Assembly (NCBI GenBank): GCA_965261255.1
Contig: CBDHCQ010000004.1
Location: forward strand, 3,150,604 to 3,214,603
Reading direction: 5' to 3'
Length of the DNA: 64,000 nucleotides
Origin: Rhodothermales bacterium
GTDB taxonomy: Bacteria > Bacteroidota > Rhodothermia > Rhodothermales > Bin80
Shown here in pieces: positions 1 to 64,000 of the stretch; the stretch's first letter is position 1; every line of letters starts with the position of its first letter. The notes below the pieces were generated by a model that worked only from the letters and a program-made list of their open reading frames with translations, made no database searches and was not told the origin of the DNA. The position numbers and the translations under genes were made by a program.

Positions 1-1
1 C

Positions 2-2887
2 GGGAACCAGCGCCTACAAGTGATCGCACAGATTCTGGATCTCGCCACGGACATGGGGGCGTTGGTGGTGACATCTGCCAGTAATGACAATGCCAATAAC
101 GATGTATTTCTAAAACACCCTGCCGCGTATCATCGCGTGCTTTCGGTGGGTGCAACGGAGCGGGATTCGCGCAGACGGGCGGGGTTGTCGCAGTACGGAA
201 AGACGGTGAACGTCTTTGCTCCCGGCGTTGATATAACTACGACATCACCGGGCAACGAATACAGTTTCTCCGCGACCGGCACTTCCTTTTCGTCGCCGCT
301 GGTAAGTGGTGTGGCAGCATTAATAAAGACCCGGTTTCCCGAGATATCGCCGGATGCGCTCAGGGAGCAGTTGCGGCTTTCAAGCGAGAACATGGATGCA
401 GAGAATCCGGGTTATGCGGGGCGACTTGGCCGTGGGTACGTCAATGCGGAGGCGAGTCTGCAAGCGCCGACGGTTCCTGCTGTACGCGTCAAGCGCTGGT
501 CCTGGAGCGATGCCGATGGCAACGGTCGGATTGATTCTGGAGACCATGTTAAGGTTGACGCTACGGTTGTCAATTACCTGTCGGCAGCCCGGTCACTGAC
601 CGTGGAGCTGGTGCCAGCCGAATCGTACCCCTTCATCACGATGACTGCTGCTGAGTACAATGTAGGTTCTCTAGAGCGTGGCAATTCCAAAGACGTTGAA
701 TTCCAATTCGAGGTTGCTGCGAATGCGCCCCCGAACGTGAGCGTACGGTTCTATGCTCGCATTCGCGACGGCGATTTTACAGACGAGGCGGATGCGTTTT
801 ATTTTGGCATAAACGGGCGGCCTGATTTGGTTCACGCTTCGCTCAGTGCCCTCTACGTTGCCACGCGCGGAGAAAATTGGACCAACAATAACGGCTGGGA
901 TATCACCATGGTACCCACGGAGGAGGAATTGTCGCGCTGGTACGGAGTAAGAACCCTCCTAGGCGGGGTTATTGGGCTTGACTTGTCCGAAAACAACGTG
1001 ACGGGGACGCTGCCTGTTGAGTGGGGTGGTCTCTCGGAGTTGGAATATTTGTGGCTGTGGAGGAATTCGCTGTCGGGATCGATTCCTGTGGAACTGGAAC
1101 AGCTGTCACGGTTGCAAATTCTGAGCCTGAGTAGCAATTTGCTGTCGGGACCGATCCCTGTGGAACTGGGACAACTATCGGAGTTGCGAGAGCTGATCTT
1201 GTGGAATAATTCGCTGTCAGGGTCAATCCCCGCGGAACTGGGACAACTGTCGGTGCTGGAAGTGCTGACCCTGAGTAGCAATTCACTGACGGGGTCGATC
1301 CCTGCGGAATTAGGACAGCTGTCGGGGCTGGAAACCCTAAGTCTGTGGGGCAATTCGCTGTCGAGGTCAATCCCTGCAGAATTGGGACAGCTGTCACAGT
1401 TGCAATCGTTGCGGCTAAGTAGTAATTCACTGACGGGGCGGATCCCTGCGGAATTAGGGCAGCTTTCGGAGTTGCGAGAGCTGTCCTTATGGAACAATTC
1501 GCTGTCAGGGTCGATCCCTGCGGAACTGGGACAACTGTTGCAGCTGGAGGTGTTAAGCCTGAGTAGCAATTCGCTGACGGGGTCAATCCCTGCAGAATTG
1601 GGACAACTGTCGGAGTTGCAAAGCCTGCGCCTGTGGGGCAATTCGCTGACAGGGCTGATCCCTACGGAGTTGGAACAGCTGTCGGAGTTGGAAGTGCTGA
1701 GCCTGAGTAGCAATTCGCTGACGGGGCCGATCCCTGCGGAACTGGGGCAACTGTCACAGTTGCAAGACCTGTTTCTGCATAGGAATTCGCTGACGGGGCC
1801 GATCCCTGCGGAATTGGGACAACTGTCGGAGTTACAAAGCCTGCGTCTGTGGGGCAATTCGTTGTCTGGACCGATCCCTACGGAGTTGGAACAGCTGTCG
1901 AATTTGGAAGTGTTGAGCCTGAGTAGCAATTCGCTGACGGGCCCGATTCCTCCAGAATTAGGACAGCTGTCACAGTTGCAAGACCTGTTTCTGCATAGGA
2001 ATTCGCTGACGGGGCTGATCCCTGCAGAATTGGGGCAGCTATCGGAGTTACGAGAACTGTGGCTGCATAGCAATTCGCTGACAGGGCCGATCCCTGCAGA
2101 ATTGGGGCAGTTGTCGGAATTGCGAGAACTGTGGCTGAACGACAATTCGCTGACCGGGCAGCTACCGCGGAGTTTCATGCAACTGGACAATCTTGAGATT
2201 TTATCCTTTGGCGGTCAGGATCTATGTGCACCCTCGGACGACGAATTTCAGGCATGGCTGCGTAGGATCCCGGACGTATCCGGACCAACTTGTGCGGCTG
2301 TCGCTCCCGTGTCCTTTGCAGATACAATTGCGGATCAATCCTTTCCGCGTGGGCAGACGATTGACCCGTTCATCTTGCCCGAGGCCACAGGAGGCGCGAC
2401 ACCAATCGTCTATGGCCTGACTCCCGCGCTGCCGGCAGGATTGACCTTTGACGCGATTACACGCAAAATAAGCGGAACGCCGACGGTGGTTACGGCTTCC
2501 ACGCCGTATACCTACAAGGCTACCGGCACACACGGGTCTGCCGACAGTCTGGAGTTCAACATTGAGGTATTTGCTCCGACCCATGTAGAGAATGAGTCAC
2601 TGCCGGAGGTCTTTACAATACAGGGTAACTATCCCAATCCGTTTCGGGATGCGACGCGCATAGTGTTGGATCTTCCGTGGCCGACCCGAGTGGCGGTTGA
2701 AGTGATGGATGTGACGGGTAGGCGTGTACTTGCGATGCCAGCGATCGAGTTGTCGGCTGGTTGGGAGCGCAGCTTGGAGGTACGCGGTATGGCCATGTCC
2801 TCAGGACTGTACCTGTACCGCCTGATAGCGACCTCGTCCGAAGGGACAGTTTCAACGCATGTAGGGCATTTCGTACAAATCCGATGA
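2..2887 (+). CDS. Secreted multidomain protein, 5'-truncated by the window edge: C-terminal part of a subtilisin-like S8 peptidase + 17 plant-type leucine-rich repeats + Ig-like domain + T9SS C-terminal sorting domain
   Basis: Frame is open from base 2, with no stop upstream of the track start at 20. Catalytic-Ser motif GTSFSSPLVSG. 24-aa units LxLxxNSL(S/T)GxIPxELGQLSxLxx repeated 17 times. 'YGLTPALPAGLTFDAITRKISGTPT' Ig-like motif. C-terminal 'GNYPNPFRDATRIVLDL...GLYLYRL' Por/T9SS CTD. Confidence 0.85.
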   Translation, partial: GNQRLQVIAQILDLATDMGALVVTSASNDNANNDVFLKHPAAYHRVLSVGATERDSRRRAGLSQYGKTVNVFAPGVDITTTSPGNEYSFSATGTSFSSPLVSGVAALIKTRFPEISPDALREQLRLSSENMDAENPGYAGRLGRGYVNAEASLQAPTVPAVRVKRWSWSDADGNGRIDSGDHVKVDATVVNYLSAARSLTVELVPAESYPFITMTAAEYNVGSLERGNSKDVEFQFEVAANAPPNVSVRFYARIRDGDFTDEADAFYFGINGRPDLVHASLSALYVATRGENWTNNNGWDITMVPTEEELSRWYGVRTLLGGVIGLDLSENNVTGTLPVEWGGLSELEYLWLWRNSLSGSIPVELEQLSRLQILSLSSNLLSGPIPVELGQLSELRELILWNNSLSGSIPAELGQLSVLEVLTLSSNSLTGSIPAELGQLSGLETLSLWGNSLSRSIPAELGQLSQLQSLRLSSNSLTGRIPAELGQLSELRELSLWNNSLSGSIPAELGQLLQLEVLSLSSNSLTGSIPAELGQLSELQSLRLWGNSLTGLIPTELEQLSELEVLSLSSNSLTGPIPAELGQLSQLQDLFLHRNSLTGPIPAELGQLSELQSLRLWGNSLSGPIPTELEQLSNLEVLSLSSNSLTGPIPPELGQLSQLQDLFLHRNSLTGLIPAELGQLSELRELWLHSNSLTGPIPAELGQLSELRELWLNDNSLTGQLPRSFMQLDNLEILSFGGQDLCAPSDDEFQAWLRRIPDVSGPTCAAVAPVSFADTIADQSFPRGQTIDPFILPEATGGATPIVYGLTPALPAGLTFDAITRKISGTPTVVTASTPYTYKATGTHGSADSLEFNIEVFAPTHVENESLPEVFTIQGNYPNPFRDATRIVLDLPWPTRVAVEVMDVTGRRVLAMPAIELSAGWERSLEVRGMAMSSGLYLYRLIATSSEGTVSTHVGHFVQIR
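977..2200 (+). repeat. Coding tandem repeat: 17 x 72 bp (LRR units) with a nested 216-bp (3-unit) super-repeat at 1625-1840 / 1841-2056
   Basis: Direct reading of DNA and protein periodicity. Units 10-12 and 13-15 are nearly identical at the DNA level. Confidence 0.9.
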
Positions 2888-3100
2888 AGGACACACGGGG
2901 AGTCACAGGACTCTGGCGCCACCTGATGTCCGAAATGGATCGGACGCAAGGTACGTGCGAAGAACAATAGCTATGCGCATGTACGCTGACTTATCTAGAC
3001 CGATCTTGTGGTGCCAGCGGGTGACGTATCTACCCCTGGGTGGGGAATGCTGGCTGGTAACTTTCGCCAATTCTGCCAGTGCCTTAATCTTCGTATTGGG

Positions 3101-3370
3101 TTACATTTCTGCCTGATGCTCACCAAACCGGACGTGCAGTTTTTCCACACCCAGCCTTTGAACATAATCCCGTTTTCGCCCACGGAAGCCTCTTGGTTTG
3201 GGTGTTCCCCCTAATTCCTGCATAAGACGACTGAGAATTACGAAGTTCTTCCTAATATCGGAACCGAGGTAGTACAGGATCTGATTCAACGAGATGGAAT
3301 TGATTGGTTTGTGGGTAGAGTACGCATGAAGGTCTTCACAGGGGTGGTTGATCCGAGTGTCTAGCGTCAA
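3101..3370 (-). pseudogene. Probable decayed 3' fragment of a tyrosine recombinase (phage-type integrase)
   Basis: 'RINHPCEDLHAYSTH...ISLNQILYYLGSDIRKNFVILSRL' aligns by position with integrase box I/II (HPHxLRHxxATH ... LxxIQxLLGHxxxxTTxIYxH). The catalytic R, H and Y are replaced and no N-terminal part exists. Confidence 0.35.
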
Positions 3371-3570
3371 CTAGAATTTAAGTTAACGCTAGACATACCG
3401 GATTGCGTCACTTCGACCATAATAGAGTACATCACTACGCCGGGCCCTTGATTTCGTATACGGTGAACGATCACGGCGCCACCTGCTTGATGTGGGTAGT
3501 GAGAACTGAGCATGTGTCTGCATGATTACGCATAACTCGGGGATCTGGTACAGAATGCCCGGTTTCAGGT

Positions 3571-5193
3571 TCAACGAGCCACTATGGGCTCCTTTCGCCC
3601 GCTCCCAAAAGCTTTCCTACGAAGGCGGAGCACTGGTGCGGCTTGCTTTCGTTTGTACTCGGTCCGGTCCACCATGGATATGATCGACTCAACCAGTTTT
3701 CCTGCGGACCCGGTGAGTGCAATTATTTCGTCGACGCTTTGCTGCCCCTCAATGTAGCGCTTGAGAATCTCGTCAAGTACTTCATACGGTGGCAAAGAAT
3801 CCTGATCTACCTGGTTTGGTCGCAGTTCAGCAGACGGCGGTTTGGTGATTGAGGATTCCGGGATAAGCTCACCGGACGCGTTTATTAATCTGGCCAACTC
3901 GTAAACCTCGGTTTTATAGAGATCTCCGAGAACAGCAAGCCCTCCGTTCATATCGCCATAAAGGGTTGCATATCCTGTGGCCAATTCGCTTTTGTTGCCA
4001 GTGGCGAGCACCATCCCATTGAATTTATTGGCGAAGGCCATGAGAAGGGTCCCCCGTGCACGGGCCTGGATATTTTCTTCGGCAACATCTGCGTCCAAGC
4101 CTGAAAATTGATCTTTCAGCGCATGATTAAACGCATCAATGACCTTGTGAATCTGGATTGTATGCAATTCAATTCCTAGGTTTGAAGCCAGCTGGCTCGC
4201 ATCTTCCAGTGATCCTCTCGAAGAGTACGCAGAAGGCATAGCTACACCAACCACACGCTTTGGTCCAAGAGCCTGTACCGCCAGCGCAGCAGTCACTGCA
4301 GAATCTATTCCGCCGCTCAATCCTACGAATACCTGCTCCAACACACCAGTTTTTTCTACGTAATCCAGAATCCCCAGCTTCAGTGCTTCCAGTACTTGCT
4401 GGGTCGGGGATACGGAGGCTGGTCCTGAGCCTGACAGAAGGCTGGAATCCCATATGAGCAACGTTTCCTCAAATGGAGCAGCTTCCAGCACCTGACCACC
4501 CTGGACTACGCAGCTTCGTCCATCAAAGATCAGGTCTGTATTGGCACCAACCAGATTGGCGAAGACATAGGGGCGACCATACCGTTGCCAGACCGTCTCC
4601 ATGAGTGCGTACCGCTCAAAATGCTTATCAATGGCAAATGGAGAGGCACAGAGGTTGATAAAAAGATCAGGAGTTTGACTGGCCAGTGTAGCGATGGGAT
4701 CATGTGTGTACGGCTGACGGCCGGACTCTCGTACGTTCCACAGATCCTCACAAATATGTACACCCAGCTTAAGACCCTGCCAGCGCAGCACCATGGGATC
4801 TGCACCTGGGGCAAAATGCCGCTGCTCATCAAACACATCATAAGTCGGCAAAAGCTGCTTGTGGCATACACCCGCACAATCACCATTCTCGTACAGGTAG
4901 GCCGCGTTGTGGAGCGGTTTGCCGTGTGCTGGGTTACGGGCCAGCCCTCCTAGAAGTACTCCCAGATTCTCAGGAAGCGTCTGTGCAAGGCACTCCCGCG
5001 TCTTCTGTTCACGCGCAACAAAATCCTCGGATTCCAACAAATCCAGTGGAGGATAGCCTGTGAGCGTAAGTTCTGGAAAAACCACGAGGCTTGCACCTAG
5101 GTCCCTGGCTCTTCGGCAATAATCCGATACCTTGTTTGCGTTCCCGCGTAAATCGCCAACGATCGTGTTTATTTGTGCCAATGCCAACTTCAT
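3571..5193 (-). CDS. nadE: Glutamine-dependent NAD+ synthetase
   Basis: N-terminal CN-hydrolase domain (FPELTLTGYPP, HICEDLW) plus C-terminal NAD synthetase with PP-loop GLSGGIDSAV. Start moved to ATG 5193 (MKLALAQINT), 15 codons inside the track ORF. Confidence 0.95.
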   Translation of the reverse strand: MKLALAQINTIVGDLRGNANKVSDYCRRARDLGASLVVFPELTLTGYPPLDLLESEDFVAREQKTRECLAQTLPENLGVLLGGLARNPAHGKPLHNAAYLYENGDCAGVCHKQLLPTYDVFDEQRHFAPGADPMVLRWQGLKLGVHICEDLWNVRESGRQPYTHDPIATLASQTPDLFINLCASPFAIDKHFERYALMETVWQRYGRPYVFANLVGANTDLIFDGRSCVVQGGQVLEAAPFEETLLIWDSSLLSGSGPASVSPTQQVLEALKLGILDYVEKTGVLEQVFVGLSGGIDSAVTAALAVQALGPKRVVGVAMPSAYSSRGSLEDASQLASNLGIELHTIQIHKVIDAFNHALKDQFSGLDADVAEENIQARARGTLLMAFANKFNGMVLATGNKSELATGYATLYGDMNGGLAVLGDLYKTEVYELARLINASGELIPESSITKPPSAELRPNQVDQDSLPPYEVLDEILKRYIEGQQSVDEIIALTGSAGKLVESIISMVDRTEYKRKQAAPVLRLRRKAFGSGRKEPIVAR

Positions 5194-5239
5194 GCAGGAT
5201 CCAGTGAAAACGGTTAAGTCGTATTTTCCAGAATACACA

Positions 5240-5262
5240 ATTTAATTCTCGGGCAAACACTA
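5240..5262. repeat. Left copy of a perfect 23-bp direct repeat ATTTAATTCTCGGGCAAACACTA
   Basis: Identical 23-mer recurs at 10787-10809 in the same orientation. The two copies bracket the beta-propeller tandem array. Confidence 0.9.
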
Positions 5263-5613
5263 GATATCAACCTGCCGTAGATCACGGTTCGACCCGTCCA
5301 AATTGGTTTTACCGCAATTCGTGCGGAAGGATTAATTCTGGGCTCCTCAAGTCTTGAAGTGCATACACAGGCTTAACTTGGAAAGGTTGCCCTTAGACTG
5401 TGATCCGACAACAAATATTATACCGAGCAGCGCTACCAGCAGATTGATTTCAAAAAGTGCCACCTGCTTGGGTGTGAATACTCCTATAAATTCTCCACCC
5501 ATCCCTTTTCATGCCTCCGTCGTCTGACGTCTACGAAATCAATACCAGCTCCCCAAATCTACCAGCAGTCCTGGGCCTCAGTAGTTTCTGTGACCCATCT
5601 TCCTGGTGCTACG

Positions 5614-6741
5614 TCAAAAATCGACCGAGTACATCACGACCAGATGCTCACCGGATTCATTGCGCAGGGTACCGTAGGCCAGCGCGTTGGCGGTATCAAT
5701 CACGTACAAAGCTAGGGTTCTTGGAAGCAGAACCTGACCGATCAACCTGCCCTCAGAATCAAGTACTTGCCACCGTGCTTCGCTGGCGGGGGCCTCAACG
5801 TAGTCTTTGATCCAGATGTTATCCTGATCATCAATTACGAAGTACCTGTACGCAGGCTTGAACTCAGGGTACATCTTGCGAGCATCCGCGTCTATCTGCG
5901 CGGGGATATCGTTGCGTGCTAAGGCCACAGGATCGTGGGGCCGCCGAATAGTTCGGACCGTATCACCTGCCAGTGATGTCACTAAGATGTCAATTTCCGC
6001 ATTCAAACCCGAGTAGAAAAGCTGACTGGCACTCAATCCGAACACCGAGTTTGGGGCGAACTTGATTATCTCCACGATTGGACTGCCATCGGGTCCGAGG
6101 CCAACATACAGATCTAAGTTCGGCAGGCGAGCGAGTTCGCGGATACGCTCACCCGCCGAAGACACAAGAACGACGTAACTGTGTCGGGGCTTCTCTCTGT
6201 TGTCGAATATCATCGGCATGTTGTACCGCATGATGAGGCCATTATCGGAAATCCCTACGACTGATGAAGCCGCTCCCCAGTCGTCTTCATAGAGTGGGAA
6301 CTGAATCTGGCGCACATACGTGAAGTCTGTTGGATCGTACACACGCAAGATTCTTTCGCTCGGATCCATAACGTAGACTGAGTCGGATAGGCCCACATCC
6401 ACATCACTCACAGAGACATATTCTCCTGGACCCTCACCCACCCCACCGACAGAACCAAGCCATTCCCCGTCCATCGAGAAAACAGCCACAGAAGGTGGTT
6501 GTCGGTCTGCGATTAGGATTCTATCCACAGAATCCACAGCCAAGCCCGCGATTTCACCGAATAGGAAGGCGTTTTCGTCCGTGTCTTCACCCAGGCGAAG
6601 GATTTCGGTAAATACTATTTCTGCCTCCTCTGCACGGGGCTGCCCGACTAACGTGCTACTGGGCAACACCGTGATGAAGAAAACGGTCAGCGCCACTTGG
6701 ATTATCCGCAGACGCTGACACAAACCCTGACTGGTCGCCAT
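5614..6741 (-). CDS. Secreted beta-propeller-like protein, paralogue A1 (NHL/TolB-like six-bladed propeller family, 'GEGPGEY' motif)
   Basis: Start placed at ATG 6741 (MATSQGLCQRLRIIQVALTVFFITVLPSSTLVG = signal peptide); the track ORF extends 63 codons further upstream only for lack of a stop. Repeated blade pattern hhDxxxRIhhxDxxxxxVxVFxxDGxxLxSxG. Confidence 0.8.
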   Translation of the reverse strand: MATSQGLCQRLRIIQVALTVFFITVLPSSTLVGQPRAEEAEIVFTEILRLGEDTDENAFLFGEIAGLAVDSVDRILIADRQPPSVAVFSMDGEWLGSVGGVGEGPGEYVSVSDVDVGLSDSVYVMDPSERILRVYDPTDFTYVRQIQFPLYEDDWGAASSVVGISDNGLIMRYNMPMIFDNREKPRHSYVVLVSSAGERIRELARLPNLDLYVGLGPDGSPIVEIIKFAPNSVFGLSASQLFYSGLNAEIDILVTSLAGDTVRTIRRPHDPVALARNDIPAQIDADARKMYPEFKPAYRYFVIDDQDNIWIKDYVEAPASEARWQVLDSEGRLIGQVLLPRTLALYVIDTANALAYGTLRNESGEHLVVMYSVDF

Positions 6742-6766
6742 CCTAGGATTTGGAGAGGTATCTATC

Positions 6767-6783
6767 CAAAATGCCACATTTTG
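6767..6783. promoter_or_regulatory. Palindrome CAAAATG-CCA-CATTTTG, 26 nt upstream of the A1 start
   Basis: Perfect 7-bp inverted repeat with a 3-nt spacer. Conserved upstream of A2; the same half-site occurs upstream of B2 and B3. Confidence 0.4.
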
Positions 6784-7442
6784 AGCAGAAATAGTTATCG
6801 AAGTAAAACCAGATCGTACCATCCGGATCCTGTTGAGCATAAATCTAACAATCCCGCTCACCATCATTGGTAACTTAGATTTGGTGAAGACTTTCGCCCG
6901 CTTCGTGCGGGCTGTTCGTCGTGGGGCCAATATAAGGCGATCCCAACTCAGGTCCGATTACGATCCGTGCAATCTGGGGCCCAAGGTGAATCGGATTGAT
7001 CCGATGCAGTGGAACCGGCTGGGCGTGGATAAAATCGGTCAACCAAGCAAGCTCTGCCGCGCTTTCACAATAAGCCCTTGACATTGTAGTGCTTGCCGGT
7101 CAGACTACCGGCTATGGTCCACAACAACCCATATTGGCAACGCTCCGATCATCGGTGTCCGACTTTTCCGCACTGCGTGACGAGCATCGCGACAAAGGCC
7201 ACAACGTGACCAGTCGCGCGGTGTGCGATCTGTCGTTGTAGGAATCGTGAACAGCTTCTGTGTAGGGGGCTGGGGAAACCGGGATCCCTGCCGCGAGATC
7301 AGACTGTTACGGACGAAACTCCGTGGCTATAGCCTACATGCCACCTCGCCACTCGATATCAACAAAATCAATGCCAGCTACCCAAATCCACCCGTGGCCC
7401 TAGGCCTTAGAAGTTTCTGTGACCCATCTTCCAGGTGCTACG

Positions 7443-8573
7443 TCAAAAATCGACCGAGTACACCACGACCAGATGCTCATCGGATTCATTACGCAGTCTA
7501 CCGTAAGCCAGTGCATTGGCGGTATCAATCACGTACAGTGTTAAGGTTCTTGGAAGCAAGACCTGACCGAGCAACCTGCCTTCAGAATCAAGCACTTGCC
7601 ACCGCGCTTCGCTGGCGGGGGCCTCAACGTAGTCTTTGATCCAGATATTATCCTGATCATCAATTACGAAGGTCCTATACGCAGGCTTGAACTCTGGGTA
7701 CATCTCGCGAGCTTCCCTGTCTAACCACGCGGGGAAATCACGTTTCAAGGGTACACGATCGTGGGGCCGCCGGATAGTGCGGACTGTATCACCGGCCAGT
7801 GATGTCACCAAGATGTCAATTTCCGTATTCAAACCCGAATAGAAAAGCTGACTGGTACTCAATCTGAACACCGAGTTAGGGGCAAACTCGATTTCCTCCA
7901 CGGTTGGACCGCCATCAGGTCCGAGACCAACATACAGACCTAAGTTCGGATGGCGAGCGAGTTCACGGATACGCGTACCCGCCCAAGACGTGAGAACGGC
8001 GTAACTGTGTCGGGGCTTCCCTACGTTATCGGGCAGTATCATCGTGTTGTACCGCATGATGGGGCCATGATCGGACACCCCTACAGCTGATGAGACGCTT
8101 CCCCAGTCTTCGTCGTACGGAAATCGAATCTGGCGCACATATGTTAAGTCTGTTGGGTCGTACACATGCATGCGGGGTTCGCGCCCACTCCTGCCTTCCA
8201 TAACATAGACTGTGTCGAATGGGCTCACATACACGCCACGCACTTCCTCATATTCTCCTGGACCCTCACCCTTCTCACCGACCGAACCGAGCCATTCTCC
8301 GTCCATTGAGAAAACAGCTACCGAAGGTGGTCGTCGGTCTGCAACTAGGATCCTATCCTTAGAATCCACAGTCAAGCCCACGATTTGACCGAACAGGTAG
8401 GCGTTTTCGTCCGTTTCCTCACCCACGCGAAGTATTTCGGTGAATGTTATTTCTGCCTCCTCTGCGCGAGGCTGCCCGACTAGAGTGCTACTGGGCAACA
8501 CCGTGATGAAGAAAACGGTCAGCGCCACTTGGATTATCCGCAGACGCTGGCACAAACCCTGACAGGTCGCCAT
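7443..8573 (-). CDS. Secreted beta-propeller-like protein, paralogue A2
   Basis: Same layout as A1. ATG 8573 gives MATCQGLCQRLRIIQVALTVFFITVLP... High identity to A1 and A3 over the full length. Confidence 0.8.
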   Translation of the reverse strand: MATCQGLCQRLRIIQVALTVFFITVLPSSTLVGQPRAEEAEITFTEILRVGEETDENAYLFGQIVGLTVDSKDRILVADRRPPSVAVFSMDGEWLGSVGEKGEGPGEYEEVRGVYVSPFDTVYVMEGRSGREPRMHVYDPTDLTYVRQIRFPYDEDWGSVSSAVGVSDHGPIMRYNTMILPDNVGKPRHSYAVLTSWAGTRIRELARHPNLGLYVGLGPDGGPTVEEIEFAPNSVFRLSTSQLFYSGLNTEIDILVTSLAGDTVRTIRRPHDRVPLKRDFPAWLDREAREMYPEFKPAYRTFVIDDQDNIWIKDYVEAPASEARWQVLDSEGRLLGQVLLPRTLTLYVIDTANALAYGRLRNESDEHLVVVYSVDF

Positions 8574-8598
8574 CCTAGCATTTGGAGAGGTGTCTATC

Positions 8599-8615
8599 CA
8601 AAATGCCACATTTTG
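8599..8615. promoter_or_regulatory. Palindrome CAAAATG-CCA-CATTTTG, 26 nt upstream of the A2 start
   Basis: Identical to the A1 site. Confidence 0.4.
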
Positions 8616-9273
8616 AGCAGGAATAGTTAACGCAGTAAAACCGGATCGTACCATCTGGGTCCTGTTGAGCATAAATCTCACAATCCCGTTCACCGTCATT
8701 GGTAACTTAGATTTAGTTACAACTTTCGTCCGCTCCGTGCGGGTTATTCGTCGTGTGGCCAATATAAGGCAATCCCAACTCAGGTCCGATTACGATTCAT
8801 GTAGACTGGGGCCCAGGGTGAATCGGATTGATCCGATGCAGTGGAACCGGTTGGGCGTGGATAAAATCGGTCAACCAAGCAAGCTCTGCCGTGCTACTAC
8901 AATCAGCCCTTAGCATTGTAATTCTTGCAGGTTAGTCTACGGGCTATGGAATCACAACAATCCATACTAGCAGCGCTCCGATCATCAATGTCTGCGCTGT
9001 CTGCACTGCTTGACGGGTATCGCGACAAAGGCTGCCACGCGACCGGTCGCGCGGTGTGCGATCTGTCGTTGTTGGAATCGTGAACAGCTTATGTGCGGGG
9101 GCCGGGAAACCCGGGTCCCTATCGCAATATCAGGCTGTCACGGACGAAACATCGTGGCTATAGCCCACAAGCCGCTTCGTCACTCGACATCTACGAAATC
9201 AAAGCCAGCTACCCAAATCCACCAGTGGTGCCGGGCCTTAGTAGTTTCTGTGGCCCATCTTCCTGGTGCTACG

Positions 9274-10539
9274 TCAAAAATCAACCGAGTACACCACGAC
9301 CATATACTCACCGGATTCACTACGCAGGGTACCGTAAGCGCGTGCGTTGGCGGTATCAATCACGTACAATCTCAGGGTTCTTGGAAGCAGAACCTGACCG
9401 ATCATCCTGCCTTCAGAATCAAGCACTTGCCACCGTGCTTCGCTGGCAGGGGCCTCAACGTAGTCTTTGATCCAGATATTATCCTGATCATCAATTACGA
9501 AATACCTATACGCAGGCTTGAACTCTGGGTACATCTCGCGAGCTTCTTTTTCTAACCACGCGGGGAAATTGCGTTTCAAGGGTACACGATCGTGGGGCCG
9601 CCGGATAGTGCGGACTGTATCACCTGCCAGTGATGTCACCAAGATGTCAATTTCCGTATTCCACCCCGAGTAGAGAAGCTGACTAGCACTCAATCCGAAC
9701 ATCGAGTTAGGGGCATACTCGGCTTCCCGCACGAATGGGCCACGATCAGGGTCGAAACCAACATAAACGTCTAAGTTCGGTAGGCGAGCGAGTTCGCGGA
9801 TACGCTCTCCCGCCCAAGACGTAAGAACGACGTAACTGTGCCGGGGCTCCCCTACGTTGTCGGATAGTACCATCGTACTGTACTGCATGATGGGGCCATG
9901 ATCGGAAACGCCTACGGCTGATATGGCGGCTCCCCAGTCGTCTTCGTTGTGTGGGAATCGAATCTGGCGCACAGGCGTGAAGTCTGTCGGGTCGTACACA
10001 TGTAAGATATTTTCCCTCCAATCCATAACGTAGACTGAGTCGGATGGGCCCACATCCACATCATTCACAGAGACATATTCTCCCGGACCCTCACCCACGC
10101 CACCGACAGAACCGAGCCATTCTCCGTCCAACGAGAAAACAGCAACCGAAGGTGGTCGGTGGTCTGCAATTAGGATTCTATCCTTAGAATCCACGGCCAA
10201 GTCCCCAATTTGACCGAATAGGTAGGAATTTTCGTCCGTGTCCTCACCCAGGCGAAGTATCTCGGTGAATGCTATTTCAGCCTCCACTGCACGAGGCTGC
10301 CCGACTAAAGTGCTACTGGGCAGTACCGTGATGAAGAAGACGATCAGCGCTACTTTGATTATCCGCAGACTGCTGGCACAAAAAAATACTAGTCGCCATT
10401 CTGGGAGTCGGGGAGCTTTTTCTGCACAATAGCACAGATTGAGCAGAAAACGAAAACGTGCATCGCTCTCCTCTGCACGAAACGATGTCGGGAGCGGACC
10501 AACCAGATTTCCTAACCTAAGCATTGAGTTCCATTGCAT
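9274..10539 (-). CDS. Beta-propeller-like paralogue A3; the canonical signal-peptide start is out of frame (possible pseudogene, or uses an upstream ATG)
   Basis: The family ATG (10397-10399) is +1 relative to the long ORF. There are 31 nt versus 30 nt between the ATG and CTGCGGATAATC, with a T7 run (A7 on plus, 10380-10386). The ORF stays open only via a non-homologous 47-codon extension. Confidence 0.55.
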   Translation of the reverse strand: MQWNSMLRLGNLVGPLPTSFRAEESDARFRFLLNLCYCAEKAPRLPEWRLVFFCASSLRIIKVALIVFFITVLPSSTLVGQPRAVEAEIAFTEILRLGEDTDENSYLFGQIGDLAVDSKDRILIADHRPPSVAVFSLDGEWLGSVGGVGEGPGEYVSVNDVDVGPSDSVYVMDWRENILHVYDPTDFTPVRQIRFPHNEDDWGAAISAVGVSDHGPIMQYSTMVLSDNVGEPRHSYVVLTSWAGERIRELARLPNLDVYVGFDPDRGPFVREAEYAPNSMFGLSASQLLYSGWNTEIDILVTSLAGDTVRTIRRPHDRVPLKRNFPAWLEKEAREMYPEFKPAYRYFVIDDQDNIWIKDYVEAPASEARWQVLDSEGRMIGQVLLPRTLRLYVIDTANARAYGTLRSESGEYMVVVYSVDF

Positions 10540-10786
10540 CTAAACATGAAAATTACGCCTAATCGACCCGATACGCCCCAAAATTCGCTGAAACAAGCCC
10601 CGAGTCTAAAAGGGTTAAGAGGGTCCCCAGGACATCGAAAACTGGCCGAGCAACCCAAGGTACAGCTGAAATCCTGCTGAAACTTGACCTACCTACACGC
10701 AACAGGCCAGATGTATGCAACGAACAACCCAGAGTACGGCTGAACTCCTACTCAAACCCCTCCTGAAACACATTGAACTGACCTAT

Positions 10787-10809
10787 ATTTAATTCTCGGG
10801 CAAACACTA
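10787..10809. repeat. Right copy of a perfect 23-bp direct repeat ATTTAATTCTCGGGCAAACACTA
   Basis: Identical to 5240-5262. Lies 21 nt upstream of the amidohydrolase ATG at 10830. Confidence 0.9.
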
Positions 10810-10829
10810 TACAATAACGGTAGTCAGCA

Positions 10830-12167
10830 ATGCATTATCCCCTCAGAAACATGAAAACGCAAATAGGCTTATTGATTGTTGCCGCCGGGTTGTTTACCTG
10901 CGGCTTAGTAAACGCACAGGAAATCACCGCATTTACTAATGTGACGGTGCTTCCTATGGACAGCGACCGGGTGCTGGACGCACATACAGTCCTTGTTGAG
11001 GGCGATCGCATATTGTCTGTTGGATCAGATGTTGAGGTGCCTCTCGGGGCACAGATGATTGATGGTACAGGCAAGTTTCTATTGCCGGGCCTTGCAGAAA
11101 TGCACGGTCATATACCACGACCAGATCAGCCTGAACAGTACACCGAAGATGTGCTTTTTCTGTATGTGGCCAACGGAATTACGACCGTCCGGGGAATGCT
11201 TGGTGCCCCTGGACAGCTGGAACTTAAGCAGCGTGCAAACAATAGCGAACTTATCGCACCTACACTCTATTTAGCCGGCCCCAGTTTTAACGGAAGTTCT
11301 GTGAACTCACCGGAGCAGGCCGTCGCAATGGTGCACGAACAGGTGAAAGAAGGCTGGGATCTGCTGAAAGTGCTTACTGGCATGTCGAAGGCCGAATTTG
11401 ATGCCATGGCACGTACAGCGGCCGAAGAAGGGATTCGTTTTGGCGGCCATGTGCCTGCAGATGTGGGATTGATGCACGCACTGAATATGGGACAGGAGAC
11501 CTTTGATCATGTGGACGGCTATGTGGAATACATCCGCGCACAGGACCTCCCAGAGACCGAGGCACTGCAAGAGGCTATTGCACTCACTAAAGAGAAGGGT
11601 GGCTGGATTGTGCCGACCATGGCATTCTGGGAAGTCCTGTTTGGTGTCATTGATCTGGAAGACCTGCGGGCGTACGACGAATTGAAGTATATGCCGCCAG
11701 CGATTGTGGAAAGGTGGTTTCGAATAATTGAGGGACGACAGAATCACCCCCAATATGACAGGGCCGCGGCTTTGGATTTAATCCATACCCGTATGCGTGT
11801 GTTGCGCGCACTGCACGAGGCGGATGTTCGTATCCTTATGGGCACTGATTCCCCGCAATTCTTCAGTGTACCCGGATTCTCTTTGCATCGCGAACTTGAA
11901 CGAATGGTGGATGCGGGAATGTCCAACTATGCGATCCTTCATACAGGTACACGGGCTGTAGGTGAATATTTTGCAAACGAAGACACATTTGGAACGATCA
12001 GCGAGGGCGCACGGGCGGACCTGTTGCTGGTGGATGGCAATCCCCTTGAGGACCTCTTGCACCTGCAGGAGCTGTCCGGGGTTATGGTGCGTGGCAATTG
12101 GTACACCCGTACATTGCTGGACGAACACCTGGAAAGCATTGCAGAAGCCCATCGTAACTCTAACTGA
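10830..12167 (+). CDS. Secreted amidohydrolase-family metallohydrolase
   Basis: N-terminal signal peptide. 'LLPGLAEMHGHIP' HxH metal motif. C-terminal 'GARADLLLVDGNPLEDL' typical of amidohydrolase_1/3. Confidence 0.85.
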   Translation: MHYPLRNMKTQIGLLIVAAGLFTCGLVNAQEITAFTNVTVLPMDSDRVLDAHTVLVEGDRILSVGSDVEVPLGAQMIDGTGKFLLPGLAEMHGHIPRPDQPEQYTEDVLFLYVANGITTVRGMLGAPGQLELKQRANNSELIAPTLYLAGPSFNGSSVNSPEQAVAMVHEQVKEGWDLLKVLTGMSKAEFDAMARTAAEEGIRFGGHVPADVGLMHALNMGQETFDHVDGYVEYIRAQDLPETEALQEAIALTKEKGGWIVPTMAFWEVLFGVIDLEDLRAYDELKYMPPAIVERWFRIIEGRQNHPQYDRAAALDLIHTRMRVLRALHEADVRILMGTDSPQFFSVPGFSLHRELERMVDAGMSNYAILHTGTRAVGEYFANEDTFGTISEGARADLLLVDGNPLEDLLHLQELSGVMVRGNWYTRTLLDEHLESIAEAHRNSN

Positions 12168-12172
12168 TCTTC

Positions 12173-14749
12173 ATGCGAAGTATTGGCTTCCTGATAGTTC
12201 TTCTAGGCTTGTCTCCGCTGGTTACACAAGCCCAGAACGCAGATGCACTGTTGAATGAGGGGAGTTACCGAGAGGCGCGCGCCGCCTTCTCGGATAGCCT
12301 GTATGGTGTCAATATTGAGGGCTATTTCGAGACCTATCTCCAAACTGGAGCCTATGAGGCAGGACTTCGGCGGGCGCAGCAAATGCTCCGCAACACGTCT
12401 CAGCCGGCGTATGTGAACTATGCCATTGGCCGGCTGCAAACCGTCGCGGGCAATTGGACTGAAGCTCAAGCGGCCTATTTAGCCGCAATTCAGGCCAAGA
12501 ATGACTACTGGCTTGCGGGCCTGGAGCTTGCGGAATTGTACCGACAGCGAGGCAATTCACGTCAGGCCGAACGCCTGTATTCGGTGATCAACACTCGGCT
12601 GAGACAAGGAGGGTTCACTACCGCCCTGGGCCTTGCAATTGGAGCGCGGGCTGCAATGCGCCTGGGAGATCACCACGAGGCCAATGAAGCTTTCTCAACT
12701 GCGCTTCGCCTAGATGCAGATAACGTTCAAGTCATACTGTGGTATGGAGACCTGTACAGGATTACCCATGACGAAGCATTCGCGAAGGATCTCTACGAAA
12801 GAGCTCTAGGAATAAATTCAAGACGTGCTGAAATATACGTGAAACTGGCTGCGGTCACCGGATCGTATGCTCAGAAGGAGGAACTTGCTGAACAGGCACT
12901 TCGGATCACAGACGATTTTGTGCCGGCATTGGCACTTAAGGCCAAACTGCATTTATTAGACGGGGATTTCGCCGGAGCTGTAAGCGTCGCGAGTCAGGCA
13001 CTGGATCAAAATTTGGGCAGTATAGAGGCATGGGCGCATTATGCTGCCGCGCAACATATGCAGGGAGCGCCTGAGTCTGTGAGTCAGGCAGAAACCGCCG
13101 TTCTCGAGCTCACTACCCGTCCCGCACCCTTCTATCGCATAATTAGTGAGGATTTAGCATTGCGGTTCCGATACCCTGATGCCGCCATTTATGCCCAAAA
13201 AGCAGTCGAGTCCCATCCCGACGATGCTGCTGCGAACGCAGCCTACGCGACTGCGCTCATGCGCCTTGGAGAAGTGGGGTCAGCGCGCGCATACATGGAG
13301 CGCAGCTATGATCAGGATGCCTTTAACCTGTACGCAGCCAATACTCTAAGCCTGTTGGATGCACTGGATGAGTTCGCTACACTGACGAGTCAGCACTTTA
13401 CGCTTCGCATTCACGAGGATGAGCGGGCTGTATTGGGCCCCGTCATGTTGCGTGAAGCCGAAAAGGCTTACGATGTTCTACAGAGCTACTACGGATACGA
13501 ACCTGAGGACCGGATTCTGCTGGAGGCCTATAATGATGCAGACGATTTTGCAGTTCGCGTAGCAGGTGTACCGCATGTCGGCCTGCTGGGTGTGTGTTTT
13601 GGGGATGTTGTGGCCCTCAATACACCTGCTGCAATATCAGAAACACGGTATAACTGGGCCCGTACGCTCTGGCATGAGTTGGCACACACAATGACCGTCG
13701 GACTGAGTAATTTTCGGGTGTCAAGATGGTTGACCGAAGGCCTGTCAGTCTATGAGGAAGTGCGTGCGAACCCGGCTTGGAAGCGTGATCTGGAGCTCCG
13801 GTTCTTTACCGCGTATGATCAGGGCCGACTACACAGCCTGGATAAAATTGACCGGGGCTTTACACGTCCGACATTCCAGGGACAAGTCCTTTTGAGCTAC
13901 TATCACGCTTATCGCGTCATTGAATTTGTCGTCGACGAATATGGATTTGATGCAATAATAGACTTACTGAAGTCTTTGGCAAGTGGGCAACAAGAGTCGG
14001 CAGCAATACAAAACGCACTAGGCGTGTCACGTGAGGCGCTGGATACAGCATTTAGGGTACATCTGGATCAGGAAAGAGATCTACTGGATCCCGTACTTCG
14101 AGGATGGCCGGATATGCTTACCGAAGAACTGCACGGTGGAAACCTGCGGGAGTATCTGGCCGGCATCGGCGAAAGCTCCTTCTATGATCTTTTGACCGAA
14201 GGGGAGGAAGCCCTTGAAGCGGACAGACTCGACGACGCCGAGTCTGCGTACCGCATGGCACTGGACATCTATTCGGACTACACCGGTCCAGGTAACCCTC
14301 ATGAAGGTCTGGCAGAAGTGTATCGGCGGCGAGGACAGGTTACTGAACTAGCCCAGATCCTGCAGGATCACCTCGCCAGGCATCCCTACGGAGATGCACA
14401 GGCAGTAGAGCTGGCAGGTATCTTGCTGCAGCGTACAGATACAACCCGGGCCGTGAGCTACCTGACGCGTTCGCGCTACACACAACCCTATGATGCGGAG
14501 GTTCTCGGACAATTGGCTGAACTGTACGCCGATCTGGGCCAATATGCACAAGCGGTAGAAATGCGACGGGCACTATTGGCGCTCAATCCGGTAAATCGCG
14601 CCGAGGCACAGTTCGCACTAGCGGCCAGCCTGTACCGCAACCGACAAATGACTGAGGCAAAACGAGCAGTACTTCAGTCACTTGAAATTGCACCGGGTTA
14701 CCGCGAGGCACAAAGACTGCTATTGAAAATAGTGGACGGCGATGAGTAG
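12173..14749 (+). CDS. Secreted TPR-repeat protein with a central peptidase-MA-like zinc metallopeptidase domain
   Basis: Signal peptide. TPR-like helical repeats at both ends. 'WHELAHTMTV...SRWLTEGLSVYEE' (HExxH plus downstream E). Confidence 0.8.
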   Translation: MRSIGFLIVLLGLSPLVTQAQNADALLNEGSYREARAAFSDSLYGVNIEGYFETYLQTGAYEAGLRRAQQMLRNTSQPAYVNYAIGRLQTVAGNWTEAQAAYLAAIQAKNDYWLAGLELAELYRQRGNSRQAERLYSVINTRLRQGGFTTALGLAIGARAAMRLGDHHEANEAFSTALRLDADNVQVILWYGDLYRITHDEAFAKDLYERALGINSRRAEIYVKLAAVTGSYAQKEELAEQALRITDDFVPALALKAKLHLLDGDFAGAVSVASQALDQNLGSIEAWAHYAAAQHMQGAPESVSQAETAVLELTTRPAPFYRIISEDLALRFRYPDAAIYAQKAVESHPDDAAANAAYATALMRLGEVGSARAYMERSYDQDAFNLYAANTLSLLDALDEFATLTSQHFTLRIHEDERAVLGPVMLREAEKAYDVLQSYYGYEPEDRILLEAYNDADDFAVRVAGVPHVGLLGVCFGDVVALNTPAAISETRYNWARTLWHELAHTMTVGLSNFRVSRWLTEGLSVYEEVRANPAWKRDLELRFFTAYDQGRLHSLDKIDRGFTRPTFQGQVLLSYYHAYRVIEFVVDEYGFDAIIDLLKSLASGQQESAAIQNALGVSREALDTAFRVHLDQERDLLDPVLRGWPDMLTEELHGGNLREYLAGIGESSFYDLLTEGEEALEADRLDDAESAYRMALDIYSDYTGPGNPHEGLAEVYRRRGQVTELAQILQDHLARHPYGDAQAVELAGILLQRTDTTRAVSYLTRSRYTQPYDAEVLGQLAELYADLGQYAQAVEMRRALLALNPVNRAEAQFALAASLYRNRQMTEAKRAVLQSLEIAPGYREAQRLLLKIVDGDE

Positions 14750-15473
14750 ATGCATGCAAACCATCGTGGTGATGATGGTTCTGGCCTTGTGCAGCACAGA
14801 AGCTCTGGCACAGACCGACTACGGCTTCCGGTTTGTACGCGTGCGATTTGAGGTACCAGGAATGAATGAGCGTGGCAGGGGATGGGGGCGAGGCGGCGGA
14901 GCCATGTGGGCACATGACTATCCGGTCGCTGAGCAGAACTTTTATATCGCACTTGATCGCACCACTACAATTCATGTCGAAGAGCCGTACTTGGTGCTGG
15001 ATCTAATGGATCCAGCGATCTTTGAACACCCCATTCTATATCTCTGCGAGCCAGGGTACTGGCAGATGACAGAAGAAGAGGTTGAGCAGCTGAGTGAATA
15101 CCTGAATAGAGGGGGATTCCTGCTTTTTGATGACTTTCGGGGAGACTATGAGTGGTATAATCTCTATGAACAGATGCAACGTGTCCTCCCGAACCGCGAG
15201 CCGGTTGAGCTTCCGGCGACCCACCCAATATGGAGTATCTACTTTGATGTCGACCCAGTTGCCGCCCCTTCTCTGGTGAGTGGGTATTTTGGATCTCTTA
15301 GCGCGGATCGATACATGGGGTACTTTGACGACAATGGCCGTCTTATGGCACTGGCGAACCATAACCAGGATATTGGCGATGGTTGGGAATATCCTGACCG
15401 GGATTTCGAGAATGCATCCACCATCAGCTTCCAAATGGGCATCAACTTTGTGATGTATGCACTCACACACTGA
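14742..15473 (+). CDS. DUF4159-domain protein
   Basis: Signal peptide. 'FRFVRVRF...WAHDYPVAEQNF...PILYLCEPGYWQMTEEEVEQLSEYLNRGGFLLFDDF' matches the DUF4159 pattern. Overlaps the upstream stop by 8 nt. Confidence 0.75.
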   Translation: MSRCMQTIVVMMVLALCSTEALAQTDYGFRFVRVRFEVPGMNERGRGWGRGGGAMWAHDYPVAEQNFYIALDRTTTIHVEEPYLVLDLMDPAIFEHPILYLCEPGYWQMTEEEVEQLSEYLNRGGFLLFDDFRGDYEWYNLYEQMQRVLPNREPVELPATHPIWSIYFDVDPVAAPSLVSGYFGSLSADRYMGYFDDNGRLMALANHNQDIGDGWEYPDRDFENASTISFQMGINFVMYALTH

Positions 15474-15566
15474 TCTGACAACACGCGGGCAACTAGCCAC
15501 CTTTTATTCCGTAGCCGGTATTACGGCTTCACTTAGACTCTAATTGTTTTGACAGCTATAGACGAG

Positions 15567-16565
15567 ATGGAGAAACCTGCGCTTGAGCGTTTGCGCGAAG
15601 GCAAATCCCAAATTATGTCGCAGGTACGCCGACGTATAATTGGACAGGATGATGTGATTGAACAAGTCCTGATTGCACTTTTCTCGGGAGGGCACTGCCT
15701 GCTGACCGGGGTCCCGGGGCTTGCCAAAACACTTCTCATCAAGTCGCTCGGAGAAGTGCTGGATTTATCCTACAAACGCATTCAGTTCACGCCGGATCTC
15801 ATGCCGGCAGACATTACAGGAATGGACATGCTGGATGAGGATCGCACGACCGGACGACGAACGATTGAGTTTGTTAAGGGACCAATCTTTGCCAATATTA
15901 TTCTTGCAGACGAGATCAACCGCACGCCTCCCAAGACACAGGCGGCACTGCTGGAAGCAATGCAGGAATATCAAGTTACCGCCGCCGGCGAAAGATATAC
16001 GTTGGATAAACCCTTTTTTGTCCTAGCCACGCAGAACCCCATTGAGCTTGAGGGCACTTACCCATTGCCAGAAGCGCAGTTGGACCGATTCATGTTCAAT
16101 ATTGTGATCGATTATCTGTCTGCCGAGGACGAGTTGCAGGTTGCTCTGGAAACGACCACACGCGAACTGGCATCCCTAGATACTGTATTGTCCGGGGCAG
16201 ATATTCTGGCATTCCAAAGCGAGATTCGCAAGGTATTTGTCCCCAAAAACGTCGCACAGTTTGCTGTGGATCTTGTACGCAGTACAAGGCCAGGCAGGAA
16301 TGGAACACTAGAATTTGTTTCCAATTGGGTGAGTTGGGGAGCGGGTTTGCGCGCTACACAGTACTTGCTGCTGGGGGGCAAGGTACGCGCAGCCTTACGC
16401 GGCAGATACAATGTGGCCATTGAAGACATCCATGCTCTTGCCAATCCGGTCCTCCGCCATCGCGTATTGACAAATTTTTACGCGGAGAGCGAAGGCATAA
16501 CAGTTGAGAGGGTCATTGAGCAACTCCTGAACGACATTCCCGAACCCAAGAGTGGACTATCGTAA
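15567..16565 (+). CDS. MoxR-family AAA+ ATPase
   Basis: 'GHCLLTGVPGLAKT' Walker A, 'ILADEINR' Walker B, MoxR length and C-terminal lid. ATG 15567 preferred over the track TTG at 15549. Confidence 0.9.
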   Translation: MEKPALERLREGKSQIMSQVRRRIIGQDDVIEQVLIALFSGGHCLLTGVPGLAKTLLIKSLGEVLDLSYKRIQFTPDLMPADITGMDMLDEDRTTGRRTIEFVKGPIFANIILADEINRTPPKTQAALLEAMQEYQVTAAGERYTLDKPFFVLATQNPIELEGTYPLPEAQLDRFMFNIVIDYLSAEDELQVALETTTRELASLDTVLSGADILAFQSEIRKVFVPKNVAQFAVDLVRSTRPGRNGTLEFVSNWVSWGAGLRATQYLLLGGKVRAALRGRYNVAIEDIHALANPVLRHRVLTNFYAESEGITVERVIEQLLNDIPEPKSGLS

Positions 16566-16586
16566 TCTGGGAGGTTTCACCCCGGA

Positions 16587-17954
16587 TCAGATAGTGAACA
16601 ATTCGCCCTGACCCGGTGTCAGCACGCGTGCATTGGGGCATTTCTCACGAATGGTTGCTGCGAGCCATTGCCGGGCCTTGGTTTCTCCGTGCACCAGAAT
16701 AATCGTTTTCGGCTGGAGCTCAGCGGCAAGTTTGGCCAGATCCTGTCGATTGGCATGCCCGCTGAACCGGAAGCGATCTACCTCACACACTATTTTCTGC
16801 ATGCCATGCTCACGACTCAGCAATACTCCCTCCGCCCCACTTTGCGCCGCATGAAGAAGCTTCCCTGCAGGCAGGTCCTCTTTCGCAAATCCAACGAAAA
16901 AAATAGCGTGCCTTTCATCTTCTAGAAGCTCCACGGCTACCTGATGTGACAGCGTACGCTCAATCATCATGCCACTGGCCAAAACATGAATCCCGGGCTG
17001 GTTCAAAGCATTTCGTCGTGCCTTGTGACCTCGAGGAAACTGTCTCTGTTGTACCCCATAAACCATGAACTCCGAATCGATGCGTGGTGTAGAATCGGCA
17101 CAATCATCATAGATGCGCGAAACTTCTCGCAATCCGCCTGCACTGTAGATGGGCGTCTCTGGATCAATAATCTCTCGGCGCTTGTAGCGCCCGAGGAGTG
17201 CCAGTATTTCTTGTGCTCGCCCCAACATAAATACAGGCAAGAGTACTGTTCCGCCCCGTTTTAGGACTGCTGCAAGCCGCTCACCAAAACGTATCTCCTC
17301 CTGCTCCCGCGTGATGGTCTCTGCCACGGGATCAGCACCGAGAGTCGACTCCATGATGAGTACATCAACCGGCTCTGAGGGATAGCTCCCACCTGGAATA
17401 ATTGTCTGGTCCTGCACACAGGTATCACTGGTGTAAAAAATGCGCCGACCATCGTCAGTAGCTAACAGTACACCGGTAGCACCCAGCAGGTGTCCTGAGT
17501 AATAGAACTTGGTCTGGATGTGCCCGGGCTGCAAGTCAAACCATTCGTCGTACGGATGCGACCGGAAGGCATCAAGAACGTCCTCAAGGTCCTCTTCGTC
17601 GAACAGTGCGCGAAAAGGGGATGAGCCCTCGTCAAACTTTCGTTGCTGAAGCCTAGCAGATGCATACAGCATGGAGGTTGTTAACGTTCGTGTGGCTGGC
17701 GTGAGATGCAACCGTGCCATAGGCCACTTTTCGTTCAAGGCGGGGAGGCTTCCGATATGATCGTGGTGTGCATGCGTGACGAAGACATGATCGATTTCGC
17801 GATTTATTATCGGGACAAAATCAGGCAAAGTGGCAGGTCCGTCCTCATTCGGATCTGCGCCAACATCCAAAACAATCCCGGTGCCGTTAACGCCGAGGTA
17901 ATGGCAACTTGCGCCTATGTCGTTGGCGTTGCCGAGTGAAATAAAGTCTATCAT
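16587..17954 (-). CDS. MBL-fold / beta-CASP family hydrolase (RNA-metabolising type)
   Basis: 'VFVTHAHHDHIGSLP' metallo-beta-lactamase motif. ~455 aa with a beta-CASP-like C-terminal half ('FSGHANRQDL'). Confidence 0.85.
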   Translation of the reverse strand: MIDFISLGNANDIGASCHYLGVNGTGIVLDVGADPNEDGPATLPDFVPIINREIDHVFVTHAHHDHIGSLPALNEKWPMARLHLTPATRTLTTSMLYASARLQQRKFDEGSSPFRALFDEEDLEDVLDAFRSHPYDEWFDLQPGHIQTKFYYSGHLLGATGVLLATDDGRRIFYTSDTCVQDQTIIPGGSYPSEPVDVLIMESTLGADPVAETITREQEEIRFGERLAAVLKRGGTVLLPVFMLGRAQEILALLGRYKRREIIDPETPIYSAGGLREVSRIYDDCADSTPRIDSEFMVYGVQQRQFPRGHKARRNALNQPGIHVLASGMMIERTLSHQVAVELLEDERHAIFFVGFAKEDLPAGKLLHAAQSGAEGVLLSREHGMQKIVCEVDRFRFSGHANRQDLAKLAAELQPKTIILVHGETKARQWLAATIREKCPNARVLTPGQGELFTI

Positions 17955-17963
17955 GATGTGGGC

Positions 17964-18638
17964 TTAGCCCGCCTGATTTTGTTTGAAGGCGTCCCAGTCC
18001 CCCAGGAATTTTGCAAGCCCGATATCTGTGAGCGGATGCTTGAGCAGCTTCTTGATCACTCCCAGAGGCATCGTGGCTACGTGCGCCCCTAGGAGTGCGG
18101 AATGCGTAACGTGCATGGGATGGCGAATAGAGGCAGCAAGTACTTCTGTGGCGTAGCCATAATTCTCGTAGATCTGGATGATCTCCTGCAGCAGGTTCAT
18201 GCCGTCCGAGGAAATGTCATCCACACGCCCCAGGAACGGACTGATGTACGCTGCACCGGCTTTAGCAGCCAGGAGTGCCTGCGTGGAAGAAAAACAAAGC
18301 GTGCAGTTGGACCGAATACCCTCCTGAGCAAGTGCGTTAATGGCCTTGATTCCATCCAGGATCAGGGGGACTTTAACTACAACATTTTCCCGGATAGCTG
18401 CCAGCGCGCGCCCCTGTTCCATGATCCCGTCAAAGTCAACAGCAGTCACTTCGGCGGAGACGTCCCCCGGAACCATGTCACAGATTCGGGCTATGTGTTC
18501 ATGAAAATCCAGTGGTTGCCCGGCGCGTTCAGAAGCAAGTTTCATCAGGGACGGGTTGGTTGTCACGCCGTCCAAGACTCCCATTTCACTGGCTTCCTGG
18601 ATTTCGTTCAGATCTGCTGTGTCAATGAAAAATTTCAT
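17964..18638 (-). CDS. tal: Short-form transaldolase / fructose-6-phosphate aldolase
   Basis: 'MKFFIDTADLNEIQEA...GVTTNPSL', 224 aa, with the Schiff-base Lys context 'VVKVP'. Confidence 0.9.
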   Translation of the reverse strand: MKFFIDTADLNEIQEASEMGVLDGVTTNPSLMKLASERAGQPLDFHEHIARICDMVPGDVSAEVTAVDFDGIMEQGRALAAIRENVVVKVPLILDGIKAINALAQEGIRSNCTLCFSSTQALLAAKAGAAYISPFLGRVDDISSDGMNLLQEIIQIYENYGYATEVLAASIRHPMHVTHSALLGAHVATMPLGVIKKLLKHPLTDIGLAKFLGDWDAFKQNQAG

Positions 18639-18692
18639 TTGATGTAGGGCTGGTTTGTGTTCAAAGCGTGGTGAACCTCAAGAGCTTGCCGT

Positions 18693-20381
18693 TTACGTGT
18701 CGATTGCTTTCAGAATTATCAGAGTACGATCGTCACTTAGTGCGGTAACGGGTCCCGTGAAATTTTCTATATCATTTTGGACCAATTCAATAAGGGAAGC
18801 TGGCGAGCGACTGCGGTTTTCCGTGAGGAGGTCCAGAAGCCGCTGTTCGGTGTACTCTTCCATCGCTTCCCCCATGGCTTCGGTTACACCGTCGGTAAAA
18901 AGTACGATAAAATCATCGGGGGCCAGCGTAATGTATCCCGGAAAATATGGAACGTCTGGAATGATACCGAGAAGTGGTCCACCATCTGTAAGACGTTCAA
19001 CCTCTCCATTCGCACGAATGAGTAGGGGAGCTTCGTGTCCGGCATTCACAAACGAGAGGGACCTGTCCGGGTAATAAATGGCTGCAAAGGCAGTTATGAA
19101 CTTATCTGCAGCCGTATTCTCATATAAGACGCAATTAGTGCGTTCAATCGCTTCCTGGAGTGTTAGGTCCATTGGCAGCATAACGTGCGTACACGCGTGG
19201 ATGCTGGACATCAGGAGCGCTGCGGGCGCGCCTTTGCCGGTAACGTCCGCAATCATGAAAAGCGTGCGGTCTTTGGTAATGGATACGATATCAAAGTAGT
19301 CTCCTCCAACCTCCCGGCTCGGCAACGCGAGCGTGGCGACTTCCAGTCCAGGAATCTCCGGAATCGAAGCTGGCAGCAGATTGCGCTGAATCTCGCGGGC
19401 CATGCGAAGCTCCTCTTCCAGCCTTTGCCTGGCGATACGCTCTTCTACTAGTTCAGCATTTTGAATGGAAGTCACCGCCAGACTGCCCAGAGCATAGAGG
19501 AACTCAATGTCTTTGCGGTAATAGGGTGCCCGATTCATTTTTGCTCCCAAGCAAAGTACTCCATGCACTGCCCCCTGCTGCTGGATTGGCAGGGCAATCG
19601 CCATATTGTTCCGATCCAGTATATCCCCCGGCTCCGCCCTAGTGAGATCTTCAACGCTCGATAGAAATTCGAGATCAACGGCATCGGTACTTGTTCGTCC
19701 ACTTGATACCAGTTCGAAAGTATTCTCCTGGCGCTTCAGGTAAAACAAATGGTTCTGGACAACCATGTGGCCCATGAGCGCGAACGAAAAGATCTTCAAT
19801 ACCCGCTCACGGTCTACAGTGGCATTGAACTCTTTGGACAACTCAAAAAGTGTATTGAGCTGCTGTACGGTGTTGTCCAAATCCAGATTCGTTTGCCGCA
19901 ACTTTTCCACAATCAGTGAATTGCGGACGGCAGCCGTCGACATGTTTACCATTGACTGCACAAATTCAAGCTCTGTTTTTTCGAAGTGTCCTCCGATGAG
20001 CTTGCTACCCAGTGCAATAGCACCGACTTCTTCGTGCTTCTCGCGAATGGGTAGTAGCAAATGGATCCCAAGAACTTGCAGAGTGGCAGGCAATGCGTCG
20101 CCCGAGGCTACCGCATCCTGTGTCAGCGGCGGCAGCTCAAGGTAGTCGCCCTCCTTGATCTCGGGAATCCCTTTAACCACAACCGCATGCCATTTACGCT
20201 CTCCAGGATCGTACAAGAGCGCTATCCCCCGAGTAACCAATAGCCTGCCCATAGCCGTCAGAAGCAGGTTGCCAAGAAAGGAGTGCAGCTCCGAAGAACT
20301 GCTCAATGCCTGGCTGGTCTGGAACAGCGTCTGCAGGTCGTATCGCTGTGCTTGCTCAGCCCGAGGGGCTGTCTTTTTCAT
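18693..20381 (-). CDS. GAF-domain-containing PP2C/SpoIIE-family serine phosphatase
   Basis: Two GAF-like regions followed by 'GGDYFD...ADVTGKGAPAALLM...FTDGVTEA' SpoIIE/PP2C motifs. Confidence 0.85.
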   Translation of the reverse strand: MKKTAPRAEQAQRYDLQTLFQTSQALSSSSELHSFLGNLLLTAMGRLLVTRGIALLYDPGERKWHAVVVKGIPEIKEGDYLELPPLTQDAVASGDALPATLQVLGIHLLLPIREKHEEVGAIALGSKLIGGHFEKTELEFVQSMVNMSTAAVRNSLIVEKLRQTNLDLDNTVQQLNTLFELSKEFNATVDRERVLKIFSFALMGHMVVQNHLFYLKRQENTFELVSSGRTSTDAVDLEFLSSVEDLTRAEPGDILDRNNMAIALPIQQQGAVHGVLCLGAKMNRAPYYRKDIEFLYALGSLAVTSIQNAELVEERIARQRLEEELRMAREIQRNLLPASIPEIPGLEVATLALPSREVGGDYFDIVSITKDRTLFMIADVTGKGAPAALLMSSIHACTHVMLPMDLTLQEAIERTNCVLYENTAADKFITAFAAIYYPDRSLSFVNAGHEAPLLIRANGEVERLTDGGPLLGIIPDVPYFPGYITLAPDDFIVLFTDGVTEAMGEAMEEYTEQRLLDLLTENRSRSPASLIELVQNDIENFTGPVTALSDDRTLIILKAIDT

Positions 20382-20390
20382 GCGCCAAGG

Positions 20391-21074
20391 CTAAAGATCA
20401 AAAGACTCACCTGGTTTCAGTACACGAGTAGCTAGATTAATCGCGTTCATAGATGATTGCCAAGCGTCGGTGTCCGCCTCTATCGGTGGATATGTGTCAA
20501 AGTGGACAGGAACTGTAAGATTGGGGTTGAGCATGCGTGCTGCTCTTAATGATCCCTGAATTCCCATGGTAAATAGGTCACCAATCGGCAGAAATGCCAG
20601 ATCTATATCATGGTCTTCACCGATCCAGGCCATTTCTGTAAAGGGACATGTGTCACCCGAATTGTAAACACAAAGTCCTTCGGCGAAGAGAAGATAACCG
20701 TTGGGGTTGCCACCATAGGTGCCGTCCGGTAAAGAGGATGAATGTCGTGCATACGTCTGTGTCAATTTCCCCCATTCGAAAGTGCACGATCCTCCCGTAT
20801 TCATGGGCTGTACGTTCTCATGCCCTTGTTTGTATGTATACTCGGTAATTTCGTGATTTCCGACAATTTGCGCACCGGTTCGCTCCGCAATCGCCAGCGT
20901 ATCCCCCCAATGATCAAAATGGGCGTGCGTTAAAATAATGACATCGGGGGATAGGGAATCGGCAGTTGTAATTTTCTCCGCTATAGGATTGCCCGTGATA
21001 AAAGGGTCAAAGAGCAAGATCTTGTCGTTCGTTTCCACTTGTAGCACAGAGTGTCCAAAGTAGGTGATTTTCAT
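20391..21074 (-). CDS. UPF0173-type MBL-fold metal-dependent hydrolase
   Basis: 'MKITYFGHSVLQVET...ILFDPFITGNP...ILTHAHFDH'. Confidence 0.85.
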   Translation of the reverse strand: MKITYFGHSVLQVETNDKILLFDPFITGNPIAEKITTADSLSPDVIILTHAHFDHWGDTLAIAERTGAQIVGNHEITEYTYKQGHENVQPMNTGGSCTFEWGKLTQTYARHSSSLPDGTYGGNPNGYLLFAEGLCVYNSGDTCPFTEMAWIGEDHDIDLAFLPIGDLFTMGIQGSLRAARMLNPNLTVPVHFDTYPPIEADTDAWQSSMNAINLATRVLKPGESFDL

Positions 21075-21076
21075 GA

Positions 21077-22720
21077 TTATTTAGTAAGCAGAATTTGTCG
21101 TGTCTGGACGGTCCCGTTCAGCCCCTGGAGGCGCACGAAATACGTTCCACTCGGCCATTCGTTAGCATCCCAGCTTGATTCAAACGTGCCGGGCTCATGT
21201 TGCCTGTCAACCAGTACTGCAACTAGATGCCCCGAAAGGTCAATTATGGAAAGCTGCAGATGCTGAGATTCCCGAACCTCATAGGTAATTGAAGTACGAG
21301 GGTTGAATGGGTTCGGGTAATTCCCTACAATTTCAGCGGGAGGCGGCTCGCTTTGGGGGGCCAGGCCAAGTTTGATCGTTCCCACTATCCGTGGAGGCCG
21401 GTTTTGAGTCTCTTGAACCAGGCGATAGAATACCACACGACTAGGAGGCTCGAGATCTGTGTAGGACCACGGTGTGTTCAGGGATGAATATTCAATGCGT
21501 GTTAGTCTTTCGAATCCCAAACCATCTTCCGAGCGCTCAATCAGAAACGCCTTCGAGGCCGGATCCTCATCTTTCCAGGTAAGTGTTACTCCCTCATCAA
21601 AGGCAATCCCGCGAAAGCTGTGAACAAGTGGACCAAATGAGGGCCCGCCCGGAACGCGGTAACGGATTGCATTTCCCTCCCTAAAGGATCCAAAGCTCTC
21701 TCTGGATTCAAAATCGAGCGCAAGTGCACTCCCTTGGGGGGACTCCTGTTGCATCGTAGCGTGAATCTGTAGTCCAGTTCGAGCCACGGGCCACACGCGC
21801 AGTTCGTCAAGCTCACCAACGAATTCAACCTCCTGCTCGCCGACGCGTCCACCCAGAGCAAGAGGATATGTACCACCTAGATGAATATCGGCAGGATCCA
21901 GCAAGGAGTCAGCCTTTGCACCATTGACGTAGAGTTGTGTCCAATCTGTTTCGGCATCATGAACCAGGGCAACGTGGTGCCAGGTACCGTCAGCCACGGG
22001 AAATTCGGTGGCCAGTGTGACGTGATGTCCAATCGTGTTGCGGTAATACCTAATGCGTCCCTGAGGGTCAATCATGAATTCTATCGGATAGGGGCTGTCG
22101 GTTGCCCCGTTCCAAGTAGATAGAATTACCGCATCCAGCACAGTCGTTCGGATCCAGAATTCAAGTGTATGGCTGCCCAGCAATACTTCGAGTGACTGCG
22201 ACTGGACATGAAGGGCATTGAAATCCTTTTCGAAGGCCAACGCATATCCGAAACTGGCATCGGATTTGGAGCGTAGCTCGCCTCGGCGAATATGGGCCTC
22301 GTCGGGCACATAGGTTGAACCCATCTTTACCGCTGGGGCTATTGAGAACCTGGAATTCCAGAACGTGTCGTCCTTGCTGGTCTCTACCTGCACAATAATA
22401 TCGTAAGTTCTGCGGAGCGGTTCTGAGGGTAGCAGCAGGTATTGGCCATTAGGAAGGCTTACCACATCAAGAGTCACATGGCGATGGGCCTGACGTACCC
22501 CGGTTGCAGTATTTAGTCCCCATCCAGACGGCAATGAGACTACGAACCCCTCATCAGCCGATACACCGTTCCAGCTGGCAAAAAGATTGATTGATGTTCC
22601 TGGTTCGTACGTAGAGGGATACCATATATCTGTATCTGGCGCTTGTGCAACGGAACCGGCTATCTGGACCAGAGTCCAGACGGGCAGAAGCAACAATAAG
22701 GAACCTGTACGACGAAACAT
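21077..22720 (-). CDS. Secreted LamG (concanavalin-A-like lectin) domain protein with T9SS C-terminal sorting domain
   Basis: Start moved to ATG 22720 (MFRRTGSLLLLLPVWTLVQIAG signal peptide). 'WHHVALV...LYVNG...GELDELRVW' LamG pattern. C-terminal 'GNYPNPFNPRTSITYEV...GTYFVRLQ' CTD. Confidence 0.8.
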   Translation of the reverse strand: MFRRTGSLLLLLPVWTLVQIAGSVAQAPDTDIWYPSTYEPGTSINLFASWNGVSADEGFVVSLPSGWGLNTATGVRQAHRHVTLDVVSLPNGQYLLLPSEPLRRTYDIIVQVETSKDDTFWNSRFSIAPAVKMGSTYVPDEAHIRRGELRSKSDASFGYALAFEKDFNALHVQSQSLEVLLGSHTLEFWIRTTVLDAVILSTWNGATDSPYPIEFMIDPQGRIRYYRNTIGHHVTLATEFPVADGTWHHVALVHDAETDWTQLYVNGAKADSLLDPADIHLGGTYPLALGGRVGEQEVEFVGELDELRVWPVARTGLQIHATMQQESPQGSALALDFESRESFGSFREGNAIRYRVPGGPSFGPLVHSFRGIAFDEGVTLTWKDEDPASKAFLIERSEDGLGFERLTRIEYSSLNTPWSYTDLEPPSRVVFYRLVQETQNRPPRIVGTIKLGLAPQSEPPPAEIVGNYPNPFNPRTSITYEVRESQHLQLSIIDLSGHLVAVLVDRQHEPGTFESSWDANEWPSGTYFVRLQGLNGTVQTRQILLTK

Positions 22721-22815
22721 GCCCTCAAGTCCTGAGGCAGGTACCCCGTTTCCCTCACGTAAGCAAGCGCGGGATAATAAGGTAGGGAATAAATCACCTT
22801 CCTGCCATTTAGGGG

Positions 22816-23271
22816 CTATTCCCAACTGGCAGCGTTCAGAAGTGTGATGTCTGGTATATTTGACCCGATCTGGTCTTCGGAATCCGGGTCCTGCAACAGA
22901 TAAATGGCGACCCTGCCAGTATCATTCAGACTGTACCCGAACGCACTGCCTGTGCGGGGAGAGAATATGAGAGAGTCCAACAGGGTGCCCATCCCGAAAA
23001 TGCTATCTGGGTTGGCAGAGACTACCGAATCGGCCTGGAGCCACATGACCAAGGAATCAAGCGTCCCAGGGAAGCTCCCTTCAGCACGCTCATAACGGGT
23101 CAGCGCGTTTCGAACGTGGGTCATCTGCTGACGCGTCATTTCTGTCAGTGCCTGCTGACGTTCGACAGCATCCCAAGGCTCCGTTATGGAACGATAAAGC
23201 CATATTCCCAGCACTATAATCAGGACAGCCATCAAGACTTGAATAGCGATTTTAACGTTATTATTGACCAT
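22816..23271 (-). CDS. Hypothetical N-terminally membrane-anchored protein
   Basis: Single N-terminal TM (IAIQVLMAVLIIVLGIWLY). No recognisable motif. Confidence 0.55.
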   Translation of the reverse strand: MVNNNVKIAIQVLMAVLIIVLGIWLYRSITEPWDAVERQQALTEMTRQQMTHVRNALTRYERAEGSFPGTLDSLVMWLQADSVVSANPDSIFGMGTLLDSLIFSPRTGSAFGYSLNDTGRVAIYLLQDPDSEDQIGSNIPDITLLNAASWE

Positions 23272-23435
23272 TACTATATGCAGCCGTTTAAGGAGGCTTA
23301 ATTTAGGGAATTATGTAACTAGCTGCACTATAACTCGCTACAGCTCGTTTGGTTGAGTATCCTGCTCACCAAGATAAACAACGAACGCATTTGTATAAAC
23401 CATCGCCTGTGTGTTTCGTTTGAGCAGGACAAACG

Positions 23436-24182
23436 GTGAATGGATCCTTGACAAGGTTATTGATCAATATCGATCATGTCGCGACATTGCGGAATGCGCG
23501 CCGTGAAGCATTCCCCGATCCGGCGGAGGCTGCACGTTTATGCGAAGCATCCGGCGCAGACGGGATCGTGTTTCATTTGCGGGAGGATCGTAGGCATATA
23601 CAGGATCACGATGTGGTTCGGCTTAAGCAGGTGGTCCGCGGAAAGCTGGATTTCGAACTCTCTACGAACGAGGAAATGGTCTCGATCTGCTGTGCTACGC
23701 ACCCGGATCTGGCCACACTTGTCCCGGAGCGGCGTGAGGAGATCACCACCGAGTGTGGACTCGACGTTATAAGGCGTCAGACCGTTCTGTCGGATACGGT
23801 TGCTCGGCTGCGGCAGGCGGGTATTGATGAGGTTGCGCTTTTTGTTGATCCGGATCTAGACCAGATTCGTGCAGTCCGTGATACTGGCGCATCGGCCATC
23901 GAGCTGCACACAGGTGATTTTGCGAATGCGGCCGCTGGCGAAGAGCAGTTGTACGAGGTCCAAAAATTAGCACGGGCAGCAGATGTGGCAAACGAGTGTG
24001 GTCTCACGATTCATGCAGGGCATGGGCTGGATTACAACAATTACGACCTGTTTGCACGCTCGGTGCCTCATGTACGCGAAGTGTCCATCGGATTTGCAAT
24101 CGTTGCACGTTCTGTTTTTGTGGGTCTGGGTGCTGCCGTGACAGAAATGGCCCAATTGGTTAAAGGGCATCATGTCTCCTGA
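23436..24182 (+). CDS. pdxJ: Pyridoxine 5'-phosphate synthase
   Basis: 'LLINIDHVATLRNAR...HLREDRRHI...ELHTG...HAGHGL'. GTG start as in the track. Confidence 0.9.
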   Translation: MNGSLTRLLINIDHVATLRNARREAFPDPAEAARLCEASGADGIVFHLREDRRHIQDHDVVRLKQVVRGKLDFELSTNEEMVSICCATHPDLATLVPERREEITTECGLDVIRRQTVLSDTVARLRQAGIDEVALFVDPDLDQIRAVRDTGASAIELHTGDFANAAAGEEQLYEVQKLARAADVANECGLTIHAGHGLDYNNYDLFARSVPHVREVSIGFAIVARSVFVGLGAAVTEMAQLVKGHHVS

Positions 24183-25050
24183 GGACTTCAGGAGTGGCTA
24201 CGTTGCTCTGATCGGTAAACCTAACGTGGGGAAGAGTACGCTGCTGAACGCCCTTCTGGGACAAAAACTCTCTATTGTCAGCCCCAAAGCACAAACGACC
24301 CGTCACCGCATACTGGGGATCCTGACAGAACAGGACTGCCAGATCATTTTTCTGGACACACCAGGGATCATGCAACCGAACACCAGGCTGGATCAGTCCA
24401 TGATGCGGAAGGTCAAGGAATCCGTATCCGATGCTGATCTAGTCGTCTTTATGGCTGATGCGCGCGCAGCTGAACCTGATCTCCACAGTCTTGAAAGCAT
24501 AGTGCATCGCCCGGCTATTCTGGCAATCAATAAAATTGATTTGGTGAAGCAGGAGACCGTGCTGCCCATGGTTGAGGCGTACATGGGTTTAAGGTCCTTT
24601 GAGGCAGTCGTGCCTATCAGTGCACTGAAGGGCATCAAACTGACAGCACTTATGCAGGAAATTCGGGAGCGCTTGGCACCAGGACCGGCCTTTTATCCCG
24701 CCGGAACACTCAGTGAGCATCCCGAACGATTCTTTGTGTCTGAGATTATCAGGGAAAAGGTTTTTGAGAAATTCAGGCAGGAAGTCCCCTATTCAGTTGC
24801 AGTGACGATTGTAAACTTTGTCGAACGCCCTGCGCAAAAGGACTTGATCGAGGCTGATATTATTGTGGAGACTCCCAGCCAAAAGGGTATCCTGATTGGC
24901 TCAGGAGGCACTGCACTCAAGAGCATCGGGATCGCGGCACGCCAGGACATAGAGGTATTTCTGAGCCGAAAGGTGTACTTGAAACTGTTTGTCCGCGTGC
25001 GAAAACACTGGCGCAACCGCGAGGCCTTCTTGCGTAGCTTTGGCTATTGA
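24172..25050 (+). CDS. era: GTPase Era
   Basis: 'GKPNVGKSTLLNAL', 'DTPG', 'NKID', C-terminal KH domain. Overlaps pdxJ by 11 nt. Confidence 0.95.
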   Translation: MSPEDFRSGYVALIGKPNVGKSTLLNALLGQKLSIVSPKAQTTRHRILGILTEQDCQIIFLDTPGIMQPNTRLDQSMMRKVKESVSDADLVVFMADARAAEPDLHSLESIVHRPAILAINKIDLVKQETVLPMVEAYMGLRSFEAVVPISALKGIKLTALMQEIRERLAPGPAFYPAGTLSEHPERFFVSEIIREKVFEKFRQEVPYSVAVTIVNFVERPAQKDLIEADIIVETPSQKGILIGSGGTALKSIGIAARQDIEVFLSRKVYLKLFVRVRKHWRNREAFLRSFGY

Positions 25051-26171
25051 CAAACAACGCGAAGCCCGTCACGTACGGTTCGCAGGAGGAAGGATGGGAT
25101 TCCTGTAACCCGATGTCTGTCAAAAGCCCTCCTCGGGGGGTAGTTGCGGCGGAGTCGGCGGAATTTTCCGGCTACCTGATCACGAGGCATGTTGAGCAGC
25201 ATCCGCATCCGGGCATCATCTGCCCGGATATCATACAAACGCCGGATTAGGCGATCAAGCCAGGTGGAGCCGGGCTCAACGTCAATTGAAATTGGAGGAG
25301 GCAGGTCCTGCTGCAGTACCCGCTCAAAATCCCAGGTCGGCTGAATTCCAAAGTAATCTGTAACTGCCCTATAAAGCATTACTGTGCCTTGAAGCTTTCC
25401 GTCCACCGAATGGCCGGCAATATGAGGAGTCCCCAATGTCACTTGTTGCAGTAACTCCAAGTCAGGAGCAGGTTCGTTCTCCCATACATCAAGAACTGTA
25501 GCACCAATCCTGCCGGTATCAAGTACTTCGCTGAGTGCAGTGTTGTCGATTACCGAACCTCTTGAAGTGTTCAGGAGCCACACCCCTGGTTTCATGGATT
25601 GCAAGGCAGAATTGCCAATGAGGTGATTTGTCTCTGGTGACCCAGGCACGTGCAGTGTGATGATGTCTGACTCAGCCAATATGGTTTGCAGGTCTACGAA
25701 CCCCGAGTGGCCAGCATTGGCGAGAGGGGGGTCGTTTTTCAGGATATGGAGGCCAAAAGCTGCTGCTCGCACTGCAAGTCTACCGCCTATGTTACCACAG
25801 CCCACGATGCCGAGCGTGAGCCCAGCAAGCGGACGCATCTCAAGAGCACTCAGTCGGATGAGTGCAGACAGAACATACTCGACGACCGAGTCCGCATTCG
25901 ACCCTGCTGCATGCGTGAACTGGATACCTCGTTTACGCAAATATGTCCGATCGATATGGTCAAAACCGGCGGTTGCAGACCCTACAAATCGCACCCGACT
26001 CCGCGAAAGCAGGGACTGGTCAACGCGTGTGACACTTCTGACCAGCAGTATATCGGCTTCGGCACAGACCCTGTCAGTTATTGATTCAGCATTCAGTACA
26101 TGTACATCCCCTATGGAGGCAAAGGCCTGGCCAACATGCGGAATATTTTCATCTGCAATCGTCAAAAACAT
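25044..26171 (-). CDS. pdxB: 4-phosphoerythronate dehydrogenase
   Basis: Co-linear with E. coli PdxB (DENIP..., 'GIVGCGNIGGRL' NAD fold, 'HIAGHS', C-terminal 'YDIRADD...LRRNYPPRR' dimerisation domain). Convergent 7-nt overlap with era. Confidence 0.9.
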   Translation of the reverse strand: MFLTIADENIPHVGQAFASIGDVHVLNAESITDRVCAEADILLVRSVTRVDQSLLSRSRVRFVGSATAGFDHIDRTYLRKRGIQFTHAAGSNADSVVEYVLSALIRLSALEMRPLAGLTLGIVGCGNIGGRLAVRAAAFGLHILKNDPPLANAGHSGFVDLQTILAESDIITLHVPGSPETNHLIGNSALQSMKPGVWLLNTSRGSVIDNTALSEVLDTGRIGATVLDVWENEPAPDLELLQQVTLGTPHIAGHSVDGKLQGTVMLYRAVTDYFGIQPTWDFERVLQQDLPPPISIDVEPGSTWLDRLIRRLYDIRADDARMRMLLNMPRDQVAGKFRRLRRNYPPRRAFDRHRVTGIPSFLLRTVRDGLRVVCQ

Positions 26172-26265
26172 GTATCTAAATCTGAAATTTTACGTAGTAC
26201 GGCAACTTACCGTGTATTCCATACCCGTGTCGGGATGGTCAATGCGGTTTATTTGCATATGGTAA

Positions 26266-26937
26266 ATGAACATGTATATCGCGAGAAAGGCTATTGGCTG
26301 GTGCTCGTTGTTAGTGCTTCTGGCGGCGTTTTTGCTACCTGGGAGGACTGTCCTTGCACCGCCTTCTAGTGTAAATGTTTGTGTTTCCGGTGAGTCACCC
26401 TCACCATTCGCCACGCCTTCGTATGAAGAAACACGCGCTGCGCTTCTGAATCCTTGGGGCATTAGACCGGTCCATTCCGGGAATATTGACGCAGGAACCT
26501 TGTGGCTGGCTCGAGCGATGTTTTCGGAGAGCAAGAGGCATGACGAGCAGGAACTGGTTGGTTGGGTAGTGCGGAATCGAGTTGAATCTGAGCATCGCGG
26601 GTGCGATTCTTACAGAAGTTGTGTACTGGATCCATTTCAGTTCAGTGCTTTCATTGAAAGCTACCCTACGTCGAGCTATTACATCGGCTTGGATTTGATG
26701 CCCAGTTCATTAAGGATTCCTGGTTGGAAAAAAACCTTAGCGCTGGCCTACCACATCCGGCATGCTGATGATCAATTGCGTCCGTTCCCTCGTACCGTTC
26801 TCCATTTTTACAGCGAACAGTCCTTGATGGACCCGGAGGTCCTTCCTGAGTGGGCCAGGGATTGGACTCCGATAACACCCGCGCGTGATTTCCAATTGGA
26901 CGAGGGGCGATTCCGCTTTTACTCTGGCATACCGTAG
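26266..26937 (+). CDS. Secreted cell-wall hydrolase (SleB/Hydrolase_2-like)
   Basis: Signal peptide. 'LARAMFSESKRHDEQELVGWVVRNRVES...CVLDPFQFSAF' matches the SleB-type pattern. Confidence 0.7.
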   Translation: MNMYIARKAIGWCSLLVLLAAFLLPGRTVLAPPSSVNVCVSGESPSPFATPSYEETRAALLNPWGIRPVHSGNIDAGTLWLARAMFSESKRHDEQELVGWVVRNRVESEHRGCDSYRSCVLDPFQFSAFIESYPTSSYYIGLDLMPSSLRIPGWKKTLALAYHIRHADDQLRPFPRTVLHFYSEQSLMDPEVLPEWARDWTPITPARDFQLDEGRFRFYSGIP

Positions 26938-27400
26938 GGGCTCTGCTGGCTTCCAGAAATCAGCAGTATCCGACTTATCTGCGAGATGCGATGGCGTCGT
27001 AGCCTGCTCTGGGTTGGCTACCTTTGTGCTGTGCATCGGGCTGCTTCAATGCGGATATGCTAGAAGATTGAAAAAGCGTCTGTTCAGTTACTGTACTCGT
27101 TTGTGAGCATCCCCTTGGTTGGGTGCTAATGTCTTATGGGATATGAAGGCCGGATTGCCTTTCTAAAATGCGGATTTTCACAGGGTAGAGCCGAATTGTC
27201 GCCCACGCGCACCCCGGCCACCGGAATCCGCAAGAATCCATCGCAAGGCACGCTGTGGATCCACCACTTAACTTACGGGCTGGAAATGCCGTTGGGCTAT
27301 GTAGTGTAAGCAATGGCCATATCTGCTACCGATTAAGATTAATATGTACGGTTTGTGAATCTGGCCCCTCAAATCCCGCATCCAGCACGAGATTGCAAAA

Positions 27401-28594
27401 ATGGCCACACCCAATCAGGATCAAGGAAGCCTTGTGGTCGCGCTTGTCTTGCTCCTTAGGGCCTGCTCCCAGCAAGCACCATCCGAAACCGGGACCGTCG
27501 ACAACTCCAACGTGGAGACCGTAACCAGCATCCCCGCGAATTCGAAGGCGACTTGCACACTCAGTGAAGAACCCGTCTTGGTCATCGGCGATGACGAGAA
27601 AGATGACAGCCAATGGTTCTCTTGGATCCGAGGGATGGGACGTCTGTCAGATGGATCCGTCGCGGTGGTTGATCGCACGTCGGCTGAAGTTCGCATTTTC
27701 GACGCGTCGGGGCGTCACCTACGATCAATGGGCCAGCGCGGCGAAGGCCCCGGTGAGTTCACCGACCCCTTTAAACTATGGATCACGGCAGGCGACACGC
27801 TTTGGGTGGGAAACACCGGGGCTTGGAGCTACACTGTATTCACGGCCCGGGGCCAATTCGTCCGGAGGATCGTGCTCGATCCGGTGTATTCGAACACGTC
27901 AAGTGCTGGAGGCGTGCTCGAAAACGGGTACACTGTGAACGCCAGACAGGTAGGAACGCGCACCCCGGACTTTGACGTTCCAGACACGATGATAGTAGAG
28001 ATCCACGATTCCGATGGGAAGTTTATCGGCAACATCGCCCGGATTCCCCACTTAACCTATGGACACGTCAATGAAGCCCCCGGGGTCGGGTTCTACCCGC
28101 TCTTTGAAGCAAGCGCCGAAGTTGACGCGCTGGGGTCAACCATTGTGCTGGCACACGGTAGCAAACCTGAGGTACAGGTTCTGGACGATGAATCCAACTT
28201 ACAAATGATCGTCCGCTGGTCAGATCCAAACCGCGAGGTTACGCGTGCCGACATGCGCGCCTGGCGCGAGGATTACCGAGAGCGCCATAGTTCTTCTGAC
28301 TGGGATCAGTATGATGACGCCGTAATTAGCCCAGAGCGTCCAGTGGCCGACGTTTTCCCAGCTATGTCTAGTGTCAAGGTTGGTCGTGACGGCCGCATCT
28401 GGGTCCGCCAATACGACCGGCCCCGGGAAGATCGTGGATGGCTCGCCTTCGGAACTGACGGCAAATTCTTTTGTCACATGGCCCAGCCCCCCGGCGATGT
28501 TTGGGAATTCGGAGCCGACTACATGCTCCTGCTTCACGAGTCCGAACTTGGGGTTGAAACCGTTAGGATGCATCGCCTCACGTCACCTTCTTAG
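27401..28594 (+). CDS. Lipoprotein, beta-propeller-like family, paralogue B1 ('GEGPGEF' subfamily)
   Basis: Lipobox LLLRAC. 'VLVIGDDEKDDSQWF...DRTSAEVRIFDASGRHLRSMGQRGEGPGEF'. Alignable with A1-A3 along its length. Confidence 0.85.
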   Translation: MATPNQDQGSLVVALVLLLRACSQQAPSETGTVDNSNVETVTSIPANSKATCTLSEEPVLVIGDDEKDDSQWFSWIRGMGRLSDGSVAVVDRTSAEVRIFDASGRHLRSMGQRGEGPGEFTDPFKLWITAGDTLWVGNTGAWSYTVFTARGQFVRRIVLDPVYSNTSSAGGVLENGYTVNARQVGTRTPDFDVPDTMIVEIHDSDGKFIGNIARIPHLTYGHVNEAPGVGFYPLFEASAEVDALGSTIVLAHGSKPEVQVLDDESNLQMIVRWSDPNREVTRADMRAWREDYRERHSSSDWDQYDDAVISPERPVADVFPAMSSVKVGRDGRIWVRQYDRPREDRGWLAFGTDGKFFCHMAQPPGDVWEFGADYMLLLHESELGVETVRMHRLTSPS

Positions 28595-29232
28595 CCTGCA
28601 TATGAAACACAGACGGTGCAAACCCAGCCTTGTCAAAGGTATTCTTTGTGGAAGCAACCTGCTTGGGTAAACTAGCATCTTTTTACGTGCAGAACCGCGG
28701 ACCTTTGGGGAATCTTGATGAGGTCCGGCTGCTGTCTCCTCACATTTCCCGTTTGAGTCCAGCGTATTGCTCCCGCGTACAGTCTTTCTCAGCAGTCCGT
28801 CGTCAGCTCGCTCGGAGCCTTGGCGAGACGGAGATTTCTATGAGCAGCCGGATCGCTAATTCCTGCCTTCGCGGCGGCCGTCTTGATCTTCATTTTATTC
28901 GTCCGTCAAGTTGAAAAACAGCTTTACCCGCTGATCGATGATCCAGTTTGAGGGATGTTAGTGAATCATCTTGATCCTCTCACGCACTTAGTGGATCACC
29001 TGAAAAACTAAAATTCTCATTGGCGCTGGAAACGCATACCTGCATTAGCCTAAGGCGAGCAACATGAAGCCAACTCCACGCTGATCCTACAGCTTAGGCT
29101 GGCGGTTCTTACTGCGTGTTTTGATGCTCTGGTGTTGATCGCGCACAACTGAGACTCAAAACAGTAACCGCCACCAGAATGCGCGCATCACCCACACGCA
29201 CGATTTAGATGATCCGCAGTGATCGCTAGCGC

Positions 29233-30177
29233 TCAGCGCTCCAGGCGCCGGGCGGAAATGAACGGCGTCAATTCACCTGCCCCGGGGAAACCGCGATCAG
29301 CAGGGGAAGGAGCTTCCCAGTCAGCCTGGCTAGCCTCTATTTCCATGAGTCCATCGGAACGGAATGTGATAAACGTATACAGCGCATGCGTGTATGGTGC
29401 CATGCTCCCGTATTCTGCCCCAACCCAATAGTATGAAGCACTGTTTATCCACAGATATTGGATGCCATTCTTGCGCGTGTACCGATCAATATGGTGATGA
29501 CCGCAAAAGCAGGCCACTACCTTACTATCGGCCCCGCTACTGTTGTGCTCTTCCAGTACGGCTTCAATGGCGCTGCTAGCCTCAGGCATGGAGGTTGGAA
29601 GACCGAGGCCTTGGTGTGCAAAAACCACTACCGGAAGAGATGATTTGGCGAGGTCATCACGGAGCCAAGCAAGCTGAGCGTCATCGGCGTAGCCACGCAG
29701 AGAGGCATCCACATAGAAATTAGCTTCATTGTAGGGCGTATAACCTTCATCCGCCTTTAGATTGTTTCGGTCAAGAACTACCACATGGTAGGGACCGAAA
29801 TCAAAGGAGTAGTAGCGACCTGGCATGCCCCACTTTCTAACAATAGCATCCTTGGACACAAAGTCCATGTCATGGTTACCGAGTACATGATACCCCGGGC
29901 CTACAAACGAATTCCAGAGGTCTAGGCATTCCTCACTCTCTTTGGTGCCATAATTGAAATCCCCCAACTGGAGAATGGCATCAGGTTTGCGCTCGGCGAC
30001 GGCTCGCATGAACGTTTCCAGTCGCTCCATCGCCCGTGGTGCTAATCCATGATGCAGGTCTGCTATTACACCAAGACAAACGGATTCGGTCTGGGCTGCA
30101 CTACGACCCGGACGAAGAAGAAGGCACGCTGTACCAATCTTCAGCAGCTCCCGACGTGATATCTGTAGTGGTACCAT
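29233..30177 (-). CDS. Tat-exported calcineurin-like metallophosphoesterase
   Basis: Twin-arginine signal 'ISRRELLKIG'. 'IADLHHG', 'LGDFNYG', 'LGNHD', 'CGHHH' phosphoesterase motifs. Confidence 0.85.
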   Translation of the reverse strand: MVPLQISRRELLKIGTACLLLRPGRSAAQTESVCLGVIADLHHGLAPRAMERLETFMRAVAERKPDAILQLGDFNYGTKESEECLDLWNSFVGPGYHVLGNHDMDFVSKDAIVRKWGMPGRYYSFDFGPYHVVVLDRNNLKADEGYTPYNEANFYVDASLRGYADDAQLAWLRDDLAKSSLPVVVFAHQGLGLPTSMPEASSAIEAVLEEHNSSGADSKVVACFCGHHHIDRYTRKNGIQYLWINSASYYWVGAEYGSMAPYTHALYTFITFRSDGLMEIEASQADWEAPSPADRGFPGAGELTPFISARRLER

Positions 30178-30843
30178 TTCCCTGATTCAATTACCTTTAA
30201 TGTTTTCGGAACGCATGACGGTCGTGCTTCCGGTAAGGACATTCTCCATTAGCCCAAGATACGGTCGTCCATGATTAGTAGCTTTCATTTATGCTGCCCT
30301 GCTTAGTCCGCTCACTTAGACGTCAGATTCTCCTGCAAATGAGCCCAGAAGTCATAATGACATGGAAATGCGATTTAGGCCGAATTTCCGGTTGTGATCG
30401 AAATGATACATGCCAATTTAACGGAATTCCTGCCAAACTGTAACCAGCATGGTTGTCATTGACGCTTCAGCACCCGTTGCGGACCTGCCGAAGCAGGACC
30501 AAGCCCAGGTAGCCTCCGCGTACTTTCAGGCTTGGTTAATGCCCTACCGCTATCCCAACGGACCGCACACAGTATCGCAACTGGGTCACAAGTATGCGAC
30601 ATACGGTTTGAGTTATAACTCCCCATAATTTGGATTTGCTGGTCCTTTTACGACAGGGGCTGTCTCTCTAGGCAAATCAAGATTTTTTTCATCCTGGTAG
30701 TTGTGCGCTGTTGATAGACTTGAACTGTCGCGTAATACACACTCCCACCATTGCCCTTAGGCCATAAATAAGTGCCGATTTTAAAACCGGTCTAGCGACA
30801 ATTCTTTGGAAAAAGAAGTCCCGTACACACCTGTCGCGTCCTG

Positions 30844-30862
30844 CAAAATGTAGCACATTTTG
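30844..30862. promoter_or_regulatory. Perfect palindrome CAAAATGT-AGC-ACATTTTG, 182 nt upstream of B2
   Basis: 8-bp inverted repeat with a 3-nt spacer. Same half-site as the A1/A2 palindromes. Confidence 0.4.
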
Positions 30863-31043
30863 TAGACTTAAACTAACACGGACGCGGTAGCCTGCTATCG
30901 GTCAACCGGATCTGTGCTGTGCCTCGGGTCCGCTTCAATGCAGGTGAGCATTCCATGGTGAACCTTTGACCTCCTGTGACTGTACATTTTGCCATCGTCA
31001 GACGCTAATCCGCTGAATCCCCATCAAGTACGAGATAACCAAA

Positions 31044-32285
31044 ATGATCTCACCCAATCAGTATCTAGGAGGCCTCATGGTCGCTCTTGCCTTGCTCCTC
31101 GGTGCCTGCTCCCAGCAAGCACCATCCGAACCCGGAACCGTTGACAGCTTCCAGCAAGCACCATCCGAAACCGTGACCATTGACAGTTCCAACGCGCAGA
31201 TCGTAACCAGCACCCCCGCAAGTTCGGAGGCGACATGCACATTCAGTGAGGAACCCGTCTTAATCATAGGCGATAACGAGGAAGATGACAACCAATGGTT
31301 CTCCGTGATCCGGGGAATGGGGCGTCTGTCAGATGGATCCATCGCGGTGCTTGATTACGAGTTTACCGAAGTTCGCATTTTTGACGCGTCGGGGCGCCAC
31401 CTACGGTCGATGGGCCAGCGCGGAGAAGGCCCCGGTGAGTTCACCGATCCGTTTATCCTGTGGGTCACGGCAGGCGACACGCTTTGGGTGGGAAACGCCC
31501 GGCCTTGGAGCTATAATGTTTTCACGTCCCAAGGACAATTCGTGCGAAGGGTCAGGCTCGAGCCGGTATATCCGAACCCGTCAAGGGCTGGGGGCGTGCT
31601 CCAAAACGGGTACTCTGTGAACTCCAAAGTGGGAGGGACAGGAATGCCCACCCCGGACTTTGACGTTCCAGACACGATGATAGTGGAGATCCACGATCCC
31701 GAAGGGAAGTTTGTCGGTAACCTCGCCCGAATTCCCCACATAACCTATGGCCAGGTCAGTGAAAGCCCCGAGAATTCCTATTTGTACCCGCTCTTCGAAG
31801 CCGGCGCCGAAGTTGACGCGCTGGGGTCAACCATCGTACTGGCACACGGGAGCAAACCCGAGGTACAGGTTCTGGACGATGAATTCAACTTACGGATGAC
31901 CATCCGCTGGTCAGAACCGAACCGTGAGGTTACGCGTGCGGACATACGTGCTTGGCGCGAGGATTGGCGGGAGAGCCGTAGTCCTTCGGTCTGGAGTCAG
32001 AGTGATGATGCCAGGATTAGCCGGGAACGTCCGGCGGCTGACGTTTTCCCAGCTATGTCCAGTGTCAGGATCGGTAGTGACGGCCGCATCTGGGTCCGCC
32101 AATACGACCGGCCTCGGGAAGATCGTGGATGGCTCGCCTTCGGTGCTGACGGCAAATTCTTTTGTCACATGGCCCAGCTCCCCAGCGATGTTTGGGAATT
32201 CGGAGCCGACTATGTGCTCTTGCTTCACCGGTCCGAACTTGGGGCCTATACCGTTCAGATGCATCGCCTCACGTTACCTTCGTAG
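31044..32285 (+). CDS. Lipoprotein, beta-propeller-like family, paralogue B2
   Basis: Lipobox LLLGAC. High identity to B1 and B3. Short internal duplication (QQAPSEPGTVDSFQQAPSETVTIDS) after the lipobox. Confidence 0.85.
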   Translation: MISPNQYLGGLMVALALLLGACSQQAPSEPGTVDSFQQAPSETVTIDSSNAQIVTSTPASSEATCTFSEEPVLIIGDNEEDDNQWFSVIRGMGRLSDGSIAVLDYEFTEVRIFDASGRHLRSMGQRGEGPGEFTDPFILWVTAGDTLWVGNARPWSYNVFTSQGQFVRRVRLEPVYPNPSRAGGVLQNGYSVNSKVGGTGMPTPDFDVPDTMIVEIHDPEGKFVGNLARIPHITYGQVSESPENSYLYPLFEAGAEVDALGSTIVLAHGSKPEVQVLDDEFNLRMTIRWSEPNREVTRADIRAWREDWRESRSPSVWSQSDDARISRERPAADVFPAMSSVRIGSDGRIWVRQYDRPREDRGWLAFGADGKFFCHMAQLPSDVWEFGADYVLLLHRSELGAYTVQMHRLTLPS

Positions 32286-32842
32286 CCTGCGTACGAAGTA
32301 AAGACGATGCAGACCCGGCCTTGTCAAAGATATTCTTCGTAGCAGCAACCTGCGTGGGTCAGCTCACATCTTCTATGTAGCAGGACGGAGAAGTAGACGG
32401 GCGTCTCCACAGATGCCGGAGCGCGGTTGGTTGCGGACGCTCGTTTAGTCCTTTCCAAGGCAGCAGACGCTGGGAGTATTAATGAGATCAGGTTTCTATC
32501 TCATGCACACGTCCCGTTCGAATCTTGCGCATTTGCACTAACGGTGGCTCCTCAATTAGTCCATAAGCGCTTAATGGTAACTTATCCAGCCATGCAATCA
32601 AAGTCTGGCTTTGTTCGTGGGCGTGAAAACTGCAGCTTGAAAACACTTTAGCCCGACGTTTGAAGTCTTTCCGGCAGGCGGCAATGATGTTGGGATTGGC
32701 TAGTTCTTTCATGACGGAACCTGTTTCTCTCGGCAAATCAAAGTTTTTCTATCCTAGTAGATGTGCCACAGCTGATAGACTTGAACCGTCCGATGACAAT
32801 TCGATTGGAACACGAAGTTCAGCATACACCCGTCACACACTA

Positions 32843-32861
32843 CAAAACATGCGACATTTTG
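32843..32861. promoter_or_regulatory. Imperfect palindrome CAAAACAT-GCG-ACATTTTG, 177 nt upstream of B3
   Basis: Same geometry as the B2 site, with 2 mismatches in the left arm. Confidence 0.3.
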
Positions 32862-33037
32862 CAGACATATCCTACTAGGGCGGCGTAGTCTGCTATTTGT
32901 CAACCAGATCTGTGCTGTGCTTCAGTCCCCTTCAATGCAGATAAGCTTTCGATGGTGAATCTTACACGACTACCGACTGTACACTCGGTGGTCGTCAGAC
33001 ACCCCCCCATATCCTCGTCCAACACGAGATAACGAGA

Positions 33038-34261
33038 ATGATTACGCTTAATCAGTGTCTACATAGCCTTGTGGTCGCGCTTGCCTTGTTCCTTGGTGCC
33101 TGCTCCCGGCAAGTACCGTCCGAAACCTGGAATATTAACAGCTCCCGGCAAGCACTATCTGAACCCCTGACCATTGACAGCTCCAACGCGCAGATCGTAA
33201 CTAGCACCCCGGCAAGTTCGGAGGCGACATGCACATTCAGTGAAGAACCCGTCTTGGTCATCGGAGATGACGAGGAAGACGACAACCAATGGTTCTCTTA
33301 TATCTGGGGGACGGGACGTCTGTCAGATGGATCCATAGCGGTGGTTGATAACGACCTTTATGAAGTTCGTGTTTTCGACGCGTCGGGGCGTCACCTGCGA
33401 TCAATGGGCCAACGCGGCGAAGGCCCCGGTGAGTTCACCAATCCCACTTCCCTGTGGATCACGGCAGGTGACACGCTTTGGGTGGGCAACTACCGGCCTT
33501 GGAGCTACACTGTATTCACGGCCCAAGGCCAATTCGTGCGGAGGATCCTGCTTGATCCGGTGTTCCAAAACCGGTCAGAAGCTGGGGGCGTACTCGAAAA
33601 CGGGTACACCGTGAACGCCAAAGAGGTAAGGATAGGAATGCGCACCCCGGACTTTGGCGTTCCAGACACGATGATAGTGGAGATCCACGATCCCGACGGG
33701 AAACTTGTCGGCCACCTCGCCCGGATTCCCCACATAACCTATGGCACAGTACGTGAGGCCCCCGAGAACCTCTATTTGTTCCCGCTCTTTGAGGCAAACG
33801 CCGAAGTTGACGCGCTGGGATCAACCATCGTGCTGGCACACGGGAGCAAACCCGAGATACAGGTTCTGGACGATGAATTCAACTTACGGATGACCATCCG
33901 CTGGCCAGAACCGAACCGTGAGGTTACGCGCGCAGACATACGTGCTTGGCGCGAGGATTACCGAAAGCTCCGTAGCCCTGCTCGATACATGCTTAGCCGA
34001 GAACGTCCGGTTGCTGACGTTTTCCCGGTTATGTCCAGTGTCAAGATCGGTCGTGACGGCCGCATCTGGGTCCGCCAATACGACCGGCCCCGGGAAGACC
34101 GTGGGTGGCTTGCCTTTGGTGCTGACGGCAAATTCTTTTGTCACATGGCCCAGACCCCCGGCAGTGTTCGGGAATTCGGAGCCGACTATTTGCTCCTGCG
34201 TCACGAGCCCGAACTTGGGGTCCATACCGTACGGATGCATCGCCTCACGTCACCTTCTTAG
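33038..34261 (+). CDS. Lipoprotein, beta-propeller-like family, paralogue B3
   Basis: Lipobox LFLGAC. High identity to B1 and B2. Confidence 0.85.
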   Translation: MITLNQCLHSLVVALALFLGACSRQVPSETWNINSSRQALSEPLTIDSSNAQIVTSTPASSEATCTFSEEPVLVIGDDEEDDNQWFSYIWGTGRLSDGSIAVVDNDLYEVRVFDASGRHLRSMGQRGEGPGEFTNPTSLWITAGDTLWVGNYRPWSYTVFTAQGQFVRRILLDPVFQNRSEAGGVLENGYTVNAKEVRIGMRTPDFGVPDTMIVEIHDPDGKLVGHLARIPHITYGTVREAPENLYLFPLFEANAEVDALGSTIVLAHGSKPEIQVLDDEFNLRMTIRWPEPNREVTRADIRAWREDYRKLRSPARYMLSRERPVADVFPVMSSVKIGRDGRIWVRQYDRPREDRGWLAFGADGKFFCHMAQTPGSVREFGADYLLLRHEPELGVHTVRMHRLTSPS

Positions 34262-34703
34262 CTTGCGTATGAAATACAGACGACGCAGACCCGGCCTTGT
34301 GGAAGGCATTCTTCATGGCGGCAGCCTACGTGGGTCAGCCCGGCATCCTTCCATTCGACAGAACCGAGAAGGTGTGTGTGAAACTTTGTTTATCAAACGA
34401 GAATTCGGACGAGTGAACCACAGAAGCCGTGGAATGGGTGCGTGAAATCTGCGCGGATCGTGGACAAAATTCACTAATCGGAGATCTCACTCGAGACAAA
34501 GCATCTGTCGACACAAAAAACGGCGAACCCATGCCGATGAGTCGCGTAACCCGACTATATTTAACCAGGTTAAGCCGGAAATTGGCGGGTCAACAGATAA
34601 GAATGAATAATTTTGCAACAGGCTTCTACAATTCTGACCGGTTCCGGTGGCCATGCGATGCCTGCAGGACGCCCCGCCCGTACTGCAGGGGAAGGAAGGG
34701 AGA

Positions 34704-35564
34704 ATGACTGGACAGCGCCCCTTTAAGATTCAGATCTTCATGGCCGAAGGGCTTCCCGAAGGACTGCGTCTGGTCGAGAAGTCAAACTGGATCGGCCAAG
34801 GTATCGTGTGTCCACGAGGGAGGTACTCGCAGGTGAAGGGGCGACCAGAGTTTTCTCGCAGTGGTGTTTACCTGTTGGTCGGCCAGGATGGCGACCGGTT
34901 ACCCAAACTGTATGTGGGCGAAGCAGAACATATCAGGAAACGCCTCAACTGGCACTATGCGAACAAGGACTTCTGGCAGCAGGCAATCATCTTTACCGCG
35001 AAGGAACCGCCTCTGAACAAGGCACAGGTCAAATACCTCGAGGCCCGTTTGTTGGAATTGGCGAAGAATCATAGGCGATCGAAGCTGGAAAACAGCAGCG
35101 CATCACTCCTTCCGCGGCTTTCCGAGGCTGACGAAGCCGAGATAGAGGGTTTCTTGGATGAGCTGCTGTCCCTCCTTCCTGTCCTCGGTGTAACGTATTT
35201 CGAACCCGACGAAACACCCGGCGTGGATCGTACGGTATATTGTTTGGAAGGACCCGGCTGTAGCGCGAAAGGCCTCGAAGTGAATACGGGTTTCAAGGTC
35301 CTGCAGGAATCGCTTGCGCGTGCAGAGCCGGTGGCATCATTCAAAAAACAACAGCCCGGCTACTATCTTCAGCGGCAAGATCTCATCGCTGATGAGACAT
35401 TGCGGAAGACAGACGATGGTTATTGCTTTACAAAGGACTGGGTCTTTGGCTCGCCTTCAGCTGCAGCGGCTATCTGCCTCGGTAGGAGCGCCAATGGACT
35501 CAATGAATGGAAGGATAAGTCCGGTACCTCTCTGAAGGATAACCGTAAGAAAGAGACTGCTTAG
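34704..35564 (+). CDS. GIY-YIG nuclease-family protein with C-terminal DUF4357-like domain
   Basis: 'SGVYLLVG...KLYVGEAEHIRKRLNWH...KDFWQQAIIFT...KAQVKYLEARLLELA' (GIY-YIG core). C-terminal 'FGSPSAAAAICLGRSANGLNEW' (DUF4357 signature). ATG 34704 is preceded by GAAGGAAGGGAGA. Confidence 0.8.
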   Translation: MTGQRPFKIQIFMAEGLPEGLRLVEKSNWIGQGIVCPRGRYSQVKGRPEFSRSGVYLLVGQDGDRLPKLYVGEAEHIRKRLNWHYANKDFWQQAIIFTAKEPPLNKAQVKYLEARLLELAKNHRRSKLENSSASLLPRLSEADEAEIEGFLDELLSLLPVLGVTYFEPDETPGVDRTVYCLEGPGCSAKGLEVNTGFKVLQESLARAEPVASFKKQQPGYYLQRQDLIADETLRKTDDGYCFTKDWVFGSPSAAAAICLGRSANGLNEWKDKSGTSLKDNRKKETA

Positions 35565-36184
35565 GCATAGTTACCGTTTCGGTGAAGAGCTCGTTCGTGT
35601 GTCTTGAGCATTCTTAGATACCTATAACACATACGCTGGTGGCGGCGGATAGCAGTACGCTCCGCCGTAGGGAAAGGGTGTGGTGCAGGGTGAAGTGGGC
35701 AACGGCGCTGGATGCCTGCCATGTAGTATTATTGATCGTTTGGTAGGACCGACGGGCCGTTTGCCGTAGGGGTTGTTTCCTTTGGTGCACATGTCAGCAA
35801 TCAGCGCTCTCGTTGCGTCCGTGAAGGCTTGGGCTATGTTCAGGATCCTGTTCAACTCGATGTGCAGGAGAGCTTCGTTATTGCTCATGTTCAGCGACAA
35901 AACTTTGTTGCTGTTAAGGCTCAATGAAGTTAATCTAGGAGTGTGTCAGCCTGGCAACGCCCATGTTTTGTAGGGCGTGCCTGATGAAGATTAAGCCGTA
36001 GGACCGGTATGCGGGTGCATTGGTTGAGGTTATGGCATCCGTACATAAGCCCGTGATAAGTTGGTGCTTGATGAGGATGTGATCTGCAATTGGCACAACC
36101 GATCTGCAACCAGTCCCTGCCTTGCGTGAAGTTTAATAACCCGCTTGGAACGTCACCCTTAGGGACAGCAGGAGCGGAATTCTG

Positions 36185-36802
36185 CTATAGTCCAACCGAA
36201 AGACGTAACATTGCCGTATTGAGCCTCTGTGTATCACCGACAGTTAGAGAGATAAACTCTAGTACCAACTCGTCTTCAATGAAGCGGGTCAACCCAAAGA
36301 CATAAGCGACTTCAGGGTACAGGCTTATTGGCCCCAGATTGATAACGAGACCACCTCCGATCTCTCCCGCGTAAGAAAGAGGTGATAGATCATTGCCGAG
36401 TTGGTGGTCGGTGTTGACTGGGATCCTAAATACCGGACCGGCAAAGACGTAAGGACTCACTACTTGAGAAGGAAAGCCTATTCGCAGCAGCAGGAACAGT
36501 TCAACCAGCGAAACCTCAAATTTTTCGCGGATCGATGGGAAGTTAGTCTCCAATCCATCAAATAGCTGCCCGGCTGCCATATACCGGCCGCCGCCGCGCA
36601 GTGCTGCTGCCGGGCCAAGCGGGACTTCTGCCCACAATCCTACATGCCAGCCGTTTTGGCTTGAAAATTTCGTTTCCAGCTCATTGAGTCTGATTTCATT
36701 CAGTCGCTGGAAATTCGCCCCGGCGCTAATACCAAAGGTCTGGGAAATTGCGGTGGGAGCAACGAGCATACCTAAGACAAAAACAAATACAGATCGGTAC
36801 AT
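36185..36802 (-). CDS. Outer-membrane beta-barrel protein (porin-like/OmpW-PorT-like)
   Basis: Signal peptide, alternating amphipathic strands, C-terminal 'MLRLSVGL'. Confidence 0.7.
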   Translation of the reverse strand: MYRSVFVFVLGMLVAPTAISQTFGISAGANFQRLNEIRLNELETKFSSQNGWHVGLWAEVPLGPAAALRGGGRYMAAGQLFDGLETNFPSIREKFEVSLVELFLLLRIGFPSQVVSPYVFAGPVFRIPVNTDHQLGNDLSPLSYAGEIGGGLVINLGPISLYPEVAYVFGLTRFIEDELVLEFISLTVGDTQRLNTAMLRLSVGL

Positions 36803-36880
36803 TTTTTAGATCTTATATGACGGACAGTGCAACCTTGTGCTCACTGTACTGGTTTCCGTTTCTACGATACAAACTACATC

Positions 36881-38038
36881 ATGCGCATTGGAATCACTTG
36901 TTACCCTGTTTATGGTGGAAGTGGGGTTGTAGCCACCGAATTGGGCAGAGCCTTGGCCGCCAGAGGTCACGAAATACACTTTATTGCCTACTCCCTACCC
37001 TTTCGTCTGAGCAAAATCACGGAAAATATCTATTTCCATGAGGTGAGCGTCACTCGCTATCCGCTGTTTGATTTTCCACCGTACGCACTGTCTCTGACTA
37101 GCAAGATGGTAGATGTTGCTAAGTACGAGGCACTGGATTTGCTTCATGTGCACTATGCGATACCACATGCAACCAGCGCTGTTCTGGCACGAGATATACT
37201 CAAAAAGCAGTCAATCTCCCTGCCTGTCGTCACGACGTTACATGGCACTGATATCACGATTGTCGGGCAGGATGCTTCTTACGCGCCCGTGGTAACTTAT
37301 TCTATCAATGCGTCGGACGGTGTTACGGCTGTGTCCGATTTCCTACGACAGGAGACTTATGATGCCTTCGGTGTGGAGGCTCCTATTAAAGTGATCCCCA
37401 ACTTCATCGATACAGAACGCTTCAGCCGACAGGACAAAAAGCACTTCAAGAAGGCGATCTGTCCGGCTAATCAGAAAGTCGTGGTGCACGTATCGAATTT
37501 CCGACGCGTAAAGAATGTCCCTCACGTCATTGAGGTATTTAAGCGGATACTTCAGGAAGGATTGGCAGTAAGGCTTCTTTTGGTTGGGGACGGCCCAGAT
37601 CGATCCAATGCAGAACTGTGCGCGCGTAATTTGGGAATTCAGGATGCTGTGCGGTTTCTAGGAAAACAGGATCCCGTTGCAGAGATTCTGTCCATTGCCG
37701 ATCTGTTCTTACTTACCAGTGGATCTGAGTCGTTCGGACTGGCTCCACTGGAAGCAATGGCCTGTGGTGTACCTGTAGTATGCAGTGATATTGGTGGTTT
37801 GCCGGAACTCGTAAGAGGCAGCGGAGCAGGATATTTATGTCCCGTGGGTGATATAGAGGCCTTCTCCCAGGCCTGCACCAAGGTGCTCGTGAACGATGAA
37901 CTACACGCACAAATGGCCAAACGGGCCAGGGAGCATGCTGTACGCCACTACAATACATCTGCAATCGTTTCCCAGTACGAAGCCTACTACGAAGAAATTG
38001 TTCAGCGTAAGGTCACGAGTTCTTCATTGCCTGAATAA
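36881..38038 (+). CDS. bshA: N-acetyl-alpha-D-glucosaminyl L-malate synthase (bacillithiol biosynthesis glycosyltransferase)
   Basis: 'MRIGITCYPVYGGSGVVATELGRALAARGHEIHFI...LHVHYAIPHA...TTLHGTDIT' is co-linear with Bacillus BshA. Start moved to ATG 36881. Confidence 0.85.
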   Translation: MRIGITCYPVYGGSGVVATELGRALAARGHEIHFIAYSLPFRLSKITENIYFHEVSVTRYPLFDFPPYALSLTSKMVDVAKYEALDLLHVHYAIPHATSAVLARDILKKQSISLPVVTTLHGTDITIVGQDASYAPVVTYSINASDGVTAVSDFLRQETYDAFGVEAPIKVIPNFIDTERFSRQDKKHFKKAICPANQKVVVHVSNFRRVKNVPHVIEVFKRILQEGLAVRLLLVGDGPDRSNAELCARNLGIQDAVRFLGKQDPVAEILSIADLFLLTSGSESFGLAPLEAMACGVPVVCSDIGGLPELVRGSGAGYLCPVGDIEAFSQACTKVLVNDELHAQMAKRAREHAVRHYNTSAIVSQYEAYYEEIVQRKVTSSSLPE

Positions 38039-38104
38039 CCATGGCTTGGTCGTGCAATACCGTACCAGTCGGAATTCCCTGATTAACGACAAGCTGGCCT
38101 AATT

Positions 38105-38635
38105 CTAATGAACCTTTGAGGGGCGGATCCTGTCGTACGTGGCGAAAGTGAATCCTTCATGTGGATGTTCTTTTACGAGCGCGAACTCTGTCCCTATGAG
38201 GTGCTCGTAAGGCGGAAAGAAAGTATCTCCTTCATAGGAGCGGTCAATGAGCGTTAGCTCAAGTCGATCTGCTATGGGAATCCCCTCTTCATAGACTCTG
38301 GCGCCGCCGGCAATAAACACCTGATCAGCAGATTCTACATCCTTCAACGCGGCCTCCAATGAAGCAAATGATTCAATGGATGGATGGATTTTTGTTTTGG
38401 GGTTGCTTGTCAATACAAGCATACGCCTATTCGGCAGCGGCCCACCAAAGTCACGTACGAGCCCTTCGCAGGTTAAGCGTCCCATGATCATCGGGAAACC
38501 ACTCGTCAGTCGCTTAAAGTGCCGCATATCTTCGGGGATATGCCAAGGGAGGCGCAGATTGCGACCGATACAGCGATTCTCACGTGCCAGTGCGGCAATG
38601 ACGATCACAAGAGGACGTCTTACATGTTTTCCCAA
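38105..38635 (-). CDS. folA: Dihydrofolate reductase
   Basis: 'VIVIAALARENRCIGRNLRLPWHIPEDMRHFKRLT...MGRLT'. An alternative GTG start at 38608 would remove the 16-nt overlap with the upstream gene. Confidence 0.9.
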   Translation of the reverse strand: MGKHVRRPLVIVIAALARENRCIGRNLRLPWHIPEDMRHFKRLTSGFPMIMGRLTCEGLVRDFGGPLPNRRMLVLTSNPKTKIHPSIESFASLEAALKDVESADQVFIAGGARVYEEGIPIADRLELTLIDRSYEGDTFFPPYEHLIGTEFALVKEHPHEGFTFATYDRIRPSKVH

Positions 38636-39645
38636 TACTCTTCTGGCATGTCTTCCGCCAGACTCAGGGCCCCTTCGGCACCACTGAACAGCGGATCTTC
38701 AATGGGTGTGATCGTGAAATGCCCATACTCCTCCAAGGCAGTAGCGAGGGCTTCAGTTATGCCACGAATTTGACTTCCACCGCCTGCTAAATAGATACTG
38801 TTCCGGATCCGCTCCTGGAGCATCGGTTCGTACGTACTCAGAAGATCAATGATTGTCTCTGCTATACCTGGTATCAAAGAATCACAGGCCCGGCAGATTT
38901 CCTTGGTGATGTCATGCAACTGAAATTTGCCGGCAATCGGCAGTTTGACCCTAACGGGTTCACTTGCTCCAGAAACAGAGGCGTGCTTCTCCTTCAATTC
39001 ACGCACCATAGTTTCACTTATAGGTGTGTTGACGAAGCGCTCCGACAGCAGGTCGTAAAGCTGCTGATCGATATGATCCCCCGCGGCGCGCATTGAGCGC
39101 TGATCCTCATCACTCGGCATCGTGCCATGCATGACACAGAAATCAATCGTGCCTGCACCAATGTCAACGATACAGGCGTTATTGAGAGCGCCGAGTCTAT
39201 ATGCCACTGCGAACGGTTCCGATACCAGCATCAGAGTGTCCGCCCATTCACCCACAGCATTGCGTATTGCAAGCTTATTGACCCGCAGAGCCTCAGCGGG
39301 CACGCCAACGGCAGCATAAATTTTCTGCCCATCCTCTGGTTCTGCCAGCGATATCAAATGCCGAATCAGTTCACGAACAGCCTTTTCGTCTTTGGCTGTT
39401 CCGTCCCTGATTACACCGTGCTCCAAAGGGCGAACCAAGTTGACTGAATTCCGATGCTCAATGGCATCCGTTCCAACGAGCACATCACGCTTGAGCAACT
39501 TGCGTGCGATAAAATCACGGGGCCAGCCGACATAGCTGTGAATCCACTTGCGCTTACCATTATCAGCAGCAATGGCACTTCGTGAAGTTCCCAGATCAAT
39601 ACCGACGCGCAGAATATTATTGGATGTTTCAGATTGATGCGACAT
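38620..39645 (-). CDS. MamK-like bacterial actin (actin-like ATPase)
   Basis: Co-linear with magnetosome MamK as recalled: 'GIDLGTS', 'YVGWPRD...LL.R..LVG.DA', 'VGVPA', 'VSEPFAVAY', 'IVDIGAGTIDFC', 'LAGGGSQIRG', C-terminal 'DPLFSGAEGALSLAEDMPEEYW'. Confidence 0.75.
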   Translation of the reverse strand: MSHQSETSNNILRVGIDLGTSRSAIAADNGKRKWIHSYVGWPRDFIARKLLKRDVLVGTDAIEHRNSVNLVRPLEHGVIRDGTAKDEKAVRELIRHLISLAEPEDGQKIYAAVGVPAEALRVNKLAIRNAVGEWADTLMLVSEPFAVAYRLGALNNACIVDIGAGTIDFCVMHGTMPSDEDQRSMRAAGDHIDQQLYDLLSERFVNTPISETMVRELKEKHASVSGASEPVRVKLPIAGKFQLHDITKEICRACDSLIPGIAETIIDLLSTYEPMLQERIRNSIYLAGGGSQIRGITEALATALEEYGHFTITPIEDPLFSGAEGALSLAEDMPEEYWENM

Positions 39646-39650
39646 ATAAA

Positions 39651-40649
39651 CTAATTAGCAAATGTTATAGAACTATCCTCTGTGGAAAGATAAGAGATAA
39701 TACCGGATTCAAGACCGATAGCCAACTGCTCTCGGTAAGCATCATCCAGCAAGTTTTGTTCTTCTTCCGGCATTGAAATTGCGGTTATTTCAGCAAGTAC
39801 TGCCGGCACTTTCGTGTTCAGGAGCACTGTAAAAGGCCCAGATCTCGTCCCCCAATCATGAATCCCGGGATTGATTTCGCGCATAGTTGAAATCATCGCA
39901 TTCTGAATGTGCGTGGCCAATCGGCGACTGTCTTCATCTCGCACGGTTTGCCCTAGTGCTTCAAGACTGTTTTGCCATTGGGCGACACTATAGCCAGCAT
40001 TGAAATTCTCCCGAAGAGCCAAAGCCTCCGCGCGAGCATCTCCGCGCGGACTGAAATAATAAGTCTCAATAAAAGCCACTGTGTCAACAGGAACTGAATT
40101 GACATGAATTGACACAAAAAGGTCTGCCTCGTGAGCCCGTGCATCTTCGACCCTTTTCCGGAGGCTCACGCTAACATCCTGTCGTCGTGTGAGAACCACA
40201 TTATAGCCTCGAGACCTCAGTCGCCTTGCGAGACGCAAGGCAACATCAAGTGTAACGGTTTTTTCGTGCAGGCCAACCGGTCCAGAGGCACCGGGATCAT
40301 GACCGCCATGCCCCGGATCAAGTACGATCGTTCTCACGTCAAGACCATAAACACGGGATAAGGGTATGTCTGTTGTGCTCTCGGACGCAACAAATTCATC
40401 CTGAGATGCAAGTATGCGCTGGTCAGGAGATGTAAGTAGTTCAACAGAGCTTACTGGTTCAGCCGTACCGTCTTCTTCTATGCCACCGACCATCAGGGCA
40501 ATCACAATGACCAGAAGCGAAATACCCATAGACCACCATACTGTTGTTCTCCTTTGTTTTGAGACAGTATGCCCAACGAGTTTCTGATTATCCTCAAAAA
40601 CACCTCGAAGTAACGCCTGCCGTTGACTCCCGGGGTTACGTGATCTCAT
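39651..40649 (-). CDS. Membrane-anchored N-acetylmuramoyl-L-alanine amidase (Amidase_3, AmiC-like)
   Basis: N-terminal TM. 'VLDPGHGGHDPGA...EKTVTLDVALRLARRL...VLTR...DLFVSIHVNS'. Confidence 0.85.
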   Translation of the reverse strand: MRSRNPGSQRQALLRGVFEDNQKLVGHTVSKQRRTTVWWSMGISLLVIVIALMVGGIEEDGTAEPVSSVELLTSPDQRILASQDEFVASESTTDIPLSRVYGLDVRTIVLDPGHGGHDPGASGPVGLHEKTVTLDVALRLARRLRSRGYNVVLTRRQDVSVSLRKRVEDARAHEADLFVSIHVNSVPVDTVAFIETYYFSPRGDARAEALALRENFNAGYSVAQWQNSLEALGQTVRDEDSRRLATHIQNAMISTMREINPGIHDWGTRSGPFTVLLNTKVPAVLAEITAISMPEEEQNLLDDAYREQLAIGLESGIISYLSTEDSSITFAN

Positions 40650-40676
40650 CGTTGGTCAATTTTCGCAATGACAGAA

Positions 40677-41570
40677 TTAAACAGCCACAGGAGCTTTGAT
40701 AGCCGGATGACACTTATAGTCCCTGAGTGCAAAGTCGGCGTACTCATAATCAAGTAATGTTGCCGGCTTCCTTAAGATATGCAAAGTTGGCAGTGGATAA
40801 GGAGTACGCGTAAGTTGCTGCCTTACTTGATCAAGATGATTCAGATAAATGTGTGCATCTCCGATAGTGTAAACTAAATCCCCTGGTTCAAGGCCTGCCT
40901 GCTCCGCTATAAGATGGGTTAAGAGCGCGTACTGAGCAATATTGAACGGAGCACCCAGGAAGAGATCGTTTGATCGAATGTAAAGCTGACAGGACAGTCG
41001 GGTGTCCGAGGCGGAAAGCTGGAAGAACATATGACAGGGAGGAAGTGCCATCCGATCTATTTCTCCTGCATTCCATGCGCTCACAATATGACGTCGACTC
41101 CAAGGTTTTCGTTGAAGGGAGTCCATGACAGATGCTATCTGGTCTACACCGGAGAATGAACGCCACTGCTTGCCATAAACAGGACCCAAATCCCCCCATT
41201 TTTCGGCAAACCCTTCTTCGTTGCGGATGCGTTCTTCAAACTCTTTGAGACGCACTGACCATTCGTCAGAGTCCGACGGTGGAACCGGGAGCTTACGATA
41301 CTCGAGATAATACTTCAGCGGCCATGCGGTCCAGATTGAGATTCCCTGATCGACCAGCGGCTTGATATTCGTAGAACCAGACAGGAACCAGAGCAGTTCG
41401 CACGCCAACCCCCGAAACCAAACACGTTTAGTTGTACAAATCGGAAACCCCTCCTTCAGTGGGAATCGCATCTGATATCCAAAAACACTGACCGTTCCAG
41501 TTCCTGTGCGATCACTGCGCTCATGCCCGTTCGTCATGACATGCCGCAACAAGTCCAAATAGAGATGCAT
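40677..41570 (-). CDS. thyA: Thymidylate synthase
   Basis: 'DRTGTGT.SVFG.QMRF', 'LPPCH.FFQ', 'QRS.D.FLG.PFNIA.YALL' pattern throughout. Confidence 0.95.
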
Positions 41571-42315
41571 CCGCAGAAGCTAATAAGAATAATCAACTTG
41601 CGTCGGTCAAAAATGATCTTTTTCGTGGCCGTAAAATCCAGAAGCCGTTCACAATGATTGCGACCAAATTATAACCGATTATACCAAAAATGAAGTTCCG
41701 TTGACACGGTTTTCAACCAGTTGACAATTAGAGGTGCGTGACCGAGAATACGGTATACAGTCACAGGATAATGCTTCCAGCTTCAGCACTATATCGGCAG
41801 AGTCCAGACGTTTTGCGTGTTGCCCAAATAGCAGACTATTGCAACGACAAGAGAATCGTTATCCACCCGTCAGCAGGCACCTCCATTCTGAATCACCTAG
41901 AAATCAATTTTGCTTAGGGCCAGCTCCATCCTAAACAACGGCACAAAAACAATATTTGCTCGCTTGAGCTCACACTGTCCTGCATCCGGTTAATAACTAT
42001 CCCGGATCATACCGGGCAACAATTAGCGTCCATGGCCTCACGTTGATGTCCAGCATTGACGGTCTCACCAAAAGGGGTAATCTGCTCAGCAATTGAATTC
42101 TCAAATCTAGGTTTATGAGACAAGAGGATTACCAACCCTGATCAAGTACAACACCTGCCGGTGTACCACGAACGTACACCGGACCCCAAGAGCTACGGAT
42201 TATGTAATTTAGGTTCAGAGTTCAGAAAGCTGGACGGCAATAAATCACTTTACTGCGTACCACTAGTCCTAATAAGAATTCTTAATCTGATCACGGCATT
42301 ATAATCGGCTGAAGT

Positions 42316-42576
42316 ATGGATCCCAATCTGCACCAGAAGCAAGGTATCACACATCTGGAGAAAGTTTTACAATATGCCCCAATGGTTGCTAATGGAAATA
42401 AGGCGGTGGTACATTTGACCAGAGAAGACTGGTATGTGGTCGCTGATACGCTTTTCCGGATGAACACACCGAAGGAGTTTATACCGAGTAGTATCGCGGA
42501 TTTCCGTCTGAGCGATGATCACCAGGCTATAGAGCTGGAAACAGAGGAACTGCAAATCAGGCTTGAAATGTTCTAA
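42316..42576 (+). CDS. Hypothetical small protein (86 aa)
   Basis: Isolated ORF in an AT-richer, ORF-poor 1.1-kb gap. No motif recognised. Confidence 0.3.
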   Translation: MDPNLHQKQGITHLEKVLQYAPMVANGNKAVVHLTREDWYVVADTLFRMNTPKEFIPSSIADFRLSDDHQAIELETEELQIRLEMF

Positions 42577-42688
42577 GAACTGCGTCGCGGTGGCAGTTCT
42601 TGGAAATTCGTGGCCACGCTCACATAATGATAACCCTAAGAGGCAACCGTCGTTATTTTGTTTGCAGCTTGCCAATTCTTAGACCGAC

Positions 42689-43927
42689 ATGACGGACTCC
42701 AAGTCTCCAAAAATCCTGCTGGTTGGCACCTTGGACACCAAGGGGGAGGAATATGCTTACGCACGGGATATTATTCGGTCGAGGGGCCTGCATCCCATCC
42801 TGATGGACGTGGGAGTAATGGGGCAGCCGCAATACGAGCCGGATATTTCAGCAGGCGAGGTCGCCAAGGCTGGTGGCGAAGATATTTTAGCTCTGAGAGA
42901 AAGGGGTAGTCGCAGCTATGCCTTGGATTTTTTGACACGCGGTGCTGTGAATCTGGCGAGGAATATGTCCTCTCAGTTGGCAGGCGTTTTGGCACTCGGT
43001 GGTTCTGGAGGAACCGCAGTAGGGACGGCAGTCATGCGGGCGCTCCCAGTTGGACTTCCCAAAGTGATGGTATCTACACTTGCTTCCGGTGATGTGGCGC
43101 CCTATATGGGCGAGAGCGATATCGCTATGATGTACTCCGTCGCGGATATAGCGGGATTGAATCGGATAAGCAGGGTGATCATCAAGAATGCTGCTGATGC
43201 AGTTTGTGGTATGGCCGCGCATAAAATCCCAGAGCGTGTTGATGAGCGACCCCTGATTGCGGCGACGATGTTTGGCGTGACAACTCCGTGTGTCACGCGA
43301 CTGCGTGAGCGTCTGGAGAAGTCAGGGTTTGAGGTAGTGGTTTTTCATGCGACAGGTAGTGGCGGCCGGGCAATGGAAAAACTTATTGCGGATGGATTTT
43401 TTGAAGGCGTTGCGGATGTCACTACCACTGAATGGTGCGACGAGGTGGTAGGCGGTGTGTTGAGTGCTGGTCCCCGACGACTGGAAGCGGCAATTATCGC
43501 TGGCACACCCCAGGTGGTTTCCTGCGGAGCACTGGATATGGTAAATTACTGGGCCCTTGAAACTGTGCCTGCAGCGTTCAGGGAGCGAACACTGCATCCC
43601 CACAATGCTAACGTTACTCTGATGCGGACCAGTCCAGATGAATGTGTTAAGATTGGAAAGGAAATTGGAATTAGACTCAGCCGCGCACGGGCTCCGGTAA
43701 CGCTGATGTTACCGCTCAGGGGAGTCAGTATGCTGGATGCACCAGGAGAGATTTTCTTCGCTCCCGAATCCAATAAAGCGCTTTTTGCATCACTTCATGC
43801 AAACTGTAAATCCTCTGTGACAATCAAGGAATATGATTTCCATATTAACGACCCTGAGTTTGCGGATGCAATCTCAGACGAACTAATCCACAATCTGCAA
43901 TGGAAAAAATCGGCAAGTGCACTGTAA
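42689..43927 (+). CDS. Tm-1-like ATP-binding protein (UPF0261 family)
   Basis: 'KILLVGTLDTKGEEYAYARDII...VMDVGV', ~410 aa, typical UPF0261 layout. Confidence 0.8.
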   Translation: MTDSKSPKILLVGTLDTKGEEYAYARDIIRSRGLHPILMDVGVMGQPQYEPDISAGEVAKAGGEDILALRERGSRSYALDFLTRGAVNLARNMSSQLAGVLALGGSGGTAVGTAVMRALPVGLPKVMVSTLASGDVAPYMGESDIAMMYSVADIAGLNRISRVIIKNAADAVCGMAAHKIPERVDERPLIAATMFGVTTPCVTRLRERLEKSGFEVVVFHATGSGGRAMEKLIADGFFEGVADVTTTEWCDEVVGGVLSAGPRRLEAAIIAGTPQVVSCGALDMVNYWALETVPAAFRERTLHPHNANVTLMRTSPDECVKIGKEIGIRLSRARAPVTLMLPLRGVSMLDAPGEIFFAPESNKALFASLHANCKSSVTIKEYDFHINDPEFADAISDELIHNLQWKKSASAL

Positions 43928-44307
43928 CCCAACCTGAAAGCGTCCAGACTCTGACCTTTCCATGGGGGGACATTTGTTTGCTTAGCGAACCGAAGACCTC
44001 AGGCGCTAATGCATTGACATTCGCATCTGTTGAAGTTCAGCCGGGCACTGGTCATGAACGACATAATCACCCCAATGCTGACGAGATTATTTACGTAGTG
44101 GAGGGAGAGGCCACGCAAATGCTGGATGATCGAAAACCGATCAAAATCACCCCGGGCACTTGCATCTTTGTTCCACGCGGCATTTACCACGGAACCGAGA
44201 ACACGGGAACCTCTGTGCTCAAACTGATTGTCGTCTACGTTCCAGGGGGAGAGGAGTCTGTGCTGAAAAATCTGCCGGATGTAATGATCAAAGACCCCGT
44301 TACATGA
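43474..44307. repeat. Copy 1 of a ~0.83-kb direct duplication (3' third of the Tm-1-like gene + cupin gene)
   Basis: Aligns base-for-base with 45742-46574 (offset 2268, then 2267 after a 1-nt indel). Most positions identical by eye. Confidence 0.85.
43900..44307 (+). CDS. Cupin-domain protein
   Basis: 'GTGHERHNHPNADEIIYVVEGEA...FVPRGIYHGTEN' cupin motifs 1 and 2. Overlaps the Tm-1-like stop by 28 nt. Confidence 0.8.
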   Translation: MEKIGKCTVTQPESVQTLTFPWGDICLLSEPKTSGANALTFASVEVQPGTGHERHNHPNADEIIYVVEGEATQMLDDRKPIKITPGTCIFVPRGIYHGTENTGTSVLKLIVVYVPGGEESVLKNLPDVMIKDPVT

Positions 44308-44604
44308 GCCTGTCTTTAAGTCTGCATACCTTGGGTTGATGACGCAAAGAATCCAAATGAGCAAGGATGGGAGGCGGGCATACCATAAGGGAGACGTTTG
44401 ACGAGGCACTTGGTTGTGCGCTTCGGGGGCCTGTGACCGTTGGTCAGCGAATCCAGAATGTATCAAAGTTGAAGAGATCCGGCTCCTGCACACCAACAAA
44501 TGAGTGAGACCCTTTATCATTTTAACCGCCGTATAAATGCGGCTGTAACAGACTTGATGAGCCATGTTATTTGCGAAATTATTGTAACCCAGTAGGTTTC
44601 ACAG

Positions 44605-45663
44605 ATGCGTAATCATATCATGTTAATGGTTGTTGCTCTGATTGGGATAGGGTGCAATTCAGAGGAGTCTGAGATTCCCGTGGTACAGCCGCAAATGGTG
44701 CCGTTTAGTGAGTTGTTTCAGCCGGCTGACACCATTAGACTGGATGCGTCAGTGCTCGTGGCTCATTACACTTTCATTGATGTTGACGAAGCCGGAAATT
44801 TACTTGTCACTGACGAAGTGAGTCGAATCACGCATTTATTTTCCGCAACAGGAGTGCACATGATGTCATACTCCGCTCCCGATTGTGTCCCCGACGAAGC
44901 TGATTTTGAGCCAGTGAGTTCACGCTTTATCAGCGGCGGGCGTATTGTGGTGATGTCCCGTGCAAGGGGAGGTGCAGTATTTGACCGGAACGGTGATTGC
45001 TTGGTTGGGACCAGGATGTGGAATGATCTCTCAAAATCCATTTGTACACAGGGGGATTCAATTTTCCTGCTTAAGGGGATTCCTGGAGGAAAACCGTCAA
45101 TAAGCGTGTACGACTCTGCATTAGAACATTTGACGGATATTCCGATCCGCTCACCTCGGCTCATCATGTTGAACCGGACCACGGGTGGACTGCCGGGGAG
45201 ATCTCTTGAGTGCTTTGACGATGGTCCGCATTATCTCTATATCGAGGACATGGATTCGTGGCCAGTGCGGGTAGACAGCAGCCGGATTCGACATCGACCG
45301 GACTTCTTCCGGCGGCGGCAAGATGATGTGTCTGGAATTCCGCCTATAGAGCAAATACTTGAGTATCCTTCGGCCATCGCCGTATTTGCGCTTGATAAAT
45401 CCACGCGAATGGTAGCGTTCATTGGATTAGACCAGAAGTGGGCAAGATGGAGCGAAGAATCTGGTCCCATGATTGGGCTAAGCGTAGCCAGCAACGAGAA
45501 CCGATTTCCTGGTCGCAGCACGATTTCGCATATGTTTCCAATTTCCGCTGGTAACGGCGATTTTTACGCTGAAGGGGAGCACGAGCCGCTACCTGACGGC
45601 GAAGTTGGGAATCCCATCTTGATTAGATACAGGTTCATTCCGCCTCAGTCCGATGAAGAATAA
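44605..45663 (+). CDS. Lipoprotein; possibly a distant beta-propeller relative of the A/B family
   Basis: Lipobox IGIGC. Blade-like 'FIDVDEAGNLLVTDEVSRITHLFSATG' but no GEGPGE motif. Family link is weak. Confidence 0.7.
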   Translation: MRNHIMLMVVALIGIGCNSEESEIPVVQPQMVPFSELFQPADTIRLDASVLVAHYTFIDVDEAGNLLVTDEVSRITHLFSATGVHMMSYSAPDCVPDEADFEPVSSRFISGGRIVVMSRARGGAVFDRNGDCLVGTRMWNDLSKSICTQGDSIFLLKGIPGGKPSISVYDSALEHLTDIPIRSPRLIMLNRTTGGLPGRSLECFDDGPHYLYIEDMDSWPVRVDSSRIRHRPDFFRRRQDDVSGIPPIEQILEYPSAIAVFALDKSTRMVAFIGLDQKWARWSEESGPMIGLSVASNENRFPGRSTISHMFPISAGNGDFYAEGEHEPLPDGEVGNPILIRYRFIPPQSDEE

Positions 45664-45741
45664 GCAGTGGCAACTAGTGGTGTGCTTCGTATTGTCGTTC
45701 TTGGCTACGCTAGCATTCCTCGTTGCCGCTCAAAGAATGTT

Positions 45742-46204
45742 CCGACGACTTGAAGCGGCAATTATTGCAGGCACGGCCCAGGTGGTTTCCTGTGGAGCAC
45801 TGGATATGGTTAATTGCTGGGCCCTTGAAACTGTGCCTGCAGCATTCAGGGAGCGAACACTGCATCCCCACAATGCTAACGTTACTCTGATGCGGACCAG
45901 TCCAGATGAATGCGCTAAGATTGGAAAGGAAATAGGAACTAGACTCAGCAGTGCACGGGCTCCGGTAACGCTGATGATACCACTCAGAGGAGTCAGTATG
46001 CTGGAGGCACCAGGAGAGATTTTCTTCGCGCCCGAATCCAATAAAGCACTTTTTGCATTACTCCATGCAAACTGTACTTCCTCTGGGACAGTCAAGGATT
46101 ATGATCTCCATATCAACGACCCCGAGTTTGCGAATGCAATCTCGGACGAACTAATTCACAATCTGCAGTGGAAGAATCGGCAAGTGCACTGTAACCCAAC
46201 CTAA
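45742..46204 (+). pseudogene. Duplicated 3' fragment of the Tm-1-like gene, fused in the track ORF (45653-46204) to a novel hydrophobic N-terminus
   Basis: 'RRLEAAIIAGTAQVVSCGALDMVNCWALETVPAAFRERTLHPHNANVTLMRTSPDE...' duplicates residues ~262-405 of 42689-43927. The N-terminal ~260 aa are absent. Confidence 0.75.
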
Positions 46205-46244
46205 AAGCATCCAGACCCTGACCCTTCATTGGGGAGACATTTGT

Positions 46245-46574
46245 TTGCTTAACGAACCGAAGACCTCCGGCGCTAATGCGTTGACTTTCGCATCTGTTGA
46301 AGTCCTTCCGGGCACTGGTCATGAACGACATAATCACCCCAATGCTGACGAGATTATTTATGTGGTGGAGGGAGAGGCCACGCAAATGCTGGATGATCGA
46401 AAACCGATCAGAATCGCCCAAGGCGCTTGCATCTTTGTTCCGCGAGGTGTCTACCATGGAACCGAGAATACGGAAACCTCTGTGCCCAAACTGATTGTCG
46501 TCTATGTGCCAGGGGGAGAGGAGTCTGTGCTAAGAAACCTGCCGGATGTAATTATGAGGGACCCGGTGGTATGA
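46245..46574 (+). pseudogene. Second cupin copy that has lost its start (ATG->GTG plus 1-nt deletion in an A-run); only a TTG start at 46245 remains
   Basis: Copy 1 'CAATGGAAAAAATCGG' versus copy 2 'CAGTGGAAGAATCGG'. The GTG frame hits TAA after 8 codons. The rest of the cupin frame is intact. Confidence 0.55.
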
Positions 46575-47195
46575 GCGTGTTGTCGAAAGACAACTCCAGA
46601 ATGTATCTGTGGATCCAGGAGGCGTTGAGAGTTACTCCTCTAGTGGAAATTTTTGCGAATGTGTCAGTAGACCCCGCGAGAGTGCAGTCCCCAAGTGATT
46701 TGTGAATTTATCCCTCAGGGTTATACGTATCGCCCGTAAATGAACCCACCAGCCATACCAGAGGGTATCTTTCGATATAACATGTATCACGAATCAATCA
46801 GTCTCTCAATCCTTGAAAAGGCTGGACCCTATTCCCAGTCTGTCATTACAGGATCCGGCTTTGAATTGGAGGACTTCGTTCTGGTGAAACCAAGCTTGCC
46901 CACCGAGGAGCATGTCGGGGGCAAGTTAACGAACCGGTTTCCCCGGAAGTGACGAATAGTACTACCAACAGCATACAGCAGAAGAAGCCAGTAACCACCT
47001 GGCACAGTAGATGATTGATGGCGAGCCGAACGTGACCGCCGAAGGTATTCAAGGCATTTGTGGAAGACGAATGCGTGTGGGCCCCCGCCCGAGGTTCCTT
47101 TCGTACTATGGCTACTGTTGAAGTAGTACGAGGAAGTTTCGGAGTTAAAGGAAAATTGTGGTATCGTAGGGAGTCCGCAGACTGCGTGCTTTGTG

Positions 47196-47633
47196 CTATC
47201 CGTCGTGGCCGTTGAATAGGTATTTGGAGAGCACACGAAGCGGAGTGTACATGGTACCAAACGCGGTACCAAGCATGGCAATTAGGACTCTATAGTCAAC
47301 GTCTATTCCTGGACTTTCTAACCCACTCTGATAAATGAGTACTGCCGTAAACCCCAACCATCCTAATGCCACCAGGCCTGAAATCCATGCAAAGGGAAGC
47401 CTGTATTTGTTTTTCTGATGTTCTTTCTTGGCTAATTCCGCTTCCCTGTCTGCCACAGCCCTTTCCTTCCTTAGCTGTATTTCGCCCCACTCAGATTCCT
47501 CATAATCGGAATCTTCGTCCTCGGCCACGTCCCAATTAATGTCCTCCCAGCGAAGGTCGCGCAGCAGGTCGCGTATACGCTGCGCTTCCTGACCGGGCGG
47601 GCCGACTGGCCCCATACCCGGCTTACTCTCCAT
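47196..47633 (-). CDS. Small protein with an acidic/charged N-terminal half and two C-terminal TM helices; candidate toxin/effector partner of the Panacea-domain protein
   Basis: 'DINWDVAEDEDSDYEESEWGE' acidic tract, then TM1 LPFAWISGLVALGWLGFTAVLIY and TM2 YRVLIAMLGTAFGTMYTPL. ATG 47633 overlaps the upstream stop by 11 nt and is preceded by GGCGAGGG. Alternative starts at 47675 and 47615. Confidence 0.6.
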   Translation of the reverse strand: MESKPGMGPVGPPGQEAQRIRDLLRDLRWEDINWDVAEDEDSDYEESEWGEIQLRKERAVADREAELAKKEHQKNKYRLPFAWISGLVALGWLGFTAVLIYQSGLESPGIDVDYRVLIAMLGTAFGTMYTPLRVLSKYLFNGHDG

Positions 47634-48081
47634 CCCTCGCCGCTCCGACCTTCTTTCGCTTCCTATACTCCTCAAGTATATCCTTTTCAGGAATCACGAC
47701 TCCCCTAGCACCAGTATAATTCTTCGCCCATGCGCCCCCTGTCCAATGCGTAATCCTTATCAGCTTTGAGGCCGATACCAACCCTAGTTCGCTGTAAACA
47801 GCTTCCAAAGTTGTCTTTTCAGTGCCAGGCTGCAACGGGTGTCTATTAAAACCTATACGGGTTATAGTGCTTGATCCGTAAACGCGAACTGCCTTGTATA
47901 GCACCGGGTGCACGGGACCGAATTCCCAAGCTTCAAAGTGCCCCCGAACAAGTGGCTTGTCGAAGTTTCCTAGGTGAACCATGTGAGCAAGATAAAGCAG
48001 CTTTTGGAGCTCAATCTGTGTAAGCGTCCAGTCAGATTCCTTGCACAAATGATTCGCAGCGTCAAGCACTGGTACAGCCAT
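47623..48081 (-). CDS. Panacea-domain (DUF4065 / SocA-GepA-like) protein; candidate antitoxin
   Basis: 'LTQIELQKLLYLAHMVHLGNFDKPLVRGHFEAWEFGPVHPVLYKAVRVYG...SASKLIRITHWTGGAW' follows the DUF4065 pattern (LQKLLYY...G.PLF...FEAW..GPV.P.VY...YG...L...TH...PW). Confidence 0.8.
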   Translation of the reverse strand: MAVPVLDAANHLCKESDWTLTQIELQKLLYLAHMVHLGNFDKPLVRGHFEAWEFGPVHPVLYKAVRVYGSSTITRIGFNRHPLQPGTEKTTLEAVYSELGLVSASKLIRITHWTGGAWAKNYTGARGVVIPEKDILEEYRKRKKVGAARDGE

Positions 48082-48101
48082 GTTGTCGTTCGCTAGTCTT
48101 C

Positions 48102-48137
48102 TTGCCGTATGATCGCCTTGGTGCGATTATACGGCAA
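48102..48137 (-). promoter_or_regulatory. Putative promoter/operator of the Panacea module: 36-bp palindrome overlapping a TATAAT box
   Basis: Minus strand reads TGAACA-N18-TATAAT. TTGCCGTAT...ATACGGCAA are perfect 9-bp outer arms, with inner ATCGC/GCGAT arms. Sits 21-56 nt upstream of the ATG at 48081. Confidence 0.5.
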
Positions 48138-48149
48138 ATATTGTGTAAT

Positions 48150-48815
48150 TGTTCACATGTTGCGAACAGAATCTGGATAAAGTTCCCTCGAAATCGAAAA
48201 GATATCCACAAAATCCCTCCACGAAATTGCCTTCGTTAGAAATTCCTCCCCCCAGCACAACCACGCGCGCCAGTGATTCTTTCGCCTCCTCTAACAGGCC
48301 GTCAGGACGACTCTTTTATATTTCATGCCAGGCACTCTGGTGCATGCGCGTCACCCGCAGCATACTCCCCCGATCCTCCTCATAGTCGGCAAAGGGACCA
48401 ATCTTGGCGTTGGCTGCGATCTCTGCACTTCATGCATGGGCTTCTGCGTGCGTGACAGCCATAACCGCGCCAACCAAGGCGCGCCCATGATTGCTGTTAT
48501 ACGGCAGTCCTATGGATATGAGGAGTGATCCCAGATTGGCGAATCCAAGCCCCAACGGTCGGAATCGGTGGCTATTGTGGGCAATCTGCGATCATATCCT
48601 CTTTTTTCATTCGCTCCATGAGCTCCTTACACATTCTCGCTAGGCAGAAGCGGGGACCAAAGCCTCCTAGGTCAGGCAGCAGAATCAATCAAGCGGTTGG
48701 GCAAATGCTTCACGCCATTCGAAATGGGTTCGGACACGATTTCACACCAACAAGGGACCTCGATATGGTCAAGTGGTTCAACGTAAATAGCTGCCTGCAA
48801 ATCTTCATACCTAGA
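48150..48815 (-). pseudogene. Decayed gene, possibly the PEP-hydrolase-like TIM-barrel partner usually paired with Tm-1-like/UPF0261 genes
   Basis: No minus-strand ORF of 60 aa or more. Fragments in three frames read '...[14 protein letters not shown]...GLPYNSNHG...', '...VTRMHQSAW...', '...ARVVVLGGGISNEGNF...'. These resemble IIYNSGRFRMAGRGSLAGL.PYGDAN / VAHMGLTTG / IVLCHGGPIA.PEDA as recalled from memory. Confidence 0.3.
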
Positions 48816-48873
48816 TAGAAGGATTCATTTTTGGGGATCTTACTTTGATCACAACCGAACTTCACAGCACCTC

Positions 48874-50709
48874 CTACCAGGCGATGCCATAATCATCACC
48901 GTGATCACTTGCACCGCCCCACATCGTGCCGTGCTTGCGGTCGAACTCAATAGCGGTGATCGGCCCGCTGGTACGCGAGCTGAAGGTTAATGTATAGTTC
49001 ATGTCGCGAAGCTCCCGGCGCACCCAATCAGATACTCCATTATGCAGCAAGAGACGTCCCGGACGAATCTCGTGTTCACCGAAGGATCCCCGCATCTGGA
49101 AGCTGTTGATATTGGCGGCTTCCACAGCCTCCTGCACATTCATATCAAACTCAACAACATTCAGGAAAAACTGGAGCAGATTCTGATCCTGGCTGTCCCC
49201 ACCCTGTACTGCAAACGATAGATAGGGGAGTCCATCTTTAAGTGCCATTCCTGGCGTGAGCGTCGCGCGCGGGCGCTTGCCCGGTTCAGGCAGGTTGTAT
49301 GGATTTTCCGCGGGATCCAGGACAAAGCTTTGCATGCGTTGGCTTAGACCAATACCCGTTTCGCCTGCGATAACTGCAGGAATCCAGCCACCACTCGGCG
49401 TGATGGACACCACCCAGCCTTCTGCATCTGCGGCCTGAATGGAAGTTGTTCCGGCATAAAAGTCTGACTCATAAGAAACATCACTGCCATATCCATCATC
49501 TATGTCTGCTGACCACTCCTCCAGGTAGTGCAGATACGGGTTCTCTTCTCCTTGAAATGGGTATGGATCCCCAGGTTTAACCGCAGGATCATTCGCTTCC
49601 CAATTGATTGTTTCCAGACGCTCCTTAGCGTAGGCCTTGGACAACAGACCCTCCATTGGCTCGGCAGGAGGGAAATAGGGATCGCCGTAATAGAAATCCC
49701 GATCAGCAAACGTCATGTTCATCACCTGATACAAGAGATGAATGTATCGTGTACTGTTGTAACCCATTCGTTGCAGATCCACGTTTTCGAGCATATTGAG
49801 TGCTTGAAGCATGACCGGTCCCTGTACCCAGGAAGTGAGCTTGTAGACCTGAATTCCTTTATAGTCTGTCACAACCGGTTCTTCAATGTAAACCTGCCAG
49901 CGATCCAGGTCTTCCATTGTGATCAACCCACCCTGTTCCTGGGTTCCACGTACAAGCTCCTCGGCGATATCGCCCCTGTAGAAACGGTCATAGGCGGCAT
50001 ATATCGCTTCCTTTCGTGATTTTCCTGCTTCAAGCGCGGTGGATTCTGCTTCAACAAGCTTTCGTAGCGTTTCTGCCAGATCGGATTGGACGAACAGCTG
50101 CCCCTCTCTCGGTGCCTGATTTTCATCCTCCCTGTTCGGCAGATAAACCAAATCAGAGTAAGGCCATTCAGCAATGCGTTCGGCGTGGCTTTCAATAGAA
50201 CGTACAGCTGATCGTTCAATCGGATATCCCTCGGCCATCTGGATGCTGGGCTCAAGGACATCTTTCAGGCTCAAGGTGCCGTACTCGGCTAGCATAACCA
50301 TCAATCCGCCGGGCGTACCAGGCGTGACCGCTGCCAGTGGGCCATATTCTGGAGGATAATTAAGCTCCTGATCCTTAAAGAAGTCGGTTGTGGCACCCGT
50401 TGGTGCTACTCCCAAGGCATTGATGCCGAGCACCTTTTTCTGATTGGGATCATATATAATTGCCTGTGTTTCTCCGCCCCAGCTCAGCACATCCCACATT
50501 GTGCTGGTTGCGCCCAGCATAGCACAGGCCGCATCAACGGCGTTACCTCCTCGCGCGAACATCATAGCCCCAGCAGTAGCCCCTAAGGGCTTTCCAGTAA
50601 TGGCGACCCAGTGACGGCCATGTAAAACAGGTTTGGCCGTGCGCTGTGCCTGCACAGGTAAAGCAATAGCACAGCATAGAGCGAGTAATTGTATGCGATA
50701 TGAGAGCAT
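48874..50709 (-). CDS. ggt: Gamma-glutamyltransferase-family protein (secreted)
   Basis: Signal peptide. 'GGNAVDAA', autoprocessing 'GTTSIQAAD', ~610 aa. Confidence 0.85.
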   Translation of the reverse strand: MLSYRIQLLALCCAIALPVQAQRTAKPVLHGRHWVAITGKPLGATAGAMMFARGGNAVDAACAMLGATSTMWDVLSWGGETQAIIYDPNQKKVLGINALGVAPTGATTDFFKDQELNYPPEYGPLAAVTPGTPGGLMVMLAEYGTLSLKDVLEPSIQMAEGYPIERSAVRSIESHAERIAEWPYSDLVYLPNREDENQAPREGQLFVQSDLAETLRKLVEAESTALEAGKSRKEAIYAAYDRFYRGDIAEELVRGTQEQGGLITMEDLDRWQVYIEEPVVTDYKGIQVYKLTSWVQGPVMLQALNMLENVDLQRMGYNSTRYIHLLYQVMNMTFADRDFYYGDPYFPPAEPMEGLLSKAYAKERLETINWEANDPAVKPGDPYPFQGEENPYLHYLEEWSADIDDGYGSDVSYESDFYAGTTSIQAADAEGWVVSITPSGGWIPAVIAGETGIGLSQRMQSFVLDPAENPYNLPEPGKRPRATLTPGMALKDGLPYLSFAVQGGDSQDQNLLQFFLNVVEFDMNVQEAVEAANINSFQMRGSFGEHEIRPGRLLLHNGVSDWVRRELRDMNYTLTFSSRTSGPITAIEFDRKHGTMWGGASDHGDDYGIAW

Positions 50710-51001
50710 GGGGATTAGGAATATGAGACAAAAATCTACGCTAAAACAAAATGACCGACAAACTTGAGGAAAACGAAAGCTGGCTTATCAACACATAACC
50801 GGCCCAACACAGACTCAGGATGATTCTCCGCTGTATGAGTATGTGATGGGGACTATGTATGCAAACCGAAATAGTCTGCCAGCTTAACTCCTCCCCAATA
50901 TAGTTATCCGTCCCCTCTCTGATGAAGTGGTCAAACAATAACAGAAAGCTCTTGTGTCCCCAATTACAAGTTCGGTTAGATAATCCGTCAGATCAACGAG
51001 G

Positions 51002-52255
51002 CTAGAGTTTGCACCGCGCTGATTCAGATTGGGACAGATTTGGCAAAACGTGTCCCATTCGGTCACGTTTTGTGCGCAGGTAATTCGCATTTTCCTCATT
51101 GGGAGGAATTTCAATCGGCACACAGTCAACAATTTCCAGCCCGTATCCGTCTAGTCCTATACGCTTGGTTGGGTTATTGGTCATCAACTTCAACTTACGT
51201 ATGCCTAGATCGCGAAGAATCTGGCAACCGATGCCGTAATCCCGGTGATCCATGTCAAAGCCCAGCGCCTCATTGGCCTCCACCGTATCCAGCCCCTCCC
51301 GATCCTGCAATTCGTAAGCGCGCAGTTTATTCAGGAGACCGATTCCGCGTCCTTCCTGCTTCATGTAAAGCACTACGCCTTTACCTTCGGCCGCTACCCG
51401 TCGTATTGCAGTTTGAAGTTGGTCCCCGCAATCGCATCGAATGGATCCGAACAGATCACCGGTCACACACTGTGAGTGTACTCGAGTCAGAACAGCTTCA
51501 TCTTCCGTCCACGAGCCCTTCAGCAGAGCCAAGTGGACGTCACCGTTTGTTACATCCTCGAAAGCTATCAGGTTAAAAATGCCATACTGTGTCGGAAGCC
51601 GAACAGAAGCTTCACGACGAATCAGGGAACGTCGTGCCATGCGGAAGGCCACCAGATCACTGACGGTCACGATTCGCATGTTATGCTCGCCGGCTATGCG
51701 CAACAACTCGGGCGTCCGCGCCATAGTGCCGTCCGAGTTCATAATCTCGACAAGTACTCCCACCGGCGGCATTTCAGCGAGCCGTACAAGATCAACTGTT
51801 GCTTCCGTATGTCCCGTTCTACGAAGAACGCCACCGTCGCGGGCAATTAACGGAAAGACATGTCCTGGCCGTGCAAAATCAGTCGCTGTCGACTTGGGAT
51901 CCGCAAGGGCCCGAATAGTCGCTGCCCGATCCGCTGCGCTAATACCTGTGGATGTTCCGTGGGAATAGTCCACCGATACAGTAAAGGGGGTACTGAAGAG
52001 GCTGGTGTTTTCCTCCACCATTAGGTCGAGATTGAGCTCGGACGCACGCTCAGCACCCATGGGGGTGCAGATAAGTCCCCGCCCCTCCCTAGCCATGAAA
52101 TTCACGAGCTCAGGGGTAACGGTCGCAGCAGCCCCTACGAAATCTCCTTCATTTTCGCGGTCCTCGTCATCAACCACGATCACTAAGCGGCCAGCACGTA
52201 TATCCGCAATAGCAGATTCAATTGAATCAAACGCACTTGTGCCCGGAGCCCCCAT
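51002..52255 (-). CDS. ribBA: Bifunctional 3,4-dihydroxy-2-butanone-4-phosphate synthase / GTP cyclohydrolase II
   Basis: 'VVDDEDRENEGDFV' (RibB) and 'RVHSQCVTGDLFGSIRCDCG' (RibA). Confidence 0.95.
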   Translation of the reverse strand: MGAPGTSAFDSIESAIADIRAGRLVIVVDDEDRENEGDFVGAAATVTPELVNFMAREGRGLICTPMGAERASELNLDLMVEENTSLFSTPFTVSVDYSHGTSTGISAADRAATIRALADPKSTATDFARPGHVFPLIARDGGVLRRTGHTEATVDLVRLAEMPPVGVLVEIMNSDGTMARTPELLRIAGEHNMRIVTVSDLVAFRMARRSLIRREASVRLPTQYGIFNLIAFEDVTNGDVHLALLKGSWTEDEAVLTRVHSQCVTGDLFGSIRCDCGDQLQTAIRRVAAEGKGVVLYMKQEGRGIGLLNKLRAYELQDREGLDTVEANEALGFDMDHRDYGIGCQILRDLGIRKLKLMTNNPTKRIGLDGYGLEIVDCVPIEIPPNEENANYLRTKRDRMGHVLPNLSQSESARCKL

Positions 52256-52265
52256 CAGGAATCGC

Positions 52266-52592
52266 TCAGGTATTTACCGAGGCAAGAGAATTCTTTTCGA
52301 TACGAAGCTTGACACCCCCATCTACGTCCAACAAAACGCTGCTTTCGTCTACTTGGTGAACCTTTCCGTGAATTCCACCAGCGGTTACGACTTTATTTCC
52401 TCTCTGTACAGCTTGTATCATCGCCTTGCGTTTTTTCTCGCGCTTCTGCTGGGGCCTGATGATGAAGAGGTAAAAGACGACAAAGATGAGAAGAAGCGGT
52501 AGAAACATCCCGAGGCCTCCAAAGCCGGGAGAGCCTGATGACTCTTGGAGTATGACTGCGATTGACCAGTACATGAATAACATTGGAATCAA
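52266..52592 (-). CDS. yajC: Preprotein translocase subunit YajC
   Basis: Single TM followed by 'RPQQKREKKRKAMIQAVQRGNKVVTAGGIHGKV'. The start could be one of several in-frame Met codons. Confidence 0.85.
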   Translation of the reverse strand: MIPMLFMYWSIAVILQESSGSPGFGGLGMFLPLLLIFVVFYLFIIRPQQKREKKRKAMIQAVQRGNKVVTAGGIHGKVHQVDESSVLLDVDGGVKLRIEKNSLASVNT

Positions 52593-52609
52593 GGAGTTAT
52601 AAAAAAGAA

Positions 52610-52706
52610 GGGTAAGCTACCCGCATCGCGTCGCTTCGACCTCTTACCGCTGCTGCCTTCCGGCCCTGACGGGGTTCAGAGGGAGCTGACCGTGCGGGAC
52701 TCACCC
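52610..52706 (-). ncRNA. ffs: Signal recognition particle RNA (4.5S/small SRP RNA)
   Basis: Minus strand reads GGGUGAGUCCCGCA...GUCAGGGCCGGAAGGCAGCAGC...UGCGGGUAGCUUACCC. Conserved domain IV motif with a GGAA tetraloop (compare E. coli GUCAGGUCCGGAAGGAAGCAGC). 5'/3' ends pair. Followed by UUCUUUUUU. Confidence 0.8.
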
Positions 52707-52750
52707 TTCGGGCCGGTTTACCATCCATACCTATGACGGTTCCTGCATAA

Positions 52751-55219
52751 TCAGACTTGCTCGAGCGCATCAACGTTAACGGACGCGTAAAGATTGGGCA
52801 TAGATGATGGTGCCATTCTCATAACCGTGCGCACATCCTCGTGCAGATTACGGTATGTTTTGGGTGCCTTGATAATCAGAAAATAGCGATACTGATGTTC
52901 AACGCGCTCAATATACGGCTGCTCAGGCCCCAGTACAGATACGGTGGATGGTAATTGCTCAAAGAGCAACTCCCGCCATTTTTCCGCCAGACGTTCAACC
53001 TTCTGCTTGGGCGCACCTCGAATCTGGACGCCCATGATTCGTCCAGACGGCGGATAACCCAGCGTTGCCCGTTCCTTCAACAGCTTTTGTGCATAGCCAT
53101 CAAAGTCGTGTGCCTTCAGGAATGAAAACATTGGATGTTTCGGACGCCGCGTTTGTAACAGAACCTCTCCTGGTAAATCAGCTCTCCCTGCTCTTCCAGC
53201 AACTTGCATCAGTAATTGAAATGTCCGTTCCTCGCTCCGAAAATCTGGAAGACGAAGACCTACATCACAGTTGATCACACCAACCAGCGTTACGCGACCA
53301 AAGTCCAGTCCCTTGGCGACCATTTGGGTACCAATCAGAATGTCTGCCTCATTTTTTGCAAAAGCGTTCAGGATTTTATGATGAGCATTTTTGCTCTGTG
53401 TACTGTCACGATCCATACGCAGGATCCGGGCATCCCTGAAAAGTTCGCTGAGATCTTGGAAAACACGCTGTGTACCACTGCCCAGTGGAGCAAAGGCCGC
53501 TGCACCGCATTTGGGACAACTGACCGGTGGATTGCGTACGAATCCACAGTAATGACATTTCAACTGCTGCTTTACCTGGTGGTAGGTCATGGATACACTG
53601 CAGGCTATGCATTGAGGCACAAATCCACAGTTCTGGCACTCAAATATCGGTGCGAACCCACGACGATTTTGTAATAGAATTACCTGCTCTTTGCGCTCCA
53701 GACGAGATCCAATAGCCTGGATGAGAGGCGTCGACAAGGCGCCGTAGAGACCATTATTATCGCGCTCCTCACAGAGGTCAATCACTCGAATACTGGGAAG
53801 TGCTGCTGCTGCGCGCCCCTGGGTAGGTACTCGATCCGGCATAGTCAGAAGTGTGTATTTCCCCTGCTTTACGTTGGTCAGGCTTTCCAGGGAAGGGGTT
53901 GCGGAGCCGAGTATACAAACGGCCTGCCGCATTCTTGCGCGCATGACGGCAACATCTCTGGCGTGGTAGCGCGGAGCAGGATCCATCTGCTTATAAGATT
54001 CATCGTGTTCTTCATCCACGATGATCAGGCCAAGGTTCTGTATCGGCGCCAATATCGCGGACCGGGGACCGATCACGACACGGTAGCGATCAGCACGAAT
54101 CTGGTCCCAGACATCGTACCGTTCACCCGGAGCCATACGGGAATGCAAGACCGCTACAGTATTTCCAAAGCGACTACGGAAGCGTTGCACGGTTTGCGGG
54201 GTGAGTGAGATTTCGGGCACAAGTACTATAGCAGTACGATTAAGGGCGAACGTTTTTTCGAGTGCCGCCAGATAGACTTCAGTCTTTCCACTCCCTGTTA
54301 CACCGTGCAAAACGTAAGTGCGATACTCCTGTGTCTCAATGGCTTCGTGCAGAACCTCCACGGCCCTGGCCTGGGATTTATGGAATACCGGCGCTTTGCT
54401 GGGTGAGATGTCCGCAGGTCGCATCCATTCCGGGATCCTGAATACCCTCTTTTCAATAATCGCAAGGATGCCTCGTTGTTCAAGTGTTATAATGGTCTGG
54501 AGACCGGCATTGCAGTTTTGTCGCACATCAGCCAGTAATGGTTCTGTATTCCCGGATTCCACGCAACGAATCAATTCCTGAATTACGGCTTTTTGTTTCG
54601 TACCGCGAAGCTGGGGAAGCAGGTCACGCAGTGCAGCGGCCGTCCTGAATGCATGTGCGAGCGATATGAATCTGTCCATCTTTGCTCGCACCTTCGGGTT
54701 CTCAAGTTCGACTTTGCGCCGTAGAGCCCCCTGTTTTTCTGCTGTTGTAAGCTCCTCTTCAGAGATACGCAGGCCAACCCGTTTGAGTCGAGCAGCGGTT
54801 GCCCTGCGGTTTTTTACCATATACTCATAAAGGCCGTAAGAAATGTTTTCCCAGGCTGCACGCGATTCGGAGTCCAGATAAAAGATGACTTTTTCCCTTG
54901 TCCGCATGCCTGCCGGAAGCGCTGCGTGGAGAGCTTCCCCCCAGGCACACAGATAGTAGCGGGCTATCCAGCGCGTAAGCTCAAGCAATTCAGCGTTTAC
55001 GACCGGTTCGTCACAGACGACGTCCCTTACCCTTCTGAGGTTTACTTCTGGACGAACGACTACATCCAGTTCAGTCACGATTGCCGTATAGAGACGTGTG
55101 CGCACCGGAACCAGCACCAGGGAGCCTATGCTCACTGATGCTTCAAGTACCCCCGGCAGTTCATAGGTATACTCCTTGACTACGGGAATTGGTAGTGCAA
55201 CACGAACCGTGCGCAACAT
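52751..55219 (-). CDS. priA: Primosomal protein N' (replication restart helicase)
   Basis: 'LHGVTGSGKTEVY', 'DEEHD', Cys-rich zinc-binding insert (CQNCG...CIAC...CHYCG...CPKCG), ~820 aa. Confidence 0.95.
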   Translation of the reverse strand: MLRTVRVALPIPVVKEYTYELPGVLEASVSIGSLVLVPVRTRLYTAIVTELDVVVRPEVNLRRVRDVVCDEPVVNAELLELTRWIARYYLCAWGEALHAALPAGMRTREKVIFYLDSESRAAWENISYGLYEYMVKNRRATAARLKRVGLRISEEELTTAEKQGALRRKVELENPKVRAKMDRFISLAHAFRTAAALRDLLPQLRGTKQKAVIQELIRCVESGNTEPLLADVRQNCNAGLQTIITLEQRGILAIIEKRVFRIPEWMRPADISPSKAPVFHKSQARAVEVLHEAIETQEYRTYVLHGVTGSGKTEVYLAALEKTFALNRTAIVLVPEISLTPQTVQRFRSRFGNTVAVLHSRMAPGERYDVWDQIRADRYRVVIGPRSAILAPIQNLGLIIVDEEHDESYKQMDPAPRYHARDVAVMRARMRQAVCILGSATPSLESLTNVKQGKYTLLTMPDRVPTQGRAAAALPSIRVIDLCEERDNNGLYGALSTPLIQAIGSRLERKEQVILLQNRRGFAPIFECQNCGFVPQCIACSVSMTYHQVKQQLKCHYCGFVRNPPVSCPKCGAAAFAPLGSGTQRVFQDLSELFRDARILRMDRDSTQSKNAHHKILNAFAKNEADILIGTQMVAKGLDFGRVTLVGVINCDVGLRLPDFRSEERTFQLLMQVAGRAGRADLPGEVLLQTRRPKHPMFSFLKAHDFDGYAQKLLKERATLGYPPSGRIMGVQIRGAPKQKVERLAEKWRELLFEQLPSTVSVLGPEQPYIERVEHQYRYFLIIKAPKTYRNLHEDVRTVMRMAPSSMPNLYASVNVDALEQV

Positions 55220-55226
55220 TGGTGCG

Positions 55227-55817
55227 CTATTTCTGGGAGGGACCTTTGTTCGGGTCGAAAAGCATACCGGTGCAGAGGCACATTTTACGCTTCATTCGCT
55301 CAAGGACATCGTAATTGGGGCAGCTTTGGCAGCCCTGCCAGAACTCGTCATCATTGGTGAGTTCGCTGAACGTCACCGGCTCATACCCTAGATCCGAGTT
55401 GATCTTCATGACAGCAAGACTGGTCGTGATGCCAAACAACTTGGCCTCCGGGTAAAGCGTCCTTGAAAGCTCAAAGGCTTTACGCTTGATACGACGGGCA
55501 ATTCCTTTTTTACGGAACTGTGGGGATACGATCAGACCTGAGTTGACCGCATATTTGCCGTGGTCCCACGTCTCAATGTAGCAAAAACCAGCCACCTCAT
55601 CATCCCCAAGTGCAATTACTGCCTTGCCTTCTGCCATTTTTTCCCGAATATACTCTGGGGCCCGCCTGGCTATACCGGTACCGCGCTGCGCCGCCGCCTC
55701 TTTTATCAGAAGGCATATTTCGTGGGCAAACCGAAAATGTTCGGGCGTAGCAATGTAAATTTCGACAGATGCCGAATCTTCTACAACAGGAAGTTCTATG
55801 GGGAGGTTGCTGATCAC
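55227..55817 (-). CDS. GNAT-family N-acetyltransferase with Cys-rich C-terminal tail
   Basis: 'LIVSPQFRKKGIARRIKRKAFELS' acetyl-CoA motif A. C-terminal 'WQGCQSCPNYD...CLCTGM'. Confidence 0.8.
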   Translation of the reverse strand: MISNLPIELPVVEDSASVEIYIATPEHFRFAHEICLLIKEAAAQRGTGIARRAPEYIREKMAEGKAVIALGDDEVAGFCYIETWDHGKYAVNSGLIVSPQFRKKGIARRIKRKAFELSRTLYPEAKLFGITTSLAVMKINSDLGYEPVTFSELTNDDEFWQGCQSCPNYDVLERMKRKMCLCTGMLFDPNKGPSQK

Positions 55818-55933
55818 TGATATAGCCGAATGTTAGTCGGCCGTCTAAGCGTAAAACATGTATGTGTTCCATGTGAACGCAAAAGATTTATGATGCGTTC
55901 ATACACAGGTTAAACTCATTAAATTGATTTTTG

Positions 55934-56101
55934 ATGGAAGAGTGTCCGTCATGTGCTATTGAGGTGGCCCGTAAAATGCAGGTATGTCCCTATTGCGGTT
56001 ATGAATTCCCGCGGCAAAGCAACAGCCGCACACTCATGGCTTGGATCATGGCAATCCTTCTTGCCTGGCCTCTGTTTGAAGTCATAAAACTGATTTTTTG
56101 A
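55934..56101 (+). CDS. Small zinc-ribbon + TM protein (55 aa), absent from the ORF track (<60 aa)
   Basis: MEECPSCAIEVARKMQVCPYCGYEFPRQSNSRTLMAWIMAILLAWPLFEVIKLIF*: CxxC...CxxC followed by a hydrophobic helix. Confidence 0.45.
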   Translation: MEECPSCAIEVARKMQVCPYCGYEFPRQSNSRTLMAWIMAILLAWPLFEVIKLIF

Positions 56102-56367
56102 TATTATTGCGGTACGTAATCTTTGCAACTCGTATGTGCGACGGCTGGCATCAGCGCACCTTGGTGATTCGCTGCACTTTCAATAGACCTCCTTTGGTGG
56201 AAAACTTCGGACATAGCCACTCAAAATGAGTTTGGTCTGTATATCGCTGATCGTCAAAAGTCGTGCAGGAAAAGCTCAAATCAGTCGAGTGTCATGTGAT
56301 TAAAATATCGAAGCCGGGCAGCTCAATAATATTTCCCGTTTTTCTGGATAAATTTGGAAGGAGAATT

Positions 56368-56667
56368 ATGGAGTCGGTTGTCACATATACGGTCAACTTG
56401 ATTGCTCAATGCAAGGCAGAACAATATGACGTGTCAATGGCACAGACCATCTGTCGGACGAATGAATATCTGAGCTCAAATCATGCTGCAATCGTTAATG
56501 ATGTTAGAAAACACGACATTGAAGTAAGCTTCGGGAATAGTCACATTGACTCTTCAAGTTTGCGCCTTCGAAGGTCTACCAATGCGTTGATCATCAAGAG
56601 AACCAGGGAGTACGGCAACCGAAAAAGATTGAGTAGAACGATTGACCGAAACATGCCCGCATTTTGA
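56368..56667 (+). CDS. Hypothetical protein (99 aa)
   Basis: ATG 56368 is preceded by GGAAGGAG. AT-richer region. No motif recognised. Confidence 0.4.
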   Translation: MESVVTYTVNLIAQCKAEQYDVSMAQTICRTNEYLSSNHAAIVNDVRKHDIEVSFGNSHIDSSSLRLRRSTNALIIKRTREYGNRKRLSRTIDRNMPAF

Positions 56668-56760
56668 CATGATGAAATCGCATTACTATAGCAAGTCTAC
56701 TAGATGTCGCGGCAATTCCGATGGTGAACGGGGCCTTTTTCGAAGTTGAAAAGAAAACCA

Positions 56761-57318
56761 ATGGATCAATCATGGAAATGCACGGAACGAAAGTATCTTG
56801 GCGATTTTAAGGTATTCAAGGTGCGCCAGGACGACTGCGTGTCACCTCGAACCGGGCGCACGCACAAGTTTTTTGTGTTAGACACGCCAGACTGGGTTAC
56901 AATTGTTCCAGTAACTACCAGCGGTGAGCTTATTTGCATAAAACAATGGCGACCAGGCACAGGAACCGTTGAACTGGAGTTACCAGGGGGCATCGTTGAT
57001 CCGGGTGAGTTGCCCCTGGAAGCTGCAAAACGTGAACTTCGGGAAGAAACAGGTTACGTGTCAAAAACGCTCGATCCAATAGGCTCAATGGCTCCCAATC
57101 CCGCGATCACAACGAATCGGTGTCATTTTTTTCTGGCCAGAGATGCAACTCCGACAGGCAAACAAAAGCTGGATCCAGGCGAAGATATTATCATTAATCT
57201 GGTTAATGTGCATGACGTGCCACGACTCATTACTGCCGGAATACTTCGACATGGCATCATCATAGCCGCACTTTATCACTACGAGCTATACTTGAAAAGT
57301 GGAAGAACAGGAAAATAA
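56761..57318 (+). CDS. NUDIX hydrolase (ADP-ribose pyrophosphatase-like)
   Basis: Nudix box 'GGIVDPGELPLEAAKRELREETGY'. ATG 56761 preferred over the track TTG at 56746. Confidence 0.85.
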   Translation: MDQSWKCTERKYLGDFKVFKVRQDDCVSPRTGRTHKFFVLDTPDWVTIVPVTTSGELICIKQWRPGTGTVELELPGGIVDPGELPLEAAKRELREETGYVSKTLDPIGSMAPNPAITTNRCHFFLARDATPTGKQKLDPGEDIIINLVNVHDVPRLITAGILRHGIIIAALYHYELYLKSGRTGK

Positions 57319-58123
57319 GGCAGAGCGCTCCGCACAGACCTCCCGTCGTGCGCTTCTTCACGAAATTCTGTTTGAGAGCGGAACTCCACGAGGGAGGTGG
57401 ACCGACATCGTTCTCTTTATTCTCATCGTGGCAAGCGTAGTAGCTGTCATGCTCGAGAGCATCGATACGGTGCGGTATCGTCATCAGGATTTGCTGTTAG
57501 GTCTCGAATGGATGTTCACGATAGCCTTCACGGTGGAGTATGTGCTTCGACTATACAGTGCCAGGTATCCCGGGAAATATGCCCGCAGCTTTTTTGGTGT
57601 TGTTGATCTAATTGCAGTGGTTCCGACTTATTTAAGTCTTCTTCTGCCTGGCGCCCAGGCATTGATCGTGATCAGAATTCTGCGCTTAATGCGTGTTTTT
57701 CGTGTACTGAAACTGGTTCAGTACAGCAGAGCCGGAATCCATTTGCTTTTTCTGCTCCAGGAAAGCTGGAGACGGATATGGGTGTTTGTGCTTGCACTGG
57801 CACTTCTGGTAACGACCATTGGTGCCGTAGCTTATTTAATTGAGGGCCCGGAGAATGGTTTTACCAACATTCCTCTAAGTATGTATTGGGCGGTGGTCAC
57901 TCTAACGACCGTCGGATATGGGGATATCTCCCCGCAAACGCCGCTAGGGAAATTTTTTGCGGCTTTGGTCATGATAATAGGTTATGCAATCATCGTCATG
58001 TCAATCAGTATTGCTGGTCGACATATCAAGCGAACGATACCATGCGTGCGTTGCAAGGAAACGAAACAGGAGAAAGGTGCAGCCTTTTGCAAGCACTGTG
58101 GACATAAATTCCATCAGCACTAA
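57299..58123 (+). CDS. Voltage-gated-type (6TM) potassium channel with C-terminal zinc-ribbon tail
   Basis: S4 'IRILRLMRVFRVLKL', selectivity filter 'TLTTVGYGD', C-terminal 'CVRCKETKQEKGAAFCKHCG'. The GTG start overlaps the Nudix gene by 20 nt. Confidence 0.85.
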   Translation: MEEQENKAERSAQTSRRALLHEILFESGTPRGRWTDIVLFILIVASVVAVMLESIDTVRYRHQDLLLGLEWMFTIAFTVEYVLRLYSARYPGKYARSFFGVVDLIAVVPTYLSLLLPGAQALIVIRILRLMRVFRVLKLVQYSRAGIHLLFLLQESWRRIWVFVLALALLVTTIGAVAYLIEGPENGFTNIPLSMYWAVVTLTTVGYGDISPQTPLGKFFAALVMIIGYAIIVMSISIAGRHIKRTIPCVRCKETKQEKGAAFCKHCGHKFHQH

Positions 58124-58304
58124 AGAATAGGAGCTCTATACGCGAGTAACCACAGAGATTAGGTATATAACTAGCAAGTGCCTTGTCCCCAGGTAAGGAA
58201 CAATGAAGGGGAGTTATATTCAGATCCGTATCAGTTTTGCTCCTGCGACCGTGTTTTAGTTGGCCTGAATTTCCGGGGAGTTTTAGTCAGGCTAGCTGTA
58301 CCAA

Positions 58305-58832
58305 TTGGACCAACTGGAACAAGAGGTACGCAGAATTGAGGCCGATTTAGCGGCGCTTGCCAGTGAAGCGCCCGTCAAGGTCTTGATGGCCTTCCGGGGC
58401 ATTGGCTTGGTAAGCGCGTCAACGCTGATCTTTGAGTTAGGCGATATCCGGCGTTTTGCACATCCGCGTCAGCTGATGGCGTATCTGGGACTCGTGCCAA
58501 GCGAGCACAGTTCGGGGAATCGCACAAAACGGGGTGGCATCACCAAAACCGGCAATGGCCATGTGCGAAAAACTGTCATCTCCGCCGCATGGAAGTATAC
58601 CAGTCCCCCGCGATGCAGTCGGGTGCTAAAAGAACGGCAACAAGCAGTGTCCGCGGAGGTCGTCGGCATAACCTGGAAAGCCCAACGCCGACTGTACAAA
58701 CGCTTTCACAAACTGCGTCAGACGAAACTACCATGTGTCGCCAACACCGCGCTTGCGCGCGAACTGGTCGGCTTTTTGTGGGCAGCGCTGCACTTGGATA
58801 ATCCATTGATCACTCCCAACGTGCGTGCCTGA
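58305..58832 (+). mobile_element. IS110-family transposase, C-terminal half only (truncated remnant)
   Basis: 'FRGIGLVSASTLIFELGDIRRFAHPRQLMAYLGLVPSEHSSG...GITKTGNGHVRK' = IS116/IS110/IS902 C-terminal domain. The N-terminal DEDD domain is missing. Confidence 0.8.
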
Positions 58833-59189
58833 GTCATGGCTTATGGGGAAGCGATTGGCACGGTAGGAGAACCCACGGAAATTCCTTGCGCTAGTCGACA
58901 GCTTGCCGATGAACGCGCGTTTTTAGATCGTGGCAGCTCCATACGAAACCGAAATCATGCGTTACCGTCCCTCGAGACCCAACACGCGAATACCAGACTG
59001 ATTAGCCGTCGAAGCCGCCATCTCGCTTCTCCATAAGTCCATAATATTCATCTCCCCTCAATGGGAACCTTTTTTGAGCTGGGCAAAGACTGTGTATTGG
59101 TCTTTTTTGCAGGTATTGACAGTGTAAAGCCTTGTTTTCTGCGATTGGATCGGGCTTGCACGGACTTTCGAATCTGTTCAACAAATTCC

Positions 59190-60815
59190 CCCTTATGGTG
59201 AACTCATATCCAAGCTTGGGTGAGCCGCTTTTTGTGCTTCCCAGCAACCGTTCAATCCAGATCAAATCGGCTGGCAGCAGCCGTACGAGCTCGGATGCGG
59301 GAGCGTTGTTAATGCGGTAGGTCATTGATCGAACGGGGATCGTCAAATTTTTGGAGGATCGGTTGTACGATCCCCGGGATCCGGATCGTATCAAATACCC
59401 GTTGGCGCAGTTGCTTATGCAATGGCTACTCCATTTGATTCAGGGCTGGGGTGGATTGTGGGCGGAGCAAGTGCGTATGGATCCATCTCTTAGCGCAGCG
59501 AGCAATCCGAGACGTGGGGATGGGGTAGTCGATTCGGGGGGATTAGCGTCGCAGTCCACGCTGTCGCGCCTATCATGTCTGCTTGGCAGAAAGGAGAATC
59601 TCGCCGTCCTGCGGGCCACGGTTCTGAGACTGGCGACGGAGCATCTGCTGGTCAGCAACGGGGGCAAGCGTCGCAAGGAAGTGGTCGTTGACGTGGATGC
59701 GATGCCGCTGGAGGCGCACGGCAAGCAGTCAGGCAGCAAGTATAACGGATACTACAAGCGTACGGTTTTTCTGCCCTTGTTTGCTTCGTGTGCAGAGACG
59801 GGGGATGTGCTTGGGGCAGAGGCGCGTCCGGGCACGCAGCGGGAAGTCACCGACTGCGAGGACTTTATTATTTCCATTGCGAAGGGGTGCGCAATCACCT
59901 TGCCGATCGCGTCATTGTTCAACTGGATGCGGGCTTTAACGGTAAGGAGCTCTATACTCGCCTGGAAGCAGAAGCGGTTTATTATCTGATGCGTCTTCGC
60001 AAAAACGCGGTGCTGGACGAGATGGCGGCGCCGTATCTGAGCGATCGTTCGTCTGCGCAGACGGAATACTTTGAATTGTCGTATCAAGCGCAGTCTTGGG
60101 CGCGTGCCCGCCGGGTGATTCTGGTGGTGAAGCCCCGTCCGGGGGAACTGTTTAACGATCATCACTTTTTGATCACGAATCTGGGCGAGGAGTTGTACAC
60201 GGGGCAGGAGCTGGCCCTGCTGTACAGTCGGCGCGGCAAGGCAGAGATGCATCAGGGGTAGATGAAGGCCGCCTGTGAGTTGTCGCTTCCGTCCTCGCCC
60301 CGTCCCAAGTCGCATTACCGTCAGGTTCCGATTGTGCGCGAGGAAGCGCCGGAGGCCGAAGCAAGTGCGCGGGAGCCTGAGATTCGCGCAGAGAATGAAG
60401 CCTATCTTCTCATCCAGCTACTGGTCTACCAGTTGATCCACAGTGCTCGGAGTCTCTATCACAGTCCACCCCCACCGCTGGAACCTGAGCCGGATGAAGA
60501 ACCCCCGATGCAGCGCACGGCGGATCTGTGTGAAGCAGCGCCATCTGGAACCCCGTTGGAAGAATCCCTGGATCTCGTCCCGGAGACCGCGATGGATTCG
60601 TCTGCCAGTGTGCAGGAAAGCACTGCCCTGATCGCGGAAGAAGCGCCGCACCTGCACATTCACTCCTTTAGACTTCAACTGCTGAAGGTCGGGCTGCGCT
60701 GGCGCGCCATGGTCGCTATGTGACGTATTATATCGCCGCGTCCGCGATGCAGGCGTGGCAGCGTTTCTGGAGCCACTTTCAGCAGTTGCGCTGGTACACG
60801 GTGCCTGACTTCTGA
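59190..60815 (+). mobile_element. IS1380-family transposase pseudogene (in-frame TAG at 59318-59320 and 60259-60261, frameshifts near 59880 and 60700)
   Basis: Pieces in different frames: 'SSDAGALLMR*VIDRTGI', 'VVVDVDAMPLEAHGKQSGSKYNGYYKR', 'VIVQLDAGFNGKELY', 'HHFLITNL', 'LLYSRRGKAEMHQG*', 'FRLQLLKV...'. Together these are co-linear with IS1380 transposases. Confidence 0.7.
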
Positions 60816-60877
60816 CCTCGCGTATCTCCGCCGAGATGCCCCTCGGAGCGAATTCTTAAAACAAGGAACACCACCGC

Positions 60878-61864
60878 ATGGGATCGGACGGTACCTGCGG
60901 CGCGCACAGTCCTGGAATTTACTCAGATCCAACGGAAAATACCCCGCACGGCCTCATTCTCAGCCCAGATCAGCGAACACTACGCCACAATTCTTACTCC
61001 ACACTAACAGCCCCAACGAACCCCCAGTCAAATGCACTTGCTGGTGCATGGATAAAGGTCGTGATGAATAATATGGTATTTGATCCTGGGGATCGGGAGG
61101 TCATTGAGCTCAACGATCACCTGGAGGTATATGAGGTTCGGGCAAAGGAGGAGGTTCGGATCTATTGCCGTTCCTCGCAGCGGGGGAAGAAGGAGCGGGC
61201 GATGATTGCCCGTCGCAGGGAGCGATTTGAGACACAGTTACAGCAGTTGGACGAAGGGCTATCCCGGCCGCGGACCCGGAAGCGACTGGATCTGGTTCGG
61301 GCACGGATTGATCGGATGAAGCGGGACAGCGACGGGATTGGGCAGCACTACGAGATTGACGTGATTGCAGATGAGGAGAAAAAAAACGCCGTGGAAGTCA
61401 AGTGGACGGCCCAGCCCAAAGACAATACCATGTGGACGGATCCGGGAACGTACATATTGCGATCCAATGTGAAGGAGTATACGACCGAACAGTTTTGGCG
61501 GACGTTTGTGCTGCTGACCGATCTGGAAGCGGTCTTCCGGTCTCTGAAAAGCGAGTTGGGATTGCGTCCGGTCTTTCACCGGACGCAACATCGCGTCGAA
61601 GGACACCTGTTTATCACCGTGCTTGCCTATCAAGTCGTACAGGTCATCCGAACCCGCCTGCGGCAAAAACGCGTGACCTGGTGCTGGAATACGATTCGCA
61701 ATCATTTGTCCCCGCAACGGCGAGCAACCTACACGCAAAAACTCAAGGAAGGAGGCGCCGTGCACACGCGAGTCACCTCCGAACCCGGGTTCTATCAGCG
61801 GGAGATCTATGAAGCATTAGACATAGATCCGATCCCTTTACCCACCGTATCCACAACCGTCTGA
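60878..61864 (+). mobile_element. IS1634-like (IS4 superfamily) transposase, C-terminal fragment
   Basis: 'GTYILRSNVKEYTTEQFWRTFVLLTDLEAVFRSLKSELGLRPVFHRTQHRVEGHLFITVLAY' (YREK-region pattern). The N-terminal ~60 codons of the track ORF are non-homologous read-through. Confidence 0.65.
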
Positions 61865-62037
61865 ACAAAAACTCCAAGTTCCCGTAGTGCCCTAATGGAC
61901 CCAAAACAGGCCAAAATCGGCCTGTGGCTGCACCAAAACCAGTTTTTATGTCAAAGTCGGGTTGGTGGAAGGAAACAACCATAAGGTATACGAAAAAGTG
62001 TTCAATTAGTGCAAGTTTAATTGAGCTGCGCAACCAA

Positions 62038-63390
62038 TTACGCCAATTCGGGCAGTGCATCCGCTTGCAGTCGGCACATTTCAGCAAGGAAACTGGCCGC
62101 GCTCCGATAGGAGTGAATAGTGGGATCAAGCAATAACGCCTGCAGAAGGGTATGTCGGCTCTTGTCAGCATAGGCATCTACCAGCAACCGATTAATGGAA
62201 CATTGGGTGCGCAGCAAGGCCAATACCGGTTCTGGAAGCTGTGGCATGTGCGCCGGATGCACGCCATCGGAGTCCACCCGGGCTGGAACTTCAACAATTG
62301 CGTCCTCGGGCAACCCCGGGACCGCTCCATGGTTGACGACATTGACCGCGTCCAGGGCTTGTGCATGGCCAGCGGCCATGCCTTCCATTATAGGGATGGC
62401 GAGCTCTCCGGATGGCACCAGAGGGTCAGCGTCCAGGCCTTTCGTTTCCTCACCTGCGCGGCCAGGGCTAAACAGGGCATGTTCGGTGGCTTTTTCGTGC
62501 AGGTTGTAAATCCATTTCGGCACCGGTCCGGTTTCCCATGGATGGCCGTCGACCGGGTCATAGTAAAACTGAAGCAGTGAGCTGCCCAGAAATTCTGCGG
62601 CCCATCGGATATACTCACCGATATGGTTGGTGCCCGGCGAGGGATAGAGCCCGAATACGCGCAGCAGGATGCGGCTCAAGGCCATTTCATCCCACTCGCC
62701 CAGGGGATGCGCCTTTCGCTCCCGCTTTCGCAACACGGGGTAAAGGTCCTCGCCGGTGGATCGCCGGGTAATGGACTGGAACCAGGTAATATGGTTCAGG
62801 CCGCTGGCCCGCGCATCAATATCATCTGCCGGAATATCCAACAGGCGGCTAAGCTGCTGTTTTCCATGAAACACGCCGTGGCACAGCCCAATCATTCGAA
62901 CAGACGACAATCGCGTCAAGGCTTCACACAGTTTGGTTAGGGGATTGGTGTAATTGAGCAGCCAGGCATTCGGGCAGACACGCTCCATGGCCCGTGCAAT
63001 TTTAAGCATTGGCGGCATGTTGCGCAGCGCATGGAACAGACCGCCCGGGCCGCCATTTTCTCCATAGATCTGGTTAAACCCGAACAAACGCGGGACATGA
63101 AAATCCTGCGCCCAATAGAAGTAGCGCTGGCGCTCAATCGCGACGACCACATAGTCTGCCCCATCCAACGCCTGGGCCAGGTCAGTTGACGCATGAATGG
63201 ACATCTTGCGTCCAAGCCTTCGCGCGACGTTTTCCGCATAGGCTTCCATCGCTGGCAGACGCGCTGCACTGACATCCATCAGCATCAACTCAACCCCTAG
63301 CGCGCAGAGTGTGTCACTGAGGCAGACATCGCGGATCGTCGCCGGGCCAAACTCCCGGCTTCCCGCACCCACAAGTACTATTTTGACCAT
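62038..63390 (-). CDS. Glycoside hydrolase family 4 (NAD+/Mn2+-dependent alpha-glucosidase/galactosidase type)
   Basis: 'KIVLVGAGSREFG' Rossmann N-terminus, 'NYTNP', 'GLCHG'. Start moved to ATG 63390 (MVKIVLVGAGS). Confidence 0.85.
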   Translation of the reverse strand: MVKIVLVGAGSREFGPATIRDVCLSDTLCALGVELMLMDVSAARLPAMEAYAENVARRLGRKMSIHASTDLAQALDGADYVVVAIERQRYFYWAQDFHVPRLFGFNQIYGENGGPGGLFHALRNMPPMLKIARAMERVCPNAWLLNYTNPLTKLCEALTRLSSVRMIGLCHGVFHGKQQLSRLLDIPADDIDARASGLNHITWFQSITRRSTGEDLYPVLRKRERKAHPLGEWDEMALSRILLRVFGLYPSPGTNHIGEYIRWAAEFLGSSLLQFYYDPVDGHPWETGPVPKWIYNLHEKATEHALFSPGRAGEETKGLDADPLVPSGELAIPIMEGMAAGHAQALDAVNVVNHGAVPGLPEDAIVEVPARVDSDGVHPAHMPQLPEPVLALLRTQCSINRLLVDAYADKSRHTLLQALLLDPTIHSYRSAASFLAEMCRLQADALPELA

Positions 63391-63543
63391 ATCACCGCTG
63401 GAGCTTAGAAATAAGGGGCTTCCGTTTTCCAAGTGGGTAGGATGTCAGAATTAGGATGAACGAGTGTTAGTCGTAAAAGGTTTGGGATTGATTTCGTTGT
63501 TATTTTGGTTCTGTTTTTCGATTCAGTTCAAATTTCATCATCT

Positions 63544-64000
63544 ATGGCTCTACGGATTGAAGATATCAATCATCTATTAGGGATTTCCCCTCCGTGGGAG
63601 GTCTCGGAGATCAAGCAAGATAAAGCGAAATTCACGGCGGAGATTCACGTGGTCTGTTCGGACCGTTCAGTTCTTCGGTGTCCAGACTGTGACAAAGTCT
63701 GTCCGGGTTACAATCATCGTCTTCGGAAGTGGCGTCACACGGGGATCTGCGACTATCGGACGCAAGTGGTGGCGCACGTTCCACGGGTAATGTGTTCGGA
63801 GCATGGGATCAAGACTGTTTCGGTGCCCTGGACAGAAGCGCGCGTGCATTTTACGACGGCGTTTGAGGCGCGTGTAATCGAGTGGTTACAGGATGCCACC
63901 AGTATTTCGGCCGTGGCTTCACGGATGGGGGTGAGTTGGACGATGGTTGCCCATATCTGTGTGGATGAAACCTCCTCCAAAAAGGGGCACAACTACATTA
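63544..64000 (+). mobile_element. ISL3-family transposase, N-terminal part, running off the window edge (absent from the ORF track)
   Basis: My own translation from ATG 63544 is stop-free to base 64000: MALRIEDINHLLGISPPWEV...LRCPDCDKVCPGYNHRLRKWRHTGICDYRTQVVAHVPRVMCSEHGIKTVSVPWTEARVHFTTAFEARVIEWL... This is the zinc-finger/HTH N-terminus typical of ISL3. 'VSWTMVAHICVDETSSKKGHNYI' looks shorter than usual, suggesting an internal deletion. Confidence 0.75.

Follow-up and report, generated by a model that had tools for sequence, protein, structure and literature searches.

The window, by which we mean the whole 64-kb stretch of DNA that was analysed (part of a 3.6-Mb chromosome from a Rhodothermales MAG lineage), carries an array of three tandem beta-propeller genes between two divergent genes, nadE and an amidohydrolase gene, with one copy of a 23-bp direct repeat at either end of the inserted DNA. 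The features of the locus, in order of position, are:

3571..5193, - strand: nadE, glutamine-dependent NAD+ synthetase, 540 aa, left neighbour of the insert (Pfam PF02540, NAD_synthase, and PF00795, CN_hydrolase; homologues of 540-542 aa)
5194..5239, - strand: stretch of 46 nt between the 23-mer and the nadE start codon, highly conserved
5240..5262, - strand: nadE-proximal 23-mer (exact match), ending 46 nt ahead of the nadE ATG
5263..5271, no strand: weak extra similarity, 9 bases (5/9) to 10810-10818 (ungapped and local alignment)
5263..5613, - strand: unique flank between the nadE-side 23-mer and propeller gene A1 (sequence comparison)
5347-5502, - strand: 51-aa ORF in the left flank, called as a gene in public annotations
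5614-6930, - strand: propeller gene A1, DUF5128, six-bladed (Pfam PF17170)
6931-7442 and 8763-9273: internal array spacers, homologous to each other
7443-8762, - strand: propeller gene A2, DUF5128, six-bladed (Pfam PF17170)
9274-10539, - strand: propeller gene A3, DUF5128, six-bladed (Pfam PF17170)
10540..10786, - strand: unique flank between A3 and the amidohydrolase-side 23-mer (sequence comparison)
10787..10809, + strand: amidohydrolase-proximal 23-mer (exact match), ending 20 nt ahead of the ATG at 10830
10830..12167, + strand: amidohydrolase, 445 aa, right neighbour of the insert (Pfam PF01979; synteny in relatives)

Pfam searches and homologues bear out the gene calls of the initial annotation (nadE, three propellers and the amidohydrolase). 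The propeller array (5614..10539) has a tandem period of about 1830 bp, with units that are 83-89% identical, and translation of A1-A3 probably begins about 65 codons into the long ORFs. The proteins encoded by this cargo form a narrow family of signal-anchored, six-bladed propellers, and close species differ in having one to three copies of the gene, as in the lineage-specific tandem arrays of repeat-domain genes found in host-associated bacteria; compared with such arrays there is nothing unusual here, only ordinary tandem duplication. The 88 nt of the left flank that adjoin A1 are common to the other array units, and the internal spacers have no significant similarity to the 23-mer or to the outer flanks. 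Outside the array, the amidohydrolase gene heads a conserved run with TPR/peptidase_MA and DUF4159 genes, the stretch at 5194-5239 holds a small palindrome (TTTTCCGGAAAA in relatives), and the approximately 60 nt of the right flank (10540-10786) nearest the 23-mer are conserved across all relatives.

The repeat, ATTTAATTCTCGGGCAAACACTA, occurs exactly twice in the 64 kb, at 5240-5262 and 10787-10809, both times on the + strand and in the same orientation, as had been reported (no occurrence is expected by chance, and 100 shuffles gave 0 matches); read towards nadE, the nadE-proximal copy is TAGTGTTTGCCCGAGAATTAAAT. Scanning the window with up to three mismatches returned only these two matches, and with up to seven mismatches one more, at chance level, inside the amidohydrolase gene. 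Likeness between the copies continues ungapped for 9 bases 3' of the 23-mer (5/9 matches, giving a total of 32 nt at 88%) and ends abruptly on the 5' side; local alignment of the left against the right flank gave z = 6.4, and the flank-to-flank comparison found nothing similar apart from the repeat region. The likeness at 5263..5271 may be the decayed rest of a slightly longer duplication. A degenerate third copy had been placed at 5331-5343, and the sequence is indeed present there. At the equivalent site the relatives have GCCCAGATTTAAT, GCCCAAATTTAAT or GCCCGAACTAAT, so that the resemblance to the 23-mer is mostly a peculiarity of the window. We leave this stretch out of the count of copies. 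Neither the window nor the relatives' loci yielded another copy, nor did any other site among the metagenome pattern matches described below; within this scope the 23-mer is no common motif.

Comparison with other genomes identifies the DNA between the copies as an insertion and gives its age. In six distant Rhodothermales (L010, L011, L020, L021, L023 and L024; nadE 57-69% identical) nadE and the amidohydrolase gene stand directly back to back, with start codons about 55-66 bp apart, which supports the earlier proposal that the propeller genes were inserted into the spacer between them. The 23-mer brackets precisely the inserted DNA, that is, only the DNA that is absent from these outgroup empty sites. 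An empty site with a single 23-mer was not found among the genomes examined, because the empty-site genomes (about 30% diverged in coding DNA) are too diverged for their spacers to be aligned with the 23-mer; none of the six has a recognisable 23-mer in its empty site. Thirteen close relatives (nadE 87-98% identical; L001-L006, L019, L080, L102, L105-L107 and L076) all keep the nadE-side 23-mer with 0-2 mismatches, and in 12 of them one to three propeller genes adjoin it; the amidohydrolase gene was seen on the far side in all ten loci that extend that far. The thirteenth (L107) is rearranged and is not an empty site: the propeller and amidohydrolase genes are absent upstream of nadE, and the block 5191-5511, 23-mer included, is still attached to nadE. 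The amidohydrolase-side copy has one or two mismatches in L102, L002, L003 and L080, has an indel in L006, and is decayed (6-8 mismatches) in L004, L106, L005 and L019. On the tree ((L004,L019,L005),(WIN,L002)),(L003,L006), where WIN is the window, this copy is near-canonical in the basal pair (L003,L006) and in the WIN/L002 pair and decayed in the L004/L005/L019 subclade only, so the duplication predates the clade or dates to its ancestor.

The same genomes bear on a reading in which a truncated extra array unit begins with the nadE-side copy, every unit having once begun with a 23-mer and the internal copies having decayed. The spacing of the copies (5547 bp) is close to three array periods, and the inter-propeller spacer of L005 and L105 holds a diverged third 23-mer with the start of the upstream flank. 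The L005 junction, however, takes in about 14 nt past the 23-mer towards the amidohydrolase gene, so the breakpoint is not in the repeat, and the internal spacers of the window resemble neither the 23-mer nor either outer flank. Relatives with a single propeller gene (L002, L006, L004, L019 and L080) still have both copies, which largely refutes this reading and leaves it a very slim chance.

The two copies differ in how they are conserved. Divergence over the 130 nt upstream of nadE is 3-10%, as against 15-27% at fourfold sites, and a block of about 200 nt upstream of nadE, including the nadE-side copy, is under purifying selection. On the amidohydrolase side the + strand reads TTTAAT (10788-10793), 16 nt, TACAAT (10810-10815) and 14 nt to the ATG, an arrangement like a -35/-10 pair; across species the CTGACCTATATTTAATT and ACAAT blocks are invariant on this side while the 15-16 nt between them vary, and the two-block pattern occurs once in the window. 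On the nadE side, TTGATA lies just outside the copy and there are only weak -10 candidates inside. A sigma-70 consensus scanner called no promoter at either copy, and it misses the candidate on the amidohydrolase side because the -35 scores only 3/6. By a rough estimate the amidohydrolase-side copy has about 6 changes where about 11 are expected under neutrality; at this precision it is not demonstrably constrained over its full length, and for that reason the perfect identity in the window may be partly luck. The initial annotation had suggested, as an alternative to an insertion junction, that the repeat is a promoter fragment. This is probably part of the answer, in that the conservation fits promoter-like blocks, but the amidohydrolase-side copy would fit a + strand promoter of the amidohydrolase gene at least as well as a - strand promoter of A3.

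If the 23-mer were instead a shared regulatory site (an operator or promoter module through which nadE is co-regulated with either the first propeller gene or the amidohydrolase gene), its bracketing of the insert would be incidental. Each copy does stand ahead of a - strand gene, conservation of the nadE-side copy is strong, the blocks on the amidohydrolase side also give TTGTCA-N18-AAATAT, facing A3, when read on the - strand, and RNAalifold output couples a substitution in L002 (position 14 of the 23-mer) with a change in the nadE leader. The 23-mer, however, lacks the dyad or internal repeat that operators typically have; one subclade, its genes intact, shows free drift (6-8 mismatches) across the middle of the amidohydrolase-side copy; and the window and the metagenome pattern scan yielded no third site. 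Shared control would account for the retention of the repeat and not for its origin, because convergence on 23 identical bases is implausible without duplication, and we regard it as an unlikely explanation.

Nothing in or near the insert points to present mobility. A Pfam search of the ORFs in 5263-10786 found no recombinase or transposase, only the DUF5128 genes (the other ORFs had no Pfam match), in agreement with the initial annotation's statement that no recombinase gene lies inside. The ends of the insert share no inverted repeat, neither 23-mer has an inverted counterpart within 1.2 kb, the window has no tRNA gene, and no recombinase is among the annotated neighbours in L102 and L104; the 23-mer contains no dyad symmetry, hairpin or internal repeat, and together with its surroundings it does not fold (0 kcal/mol). 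The propeller insert with these flanks was not seen at a second locus. L101 has a 61%-identical propeller homologue at an unrelated locus with neither the 23-mer nor the flanks, so there is no demonstration that motif and propeller gene move together. The insert is old and present in 12 of the 13 close relatives, and the mobile cassette or att site of the initial annotation is not supported.

The more specific proposal, in which a site-specific recombinase encoded elsewhere integrated a cassette lacking one of its own and left the 23-mers as attL/attR cores, meets the same evidence. A perfect direct repeat around a discrete insert between conserved genes is what islands and cassettes display (those of tyrosine or serine recombinases, Xer/dif and integron attC share the short identical core at both ends and the conserved neighbours), and the spacer has been struck by other insertions, in L017 and L018. 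Unlike those systems, the locus has neither an integrase, whether in the insert or in its annotated neighbours, nor a tRNA or dif-like target; dyad symmetry of the dif or attC kind is absent, a second integration site was not seen, and the L101 homologue lacks the site. The insert is anciently fixed, across species up to 27% diverged at fourfold sites, and we found no polymorphic presence at one att site (the nadE-side copy is in 13 of 13 close relatives and the insert in 12 of 13). The other inserts in the spacer do not use the 23-mer: the 860-bp insert of L018, itself unrelated, follows a decayed duplicate, about 135 bp long, of a different stretch, made up of the spacer and the first approximately 95 nt of nadE (alignment score 79 against a shuffle mean of 24, sd 3). 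An att origin is thus improbable.

A different kind of mobile element does resemble the repeat. Read towards nadE, the 23-mer matches at 17/23 positions the terminal inverted repeat of a 294-bp TA-flanked element that is present twice in L009, once 375 nt upstream of nadE, and the match is in register, beginning at the same outer TA; matches to element ends in L081 and L084 (17/19-18/21) are also in register from the outer TA. A pattern covering both end variants matched 25 metagenome contigs, and at least seven of the matches are elements of 122-270 nt with inverted partners and TA flanks. In L087, tandem doublets of about 122-137 nt are bounded by a metagenome relative of the motif, and a copy of about 970 nt encodes a Y1_Tnp (IS200-like) protein. 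We estimate that about 3 random matches are expected at up to six mismatches in the 2.7 Mb positions scanned and that an in-register match to an element end is not expected; the similarity was found post hoc, and the element interiors gave no match to the window flanks.

The 23-mers could accordingly be solo ends from a MITE/REPIN-type element (a relic end in the spacer, or two ends placed there), bracketing the insert through a transposase or through recombination between element copies. Insertion elements are well known to supply an outward -35 from their ends, and outward-facing -35 boxes in insertion-sequence ends make hybrid promoters; the TTTAAT reading fits this, with a -35-like hexamer at the inner end of the 23-mer and a -10-like hexamer 16 nt away in the adjoining DNA. 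The in-register match to a terminal repeat recalls TA-flanked MITEs such as the Correia elements of Neisseria, which are small and TA-flanked, and the doublets and Y1_Tnp copy of L087 recall REPIN/RAYT systems, in which a Y1 transposase mobilises doublets. In contrast to either, the window has single ends only, direct rather than inverted, with no element body, no hairpin, no inverted partner within 1.2 kb of either copy, and no repetition of the motif elsewhere in the DNA examined (window, relatives' loci and other metagenome sites); neither type of transposase, nor a RAYT gene, was found nearby. We consider solo ends possible but doubtful. There is a slim chance that the 23-mers are functional single ends of the TA-flanked MITE/REPIN family, defining a recombinase-less gene cassette inserted, amplified or excised by a transposase encoded elsewhere (Y1/HUH or IS630-like).

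Most likely, the 23-mers do not mark the ends of a still-moving cassette but are a scar left by an old insertion into the short stretch of control sequence that separated two back-to-back housekeeping genes. To the fuller statement, that a target duplication was made at insertion and was retained because each copy overlaps promoter-like sequence, we assign a probability of roughly 0.5. On this view, a beta-propeller gene carrying a few hundred bases of flanking sequence of its own entered the ancestral spacer between nadE and the amidohydrolase gene in the common ancestor of a cluster of Rhodothermales species; the event duplicated a short segment of that spacer, and each of the genes that had stood back to back was left with one of the two 23-mers beside it. 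Ordinary tandem duplication, with breakpoints that do not involve the 23-mer, would later have expanded or contracted the inserted gene to between one and three copies. The copies would persist through overlap with upstream control sequence, as putative promoter parts; on the amidohydrolase side only the -35-like end (ATTTAAT), together with the -10-like ACAAT just outside, would be retained while the 16 nt between them drift.

As in the target-site duplications of insertion sequences, transposons and templated insertions, a direct repeat of the target brackets exactly the insert, and relatives have empty sites. Transposase-made target duplications are 2-14 bp long, whereas this one spans 23 (perhaps 32) bp, with no terminal inverted repeats inside and no transposase, and the duplication of about 135 bp in L018 points to a variable-length process rather than a fixed-stagger enzyme. 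We infer that the insertion event itself produced the duplication, for instance through templated insertion or through repair with a staggered return point. Several observations weigh against this explanation. No close relative has an empty site with one 23-mer. With the amidohydrolase start set at the methionine that corresponds to the outgroup start, the reconstructed pre-insertion spacer comes to about 110 bp, against 55-66 bp in the outgroup. No transposase makes a target duplication as long as 23 bp. The consensus scanner called no promoter at either copy, and constraint over the full length of the amidohydrolase-side copy is not demonstrable. The explanation also leaves unaccounted for the in-register match to a MITE-family terminal repeat.

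An insertion scar is ordinary genome evolution and leaves current understanding unchanged; only the likeness to mobile-element ends could lead further. A cassette with MITE/REPIN ends, if real, would give host-associated Rhodothermales a means of moving genes for repeat proteins. As it stands, the locus illustrates how a new gene can be accommodated in a compact divergent promoter region: because the overlapping core was duplicated, each neighbour keeps its own upstream sequence, and after the duplication one copy drifts except in its promoter-like blocks. In these Rhodothermales the nadE-amidohydrolase spacer is a repeated landing place for lineage-specific genes, and its cargo here, a family of secreted or anchored propellers, undergoes rapid change in copy number.

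The direct repeat described in the initial annotation is perfect and in the same orientation at its two sites: the 23-mer (ATTTAATTCTCGGGCAAACACTA, + strand) lies at 5240-5262, on the nadE side, and at 10787-10809, on the amidohydrolase side. These are its sole two matches at up to three mismatches in the 64-kb window (shuffled sequences gave none), and allowing up to seven mismatches adds one match in the window, intragenic and at chance level. Similarity between the copies ends abruptly on the 5' side and continues weakly over nine more bases on the 3' side (5/9), giving 32 nt at 88% overall; a gene-proximal extension of the duplication (TGTGTTTC.GGA after both copies, at differing offsets) was rejected as not significant (p = 0.13-0.44). 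The gene layout also proved to be as first described.

Genes of the nadE-amidohydrolase locus (window positions)
3571-5193, - strand: nadE
5614-6930, - strand: A1, DUF5128 six-bladed propeller paralogue
7443-8762, - strand: A2, DUF5128 six-bladed propeller paralogue
9274-10539, - strand: A3, DUF5128 six-bladed propeller paralogue
10830-12167, + strand: amidohydrolase

The propeller paralogues are arrayed in tandem, repeating about every 1830 bp, and the G+C content of the insert is that of its surroundings. Each propeller ORF has a 5' extension (6742-6930, 8574-8762 and 10350-10539) of about 65 codons ahead of a conserved signal-anchor; A3 does not share a conserved extension with A1/A2, and the true starts probably lie near MATSQGLCQRLRII (about 6741 for A1). 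Between A1 and nadE there is a 51-aa ORF with a hydrophobic segment (5347-5502, - strand), which has no Pfam match and is called as a gene in the public records of three of the loci that we fetched from relatives and metagenome contigs (L104, L103 and L102); its region (5402-5525) is absent from four others (L003, L006, L076 and L080).

The nadE homologues place the window in an uncultured Rhodothermales/Rhodothermaceae lineage, and many of the relatives are MAGs that appear, from record names, to derive from sponge or coral samples. A single nadE scan across species-representative genomes yielded 75 loci; protein-identity look-ups added L104 (the window's own strain, 99.95% identical), L102 and L105-L107, and L076 and L080 came from metagenome contigs scanned with a DNA pattern. 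In six Rhodothermales genomes at greater distance (L010, L011, L020, L021, L023 and L024; nadE 57-69% identical) the amidohydrolase gene and nadE stand directly back to back, and reading the sequence puts their start codons some 55-66 bp from each other. Close relatives (nadE 87-98% identical) keep the nadE-side 23-mer in 13 of 13 cases examined, with one to three propeller genes adjoining it in 12 and the amidohydrolase on the far side in all ten loci long enough to reach there. The thirteenth, L107, is rearranged: upstream of nadE, the neighbourhood with the propeller and amidohydrolase genes is gone, yet some 320 nt of the nadE upstream sequence found in the window remain, the 23-mer among them. 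The geometry and history of the locus, with distant empty sites and inserts in close relatives, thus support the proposed insertion into the nadE-amidohydrolase spacer, which looks like a recurrent landing site.

Other sequences occupy the same spacer elsewhere. In L017 (7006-10000) it holds two tandem units of about 1.2 kb, each with one 120-127-aa coiled-coil/membrane ORF, and no flanking duplication was seen around this insert. In L018 (9142-10000) it holds an unrelated 860-bp insert, flanked on the amidohydrolase side by a decayed copy, about 135 bp long, of the spacer and the first 95 or so nt of nadE; this fragment is closer to the nadE of L010 than to that of L018 itself (score 114 versus 79). 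Some relatives have a distant DUF5128 paralogue just downstream of nadE, in either orientation (L105:12413-13609; L004:14213-15262, about 33% identical in the latter).

In relatives with a single propeller gene both 23-mers are present, separated for example by 1891 bp in L002 and by about 1730 bp in L006 and L080. The repeat therefore flanks the insertion itself and did not arise through the array. A nadE-side copy left over from a tandem array unit might be suspected from a MAFFT alignment that hinted at degenerate internal copies and from a diverged third copy, internal to the array, in two relatives (L005 and L105), but shuffled local alignments showed the hint to be noise in the window; given also the two copies in single-gene relatives, we rejected this explanation as extremely improbable. 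The internal spacers of the window's array resemble neither the 23-mer nor the outer flanks to a significant degree. The third-copy junction in L005 and L105 reaches about 14 nt past the 23-mer, indicating an ordinary tandem duplication with its breakpoint outside the repeat, and the propeller copies cluster by lineage in a tree, indicating that copy number is dynamic.

The nadE-side 23-mer has zero to two mismatches in close relatives. The amidohydrolase-side copy is more variable: one or two mismatches in L102, L002, L003 and L080, one substitution plus a 1-nt deletion in L006, six mismatches in L004 and L106, and eight in L005 and L019. Neighbour-joining of the three flanking genes, rooted with L010/L011, gave the tree ((L004,L019,L005),(WIN,L002)),(L003,L006), where WIN is the window; because a near-canonical amidohydrolase-side copy is shared by the basal pair and the pair that includes the window, the duplication is older than the clade, and one subclade acquired the degraded state secondarily. 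Neutral drift since before the clade root would be expected to leave the copies differing at several positions. By our rough estimate over the WIN/L002/L102/L003/L006 subtree, the amidohydrolase-side copy shows about 6 changes against about 11 expected, a difference that is not significant, and its perfect identity in the window is therefore partly luck.

Divergence between the window and its relatives is 15-27% at fourfold-degenerate sites of the three flanking genes, 3-10% in the 130 nt upstream of nadE, and 7-18% in the 100 nt beyond the amidohydrolase start. The contrast between the first two values indicates that the nadE-side copy lies within a constrained block. This block spans about 210 nt (5191-5401, - strand; divergence was measured over 130 nt of it), stays attached to nadE in the rearranged L107 and contains a small palindrome (TTTTCCGGAAAA in relatives) after the 23-mer; RNAalifold detected no covariation in it, and Rfam gave no match in 5000-11000. 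On the amidohydrolase side, nine genomes share on the + strand an invariant CTGACCTATATTTAATT, 15-16 variable bases, an invariant ACAAT, 5-6 variable bases and AGTCAGC(R)ATG. Such a pattern would be expected of a -35/-10 promoter with a short leader (TTTAAT, 16 nt, TACAAT, 14 nt, ATG); both blocks can also be read on the opposite strand, facing A3, and their combination occurs once in the window. The outgroup L010 has, by inspection, a comparable TTAACC-16-TATAGT just ahead of its amidohydrolase start. From these patterns we infer a putative promoter function for the copies, which would place the transcription start of the amidohydrolase near 10820-10824 (+ strand) and that of nadE between about 5200 and 5240 (- strand). 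The suggestion in the initial annotation that the duplicated piece is a promoter fragment thus probably accounts for the persistence of the copies, as their conservation suggests. A simple consensus promoter scanner calls neither 23-mer site; that the 23-mers are in themselves a shared regulatory site is quite unlikely. A literature search on Rhodothermus promoters and on the terminal-repeat string discussed below found nothing relevant.

The same annotation had also proposed a duplicated target or att site left by the insertion of a cassette. The insert encodes propeller proteins only, its other notable ORFs on both strands having no Pfam match, and so, as noted at the outset, no recombinase lies inside. 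Its ends are not inverted repeats, no inverted partner lies within 1.2 kb of either 23-mer, and the 23-mer shows no folding and no dyad symmetry. A dif site, attC site or REP hairpin was rejected for lack of folding, and a tRNA target because the window contains no tRNA gene. With recombinase, inverted ends, dyad symmetry and tRNA all missing, neither an att-site nor a mobile-cassette reading is supported, and we consider att sites highly improbable. The propeller family is narrow (56 database matches, nearly all more than 50% identical and of this lineage), and the one distant homologue fetched with its context (L101, 61% identical) sits at an unrelated locus without the 23-mer or flanking sequences. 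The insert's non-coding sequence has no second copy in the window or any fetched locus, nor does the L018 insert within its own locus, giving no support for an origin by tandem duplication and then deletion within ±10 kb. L102 (91% identical) carries, about 5.6 kb beyond nadE (17211-19176), an insertion sequence of the DDE_Tnp_1 type whose inverted ends are 20 bp long (CAATGTAGTGGGATTTTGTG); it was rejected because these ends are unrelated to the 23-mer.

The relative L009 has two copies (2548-2841 and 9333-9626) of a 294-bp element flanked by TA. Its terminal inverted repeat agrees with the 23-mer, read towards nadE (TAGTGTTTGCCCGAGAATTAAAT), at 17 of 23 positions when both are lined up in register at the outer TA. 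Elements of this family (122-294 nt, TA-flanked, terminal repeat TAGTGTCTGTCCGRAAATTCA) occur in L009, L084, L087/L090, L091, L097, L099 and L081, spanning one Rhodothermales relative and varied metagenome contigs. A degenerate pattern fitting both the 23-mer and the L009 terminal repeat matched 25 of the metagenome contigs scanned; L076 and L080 are the nadE-amidohydrolase locus in relatives, and at least seven of the remaining matches are elements of 122-270 nt, flanked by TA and with inverted partners. In L087, tandem short units stand beside a unit of about 970 nt encoding a Y1_Tnp (IS200-like) protein, with GTAG-type hairpins. We estimate that about three random matches are expected at this stringency in the scanned sequence; one that coincides with an element terminus is not expected by chance, so the likeness is probably real. 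The window copies are direct, however, without inverted partners or element bodies, and no further copies of the window 23-mer were present in the other DNA examined; we therefore regard it as unlikely that they are themselves mobile-element ends.

The reading that we prefer, at roughly even odds (about 0.5), is that the 23-mers are a duplicated piece of target left by an old, ordinary insertion. A single event would have brought a propeller gene and its flanks into a control region that was compact and divergent, duplicating 23-32 bp of it; each neighbour would have retained the overlapping core in its own copy, the copies would later have specialised, and tandem amplification of the cargo would have followed. 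A transposase with a fixed stagger is unlikely, because the duplication is too long and L018 has the same geometry with a different duplication. What would fit is repair or replication whose return point varies, or a circular fragment that entered by a single crossover via short homology. Since nadE is normally essential, only insertions leaving upstream sequence to both genes would persist, and such survivorship probably contributes to the insertion observed. A relic element end in the ancestral spacer, duplicated along with it, would reconcile this scar with the element likeness, and might explain why a box resembling a -35 element stands close to the repeat's inner end. We thus read the locus as the scar of an old and ordinary insertion; the one loose thread is the likeness of its repeat to a mobile-element end.

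Follow-up and report, generated by a model that had tools for sequence, protein, structure and literature searches.

A three-copy tandem array of DUF5128 beta-propeller genes belongs to an old, copy-number-variable and recombining Rhodothermales gene family

Three tandem genes for beta-propeller proteins, alike in some segments and different in others, raise the question of when they were duplicated, how their similarity became patchy and whether selection has driven them apart. They were analysed within a 64,000-nt stretch of a Rhodothermales contig (hereafter the window), in which they lie on the minus strand with an amidohydrolase gene on one side and NAD synthase on the other. The initial annotation had read them as a recent amplification followed by recombination between copies and by diversification of a surface- or ligand-facing family. 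Its ORF stops at 5614, 7443 and 9274, and with them the 1829- and 1831-bp periods, were reproduced from the ORFs, and the peptides that it quoted from the three proteins were found exactly.

Anatomy of the array

The three genes, two complete spacers, two repeat edges and a recurrent palindrome are as follows.
5614..6741, minus strand: A1, 375 aa, a six-bladed beta-propeller of DUF5128/NHL-like type that starts with a signal or anchor helix; ORF with ATG at 6741, adjoining NAD synthase
7443..8573, minus strand: A2, a 376-aa paralogue and the middle copy; ORF
9274..10524, minus strand: A3, the paralogue adjoining the amidohydrolase gene; exact match to P0008
6742..7442, minus strand: spacer between A2 and A1, 701 nt of conserved non-coding DNA, 86% identical to the other spacer
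8574..9273, minus strand: spacer between A3 and A2, 700 nt (700–703), conserved non-coding DNA on the same evidence
5526..5613, minus strand: stub of 84–88 nt, a partial third copy of the spacer start, which is the A1 3′ flank and the repeat end; 84.5–87.5% identical to spacer positions 1–88
10369..10460, minus strand: upstream repeat edge, ~90 nt directly preceding the A3 body and homologous to the spacer 3′ end (repeat family D5, 72% identical)
6990..7005, minus strand: perfect palindrome ATCGGATCAATCCGAT, ~250 nt upstream of the A1 start, invariant in the spacers
8822..8837, minus strand: the same palindrome ATCGGATCAATCCGAT upstream of A2, invariant in the spacers

Repeat families spaced 1823–1834 nt span both genes and spacers, and homologous DNA extends from ~5530 to ~10460, about 2.7 units, with 80–86% DNA identity among the copies. 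The genes and the ~0.7-kb spacers thus align as had been claimed, but complete spacers number only two and the third is the stub; the same 70–170 nt recur after the stop codon at every related locus, single-copy loci included. At the other edge, identity to the spacers climbs from ~40% to 60–88% inward from ~10460, so that only ~90 nt upstream of A3 are homologous.

The two spacers are 80–90% identical to five spacers of three related genomes (L016, L017 and L018), and the one at 6742..7442 presumably holds the A2 3′ flank and the A1 promoter and 5′ region. Within them no 3-nt periodicity of substitutions and no coding signal were found, nor any RNA-structure signal (RNAalifold covariation term −0.55), and Rfam gave no credible match; two sub-threshold mir-103 matches sit inside the A1 and A3 genes. 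In the window the palindrome is confined to the two spacers, with 0.04 occurrences expected by chance, and it is unchanged in all seven long spacers compared (alignment columns 440–455), which makes it a candidate protein-binding site.

The start of A3 is uncertain. Its conserved body begins at ~10368, and the start codons of its relatives are missing: a 1-nt indel puts the ATG common to A1 and A2 out of frame, and the ATG of the orthologues (MVCAS...) is TTT. In-frame ATGs occur only upstream, at 10524 and 10539, and the public entry P0008 takes the first of these for a 416-aa protein; clear codon periodicity was not found in this upstream extension (36/26/37). One copy of the array may therefore be poorly expressed.

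That the array is an artefact of a collapsed or expanded repeat has next to no probability. Repeats of this kind do trouble assemblers, as seen in a related MAG whose array is split over two contig ends (L003 and L010). Nevertheless, metagenome scaffold L001, which has an ENA record of its own but may derive from the same source, matches the whole array with 100% identity over 5.7 kb. L017 and L018, from two other samples, also have three copies at the 1.83-kb period, and copies only 80–86% identical are too diverged for collapse or mis-joining.

Fold, family and predicted location

PF17170 (DUF5128) matched all three copies above its gathering cutoff (22.9 bits), with 55.7 bits for A1 and 34.8 bits for A2, the match being limited to profile positions 40–172 of 321. 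Searched against the PDB, a profile of the family matched NHL domains (E 2.5e-24). The AF2 model of A1 (pLDDT 77) has a helix at residues 7–24 followed by 26 strands, and its top Foldseek matches were NHL domains, with probability 1.0 to the Thin, TRIM2 and Brat propellers and to the bacterial exported protein 4raa. Together with an N-terminal hydrophobic signal, these results bear out the reading as beta-propellers with an export signal.

Full-length relatives number in the hundreds (353 clusters at E<1e-30), among which the A1–A3 clade forms one 50%-identity cluster, so far only from Rhodothermales MAGs. PF17170 proteins of Bacteroidota, including Bacteroides fragilis BF0058 (PDB 4raa; Foldseek E 1.9e-7 and TM 0.48–0.51 against the A1 model, sequence E 8e-6), resemble A1–A3 in length (~370 aa), export signal and fold, and neither has a function assigned by experiment or annotation; no papers on DUF5128 were found in the literature, and the clusters of the family give no source names. 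In sequence (E 1e-22 to 1e-24) as in structure, A1–A3 matched best to the eukaryotic NHL domains of TRIM2/3/71, Brat, Thin and Mei-P26, with which they share the six-bladed propeller and the G-x-G-x-G-(E/Q)-F ... V-A-D motif. Identity to these is however only 11–16% (TM 0.46–0.50), the motif is recognisable in one or two blades, single-repeat Pfam scores fall below cutoff, and A1–A3 have an extra insertion at residues 269–297 and extra terminal strands. Moreover, A1–A3 are exported bacterial proteins, whereas eukaryotic NHL domains are cytoplasmic RNA- or protein-binding parts of TRIM proteins.

Neither a lipobox Cys nor a T9SS C-terminal domain was found in A1–A3, although distant relatives, including a second three-copy cluster of the same superfamily in the window, do have the lipoprotein Cys. 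In diderm bacteria, an exported protein with neither feature is by default periplasmic or membrane-anchored, and this is probably where A1–A3 reside. The surface location proposed initially was thus not demonstrated, and a host-facing role is less likely if, as may be the case, the proteins stop short of the cell surface.

Residues invariant across relatives of 23% identity are Gly, Pro, Trp and Phe, with one Asp and one Glu of the NHL motif, and no His or Cys constellation or metal-ligand set was conserved across distant relatives. This composition suggests a binder rather than an enzyme. Periplasmic propeller enzymes of lyase, lactonase or PAL type, with paralogues differing in substrate specificity, are an unlikely alternative: Foldseek did match virginiamycin B lyase, peptidyl-hydroxyglycine lyase, gluconolactonase and CylK at E ~1e-7, and Pfam gave a weak hint to glutaminyl cyclase, but these matches are weaker than those to non-catalytic NHL domains, a catalytic residue set of the kind just mentioned is missing, and the flanking genes are housekeeping genes rather than parts of a pathway.

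Orphan immunity genes also form tandem, copy-number-variable arrays that are exchanged between strains. A1–A3 resemble such islands in their predicted periplasmic location, tandem paralogy, copy-number variation and strain exchange, and might by this analogy act as decoys or in immunity, their variability serving to neutralise toxins or to block phage or bacteriocin uptake. We regard this as very improbable, since no toxin, T6SS, Rhs or mobile-element genes adjoin the array at related loci, except for a transposase and an LRR-protease insertion beyond NAD synthase in some genomes, and the literature searched describes no such propeller family as immunity proteins.

Age, copy number and recombination

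Copy number was compared at the same locus, between the amidohydrolase gene and NAD synthase, in 13 related MAGs. The syntenic site holds one copy in five genomes (L005, L006, L008, L011 and L013), two in four (L002, L009, L016 and L019) and three in the window and its match L001, in L017 and in L018; in L003 and L010 contig ends interrupt the array. Arrays of two or three copies are present across lineages whose flanking amidohydrolase is only 91–96% identical in protein sequence.

The copies of the window are old by their own divergence (dS 0.27–0.31), and in the tree they do not group together: A1 falls with L003 and copy 3 of L017, A2 with copy 1 of L016, and A3 with L011 and copy 1 of L018. 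In nearly every 30-codon window the best match is in another genome, at 0–5% divergence compared with 10–28% to the in-genome paralogues. The closest relatives of A1 are P0001/L003 (95% aa) and copy 3 of L017 (0% divergence over codons 121–285); A2 is closest to copy 1 of L016 (0–2% nt divergence over codons 136–270), with codons 76–135 nearest to copy 2 of L018. In-genome paralogues match best in a few windows only (A1/A2 codons 1–30 and A2/A3 codons 241–315, 3–4% divergence).

Similarity among the copies is indeed mosaic, as first noted. Across 270 variable sites of A1–A3 the two-against-one patterns are nearly equal in number (98/85/79) and are clustered far beyond chance, with 146 runs where permutations gave 174.9 ± 7.6 (runs test, p=1e-4). 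Among 25 family members, site incompatibility grows with distance and PHI is 0.256 against 0.297 ± 0.005, a value reached in none of 2000 permutations. The variable and two-allele segments, and the conserved end of the gene, are given here with A1 coordinates.
6337..6444, minus strand: variable segment 1 (residues 100–135, end of blade 1 into blade 2); A1 equals A3 and A2 differs, with a 3-aa indel
6040..6249, minus strand: variable segments 2–3 (residues 165–234, blades 3–4), of highest column entropy
5860..5934, minus strand: two-allele segment (residues 270–294, an insertion with short helices); A2 and A3 have RVPLKR.FPAWL where A1 has PVALARNDIPAQI
5617..5886, minus strand: conserved C-terminal 90 codons, the last blades; 77 of 90 residues invariant

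In segment 1 (6440–6321), the pattern uniting A1 and A3 accounts for 20 of 29 two-state informative sites (20 of 32 variable sites), and dS is 0.12–0.15 between these two against 0.30–0.34 for pairs containing A2. In the two-allele segment (5960–5841), the pattern uniting A2 and A3 accounts for 18 of 25 such sites (18 of 26 variable sites), their dS being 0.11–0.13, and the same two alleles segregate among copies of other genomes. A tract of ~450 nt is 100% identical between A1 and copy 3 of L017, though the flanking genes are 91–97% identical and the whole array is just 67–90% identical between positional homologues. Recombination is thus detectable, as had been proposed between copies, but exchange between strains also enters, and with ~13 genomes gene conversion inside this array is not separable from it.

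A recent local amplification, with conversion within the array and diversifying selection on a surface ligand-binding face producing the mosaic, accordingly has little chance of being right and is largely refuted already by the tree, the window best matches and dS. The mosaic itself, the few windows of close in-genome similarity and sliding-window pN/pS values of up to 1.2–1.4 speak for it. Against it stand the dS of ~0.3, orthologues at 0–5% divergence elsewhere, a tree that does not sort by genome, arrays of the same 1.83-kb period in other lineages, a tree-based omega of at most 1 and the lack of a surface-targeting signal in the proteins. Rather, the dS values, the closer counterparts in other genomes and the one to three copies per locus indicate an old birth-and-death family of Rhodothermales, variable in copy number, with recombination among paralogues and strains.

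We consider it fairly probable that the locus as a whole is an old three-member array of intact, Sec-exported DUF5128 propeller genes, kept at a fixed Rhodothermales site by birth and death plus recombination. Gene copies arose by duplication before the split of the sampled lineages, and loss or gain has left genomes with one to three. Segments of 100–500 bp have been shuffled by homologous recombination or gene conversion, both between paralogues and across strains, into the observed mosaic.

Selective constraint and possible roles

Variability is concentrated at residues 100–135, 150–190 and 205–235 (omega ~0.75–1.0), with conservation in blade 1 and the C-terminal third, which bears out the claim that divergence is concentrated in particular blades. 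Family pN/pS is 0.8–1.0 in segment 1 and 1.0–1.4 in segments 2–3 (15-codon windows). Tree-based omega is 0.74–0.99 in the variable windows, with P(omega>1) of 0.6–0.9, and 0.26–0.34 in the conserved parts. Since the former values are not significantly above 1, adaptive diversification was not demonstrated. Entropy is 0.61 in strand and 0.72 in non-strand positions (p=0.07); variability is thus regional rather than confined to loops, and singles out no binding face.

The C-terminal ~90 residues had been called almost invariant; they are conserved, yet pairwise aa identity is 89–91%, with nucleotide identity of 91% and differences mainly at third codon positions. A dN of 0.01–0.08 with dS of 0.18–0.50, and family pN/pS down to 0.09–0.3, indicate purifying selection. 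Homogenisation was considered as another source of this conservation and rejected, dS being normal and dN low.

Equivalent duplicates whose variable blades are under relaxed constraint, with the mosaic as a by-product of recombination and no adaptive repertoire, are possible though doubtful. An omega of ~0.75–1.0 in the variable windows agrees with such redundancy, as do the many genomes in which a single copy suffices and the loss of the usual start codon in A3. However, none of the 25 family copies has a stop codon, ~365 codons being intact in all of them (overall omega 0.49), and alternative alleles at residues 270–294 and 100–135 persist across lineages without decay. The second three-copy cluster has likewise been retained in the window. 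Between genomes the array is more diverged than its flanks and still includes imported tracts of 100% identity, a combination that drift explains less well than maintained polymorphism.

Sponge symbionts are represented in the clade by at least one member, the relative L005, which is bin80 of the sponge Aplysina aerophoba. Repeat proteins of eukaryotic type (ankyrin, LRR, TPR, NHL and Fn3) are reported to be enriched in sponge symbionts, NHL repeats (PF01436) being among the domains listed. The locus resembles these systems in that an LRR/S8-protease gene adjoins the array and the family is expanded, with six members in the window; for A1–A3 a secretion route to the host is not evident, and a role in host association would be tentative.

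Helicobacter hop/OMP and Neisseria opa are birth-and-death and gene-conversion families of proven surface proteins with phase-variation switches. The array is like them in its full-length paralogues, mosaic segments, strain exchange and variable regions beside conserved ones. In contrast to them, no repeat tracts, invertible promoters or silent cassettes were found at the array, and A1–A3 are probably periplasmic or membrane-anchored.

In the old birth-and-death array, blade 1 and the last third are held by strong purifying selection, and blades 2–4 and the one inserted loop evolve almost neutrally with discrete alternative alleles. The conserved part might serve a common role, for example folding or partner binding, and the variable part might set ligand specificity. 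If the propeller is a binding module, the array could, we tentatively suggest, provide the cell with a few different binding specificities.

Organisation of the tandem array

Three copies of a ~1.83-kb unit, as described in the initial annotation, were confirmed on the minus strand, where the stop positions of the ORFs (5614, 7443 and 9274) are 1829 and 1831 bp apart, and where repeat families spaced 1823–1834 nt apart cover both the genes and the intervening sequence. The peptides quoted from the three propeller genes were likewise found exactly as given. The genes, running from the NAD synthase side (A1) to the amidohydrolase side (A3), are as follows:

A1: 5614-6741, minus strand; 375 aa, ATG at 6741; most plausible gene
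A2: 7443-8573, minus strand; 376 aa; most plausible gene
A3: conserved body from ~10368 down to 9274, minus strand

The three proteins share 79–80% identity and their DNA differs by 14–20%, with DNA homology spanning from ~5530 to ~10460, that is ~2.7 units. Two spacers are complete (701 and 700–703 nt, 86% identity), and the repeat edges are marked by a spacer stub of 84–88 nt after A1 and by ~90 nt of homology before A3. An assembly error as the source of the array is excluded, because the ENA metagenome scaffold L001, a separate record whose source may be the same, matches the array over 5.7 kb at 100% identity, and because copies this divergent would in any case be told apart. A3 is identical to the database protein P0008, its public gene call, likewise encoded on a contig of 3.6 Mb, and an exact-sequence look-up of A1 found no record.

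Copy number, age and recombination

The locus between the amidohydrolase gene and NAD synthase was retrieved from 13 related Rhodothermales MAGs, and a metagenome scan contributed just four loci. Copy-number comparison across the related MAGs found one, two or three copies at this one locus.

Copy number at the locus (L numbers denote related loci or scaffolds from Rhodothermales MAGs and metagenomes)
One copy: L005, L006, L008, L011, L013
Two copies: L002 (period 1556), L009 (period 1599), L016 (period 1826), L019 (insertion)
Three copies: this genome, L017, L018 (periods 1822-1831)
Array divided over contig ends in one MAG: L003 and L010

Single-copy L005 resembles L002 copy 1 and single-copy L013 resembles L002 copy 2; single-copy genomes thus kept different paralogue lineages, which indicates differential loss.

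The initial annotation had taken the amplification to be recent. Whole-gene comparisons among A1–A3, however, gave a dS of 0.27–0.31 (omega 0.38–0.44), and the three genes do not cluster together in a neighbour-joining tree, in which A1 is placed with L003 and L017 copy 3, A2 with L016 copy 1, and A3 with L011 and L018 copy 1. Taken 30 codons at a time, the genes nearly always have their best match in another genome, at 0–5% divergence as compared with 10–28% for the in-genome paralogues, and the identity of that match changes along each gene. Recent amplification is largely refuted by these three lines of evidence, and a recently amplified or concertedly evolving array was rejected, since the copies within the genome are not mutually closest and their dS is not low.

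The mosaic similarity first noticed by eye was borne out statistically. The three-way alignment has 270 variable sites, at which A1=A2 was found 98 times, A1=A3 79 times and A2=A3 85 times, and these site patterns are strongly clustered (146 runs versus 174.9 ± 7.6 when permuted, p=1e-4), with the following blocks:

6800-6680: A1=A2, 5′ end
6440-6320: A1=A3
6140-6020: A1=A2
5960-5840: A2=A3

Within the blocks, dS of the matching pair falls to 0.11–0.15 versus ~0.3 elsewhere. Over the 25 family members of the sampled loci, PHI was significant (0/2000 permutations) and site incompatibility grows with distance. A1 and L017 copy 3 share a ~450-nt tract at 100% identity, and, between genomes, the flanking genes are 91–99% identical but the array only 67–90%. 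Mutual best matches within the genome occur in a few windows (codons 1–30 for A1/A2 and codons 241–315 for A2/A3), which allows some local conversion. The proposed recombination between copies therefore stands as recombination, on PHI and the runs, with in-array and between-strain shares that are inseparable at this sampling. Together, the dS values, the tree that does not follow genomes, the best matches in other genomes, PHI and the contrast between array and flanks identify an old, polymorphic, recombining multigene site, and its description as an old, copy-number-variable, recombining array is well supported.

Known routes to programmed variation were also considered. Antigenic- or phase-variation cassettes of the pilE/pilS or vlsE kind were rejected, because every copy is full length and the upstream regions of A1 and A2 are homologous. 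Tandem short repeats were absent from 5200–10900, and an invertible promoter was rejected, as only weak, non-conserved inverted repeats were seen. Regarding a diversity-generating retroelement, variable segments occur in the 64-kb window only within the paralogues and no RT gene is listed for the related loci, the window's own ORFs being scanned in part.

Spacers, translation starts and genomic surroundings

The seven long spacers, drawn from four genomes, share 80–90% identity. A gene within them was rejected, because substitutions across the seven aligned spacers lack a 3-nt periodicity and the ORFs are unconserved between copies; a tblastx search of the window with the spacers gave no match outside the array. 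A structured RNA was rejected as well, with chance mir-103 matches within genes as the only Rfam result and an RNAalifold covariation term of −0.55 kcal/mol. Scanning the spacers for sigma-70 sites, with a tool that does not cover Bacteroidota-type promoters, yielded fewer sites than in shuffles, and terminator-like sites were at background level. At all loci, the first 70–170 nt past the stop codon are conserved.

In L004 (OZ219799.1, 47853–68980; a 2.84-Mb genome), a family copy lies at 10001–11128, outside the syntenic locus. This dispersed copy has spacer positions 294–574 upstream, which suggests an origin from an internal array copy and fits that stretch as the 5′ regulatory region of the gene. 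A perfect 16-nt palindrome is present ~250 nt upstream of two genes:

6990-7005: palindrome ATCGGATCAATCCGAT, upstream of A1
8822-8837: palindrome ATCGGATCAATCCGAT, upstream of A2

It is invariant in 7/7 long spacers and found nowhere else in the window, and is a candidate regulator-binding site.

In A3, a 1-nt indel puts the ATG shared with A1 and A2 out of frame, and the ATG used by several orthologues reads TTT. A3 would have to be translated from 10524 or 10539, with an extension of 52–57 aa. This upstream frame (10369–10539, minus strand) is open in 12 of the 13 first-position copies, with two in-frame indels (9 and 51 nt); its substitutions by codon position (36/26/37) give no clear coding signature, and L011 has in-frame stops in it.

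Beyond NAD synthase lies a leucine-rich-repeat (LRR) gene:

20-2887, plus strand: LRR ORF with ~15 tandem 72-nt (24-aa) leucine-rich-repeat units, tandem repeat at 1064-2159

Its full version in L001 encodes a 1278-aa S8 peptidase/LRR/He_PIG protein. No genome other than this one, L001 and L018 has the gene at this position, and L002, L016 and L017 lack it there, which gives it the appearance of an inserted gene for a eukaryote-like protein. On its far side in L018, two small ORFs separate it from a DDE transposase. In L019 (5273–8003), a distance of 3.9 kb separates the two copies, small ORFs have been inserted, among them a DNA-methylase fragment, and Por_Secre_tail proteins are found downstream in place of NAD synthase. 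The insertions and this replacement mark the locus as a site of rearrangement also. One relative, L005, is the Rhodothermaceae MAG bin80, which comes from the sponge Aplysina aerophoba, and NHL repeats are among the eukaryote-like domains reported in the literature as enriched in sponge symbionts.

A second propeller cluster of the same superfamily has three copies in the window:

27401-28594, plus strand: copy 1
31044-32285, plus strand: copy 2
33038-34261, plus strand: copy 3

Its proteins are 73–77% identical to each other (DNA 82–89%; spacings 3.69 and 1.99 kb) and ~23% identical to A1–A3, and their lipobox (LLGAC/LLRAC) identifies them as lipoproteins. A metallophosphoesterase gene (29233–30177, minus strand) is located between copies 1 and 2, and a GIY-YIG/DUF4357 protein gene (34647–35564, plus strand) directly follows the cluster.

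Fold, location and selection of the propeller proteins

In whole-protein HMM searches against PF17170 (DUF5128, '6-bladed beta-propeller'), A1, A2 and A3 scored 55.7, 34.8 and 49.9 bits, respectively, all above the 22.9-bit gathering cutoff, and the same family is precomputed for 46/46 close homologues. The alignment covers only profile positions 39–172 of 321, and the C-terminal two thirds of A1–A3 appear too diverged for the Pfam model. A single NHL repeat (PF01436) reached 16.3 bits in A2 and 16.9 bits in A3, below the 20-bit cutoff, with no match in A1. A profile of 44 family members matched solved NHL domains (Thin, TRIM2, TRIM3 and TRIM71) at E 2.5e-24, in 3–4 stretches that all fall onto one query segment (residues 96–177), and the exported B. 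fragilis protein 4raa at E 8e-6. The AF2 model (pLDDT 77, pTM 0.77) has 26 strands, an N-terminal helix at residues 7–24 and a disordered linker, and Foldseek matched it with probability 1.0 to six-bladed NHL propellers and 4raa, ranking the NHL propellers top, followed by other six-bladed propellers including 4raa and several enzymes. The predicted fold is a six-bladed beta-propeller, with the blade count taken from these Foldseek matches. Identity with ScyF (NCBIfam NF035926, a scytonemin PEP-CTERM NHL protein) was rejected at 28–30 bits versus the 350-bit equivalog cutoff, and also because the C-terminus, ...VVYSVDF, lacks a PEP-CTERM tail.

The wider family contains 353 50%-identity clusters at E<1e-30, with many full-length proteins of ~370–400 aa, and the A1–A3 clade is one single such cluster; A1–A3 are a lineage-specific subfamily of a known, uncharacterised propeller family. 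Literature searches found no paper that mentions DUF5128 and, for tandem six-bladed propellers in Bacteroidetes, no useful report.

The N-terminus, MATSQGLCQRLR-IIQVALTVFFITVL-PSSTLVG/QP, resembles a Sec signal or a signal anchor. No lipobox Cys follows the h-region of A1–A3 (...VLPSSTLVGQPR), unlike in the second cluster and the database proteins P0047 and P0049, which carry L-x-x-C, and a Por_Secre_tail (T9SS) domain search of A1–A3 gave no match. A Bacteroidota surface lipoprotein or T9SS cargo was rejected on these grounds, and the surface location suggested initially was not upheld. In a diderm, the default for a protein with neither feature is periplasmic or inner-membrane-anchored, which is thus the default location of A1–A3. 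The positions that stay unchanged across the 23%-identical relatives hold structural residues (Gly, Pro, Trp and Phe) together with NHL-motif Asp and Glu, which weakly favours a binding scaffold over an enzyme.

The near-invariance of the C-terminal ~90 residues noted initially corresponds to 77/90 invariant positions, with dN of 0.01–0.08 and a normal dS of 0.18–0.50, indicating purifying selection, not homogenisation. Family-wide pN/pS is lowest (0.09–0.3) at residues 295–330 and 33–62 and reaches 1.0–1.4 at residues 126–135, 165–189 and 210–234, and tree-based omega is 0.74–0.99 in variable windows and 0.26–0.34 in conserved parts. The variable regions are blades 2–4 and the insertion 269–297. 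Diversification is therefore concentrated in particular blades, as had been claimed, but the diversifying selection claimed with it was not demonstrated, as tree-based counts gave no omega above 1. Restriction of the variability to loops was rejected (loop versus strand difference non-significant, p=0.07).

Tentatively, A1–A3 may function as exported binding modules with a conserved and a variable half. We regard it as unlikely that the locus would be a maintained, recombination-shuffled repertoire of recognition modules, in which variable blades are exchanged on a scaffold formed by a conserved half-propeller and alleles are kept polymorphic across Rhodothermales symbiont lineages through host-, phage- or competitor-driven balancing selection. 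If such a repertoire exists, copy number and allele combination would tune the bindable partner molecules, and this would be a bacterial variable-receptor locus without a dedicated diversification enzyme. If the variable blades set ligand specificity, the locus would offer a compact, tractable case of a symbiont population's reshuffled repertoire of exported binders, helped by its fixed chromosomal site, 1–3 copies and discrete alleles common to several lineages, and would also be a useful marker of strain-level recombination in sponge-associated Rhodothermales. For the present, the main lesson is that an old polymorphic multigene locus can pass for a recent tandem amplification, and this one adds its own subfamily to the DUF5128 propellers.

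What the first reader, a model, noticed from the sequence alone, without database searches (positions are those of the whole stretch)
38105..41570. MamK-like actin and a membrane-anchored cell-wall amidase are wedged between thyA and folA in one tight operon
Seen: on the minus strand the order is thyA (41570-40677), a 27-nt gap, Amidase_3 with an N-terminal TM (40649-39651), a 5-nt gap, a 341-aa actin-like ATPase (39645-38620), then folA with a 16-nt overlap (or an 11-nt gap if GTG 38608 is the start). The actin is co-linear with magnetosome MamK, including the C-terminal 'DP.F.G..GAL.LAE..P..YW'. It does not match MreB, FtsA or ParM signatures. No magnetosome genes are present. Knowledge: thyA and folA are commonly adjacent. 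MamK-family actins outside magnetotactic bacteria exist but have no assigned function. Inference: a filament-forming protein co-expressed with, and perhaps positioning, a peptidoglycan amidase. This would be a possible cytoskeleton-guided cell-wall remodelling pair that uses a nucleotide-metabolism operon for expression.
Basis: partly seen in the sequence, partly recalled or inferred. Interest (0 to 1): 0.6.

Follow-up and report, generated by a model that had tools for sequence, protein, structure and literature searches.

The report
MamK-like actin paired with wall amidase
An actin-like protein closely related to the magnetosome filament MamK is encoded directly after a membrane-anchored cell-wall amidase with a conserved cytoplasmic tail peptide in about 120 sampled loci from non-magnetic bacteria of several phyla, which points to an undescribed way of steering cell-wall cutting from inside the cell.

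Summary
On the minus strand lie thyA, a bitopic Amidase_3, a 341-aa actin and folA, separated by 27, 5 and 11 nt (or a 16-nt overlap). The actin aligns without gaps to solved MamK. It models onto the MamK filament subunit at TM 0.91-0.96, and scores far below MreB and BeeR cut-offs. None of 54 window ORFs has a magnetosome signature domain.

Amidase-then-actin adjacency is present in 50/50 Rhodothermales genome loci. It is also present in 63/63 metagenome loci with enough upstream DNA, and in 8/8 further look-ups, including Nitrospirota and Thermodesulfobacteriota. Three more distant MamK-like actins lack it.

The amidase has intact Zn and catalytic residues and an AmiA-type fold. Its cytoplasmic tail carries a short conserved helix, [RK]xxILRGVYE[DE]NLRI, found nowhere else in the loci. 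About half the non-Rhodothermales loci add a pseudo-receiver-TM-SPOR gene. The thyA/folA context is confined to one Rhodothermales subclade and looks incidental.

Best reading: a cytoplasmic actin polymer docks on the amidase tail and controls where peptidoglycan is stripped. Binding and polymerisation are inferred, not shown. I found no prior description. I rate it a new variant of a known kind, analogous to bactofilin-LmdC and FtsA-FtsN-amidase-SPOR.

The parts
38620..39645 (-). MamK-like actin ATPase, 341 aa, member of the amidase-linked clade
   Evidence: NCBIfam MamK 393.1 bits (cut-off 400), BeeR 199, MreB 81. Ungapped 247-bit match to MamK PDB chains. AF2 pLDDT 91; best fold match is the MamK filament 5ljv, TM 0.91/0.96, rmsd 1.6 A. 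E143 and D161 are invariant in the clade.
39651..40649 (-). Bitopic N-acetylmuramoyl-L-alanine amidase, 332 aa: cytoplasmic tail, TM helix, linker, periplasmic Amidase_3 domain
   Evidence: PF01520, E 2e-45. Best solved relative is E. coli AmiA 8c2o: 103 bits; TM 0.87 normalised to AmiA, rmsd 2.4 A. AF2 pLDDT 83.
40578..40634 (-). Conserved cytoplasmic tail helix, residues 6-24. The core motif LLRGVFEDN is residues 13-21 (40587-40613). Candidate actin-docking peptide.
   Evidence: Family consensus is [RK]xx[ILMV]L[RQK][GAE]VYE[DE]N[LRQ][RK][ILM] from 189 distinct instances. In the six-frame translation of the window plus 52 loci it occurs only at amidase N-termini. Present in 100 of 120 amidase homologs. 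Predicted helix with pLDDT about 83.
40479..40535 (-). Single transmembrane helix, residues 39-57, N-terminus inside
   Evidence: Best 19-aa hydropathy window scores 2.31. Basic N-tail and acidic C-flank. AF2 helix at 39-54.
39663..40337 (-). Periplasmic Amidase_3 catalytic domain, residues 105-329, with an AmiA-type regulatory insert at about 198-245
   Evidence: Invariant H114, E129, H182 and E287 across 61 homologs. Aligns through the insert to AmiA. pLDDT above 90.
40677..41570 (-). thyA, thymidylate synthase; lineage-specific upstream neighbour and first gene of the apparent operon
   Evidence: TIGR03284, 390 bits. Adjacent to the pair only in the closer Rhodothermales relatives.
38105..38608 (-). 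folA, dihydrofolate reductase (GTG start preferred; alternative TTG at 38635); lineage-specific downstream neighbour
   Evidence: PF00186, E 3e-41. Junction sequence read. Present downstream only in part of the Rhodothermales.
41678..41707 (-). Sigma-70-like promoter match upstream of thyA (weak evidence)
   Evidence: GTGTCA-18-TATAAT, 10/12 with an extended TG. Nine promoter-like sites were found against 5.9 expected from shuffles. Terminator-like sites inside the four genes are no more frequent than in shuffles, 5 against 4.1.

Best explanation
The conserved unit is the gene pair amidase plus actin. thyA and folA are not part of it. The amidase is a single-pass inner-membrane protein. Its catalytic AmiA-like domain faces the periplasm, and its roughly 38-residue N-terminal tail faces the cytoplasm. 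That tail carries a short conserved helix, ILRGVYE[DE]NLRI, preceded by basic residues. The actin is a cytoplasmic ATPase of the MamK family with no membrane anchor of its own. I propose that it polymerises on ATP beneath the membrane and binds the tail helix. This would cluster or position the amidase, and possibly gate its autoinhibited active site. The filament would then decide where stem peptides are stripped from peptidoglycan. In many non-Rhodothermales lineages a third gene follows, with a phosphorylation-dead receiver domain in the cytoplasm, a TM helix and a periplasmic SPOR domain. SPOR domains bind the denuded glycan that amidases produce (background knowledge). That protein could read out, or feed back on, the amidase's product. 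Shown here: gene order, conservation, domain identities, intact catalytic residues, topology, fold, and the clade-specific link. Inferred: polymerisation, tail-actin binding, co-transcription, and the cellular process served. Daughter-cell separation or septal remodelling seems most likely; shape control is possible.
For: Adjacency on the same strand was found in every case. This covers 50/50 Rhodothermales genome loci and 63/63 metagenome loci with at least 700 nt upstream. It also covers 2/2 actin-centred look-ups at 54% and 49% identity. All 6/6 amidase-centred look-ups were positive, including Nitrospirota and Syntrophobacteraceae. Flanking genes differ each time. Spacing runs from -56 to +43 nt in 48/50 genome loci, and is typically a 14-nt overlap in metagenome loci. 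Three MamK-like actins outside the clade, at 43-45% identity, have no amidase neighbour. The linked actins are monophyletic in 167/200 NJ bootstraps, or 197/200 without one basal member. They stand apart from a group holding MamK 5ljw, the P. magneticum MamK-like protein and a 'Magnetosome protein MamK'. The tail motif is the only conserved element outside the catalytic domain. It is absent from the rest of the six-frame translation of the window plus 52 loci, and it is duplicated in tandem in two lineages. It is predicted helical with pLDDT about 83. It is only weakly amphipathic, with muH 0.22-0.46 and negative mean hydrophobicity. The amidase looks active: H114, E129, H182 and E287 are invariant. 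Its fold is closest to the division amidase AmiA. The actin's ATPase residues E143 and D161 are invariant. Its model fits the filament state of MamK best. A receiver-SPOR gene follows in 26/57 metagenome loci. Precedent: the bactofilin BacA binds the N-terminal cytoplasmic tail of the adjacent bitopic hydrolase LmdC (PMC10945521).
Against: There is no direct evidence of binding or polymerisation. The window protein has Glu at position 278. In M. magneticum MamK the engineered A278D change gave the non-polymerising crystal form, according to the PDB title. This position is variable across the family (E/D/V/M/L/I), so its meaning is unclear. The phylogeny is neighbour-joining on Kimura distances, not maximum likelihood. 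Monophyly reached only 74/200 bootstraps until two long-branch sequences were removed. Magnetosome MamKs from deep-branching phyla were not labelled in my tree, and they can be only 20-30% identical to Magnetospirillum MamK (PMC10653835). The loci were sampled by similarity to the query, and some are near-duplicates, so the counts overstate independent events. Co-transcription rests on spacing and weak consensus scans.
Confidence: 0.55

Rival explanations
1. Anchor model. The amidase domain mainly grips peptidoglycan, so the pair fixes a cytoplasmic actin filament to the rigid wall. The filament's real task would be to position some cytoplasmic cargo, as MamK positions magnetosomes.
For: The closest characterised relative, MamK, is a cargo-positioning filament (PMC11929497). 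The bitopic architecture would couple a filament to the wall. SPOR partners are also wall binders.
Against: The Zn ligands and catalytic Glu are invariant across 61 diverse homologs, which argues for retained enzymatic activity. No candidate cargo or adaptor gene is conserved next to the pair, and the flanks are unrelated in every lineage.
Confidence: 0.13
2. Trans-membrane switch model. The actin acts as an ATP-dependent regulator, possibly a monomer or short oligomer. Through the tail and TM helix it relieves the amidase's autoinhibition, as the FtsEX ATPase does through EnvC. It would give temporal control, not spatial control.
For: The amidase keeps the AmiA/B/C-type regulatory insert. Those enzymes need activation (background knowledge; PDB 8c0j is AmiB bound to the EnvC LytM domain). 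E278 lies at the site of a polymerisation-blocking MamK mutation.
Against: A single TM helix followed by a long, variable, low-confidence linker of about 40-120 aa is a poor conduit for allostery. The actin model matches the filament conformation of MamK best. A related non-magnetotactic MamK-like protein forms filaments when expressed heterologously (10.1101/817700).
Confidence: 0.15
3. The actin is a redundant MreB-type rod-shape protein, as many database annotations state, and its position next to an amidase has no mechanistic meaning.
For: Many orthologs are labelled 'rod shape-determining protein' by NCBI and JGI. It passes Pfam MreB_Mbl.
Against: It scores 81 against 293 and 63 against 366 on NCBIfam MreB models. 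It scores 50 bits against MreB PDB chains, compared with 247 for MamK. There are no mreC or mreD neighbours. Adjacency in about 120 loci across phyla with changing flanks cannot be explained by chance.
Confidence: 0.03
4. It is a true magnetosome MamK, or a relic of a lost magnetosome gene cluster.
For: High similarity to MamK. Nitrospirota and Thermodesulfobacteriota include magnetotactic members (PMC10653835).
Against: No magnetosome signature domain in the 64-kb window or in any annotated locus. The partner gene is always an amidase. The clade is separate from the labelled magnetosome MamKs.
Confidence: 0.01

Closest known systems
MamK, the magnetosome actin of Magnetospirillum (PDB 5ljv, 5ljw, 5jyg)
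   Same: Same length and collinear with no gaps. About 38% identity, with the same C-terminal DP.F.G..GAL.LAE..P..YW. ATPase residues E143 and D161 are conserved. The predicted fold superposes on the filament subunit at TM 0.91-0.96.
   Different: Not encoded in a magnetosome gene cluster. It has a different and invariant partner gene, an amidase. It forms its own clade with 19 clade-specific conserved positions, such as Y38, F45, F169, M172 and H173. It scores 393 against the 400-bit NCBIfam cut-off.
BeeR, the three-stranded tubular actin of Verrucomicrobiota (PDB 8r2n; PMC11929497)
   Same: Another MamK-related actin family found in non-magnetotactic bacteria, with no assigned cellular function.
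   Different: Only 149 bits to the window protein, or 206 bits to the clade profile. NCBIfam BeeR scores 199 against a cut-off of 530. The window protein lacks BeeR's hallmark disordered N-terminal domain. BeeR forms a separate clade with 0.93 bootstrap support.
Bactofilin BacA with the M23 endopeptidase LmdC (PMC10945521)
   Same: A cytoskeletal polymer gene lies next to a gene for a bitopic peptidoglycan hydrolase. The arrangement is conserved across phyla. The hydrolase has a short N-terminal cytoplasmic tail with a conserved motif, a TM helix, a periplasmic linker and a catalytic domain. In that system the tail binds the polymer.
   Different: The polymer there is a nucleotide-independent bactofilin; here it is an ATP-dependent actin. 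The hydrolase there is a DD-endopeptidase; here it is an amidase. The tail motif there is a beta-hairpin; here it is a predicted helix.
The FtsA-FtsN-AmiA/B/C-SPOR septal loop of E. coli (background knowledge)
   Same: An actin-fold protein contacts the cytoplasmic tail of a bitopic protein. AmiA-type amidases produce denuded glycan, which a SPOR domain then recognises. Here the amidase is AmiA-like, and about half of the non-Rhodothermales loci encode a bitopic SPOR protein directly after the actin.
   Different: The actin is MamK-type; TIGR01174 FtsA scores only 27 bits. The amidase itself is the membrane-anchored, tailed component. The SPOR protein has a pseudo-receiver domain where FtsN has its tail. 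The Rhodothermales version has no SPOR gene in the locus.
MreB-RodZ (PDB 2wus) and MreBH-LytE of B. subtilis (background knowledge)
   Same: An actin homolog binds the cytoplasmic part of a bitopic protein (RodZ), and an actin homolog governs where a wall hydrolase acts (LytE).
   Different: Different actin family. RodZ is not an enzyme, and LytE is a secreted endopeptidase with no membrane anchor or conserved adjacent-gene link.

Membership tests
MamK family (NCBIfam NF040964; magnetosome actin) | Whole-protein score at or above the curated cut-off of 400 bits | tested here: not met
   393.1 bits, which is 7 bits short. Some orthologs in the same clade do pass, since NCBI names them 'MamK family actin-like protein'.
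MamK family (NCBIfam NF040964; magnetosome actin) | Full-length collinear similarity and fold match to solved MamK, with conserved ATPase residues | tested here: met
   Ungapped alignment over 7-340, 247 bits. TM 0.91/0.96 to 5ljv. E143 and D161 conserved.
MamK family (NCBIfam NF040964; magnetosome actin) | Encoded in a magnetosome gene cluster together with mamA/B/E/I/M/O/P/Q | tested here: not met
   No such domains among 54 window ORFs or in the annotated related loci.
MamK family (NCBIfam NF040964; magnetosome actin) | Groups phylogenetically with magnetosome MamK proteins | tested here: not met
   The NJ tree places it in a separate clade with 84-98% support after removing unstable taxa. 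5ljw groups with the P. magneticum MamK-like protein and a 'Magnetosome protein MamK'. Caveat: deep-branching magnetotactic MamKs were not labelled in the tree.
MamK family (NCBIfam NF040964; magnetosome actin) | ATP-dependent polymerisation into filaments | not testable with these tools
   Only indirect evidence. The model fits the filament conformation best. A Saltatorellota MamK-like protein forms filaments when expressed heterologously. Residue 278 is Glu.
MreB | Curated NCBIfam MreB cut-offs (PRK13927 at 293 bits; TIGR00904 at 366 bits) | tested here: not met
   81.2 and 63.2 bits. 50 bits to T. maritima MreB 1jce. It passes only the broad Pfam MreB_Mbl model.
BeeR | NCBIfam NF053558 cut-off of 530 bits and a disordered N-terminal domain of about 35 aa | tested here: not met
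   199 bits. Only about 7-10 residues are disordered at the N-terminus.
Amidase_3, cell-division type (AmiA/AmiB/AmiC) | Amidase_3 domain with Zn ligands and the catalytic Glu | tested here: met
   PF01520 at 155 bits. H114, E129, H182 and E287 are invariant in 61 homologs.
Amidase_3, cell-division type (AmiA/AmiB/AmiC) | Regulatory (autoinhibitory) helix insert within the catalytic domain | tested here: met
   Aligns through residues 198-245 with AmiA 8c2o. Helices are predicted at 205-214 and 222-231. Best fold matches are AmiA, AmiC and AmiB. Actual autoinhibition was not testable.
Amidase_3, cell-division type (AmiA/AmiB/AmiC) | Exported soluble periplasmic enzyme that reaches the equivalog cut-offs (AmiA 400, AmiB 532, AmiC 700) | tested here: not met
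   Scores of 113, 82 and 86 bits. It is instead an N-in bitopic protein with a cytoplasmic tail.
Cytoskeleton-hydrolase pair of the BacA-LmdC type | Polymer gene adjacent to a bitopic PG hydrolase gene, conserved across phyla | tested here: met
   Every one of about 120 sampled loci in the clade.
Cytoskeleton-hydrolase pair of the BacA-LmdC type | Conserved motif in the hydrolase's N-terminal cytoplasmic tail | tested here: met
   The ILRGVYE[DE]NLRI helix.
Cytoskeleton-hydrolase pair of the BacA-LmdC type | Direct binding of the tail to the polymer | not testable with these tools

The most novel reading that the evidence does not exclude
The tailed amidase, the MamK-family actin and (where present) the pseudo-receiver-SPOR protein form a self-organising trans-envelope machine. 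A cytoplasmic filament would write a pattern of denuded glycan into the wall, and the SPOR protein would read it back. This wall-directed role would be the ancestral, housekeeping function of the MamK family, and the magnetosome cytoskeleton would have been recruited from it later.
Probability: 0.2. Interest if true: 0.85.

Novelty: new variant of a known kind. Interest (0 to 1): 0.78.

Why it matters
Bacterial actins with assigned cellular roles fall into a handful of families: MreB, FtsA, ParM-like and MamK. Relatives of MamK in non-magnetic bacteria have been noted but have no function. The data here give one very large such group a specific, testable job and a candidate contact peptide. 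The clade profile matches 7,017 sequence clusters at E <= 1e-20, although that count may include neighbouring MamK-like groups. The group spans Rhodothermales, Nitrospirota and Thermodesulfobacteriota. If confirmed, this would be an actin-based counterpart of the bactofilin-LmdC principle. It would also be a new way to control AmiA-type amidases, and a clue to where the magnetosome cytoskeleton came from. Cultured hosts exist, for example Roseithermus sacchariphilus, so experiments are feasible. In addition, many database entries labelled 'rod shape-determining protein MreB' for this clade are probably mislabelled.

Tried and rejected
1. I tried to predict the complex by tethering tail residues 1-37 to the actin with a Gly-Ser linker.
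2. I looked for gene-fusion evidence in the many 500-1232-aa MamK-like proteins. Their N-terminal extensions have no Pfam domain, so they give no link to amidases.
3. P0391, the top profile hit at 455 aa, is an internal-duplication assembly artefact and not a fusion.
4. I tested whether the tail helix is just an amphipathic membrane anchor. Its hydrophobic moment is low and it sits beside a genuine TM helix, so this is not favoured.
5. I searched for a receiver-SPOR gene in the window and in the Rhodothermales loci and found none.
6. I considered Mad28, the second actin of deep-branching magnetotactic bacteria. It is encoded near magnetosome genes and is only 15-17% identical to MamK, so it is not this protein.
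7. I considered whether thyA and folA belong to the system. They are absent from the distant Rhodothermales loci and from the annotated non-Rhodothermales loci.
8. The Loewe et al. MamK structure paper could not be opened. The A278D point therefore rests only on the PDB entry title.
9. The literature searches found no paper linking a MamK-like actin to an amidase. The library holds open-access papers and bioRxiv only, so this is not exhaustive.


Full report
**Observation**

Their identities are unambiguous. thyA matches PF00303 at E 1.5e-107. The second gene is an Amidase_3 protein (PF01520, E 2e-45). The third is a 341-aa actin-fold protein. The fourth is folA (PF00186, E 3e-41).

The junctions read from the sequence are 27 nt, 5 nt, and then either a 16-nt overlap (TTG 38635) or an 11-nt gap (GTG 38608). 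The Pfam DHFR match begins at residue 11 of the TTG-started ORF, at profile position 3, which favours the GTG start.

A sigma-70-like site lies upstream of thyA. Terminator-like sites within the four genes are no more frequent than in shuffled sequence. Co-transcription is therefore plausible, but it is only inferred.

The window comes from a Rhodothermales bacterium, since the actin gene is 100% identical to that of MAG JAJEDR010000016. Its G+C content is uniform across the region.

**The actin**

NCBIfam's MamK subfamily model scores 393.1 bits against a cut-off of 400. BeeR scores 199 against 530, and the MreB models score 81 and 63 against 293 and 366.

Against the PDB, the protein aligns to M. 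magneticum MamK with no gap, residues 7-340 against 7-340, at 247 bits. BeeR gives 149 bits and MreB 50.

An AlphaFold model built on 59 homologs has a mean pLDDT of 91. It superposes best on the MamK filament subunit 5ljv (TM 0.91/0.96, rmsd 1.6 A), ahead of BeeR (0.85) and MreB (about 0.78).

E143 and D161 are invariant in the clade. In MamK these are needed for ATPase activity, which is background knowledge.

One caveat concerns position 278, which is Glu in the window protein. The PDB title for 5ljw describes an A278D non-polymerising MamK mutant. The position varies freely across the family, so I treat it as an open point and not as evidence against polymerisation.

**The amidase**

It has a single TM segment at residues 39-57. 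The N-tail is basic and the flank after the TM is acidic, so the N-terminus is cytoplasmic.

The AlphaFold model (pLDDT 83) shows a tail helix at 6-24, a TM helix at 39-54 and a low-confidence linker. The catalytic domain has pLDDT above 90.

The closest solved relative is E. coli AmiA, at TM 0.87 normalised to AmiA, rmsd 2.4 A and 36% identity. AmiC and AmiB follow. The alignment runs through the insert that forms the regulatory helix in those enzymes.

H114, E129, H182 and E287 are invariant across 61 diverse homologs. The enzyme therefore looks catalytically competent.

**Conservation of the pair**

In 52 genome loci, all Rhodothermales, the amidase lies directly upstream of the actin in all 50 loci that have upstream DNA. 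These include the cultured Roseithermus sacchariphilus, Salinibacteraceae and Rubricoccaceae. The spacing runs from -56 to +43 nt in 48 of the 50.

thyA and folA flank the pair only in the closer relatives. They are missing from about a third of the loci.

Beyond this order, two actins at 54% and 49% identity also follow an Amidase_3 gene.

Working from the amidase side, six homologs each have the actin immediately downstream, among unrelated housekeeping neighbours. They include ones from Nitrospirota and Syntrophobacteraceae, and two with diverged tail motifs.

A metagenome scan with a profile of the clade returned 80 loci. All 63 with at least 700 nt upstream have the amidase upstream on the same strand, typically overlapping by 14 nt.

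Three more distant MamK-like actins, at 43-45% identity, have no amidase neighbour. Source names place two of them in Gemmatimonadota and Verrucomicrobiota.

The sampling is by similarity and contains some near-duplicates. The claim is therefore that the link is universal within this clade. It is not a count of 120 independent events.

**Phylogeny**

I built a neighbour-joining tree from 107 sequences and 334 columns. All 33 verified amidase-linked actins fall into one clade.

Support is only 74/200 with two long-branch sequences present. It rises to 167/200 without them, and to 197/200 when one basal member is also removed.

MamK 5ljw groups with the P. magneticum MamK-like protein and a protein annotated 'Magnetosome protein MamK'. 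BeeR forms its own group with 0.93 support.

The mBio 2023 survey reports that MamKs of deep-branching magnetotactic bacteria can be only 20-30% identical to Magnetospirillum MamK. My tree therefore cannot say whether those lineages lie close to the amidase-linked clade.

**The tail motif**

Outside the catalytic domain, the amidases vary in both sequence and length, with one exception. That exception is a short stretch near the N-terminus, LLRGVFEDN in the window.

The family consensus, from 189 distinct instances, is [RK]xx[ILMV]L[RQK][GAE]VYE[DE]N[LRQ][RK][ILM].

In the six-frame translation of the window plus 52 loci, the motif occurs only at amidase N-termini. It is present in 100 of the 120 best amidase homologs. 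Two lineages carry it twice in tandem.

The stretch is predicted helical with fair confidence. It is only weakly amphipathic, and it lies next to a real TM helix, so a membrane-anchoring role is unlikely.

A conserved linear motif in the cytoplasmic tail of a periplasmic enzyme needs a cytoplasmic reader. The only cytoplasmic protein invariably encoded with it is the actin. This is inference, but it is specific and testable.

Nineteen positions are conserved in the linked actins and differ in other MamK-like proteins, for example Y38, F45, F169, M172 and H173. These are candidate determinants of binding.

**A third component**

In 26 of 57 metagenome loci with enough downstream DNA, a further gene follows the actin. 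The same gene is present in the Nitrospirota locus L063 and in L066.

It encodes a receiver domain, a TM helix and a C-terminal SPOR domain. The receiver's phospho-acceptor position is never Asp in 33 sequences. It is therefore a pseudo-receiver, and more likely an interaction module than a phosphorylation switch.

SPOR domains bind denuded glycan, the product of amidases (background knowledge). This strengthens the link to amidase chemistry and recalls the E. coli FtsA-FtsN-amidase loop.

The Rhodothermales loci and this window lack the gene.

**Mechanism and rivals**

The best-supported model is that an ATP-dependent actin polymer docks on the tail helix and so determines where the amidase acts. 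I give this a confidence of 0.55.

The closest documented precedent is bactofilin BacA. It binds the N-terminal cytoplasmic tail of the adjacent bitopic endopeptidase LmdC (PMC10945521).

Three rivals remain open or were considered:
- **Wall-anchor model.** The amidase would mainly tether the filament to the wall. The invariant catalytic residues and the lack of any conserved cargo gene argue against it.
- **ATP-dependent switch model.** The actin would relieve amidase autoinhibition. It fits the regulatory insert, but the long, variable linker is a poor route for allostery.
- **MreB paralog or relic MamK.** Both are contradicted by the scores and by the gene context.

**Context and novelty**

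Pfam scans of 54 window ORFs found no magnetosome signature domain and no mreB.

Six literature searches over open-access PMC and bioRxiv found no paper linking a MamK-like actin with an amidase. No paper in that library contains both 'MamK' and 'N-acetylmuramoyl-L-alanine amidase'.

Known work does cover MamK relatives outside magnetotactic bacteria. BeeR has a solved structure but no known function. A Saltatorellota MamK-like protein forms filaments when expressed heterologously.

I classify the finding as a new variant of a known kind: a cytoskeletal polymer that guides a bitopic wall hydrolase. The thyA/folA setting is a lineage-specific accident of location.

Noticed in passing
L063:9055-10338, L066:9008-9979 and 26 of 57 metagenome loci (for example L093:5231-6460, L098:5125-6513): A third gene directly after the actin encodes a receiver domain, a TM helix and a SPOR domain. 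The phospho-acceptor Asp is replaced by K, N, R, E or M in all 33 sequences, so it is a pseudo-receiver. It is absent from the window and from the Rhodothermales loci.
   Followed up: partly
L037:4849-4953 and L056:6825-7991 (Rhodothermaceae bacterium RA, CP020382): The amidase tail motif is duplicated in tandem, for example EILRAVYEENRRI followed by QVLRGVYETNRAM. This could allow two actin subunits to bind one amidase.
   Followed up: no
Proteins P0125, P0132, P0136, P0137, P0140, P0143, P0147, P0161 and P0174 (not in the window): Many MamK-like actins are the C-terminal domain of 700-1232-aa proteins. Ten were scanned and their N-terminal parts have no Pfam domain. P0174 (768 aa) was not among the ten scanned; its source annotates it as 'Magnetosome protein MamK'.
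   Followed up: partly
window 38812-38814 (actin residue 278): The residue is Glu at the position where the engineered A278D change makes M. magneticum MamK non-polymerising (PDB 5ljw title). The position is variable across the family (E/D/V/M/L/I).
   Followed up: partly
window 45653-46204 compared with 42689-43927: A 183-aa ORF is 90% identical to the C-terminal 145 residues of the UPF0261 protein encoded 1.7 kb upstream. It is a recent partial duplication with a new hydrophobic N-terminus.
   Followed up: partly
window 5614-6930, 7443-8762, 9274-10539, 27401-28594, 33038-34261: Five paralogous DUF5128 six-bladed beta-propeller proteins lie in the window. There is also a 955-aa leucine-rich-repeat protein with a subtilase fragment at 20-2887. 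This is an expanded repeat-protein repertoire of the kind reported for host-associated bacteria (background knowledge), and several near-identical MAG names look sponge-derived.
   Followed up: no
window 56000-60000: G+C content dips to 0.468 at 56-58 kb. Two transposase fragments follow: IS110-family at 58305-58832 and a DDE_Tnp_1_4 fragment at 59351-59989. A SocA/Panacea antitoxin-domain ORF lies at 47623-48081.
   Followed up: no
L059:6001-7697 (Gemmatimonadota-type) and L058:32-2050: Other non-magnetotactic MamK-like clades lack the amidase but have their own small unannotated neighbours. These are a 178-aa ORF downstream in L059 and a 287-aa ORF upstream in L058. They may be clade-specific partners.
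   Followed up: no
window 40392-40427 (amidase residues 75-86): A short periplasmic helix in the otherwise disordered linker is predicted with pLDDT about 84. A partly conserved 'SPEQ.[IV]..S' pattern lies at its N-terminal edge (about residues 74-82) in the closer Rhodothermales orthologs. Its function is unknown.
   Followed up: no

Follow-up and report, generated by a model that had tools for sequence, protein, structure and literature searches.

A probable chromosomal PanA–PanT toxin–antitoxin cassette of the stand-alone Panacea and T3 membrane-toxin type in Rhodothermales

In Caulobacter crescentus, SocA–SocB is a type VI toxin–antitoxin (TA) system in which SocA serves as a ClpXP adaptor for the toxin SocB. 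Closest to the locus described here are the T3 systems of Kurata et al. (2022, PNAS 119:e2102212119; PMC8832971), represented by the validated E. coli STEC O31 pair of PanA WP_000287252.1 and PanT WP_000019185.1; this PanT is a PanA-neutralized toxin that depolarizes and permeabilizes the membrane, and HokB was used as the comparator phenotype. The T3 rows consulted in that catalogue describe the antitoxins as ‘noNTD’ and give the A|T order throughout. Among the catalogued pairs is that of Niastella vici (WP_081146124.1/WP_081146123.1), and Dataset S1 places both WP_081146123.1 and WP_081164616.1 in PanT cluster T3, with ‘noNTD’ PanA partners, the antitoxin gene leading, and intergenic distances of −1 and −4 nt (PMC8832971). 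The tests presented there validated just some of the candidate pairs, a Vibrio cholerae T3 toxin being listed as ‘Toxic’ only and another as ‘stuck in cloning’ (PMC8832971); T3, defined by neighborhood-guided clustering, may be heterogeneous. Direct neutralization of a predicted-transmembrane toxin by a stand-alone Panacea protein is described for PanT(D11):PanA of B. choladocola (Ernits et al. 2023, PNAS 120:e2305393120; PMC10440598), where the contact is predicted at the unstructured N-terminus and the short pre-transmembrane helix of the toxin, in agreement with mutagenesis.

Here, we describe a two-gene locus in a 64-kb window, i.e., the whole stretch of DNA analyzed, which is probably a chromosomal PanA–PanT TA cassette of the ‘stand-alone Panacea antitoxin + T3 membrane toxin’ type. 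It extends the PanA–T3 membrane-toxin family into Rhodothermales, where the clade is rare and fell outside the 2022 survey: the Rhodothermales PanT clade has no member in that catalogue, and the sole Rhodothermaceae entry found was a non-TA locus (PMC8832971).

The overlapping gene pair

The features of the pair are given by window coordinates, all on the minus strand:
47623–48081: panA, stand-alone Panacea (DUF4065) antitoxin-like gene, 152 aa (PF13274 match)
47196–47633: panT-like gene, 145 aa from ATG, assigned as a divergent member of PanT cluster T3 (profiles and linkage)
47623–47633: overlap of the panA stop and the panT start, 11 nt, ATGGAGAGTAA, read from the sequence
47478–47525: acidic tract of PanT (aa 37–52) within the variable N-terminal region, AEDEDSDYEESEWGEI, 9/16 residues D/E
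47406–47510: long charged helix of PanT (aa 42–76), running into the membrane segment (AlphaFold2, pLDDT 75–94)
47328–47396: predicted transmembrane helix 1 of PanT (aa ~80–102; hydropathy and AlphaFold2 helix 78–104)
47205–47294: second helix of PanT (aa 114–143), moderately hydrophobic (AlphaFold2 helix 114–143)
48126–48155: promoter-like element TGAACA-N18-TATAAT, with 10/12 matches to a consensus that may not be that of Rhodothermales

The panA product matches Pfam PF13274 (SocA_Panacea) over residues 25–118 (E 2.2e-16; score 61.2 bits, cutoff 25.7 bits), covering model positions 1–112 of 113. It also matches phrog_1281 of PHROGs (E 5e-30) and, over residues 13–144, the NCBIfam SocA model NF047745 (E 6.6e-29, 100.8 bits; equivalog cutoff 190). 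The Panacea domain alone was detected, with no DNA-binding domain (HTH, RHH, AbrB or PAD1) in Pfam and NCBIfam scans. PanA shares 31–35% identity with the PanAs paired with T3-type toxins in Niastella, Pontibacter, Deinococcus and Deianiraea. A PDB sequence search returned no Panacea or PanT relative, and tblastn of plasmids with PanA recovered one E. coli plasmid PanA (H2), whose partner gene encodes an unrelated soluble protein.

The AlphaFold2 model of PanT (mean pLDDT 78.7) consists of helices 42–76, 78–104 and 114–143. Residues 1–76 include 21 acidic and 13 basic residues and precede the C-terminal helices, an arrangement that matches the catalogued T3 architecture. The charged helix 42–76 terminates in a conserved E-x-QKN-x-YR motif, and E66, L67, K70, E71, Q73, K74, N75 and R78 are invariant. 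Helix 1 reaches a Kyte–Doolittle maximum of 1.91 across aa 82–100 and carries the conserved W92. Since the hydropathy of the second helix is just moderate (~1.0, Kyte–Doolittle, aa ~114–136), a true two-transmembrane topology is uncertain; this helix bears the best-conserved stretch of the wider family, (V/L)(D/S)(Y/D)xVLIA(M/L)LGT...(K/N)YLF(N). An alternative TTG start at 47675 would yield a 159-aa product, but most homologues start at the ATG position. The architecture of PanT is that of a membrane-targeting toxin, and homologues together with the literature point to toxicity and to a membrane target.

Purifying selection acts on the two genes, with dN/dS of 0.15–0.17 for panA (against three orthologues) and 0.10–0.31 for panT overall; within PanT, the N-terminal 52 residues evolve faster (0.26–0.57) than the C-terminal module (0.06–0.20). 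An earlier interpretation made from the letters of the window (the sequence-only reading) had recognized the DUF4065/Panacea pattern in the 152-aa ORF, and the PF13274 score of 61.2 bits, far over the cutoff, bears this out. Its description of the 145-aa ORF, with an acidic tract and two hydrophobic helices, also stands, the second helix being weaker than the first. The antitoxin-first order with an 11-nt overlap, likewise noted there, proved to be a conserved overlapping two-gene module resembling known PanA–PanT systems, and the identical overlap is found in the homologous loci L001, L006, L015 and L017.

Family placement, mobility and possible function

Single-sequence scans of Pfam, NCBIfam, PADLOC and PHROGs gave no match for the 145-aa protein, Foldseek of its model against the PDB returned nothing but meaningless matches (E > 5), and plasmid tblastn with the 2-helix PanT-like protein yielded none. 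Its close homologues number 13 among 5.8 billion clusters, and all those that could be placed belong to Rhodothermales MAGs. A profile search starting from these homologues recovered 68 distant representative clusters of small 2-helix membrane proteins, and the Rhodothermales-only PanT profile reached Niastella-type proteins at whole-library E-values of 4e-5 to 4e-4 (1.84 billion sequences); among short hydrophobic proteins, composition can inflate such matches. With hhalign, the Rhodothermales alignment and the Niastella clade matched over 70 columns, i.e., the whole hairpin module (95.9%, E 5e-9), with the module motifs of both in register. This clade includes the catalogued T3 proteins WP_081146123.1 (P0149) and WP_081164616.1 (P0120), and in the Niastella vici assembly GCA_002077945.1 the identical −1 overlap was seen. 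The partner, which the sequence-only reading had called previously unclassified, is thus assigned by profile homology as a divergent T3 member rather than a new kind of toxin, the T3 cluster having been catalogued in 2022; it connects to the validated E. coli toxin transitively, by way of the Niastella proteins as members of that cluster. An orphan-looking partner in single-sequence searches can hence be placed by profile searches together with conserved gene linkage. Kinship with SLATT or S-4TM proteins was rejected, the weak Pfam matches (SLATT_fungal and S_4TM, E 0.003–0.01) of 2/59 family members representing membrane-helix noise.

A Panacea gene lies directly upstream of the PanT-like homologue in all seven Rhodothermales-type loci for which upstream sequence is available, and among sampled distant relatives the PanT-like gene is directly 3′ of Panacea in 4/4 cases (Deinococcus saxicola, Pontibacter silvestris, Niastella vici and Ca. 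Deianiraea vastatrix); recurrence beside Panacea genes had been put forward earlier as a check on the pairing. In one further distant relative (P0022), the gene call fuses Panacea with the 2-helix module.

The pair travels as a unit, whose extent follows from blastn comparison with L015 and L017:
47165–48225, minus strand: transferable cassette, comprising the promoter region, both genes and ~30 nt beyond the 3′ end of panT

L015 is 87% identical to the window over 48216–47165, with a separate 36-nt match at 48250–48215 and different flanking genes, and L017 matches across 48225–47119; the more distant cassettes L001, L004 and L006 have just 48090–47195 in common with the window. This ~1.06-kb cassette is found in four unrelated genomic neighborhoods, as expected of a mobile TA module. 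Copies that appear disrupted also occur, L008 being broken and L015 frameshifted at the toxin C-terminus.

The sequence-only reading was right that the pair is flanked by a decayed duplication and a decayed gene, namely a direct duplication of ~1.1 kb (43474–~44330 and 45742–~46600, 90–93% identity) and a ribonucleotide-reductase fragment with in-frame stops upstream of the cassette; the stretch is, however, AT-richer at best marginally, with a GC content of 0.508 at the locus and 0.520 in the window. An intact reductase gene lies upstream of the Deinococcus Panacea/PanT pair. The fragment in the window was rejected as a part of the cassette, as it lies outside the region that the window has in common with L015 and L017.

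We propose that panA and panT would be co-transcribed from the promoter-like element at 48126–48155, with the 11-nt overlap coupling their translation. By analogy with homologues and published systems, the variable acidic N-terminus of PanT would be cytosolic and, like the long charged helix, precede two hydrophobic helices that form a C-terminal hairpin. Free PanT may insert in the inner membrane, probably in oligomeric form, and would then dissipate the membrane potential or permeabilize the membrane, so that growth stops. PanA would neutralize PanT through direct protein–protein binding, probably at the N-terminal segment in the cytosol or at the juxtamembrane segment, so that insertion or assembly of the hairpin would be prevented; PanT would be released upon loss of PanA or its inactivation by a trigger.

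The pair could also serve mainly in anti-phage abortive infection, with the Panacea protein sensing an infection cue and freeing the membrane toxin, whereby the infected cell is killed or arrested; this reading, which overlaps with the TA reading and does not exclude it, appears unlikely. Abortive-infection systems often use membrane-disrupting effectors, and, as is typical of mobile or defense islands, the L006 and L008 cassettes are surrounded by TnpB/IS605 elements, a group II intron reverse transcriptase, an AAA_15/AAA_21 ATPase and HipA. The neighbors in the window and in L001–L005, in contrast, are housekeeping and not defense genes (gamma-glutamyltranspeptidase, RibBA, sulfatases and 6PGD). 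Neither PanA nor PanT matches a PADLOC-DB 2.0 model at E up to 1, and the wider PanT family gives scattered weak matches only; moreover, no relatives were detected in IMG/VR viral contigs with either clade profile, and the literature consulted gave no phage data on T3 systems.

It is rather improbable that PanT is a small membrane protein without toxicity, e.g., an anchor or partner localizing Panacea, and that the pairing reflects a shared non-TA function. Such a role would agree with the weakly hydrophobic second helix of PanT, with the many Panacea proteins that sit outside TA-like loci, and with the 10 further NetFlax candidates reported as non-toxic in E. coli (PMC10440598). Against it stand the experimentally validated toxic member of the cluster to which the PanT family belongs, the overlapping antitoxin-first genes, which follow the T3 pattern, and traits typical of TA modules, in that the cassette is mobile and patchily distributed and has copies that appear disrupted (L008, L015).

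The promoter region and its palindrome

Two symmetrical elements overlap the promoter-like element, neither assigned to a strand:
48102–48137: 36-bp palindrome across the −10 hexamer, with 15-nt arms (14/15 complementary) and a 6-nt loop
48150–48168: small inverted repeat TGTTCGCA-ACA-TGTGAACA over the −35 hexamer, 7/8 complementary

Promoter-like sites are not in excess in this region (3 against 1.8 expected from shuffles); the hexamer positions are, however, kept in related cassettes as T(G/A)AAC(A/T) and TA(T/C)AA(C/T). The palindrome around TGAACA-N18-TATAAT, pointed out earlier, is real and has longer arms than first described. It is far beyond chance: the whole 64-kb window contains two palindromes of such quality, and 1/30 Markov simulations gave any.

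Classical type II TA operons normally autoregulate through palindromes at their promoters, and a statistically exceptional palindrome over the best promoter-like site would be a candidate for an operator bound by PanA or the PanA–PanT complex, as the sequence-only reading had proposed. We nevertheless regard this role as doubtful. The palindrome is genome-specific, being absent from the seven homologous loci examined (aligned: L001, L004, L006, L008, L015 and L017), and its right arm is conserved in none of the homologous cassettes, not even in the 87%-identical L015 and L017. PanA consists of the Panacea domain, without HTH or PAD1, the T3 partners listed in the catalogue are all ‘noNTD’ (PMC8832971), and the NetFlax authors argue that Panacea itself is probably no transcriptional autoregulator (PMC10440598). 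Together, these lines leave an autoregulatory operator unsupported, and two hallmarks of classical autoregulated type II TA systems, a DNA-binding domain in the antitoxin and a conserved operator palindrome over the promoter, are missing from the locus. The palindrome could stem from quasi-palindrome template switching and have no function. The case cautions against taking every striking promoter palindrome for a conserved operator. Should stand-alone Panacea or PanA–PanT bind the palindrome, DNA binding by the Panacea domain itself would be documented for the first time. Least probable is that the palindrome is a recently evolved regulatory site or, alternatively, that the fast-evolving acidic N-terminus of PanT is a trigger-sensing surface setting the specificity of activation.

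The small inverted repeat may be a candidate operator, with low confidence: in L015 it is 8/8 complementary; L017, L001 and L004 have weaker forms of it, and L006 and L008 none. It was rejected as a site of a host-factor regulon, as no further TGTTC-N9-GAACA motif occurs in the window. The palindrome was likewise rejected as a terminator, for which it had been flagged in a plus-strand scan; it is antisense to panA there and has no upstream plus-strand gene. An RNA hairpin formed by it is unlikely, because a transcript starting ~7 nt past TATAAT would lack the left arm, and an Rfam search of 46500–48900 returned nothing meaningful.

Comparison with known systems

The practical value of the assignment is modest and lies in improved annotation of two hypothetical genes. 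The locus shares with T3 systems the ‘noNTD’ stand-alone Panacea antitoxin and the antitoxin-first order of abutting or overlapping genes, and with T3 toxins the small size, charged N-terminal region, C-terminal membrane helices and detectable homology of the hairpin module. It differs from the Niastella T3 clade in that the Rhodothermales proteins are ~21% identical over the aligned module and are reached by profiles only; they carry VDYRVLIAMLGTAFGT and YLFNGHDG as motifs of their own, in place of the LSDxVLIALxxTTTANV and YLFNKDKST of other members, and their N-terminus is unusually acidic. The likeness to PanT(D11) of B. choladocola is one of layout: a disordered acidic N-terminus, a helix, and then the membrane segment. 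As in HokB and TisB (type I) and in the 2-TM SLATT/S-4TM effectors, membrane depolarization or permeabilization by a small helical protein would be expected; type I toxins, however, are far shorter and are neutralized by antisense RNA. PanA has the same Panacea fold as SocA (NCBIfam SocA, E 6.6e-29), but at 100.8 bits it remains far below the 190-bit equivalog cutoff, and nothing points to adaptor-mediated proteolysis; the partner, in turn, is a membrane protein with no similarity to SocB. This divergent pair is useful for comparing how stand-alone Panacea proteins recognize membrane toxins.

The Panacea gene and its membrane partner

The locus comprises two minus-strand genes, and both ORFs are as the sequence-only reading had described them, in their coordinates and in the Panacea match of the first.

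47623-48081, minus strand: ORF A (PanA), 152 aa, Pfam PF13274 SocA_Panacea
47196-47633, minus strand: ORF B (PanT-like), 145 aa counted from ATG

In the Pfam scan, PF13274 SocA_Panacea matched ORF A with an E-value of 2.2e-16 (61.2 bits, cutoff 25.7); phrog_1281 of the PHROGs collection was also matched, and the NCBIfam SocA model aligned at 100.8 bits, far under its equivalog cutoff of 190. No DNA-binding domain was detected in PanA by the Pfam and NCBIfam scans. ORF B, which shares its first 11 nt with the end of ORF A, returned zero matches in Pfam, NCBIfam, PADLOC and PHROGs. Its residues 1-76 include 21 acidic and 13 basic ones. By hydropathy, aa 82-100 form a clear transmembrane segment, followed by another helix, at aa ~114-136, that is just moderately hydrophobic. 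AlphaFold2 modeling with the family alignment as input (mean pLDDT 78.7) placed helices at 42-76, 78-104 and 114-143, a predicted layout in which a long charged helix leads into a helical hairpin. The dN/dS values are 0.15-0.17 for PanA, 0.06-0.20 for the C-terminal module of ORF B and 0.26-0.57 for its N-terminal 52 residues; purifying selection thus acts on both genes.

Relationship to PanT cluster T3 and the wider hairpin family

Among 5.8 billion protein clusters, 13 homologues of ORF B were found, two of which could be placed in genomes, both Rhodothermales MAGs. A search of 1.84 billion representatives with the Rhodothermales-clade profile recovered 68 clusters at E <= 0.001, and the broader-alignment search collected 126 proteins, in which Pfam recognised no domain. 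The proteins of the 68 clusters are small (about 100-160 aa) and built alike: the N-terminus is charged and varies, a conserved R-x-x-(F/Y)-(A/S) comes next, then a transmembrane helix containing Trp, and after a short loop another helix that bears LSDxVLIALLGTxxxNV...(K/N)YLF. Contexts were examined in Deinococcus saxicola, Pontibacter silvestris, Niastella vici and Ca. Deianiraea vastatrix; in all four a Panacea gene lies immediately 5'. A distant member, P0022, was called as a Panacea-hairpin fusion.

The metagenomic protein P0014 (302 aa) carries a C-terminal hairpin nearly identical to that of the Rhodothermales clade behind an unrelated N-terminal region of ~200 aa without a Pfam match, which suggests that this membrane module has been combined repeatedly with different N-terminal domains. 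In the wider-family alignment A4, weak Pfam matches to DUF2207_C occur in 20 of 59 members (best E 1.7e-4), and SLATT_fungal, S_4TM and CyanoTRADDas_TM, which are 2-TM/4-TM conflict-system effector models, are matched by two members each (E 0.003-0.02). These matches probably reflect membrane-helix composition, though there may be a remote relationship.

By exact look-up, the homologous proteins P0149 and P0120 are WP_081146123.1 (Niastella vici) and WP_081164616.1 (N. populi), both listed in PanT cluster T3 in Dataset S1 of Kurata et al. 2022 (PMC8832971). The catalogue pairs both with 'noNTD' PanAs, antitoxin first, and gives the distances as -1 and -4 nt (PMC8832971); the N. vici locus shows the same -1 overlap. 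Aligned profile to profile across all 70 residues of the hairpin module, the Rhodothermales and Niastella clades matched with 95.9% probability (E 5e-9), their motifs in register. T3 is a large cluster of wide phylogenetic reach, with members from Bacteroidetes, Proteobacteria, Deinococcus and others (PMC8832971), and includes the E. coli STEC O31 PanT, which depolarises and permeabilises the inner membrane and is neutralised by its own PanA (Kurata et al., PMC8832971). Since two proteins of the Niastella clade are listed in T3 and this clade matches the Rhodothermales profile, ORF B is, on sequence homology, a divergent representative of a class already catalogued, one with an experimentally validated member, its tie to the E. 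coli toxin being transitive. The proposal that the partner is novel and unclassified is therefore not supported, while the PanAT interpretation of the pair is supported by the Panacea domain, conserved adjacency and T3 homology. The locus represents a new, divergent, lineage-restricted PanAT pair of an already known kind of system.

Stand-alone Panacea genes were also observed on plasmids. On E. coli plasmid NZ_CP148433.1 (L018, 1453-2320), such a gene is followed by a soluble partner of ~139 aa unrelated to the membrane toxin, and on a P. aeruginosa plasmid (L019) by an ORF similar to that partner; these pairs illustrate partner swapping.

Cassette boundaries, surroundings and control region

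A Panacea gene lies directly 5' of the ORF B homologue in every recovered locus, usually with the same 11-nt overlap, in four neighbourhoods:

Window and L017: gamma-glutamyltranspeptidase on one side, cupin genes on the other
L001-L005 and L007: sulfatase, 6PGD, nucleoside hydrolase, NAGPA
L006 and L008: TnpB, group II intron reverse transcriptase, AAA ATPase, HipA
L015: ferredoxin, DNA polymerase III delta, Der GTPase

In more distant copies, DNA similarity to the window is limited to 48090-47195; in the 87%-identical L015 and L017 it spans about 48225-47165, thereby adding the promoter region. Because shared DNA ends at the cassette limits while neighbourhoods differ, the pair is a discrete mobile cassette of ~1.06 kb. 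Two copies look damaged: at L008 (7427-8279) PanA is split into ORFs of 67 and 72 aa and the toxin reduced to a 63-aa C-terminal ORF, and at L015 (5001-5633) a frameshift has replaced the toxin's final ~17 residues, so that its product (P0003) is 210 aa long. This apparent damage could be true inactivation or long-read assembly error.

At L006 (1-12402), as at L008, the cassette sits amid three TnpB/Cas12f-like genes, a group II intron reverse transcriptase, a HipA-HTH pair, and an ATPase of the AAA_15/AAA_21 type accompanied by a small partner. These surroundings are a mobile-element or TA/defence-rich island of a Rhodothermales MAG. That the pair acts in abortive infection is possible but unsupported: this neighbourhood resembles a mobile or defence island, but it is the only one of four to do so, PADLOC models matched neither protein, and clade profiles recovered zero relatives from viral contigs.

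The decayed flanks described earlier are present:

48180-48570, minus strand: ribonucleotide-reductase barrel domain fragment (PF02867 positions 280-356, E 3e-11) with in-frame stops
43474-~44330 and 45742-~46600: direct duplication of about 1.1 kb, 90-93% identity

The reductase fragment has the gamma-glutamyltranspeptidase gene on one side and the cassette on the other; the otherwise syntenic L017 has 544 nt of unrelated sequence in place of window 48226-48809. The duplication contains the C-terminal part of a UPF0261 gene and a cupin gene, its second copy being truncated (UPF0261_C only, 183 aa; cupin of 109 versus 135 aa). The locus had also been called AT-richer, but its GC content (0.508 versus 0.520 in the window) reveals no appreciable AT excess.

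Upstream of ORF A lie three candidate control elements:

48155-48126, minus strand: promoter-like TGAACA-N18-TATAAT, 10/12 consensus positions
48102-48137: palindrome, 15-nt arms (14/15 complementary), 6-nt loop
48150-48168: small inverted repeat TGTTCGCA-ACA-TGTGAACA, across the -35-like hexamer

Promoter-like sites near the cassette are not enriched over shuffles. The large palindrome is non-random, any of its quality arising in one of 30 Markov simulations, and specific to the window genome; the sole other comparable one in the window is at 3358-3395 (15-nt arms, one mismatch, 8-nt loop). The promoter-like element and the palindrome are confirmed. The proposed autoregulatory operator role is weak, because the right arm is not kept in any other cassette compared, 87%-identical ones included, and PanA carries no DNA-binding domain. 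It is further weakened because every PanA in the T3 rows examined lacks an N-terminal domain (Kurata et al. 2022, PMC8832971) and, in the view of the NetFlax authors, Panacea on its own is probably no autoregulator (PMC10440598). The left arm coincides with the conserved -10 region (TTGYCGTAYAAY). The palindrome may have been acquired recently for regulation, or template switching at a quasi-palindrome may have produced it. The small inverted repeat, without a second occurrence in the window, is perfect (8/8) in L015; L017, L001 and L004 have weaker versions of it, and L006 and L008 lack it. As a candidate operator it is marginally ahead of the large palindrome.

Proposed mechanism

By homology, the locus most likely functions as a type II-like PanAT module, with toxicity, complex formation and co-transcription predicted. 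When unbound, PanT would place its C-terminal hairpin in the inner membrane, and the membrane potential would collapse. PanA, a Panacea domain standing alone, would prevent this by binding PanT at its N-terminal cytosolic part or next to the membrane. Mutagenesis backs such a binding mode for a different stand-alone PanA, one whose toxin is also transmembrane (Ernits et al. 2023, PMC10440598), and the mode is consistent with the predicted layout of ORF B and with its rapidly evolving N-terminus. The faster N-terminal evolution may reflect co-evolution of specificity.
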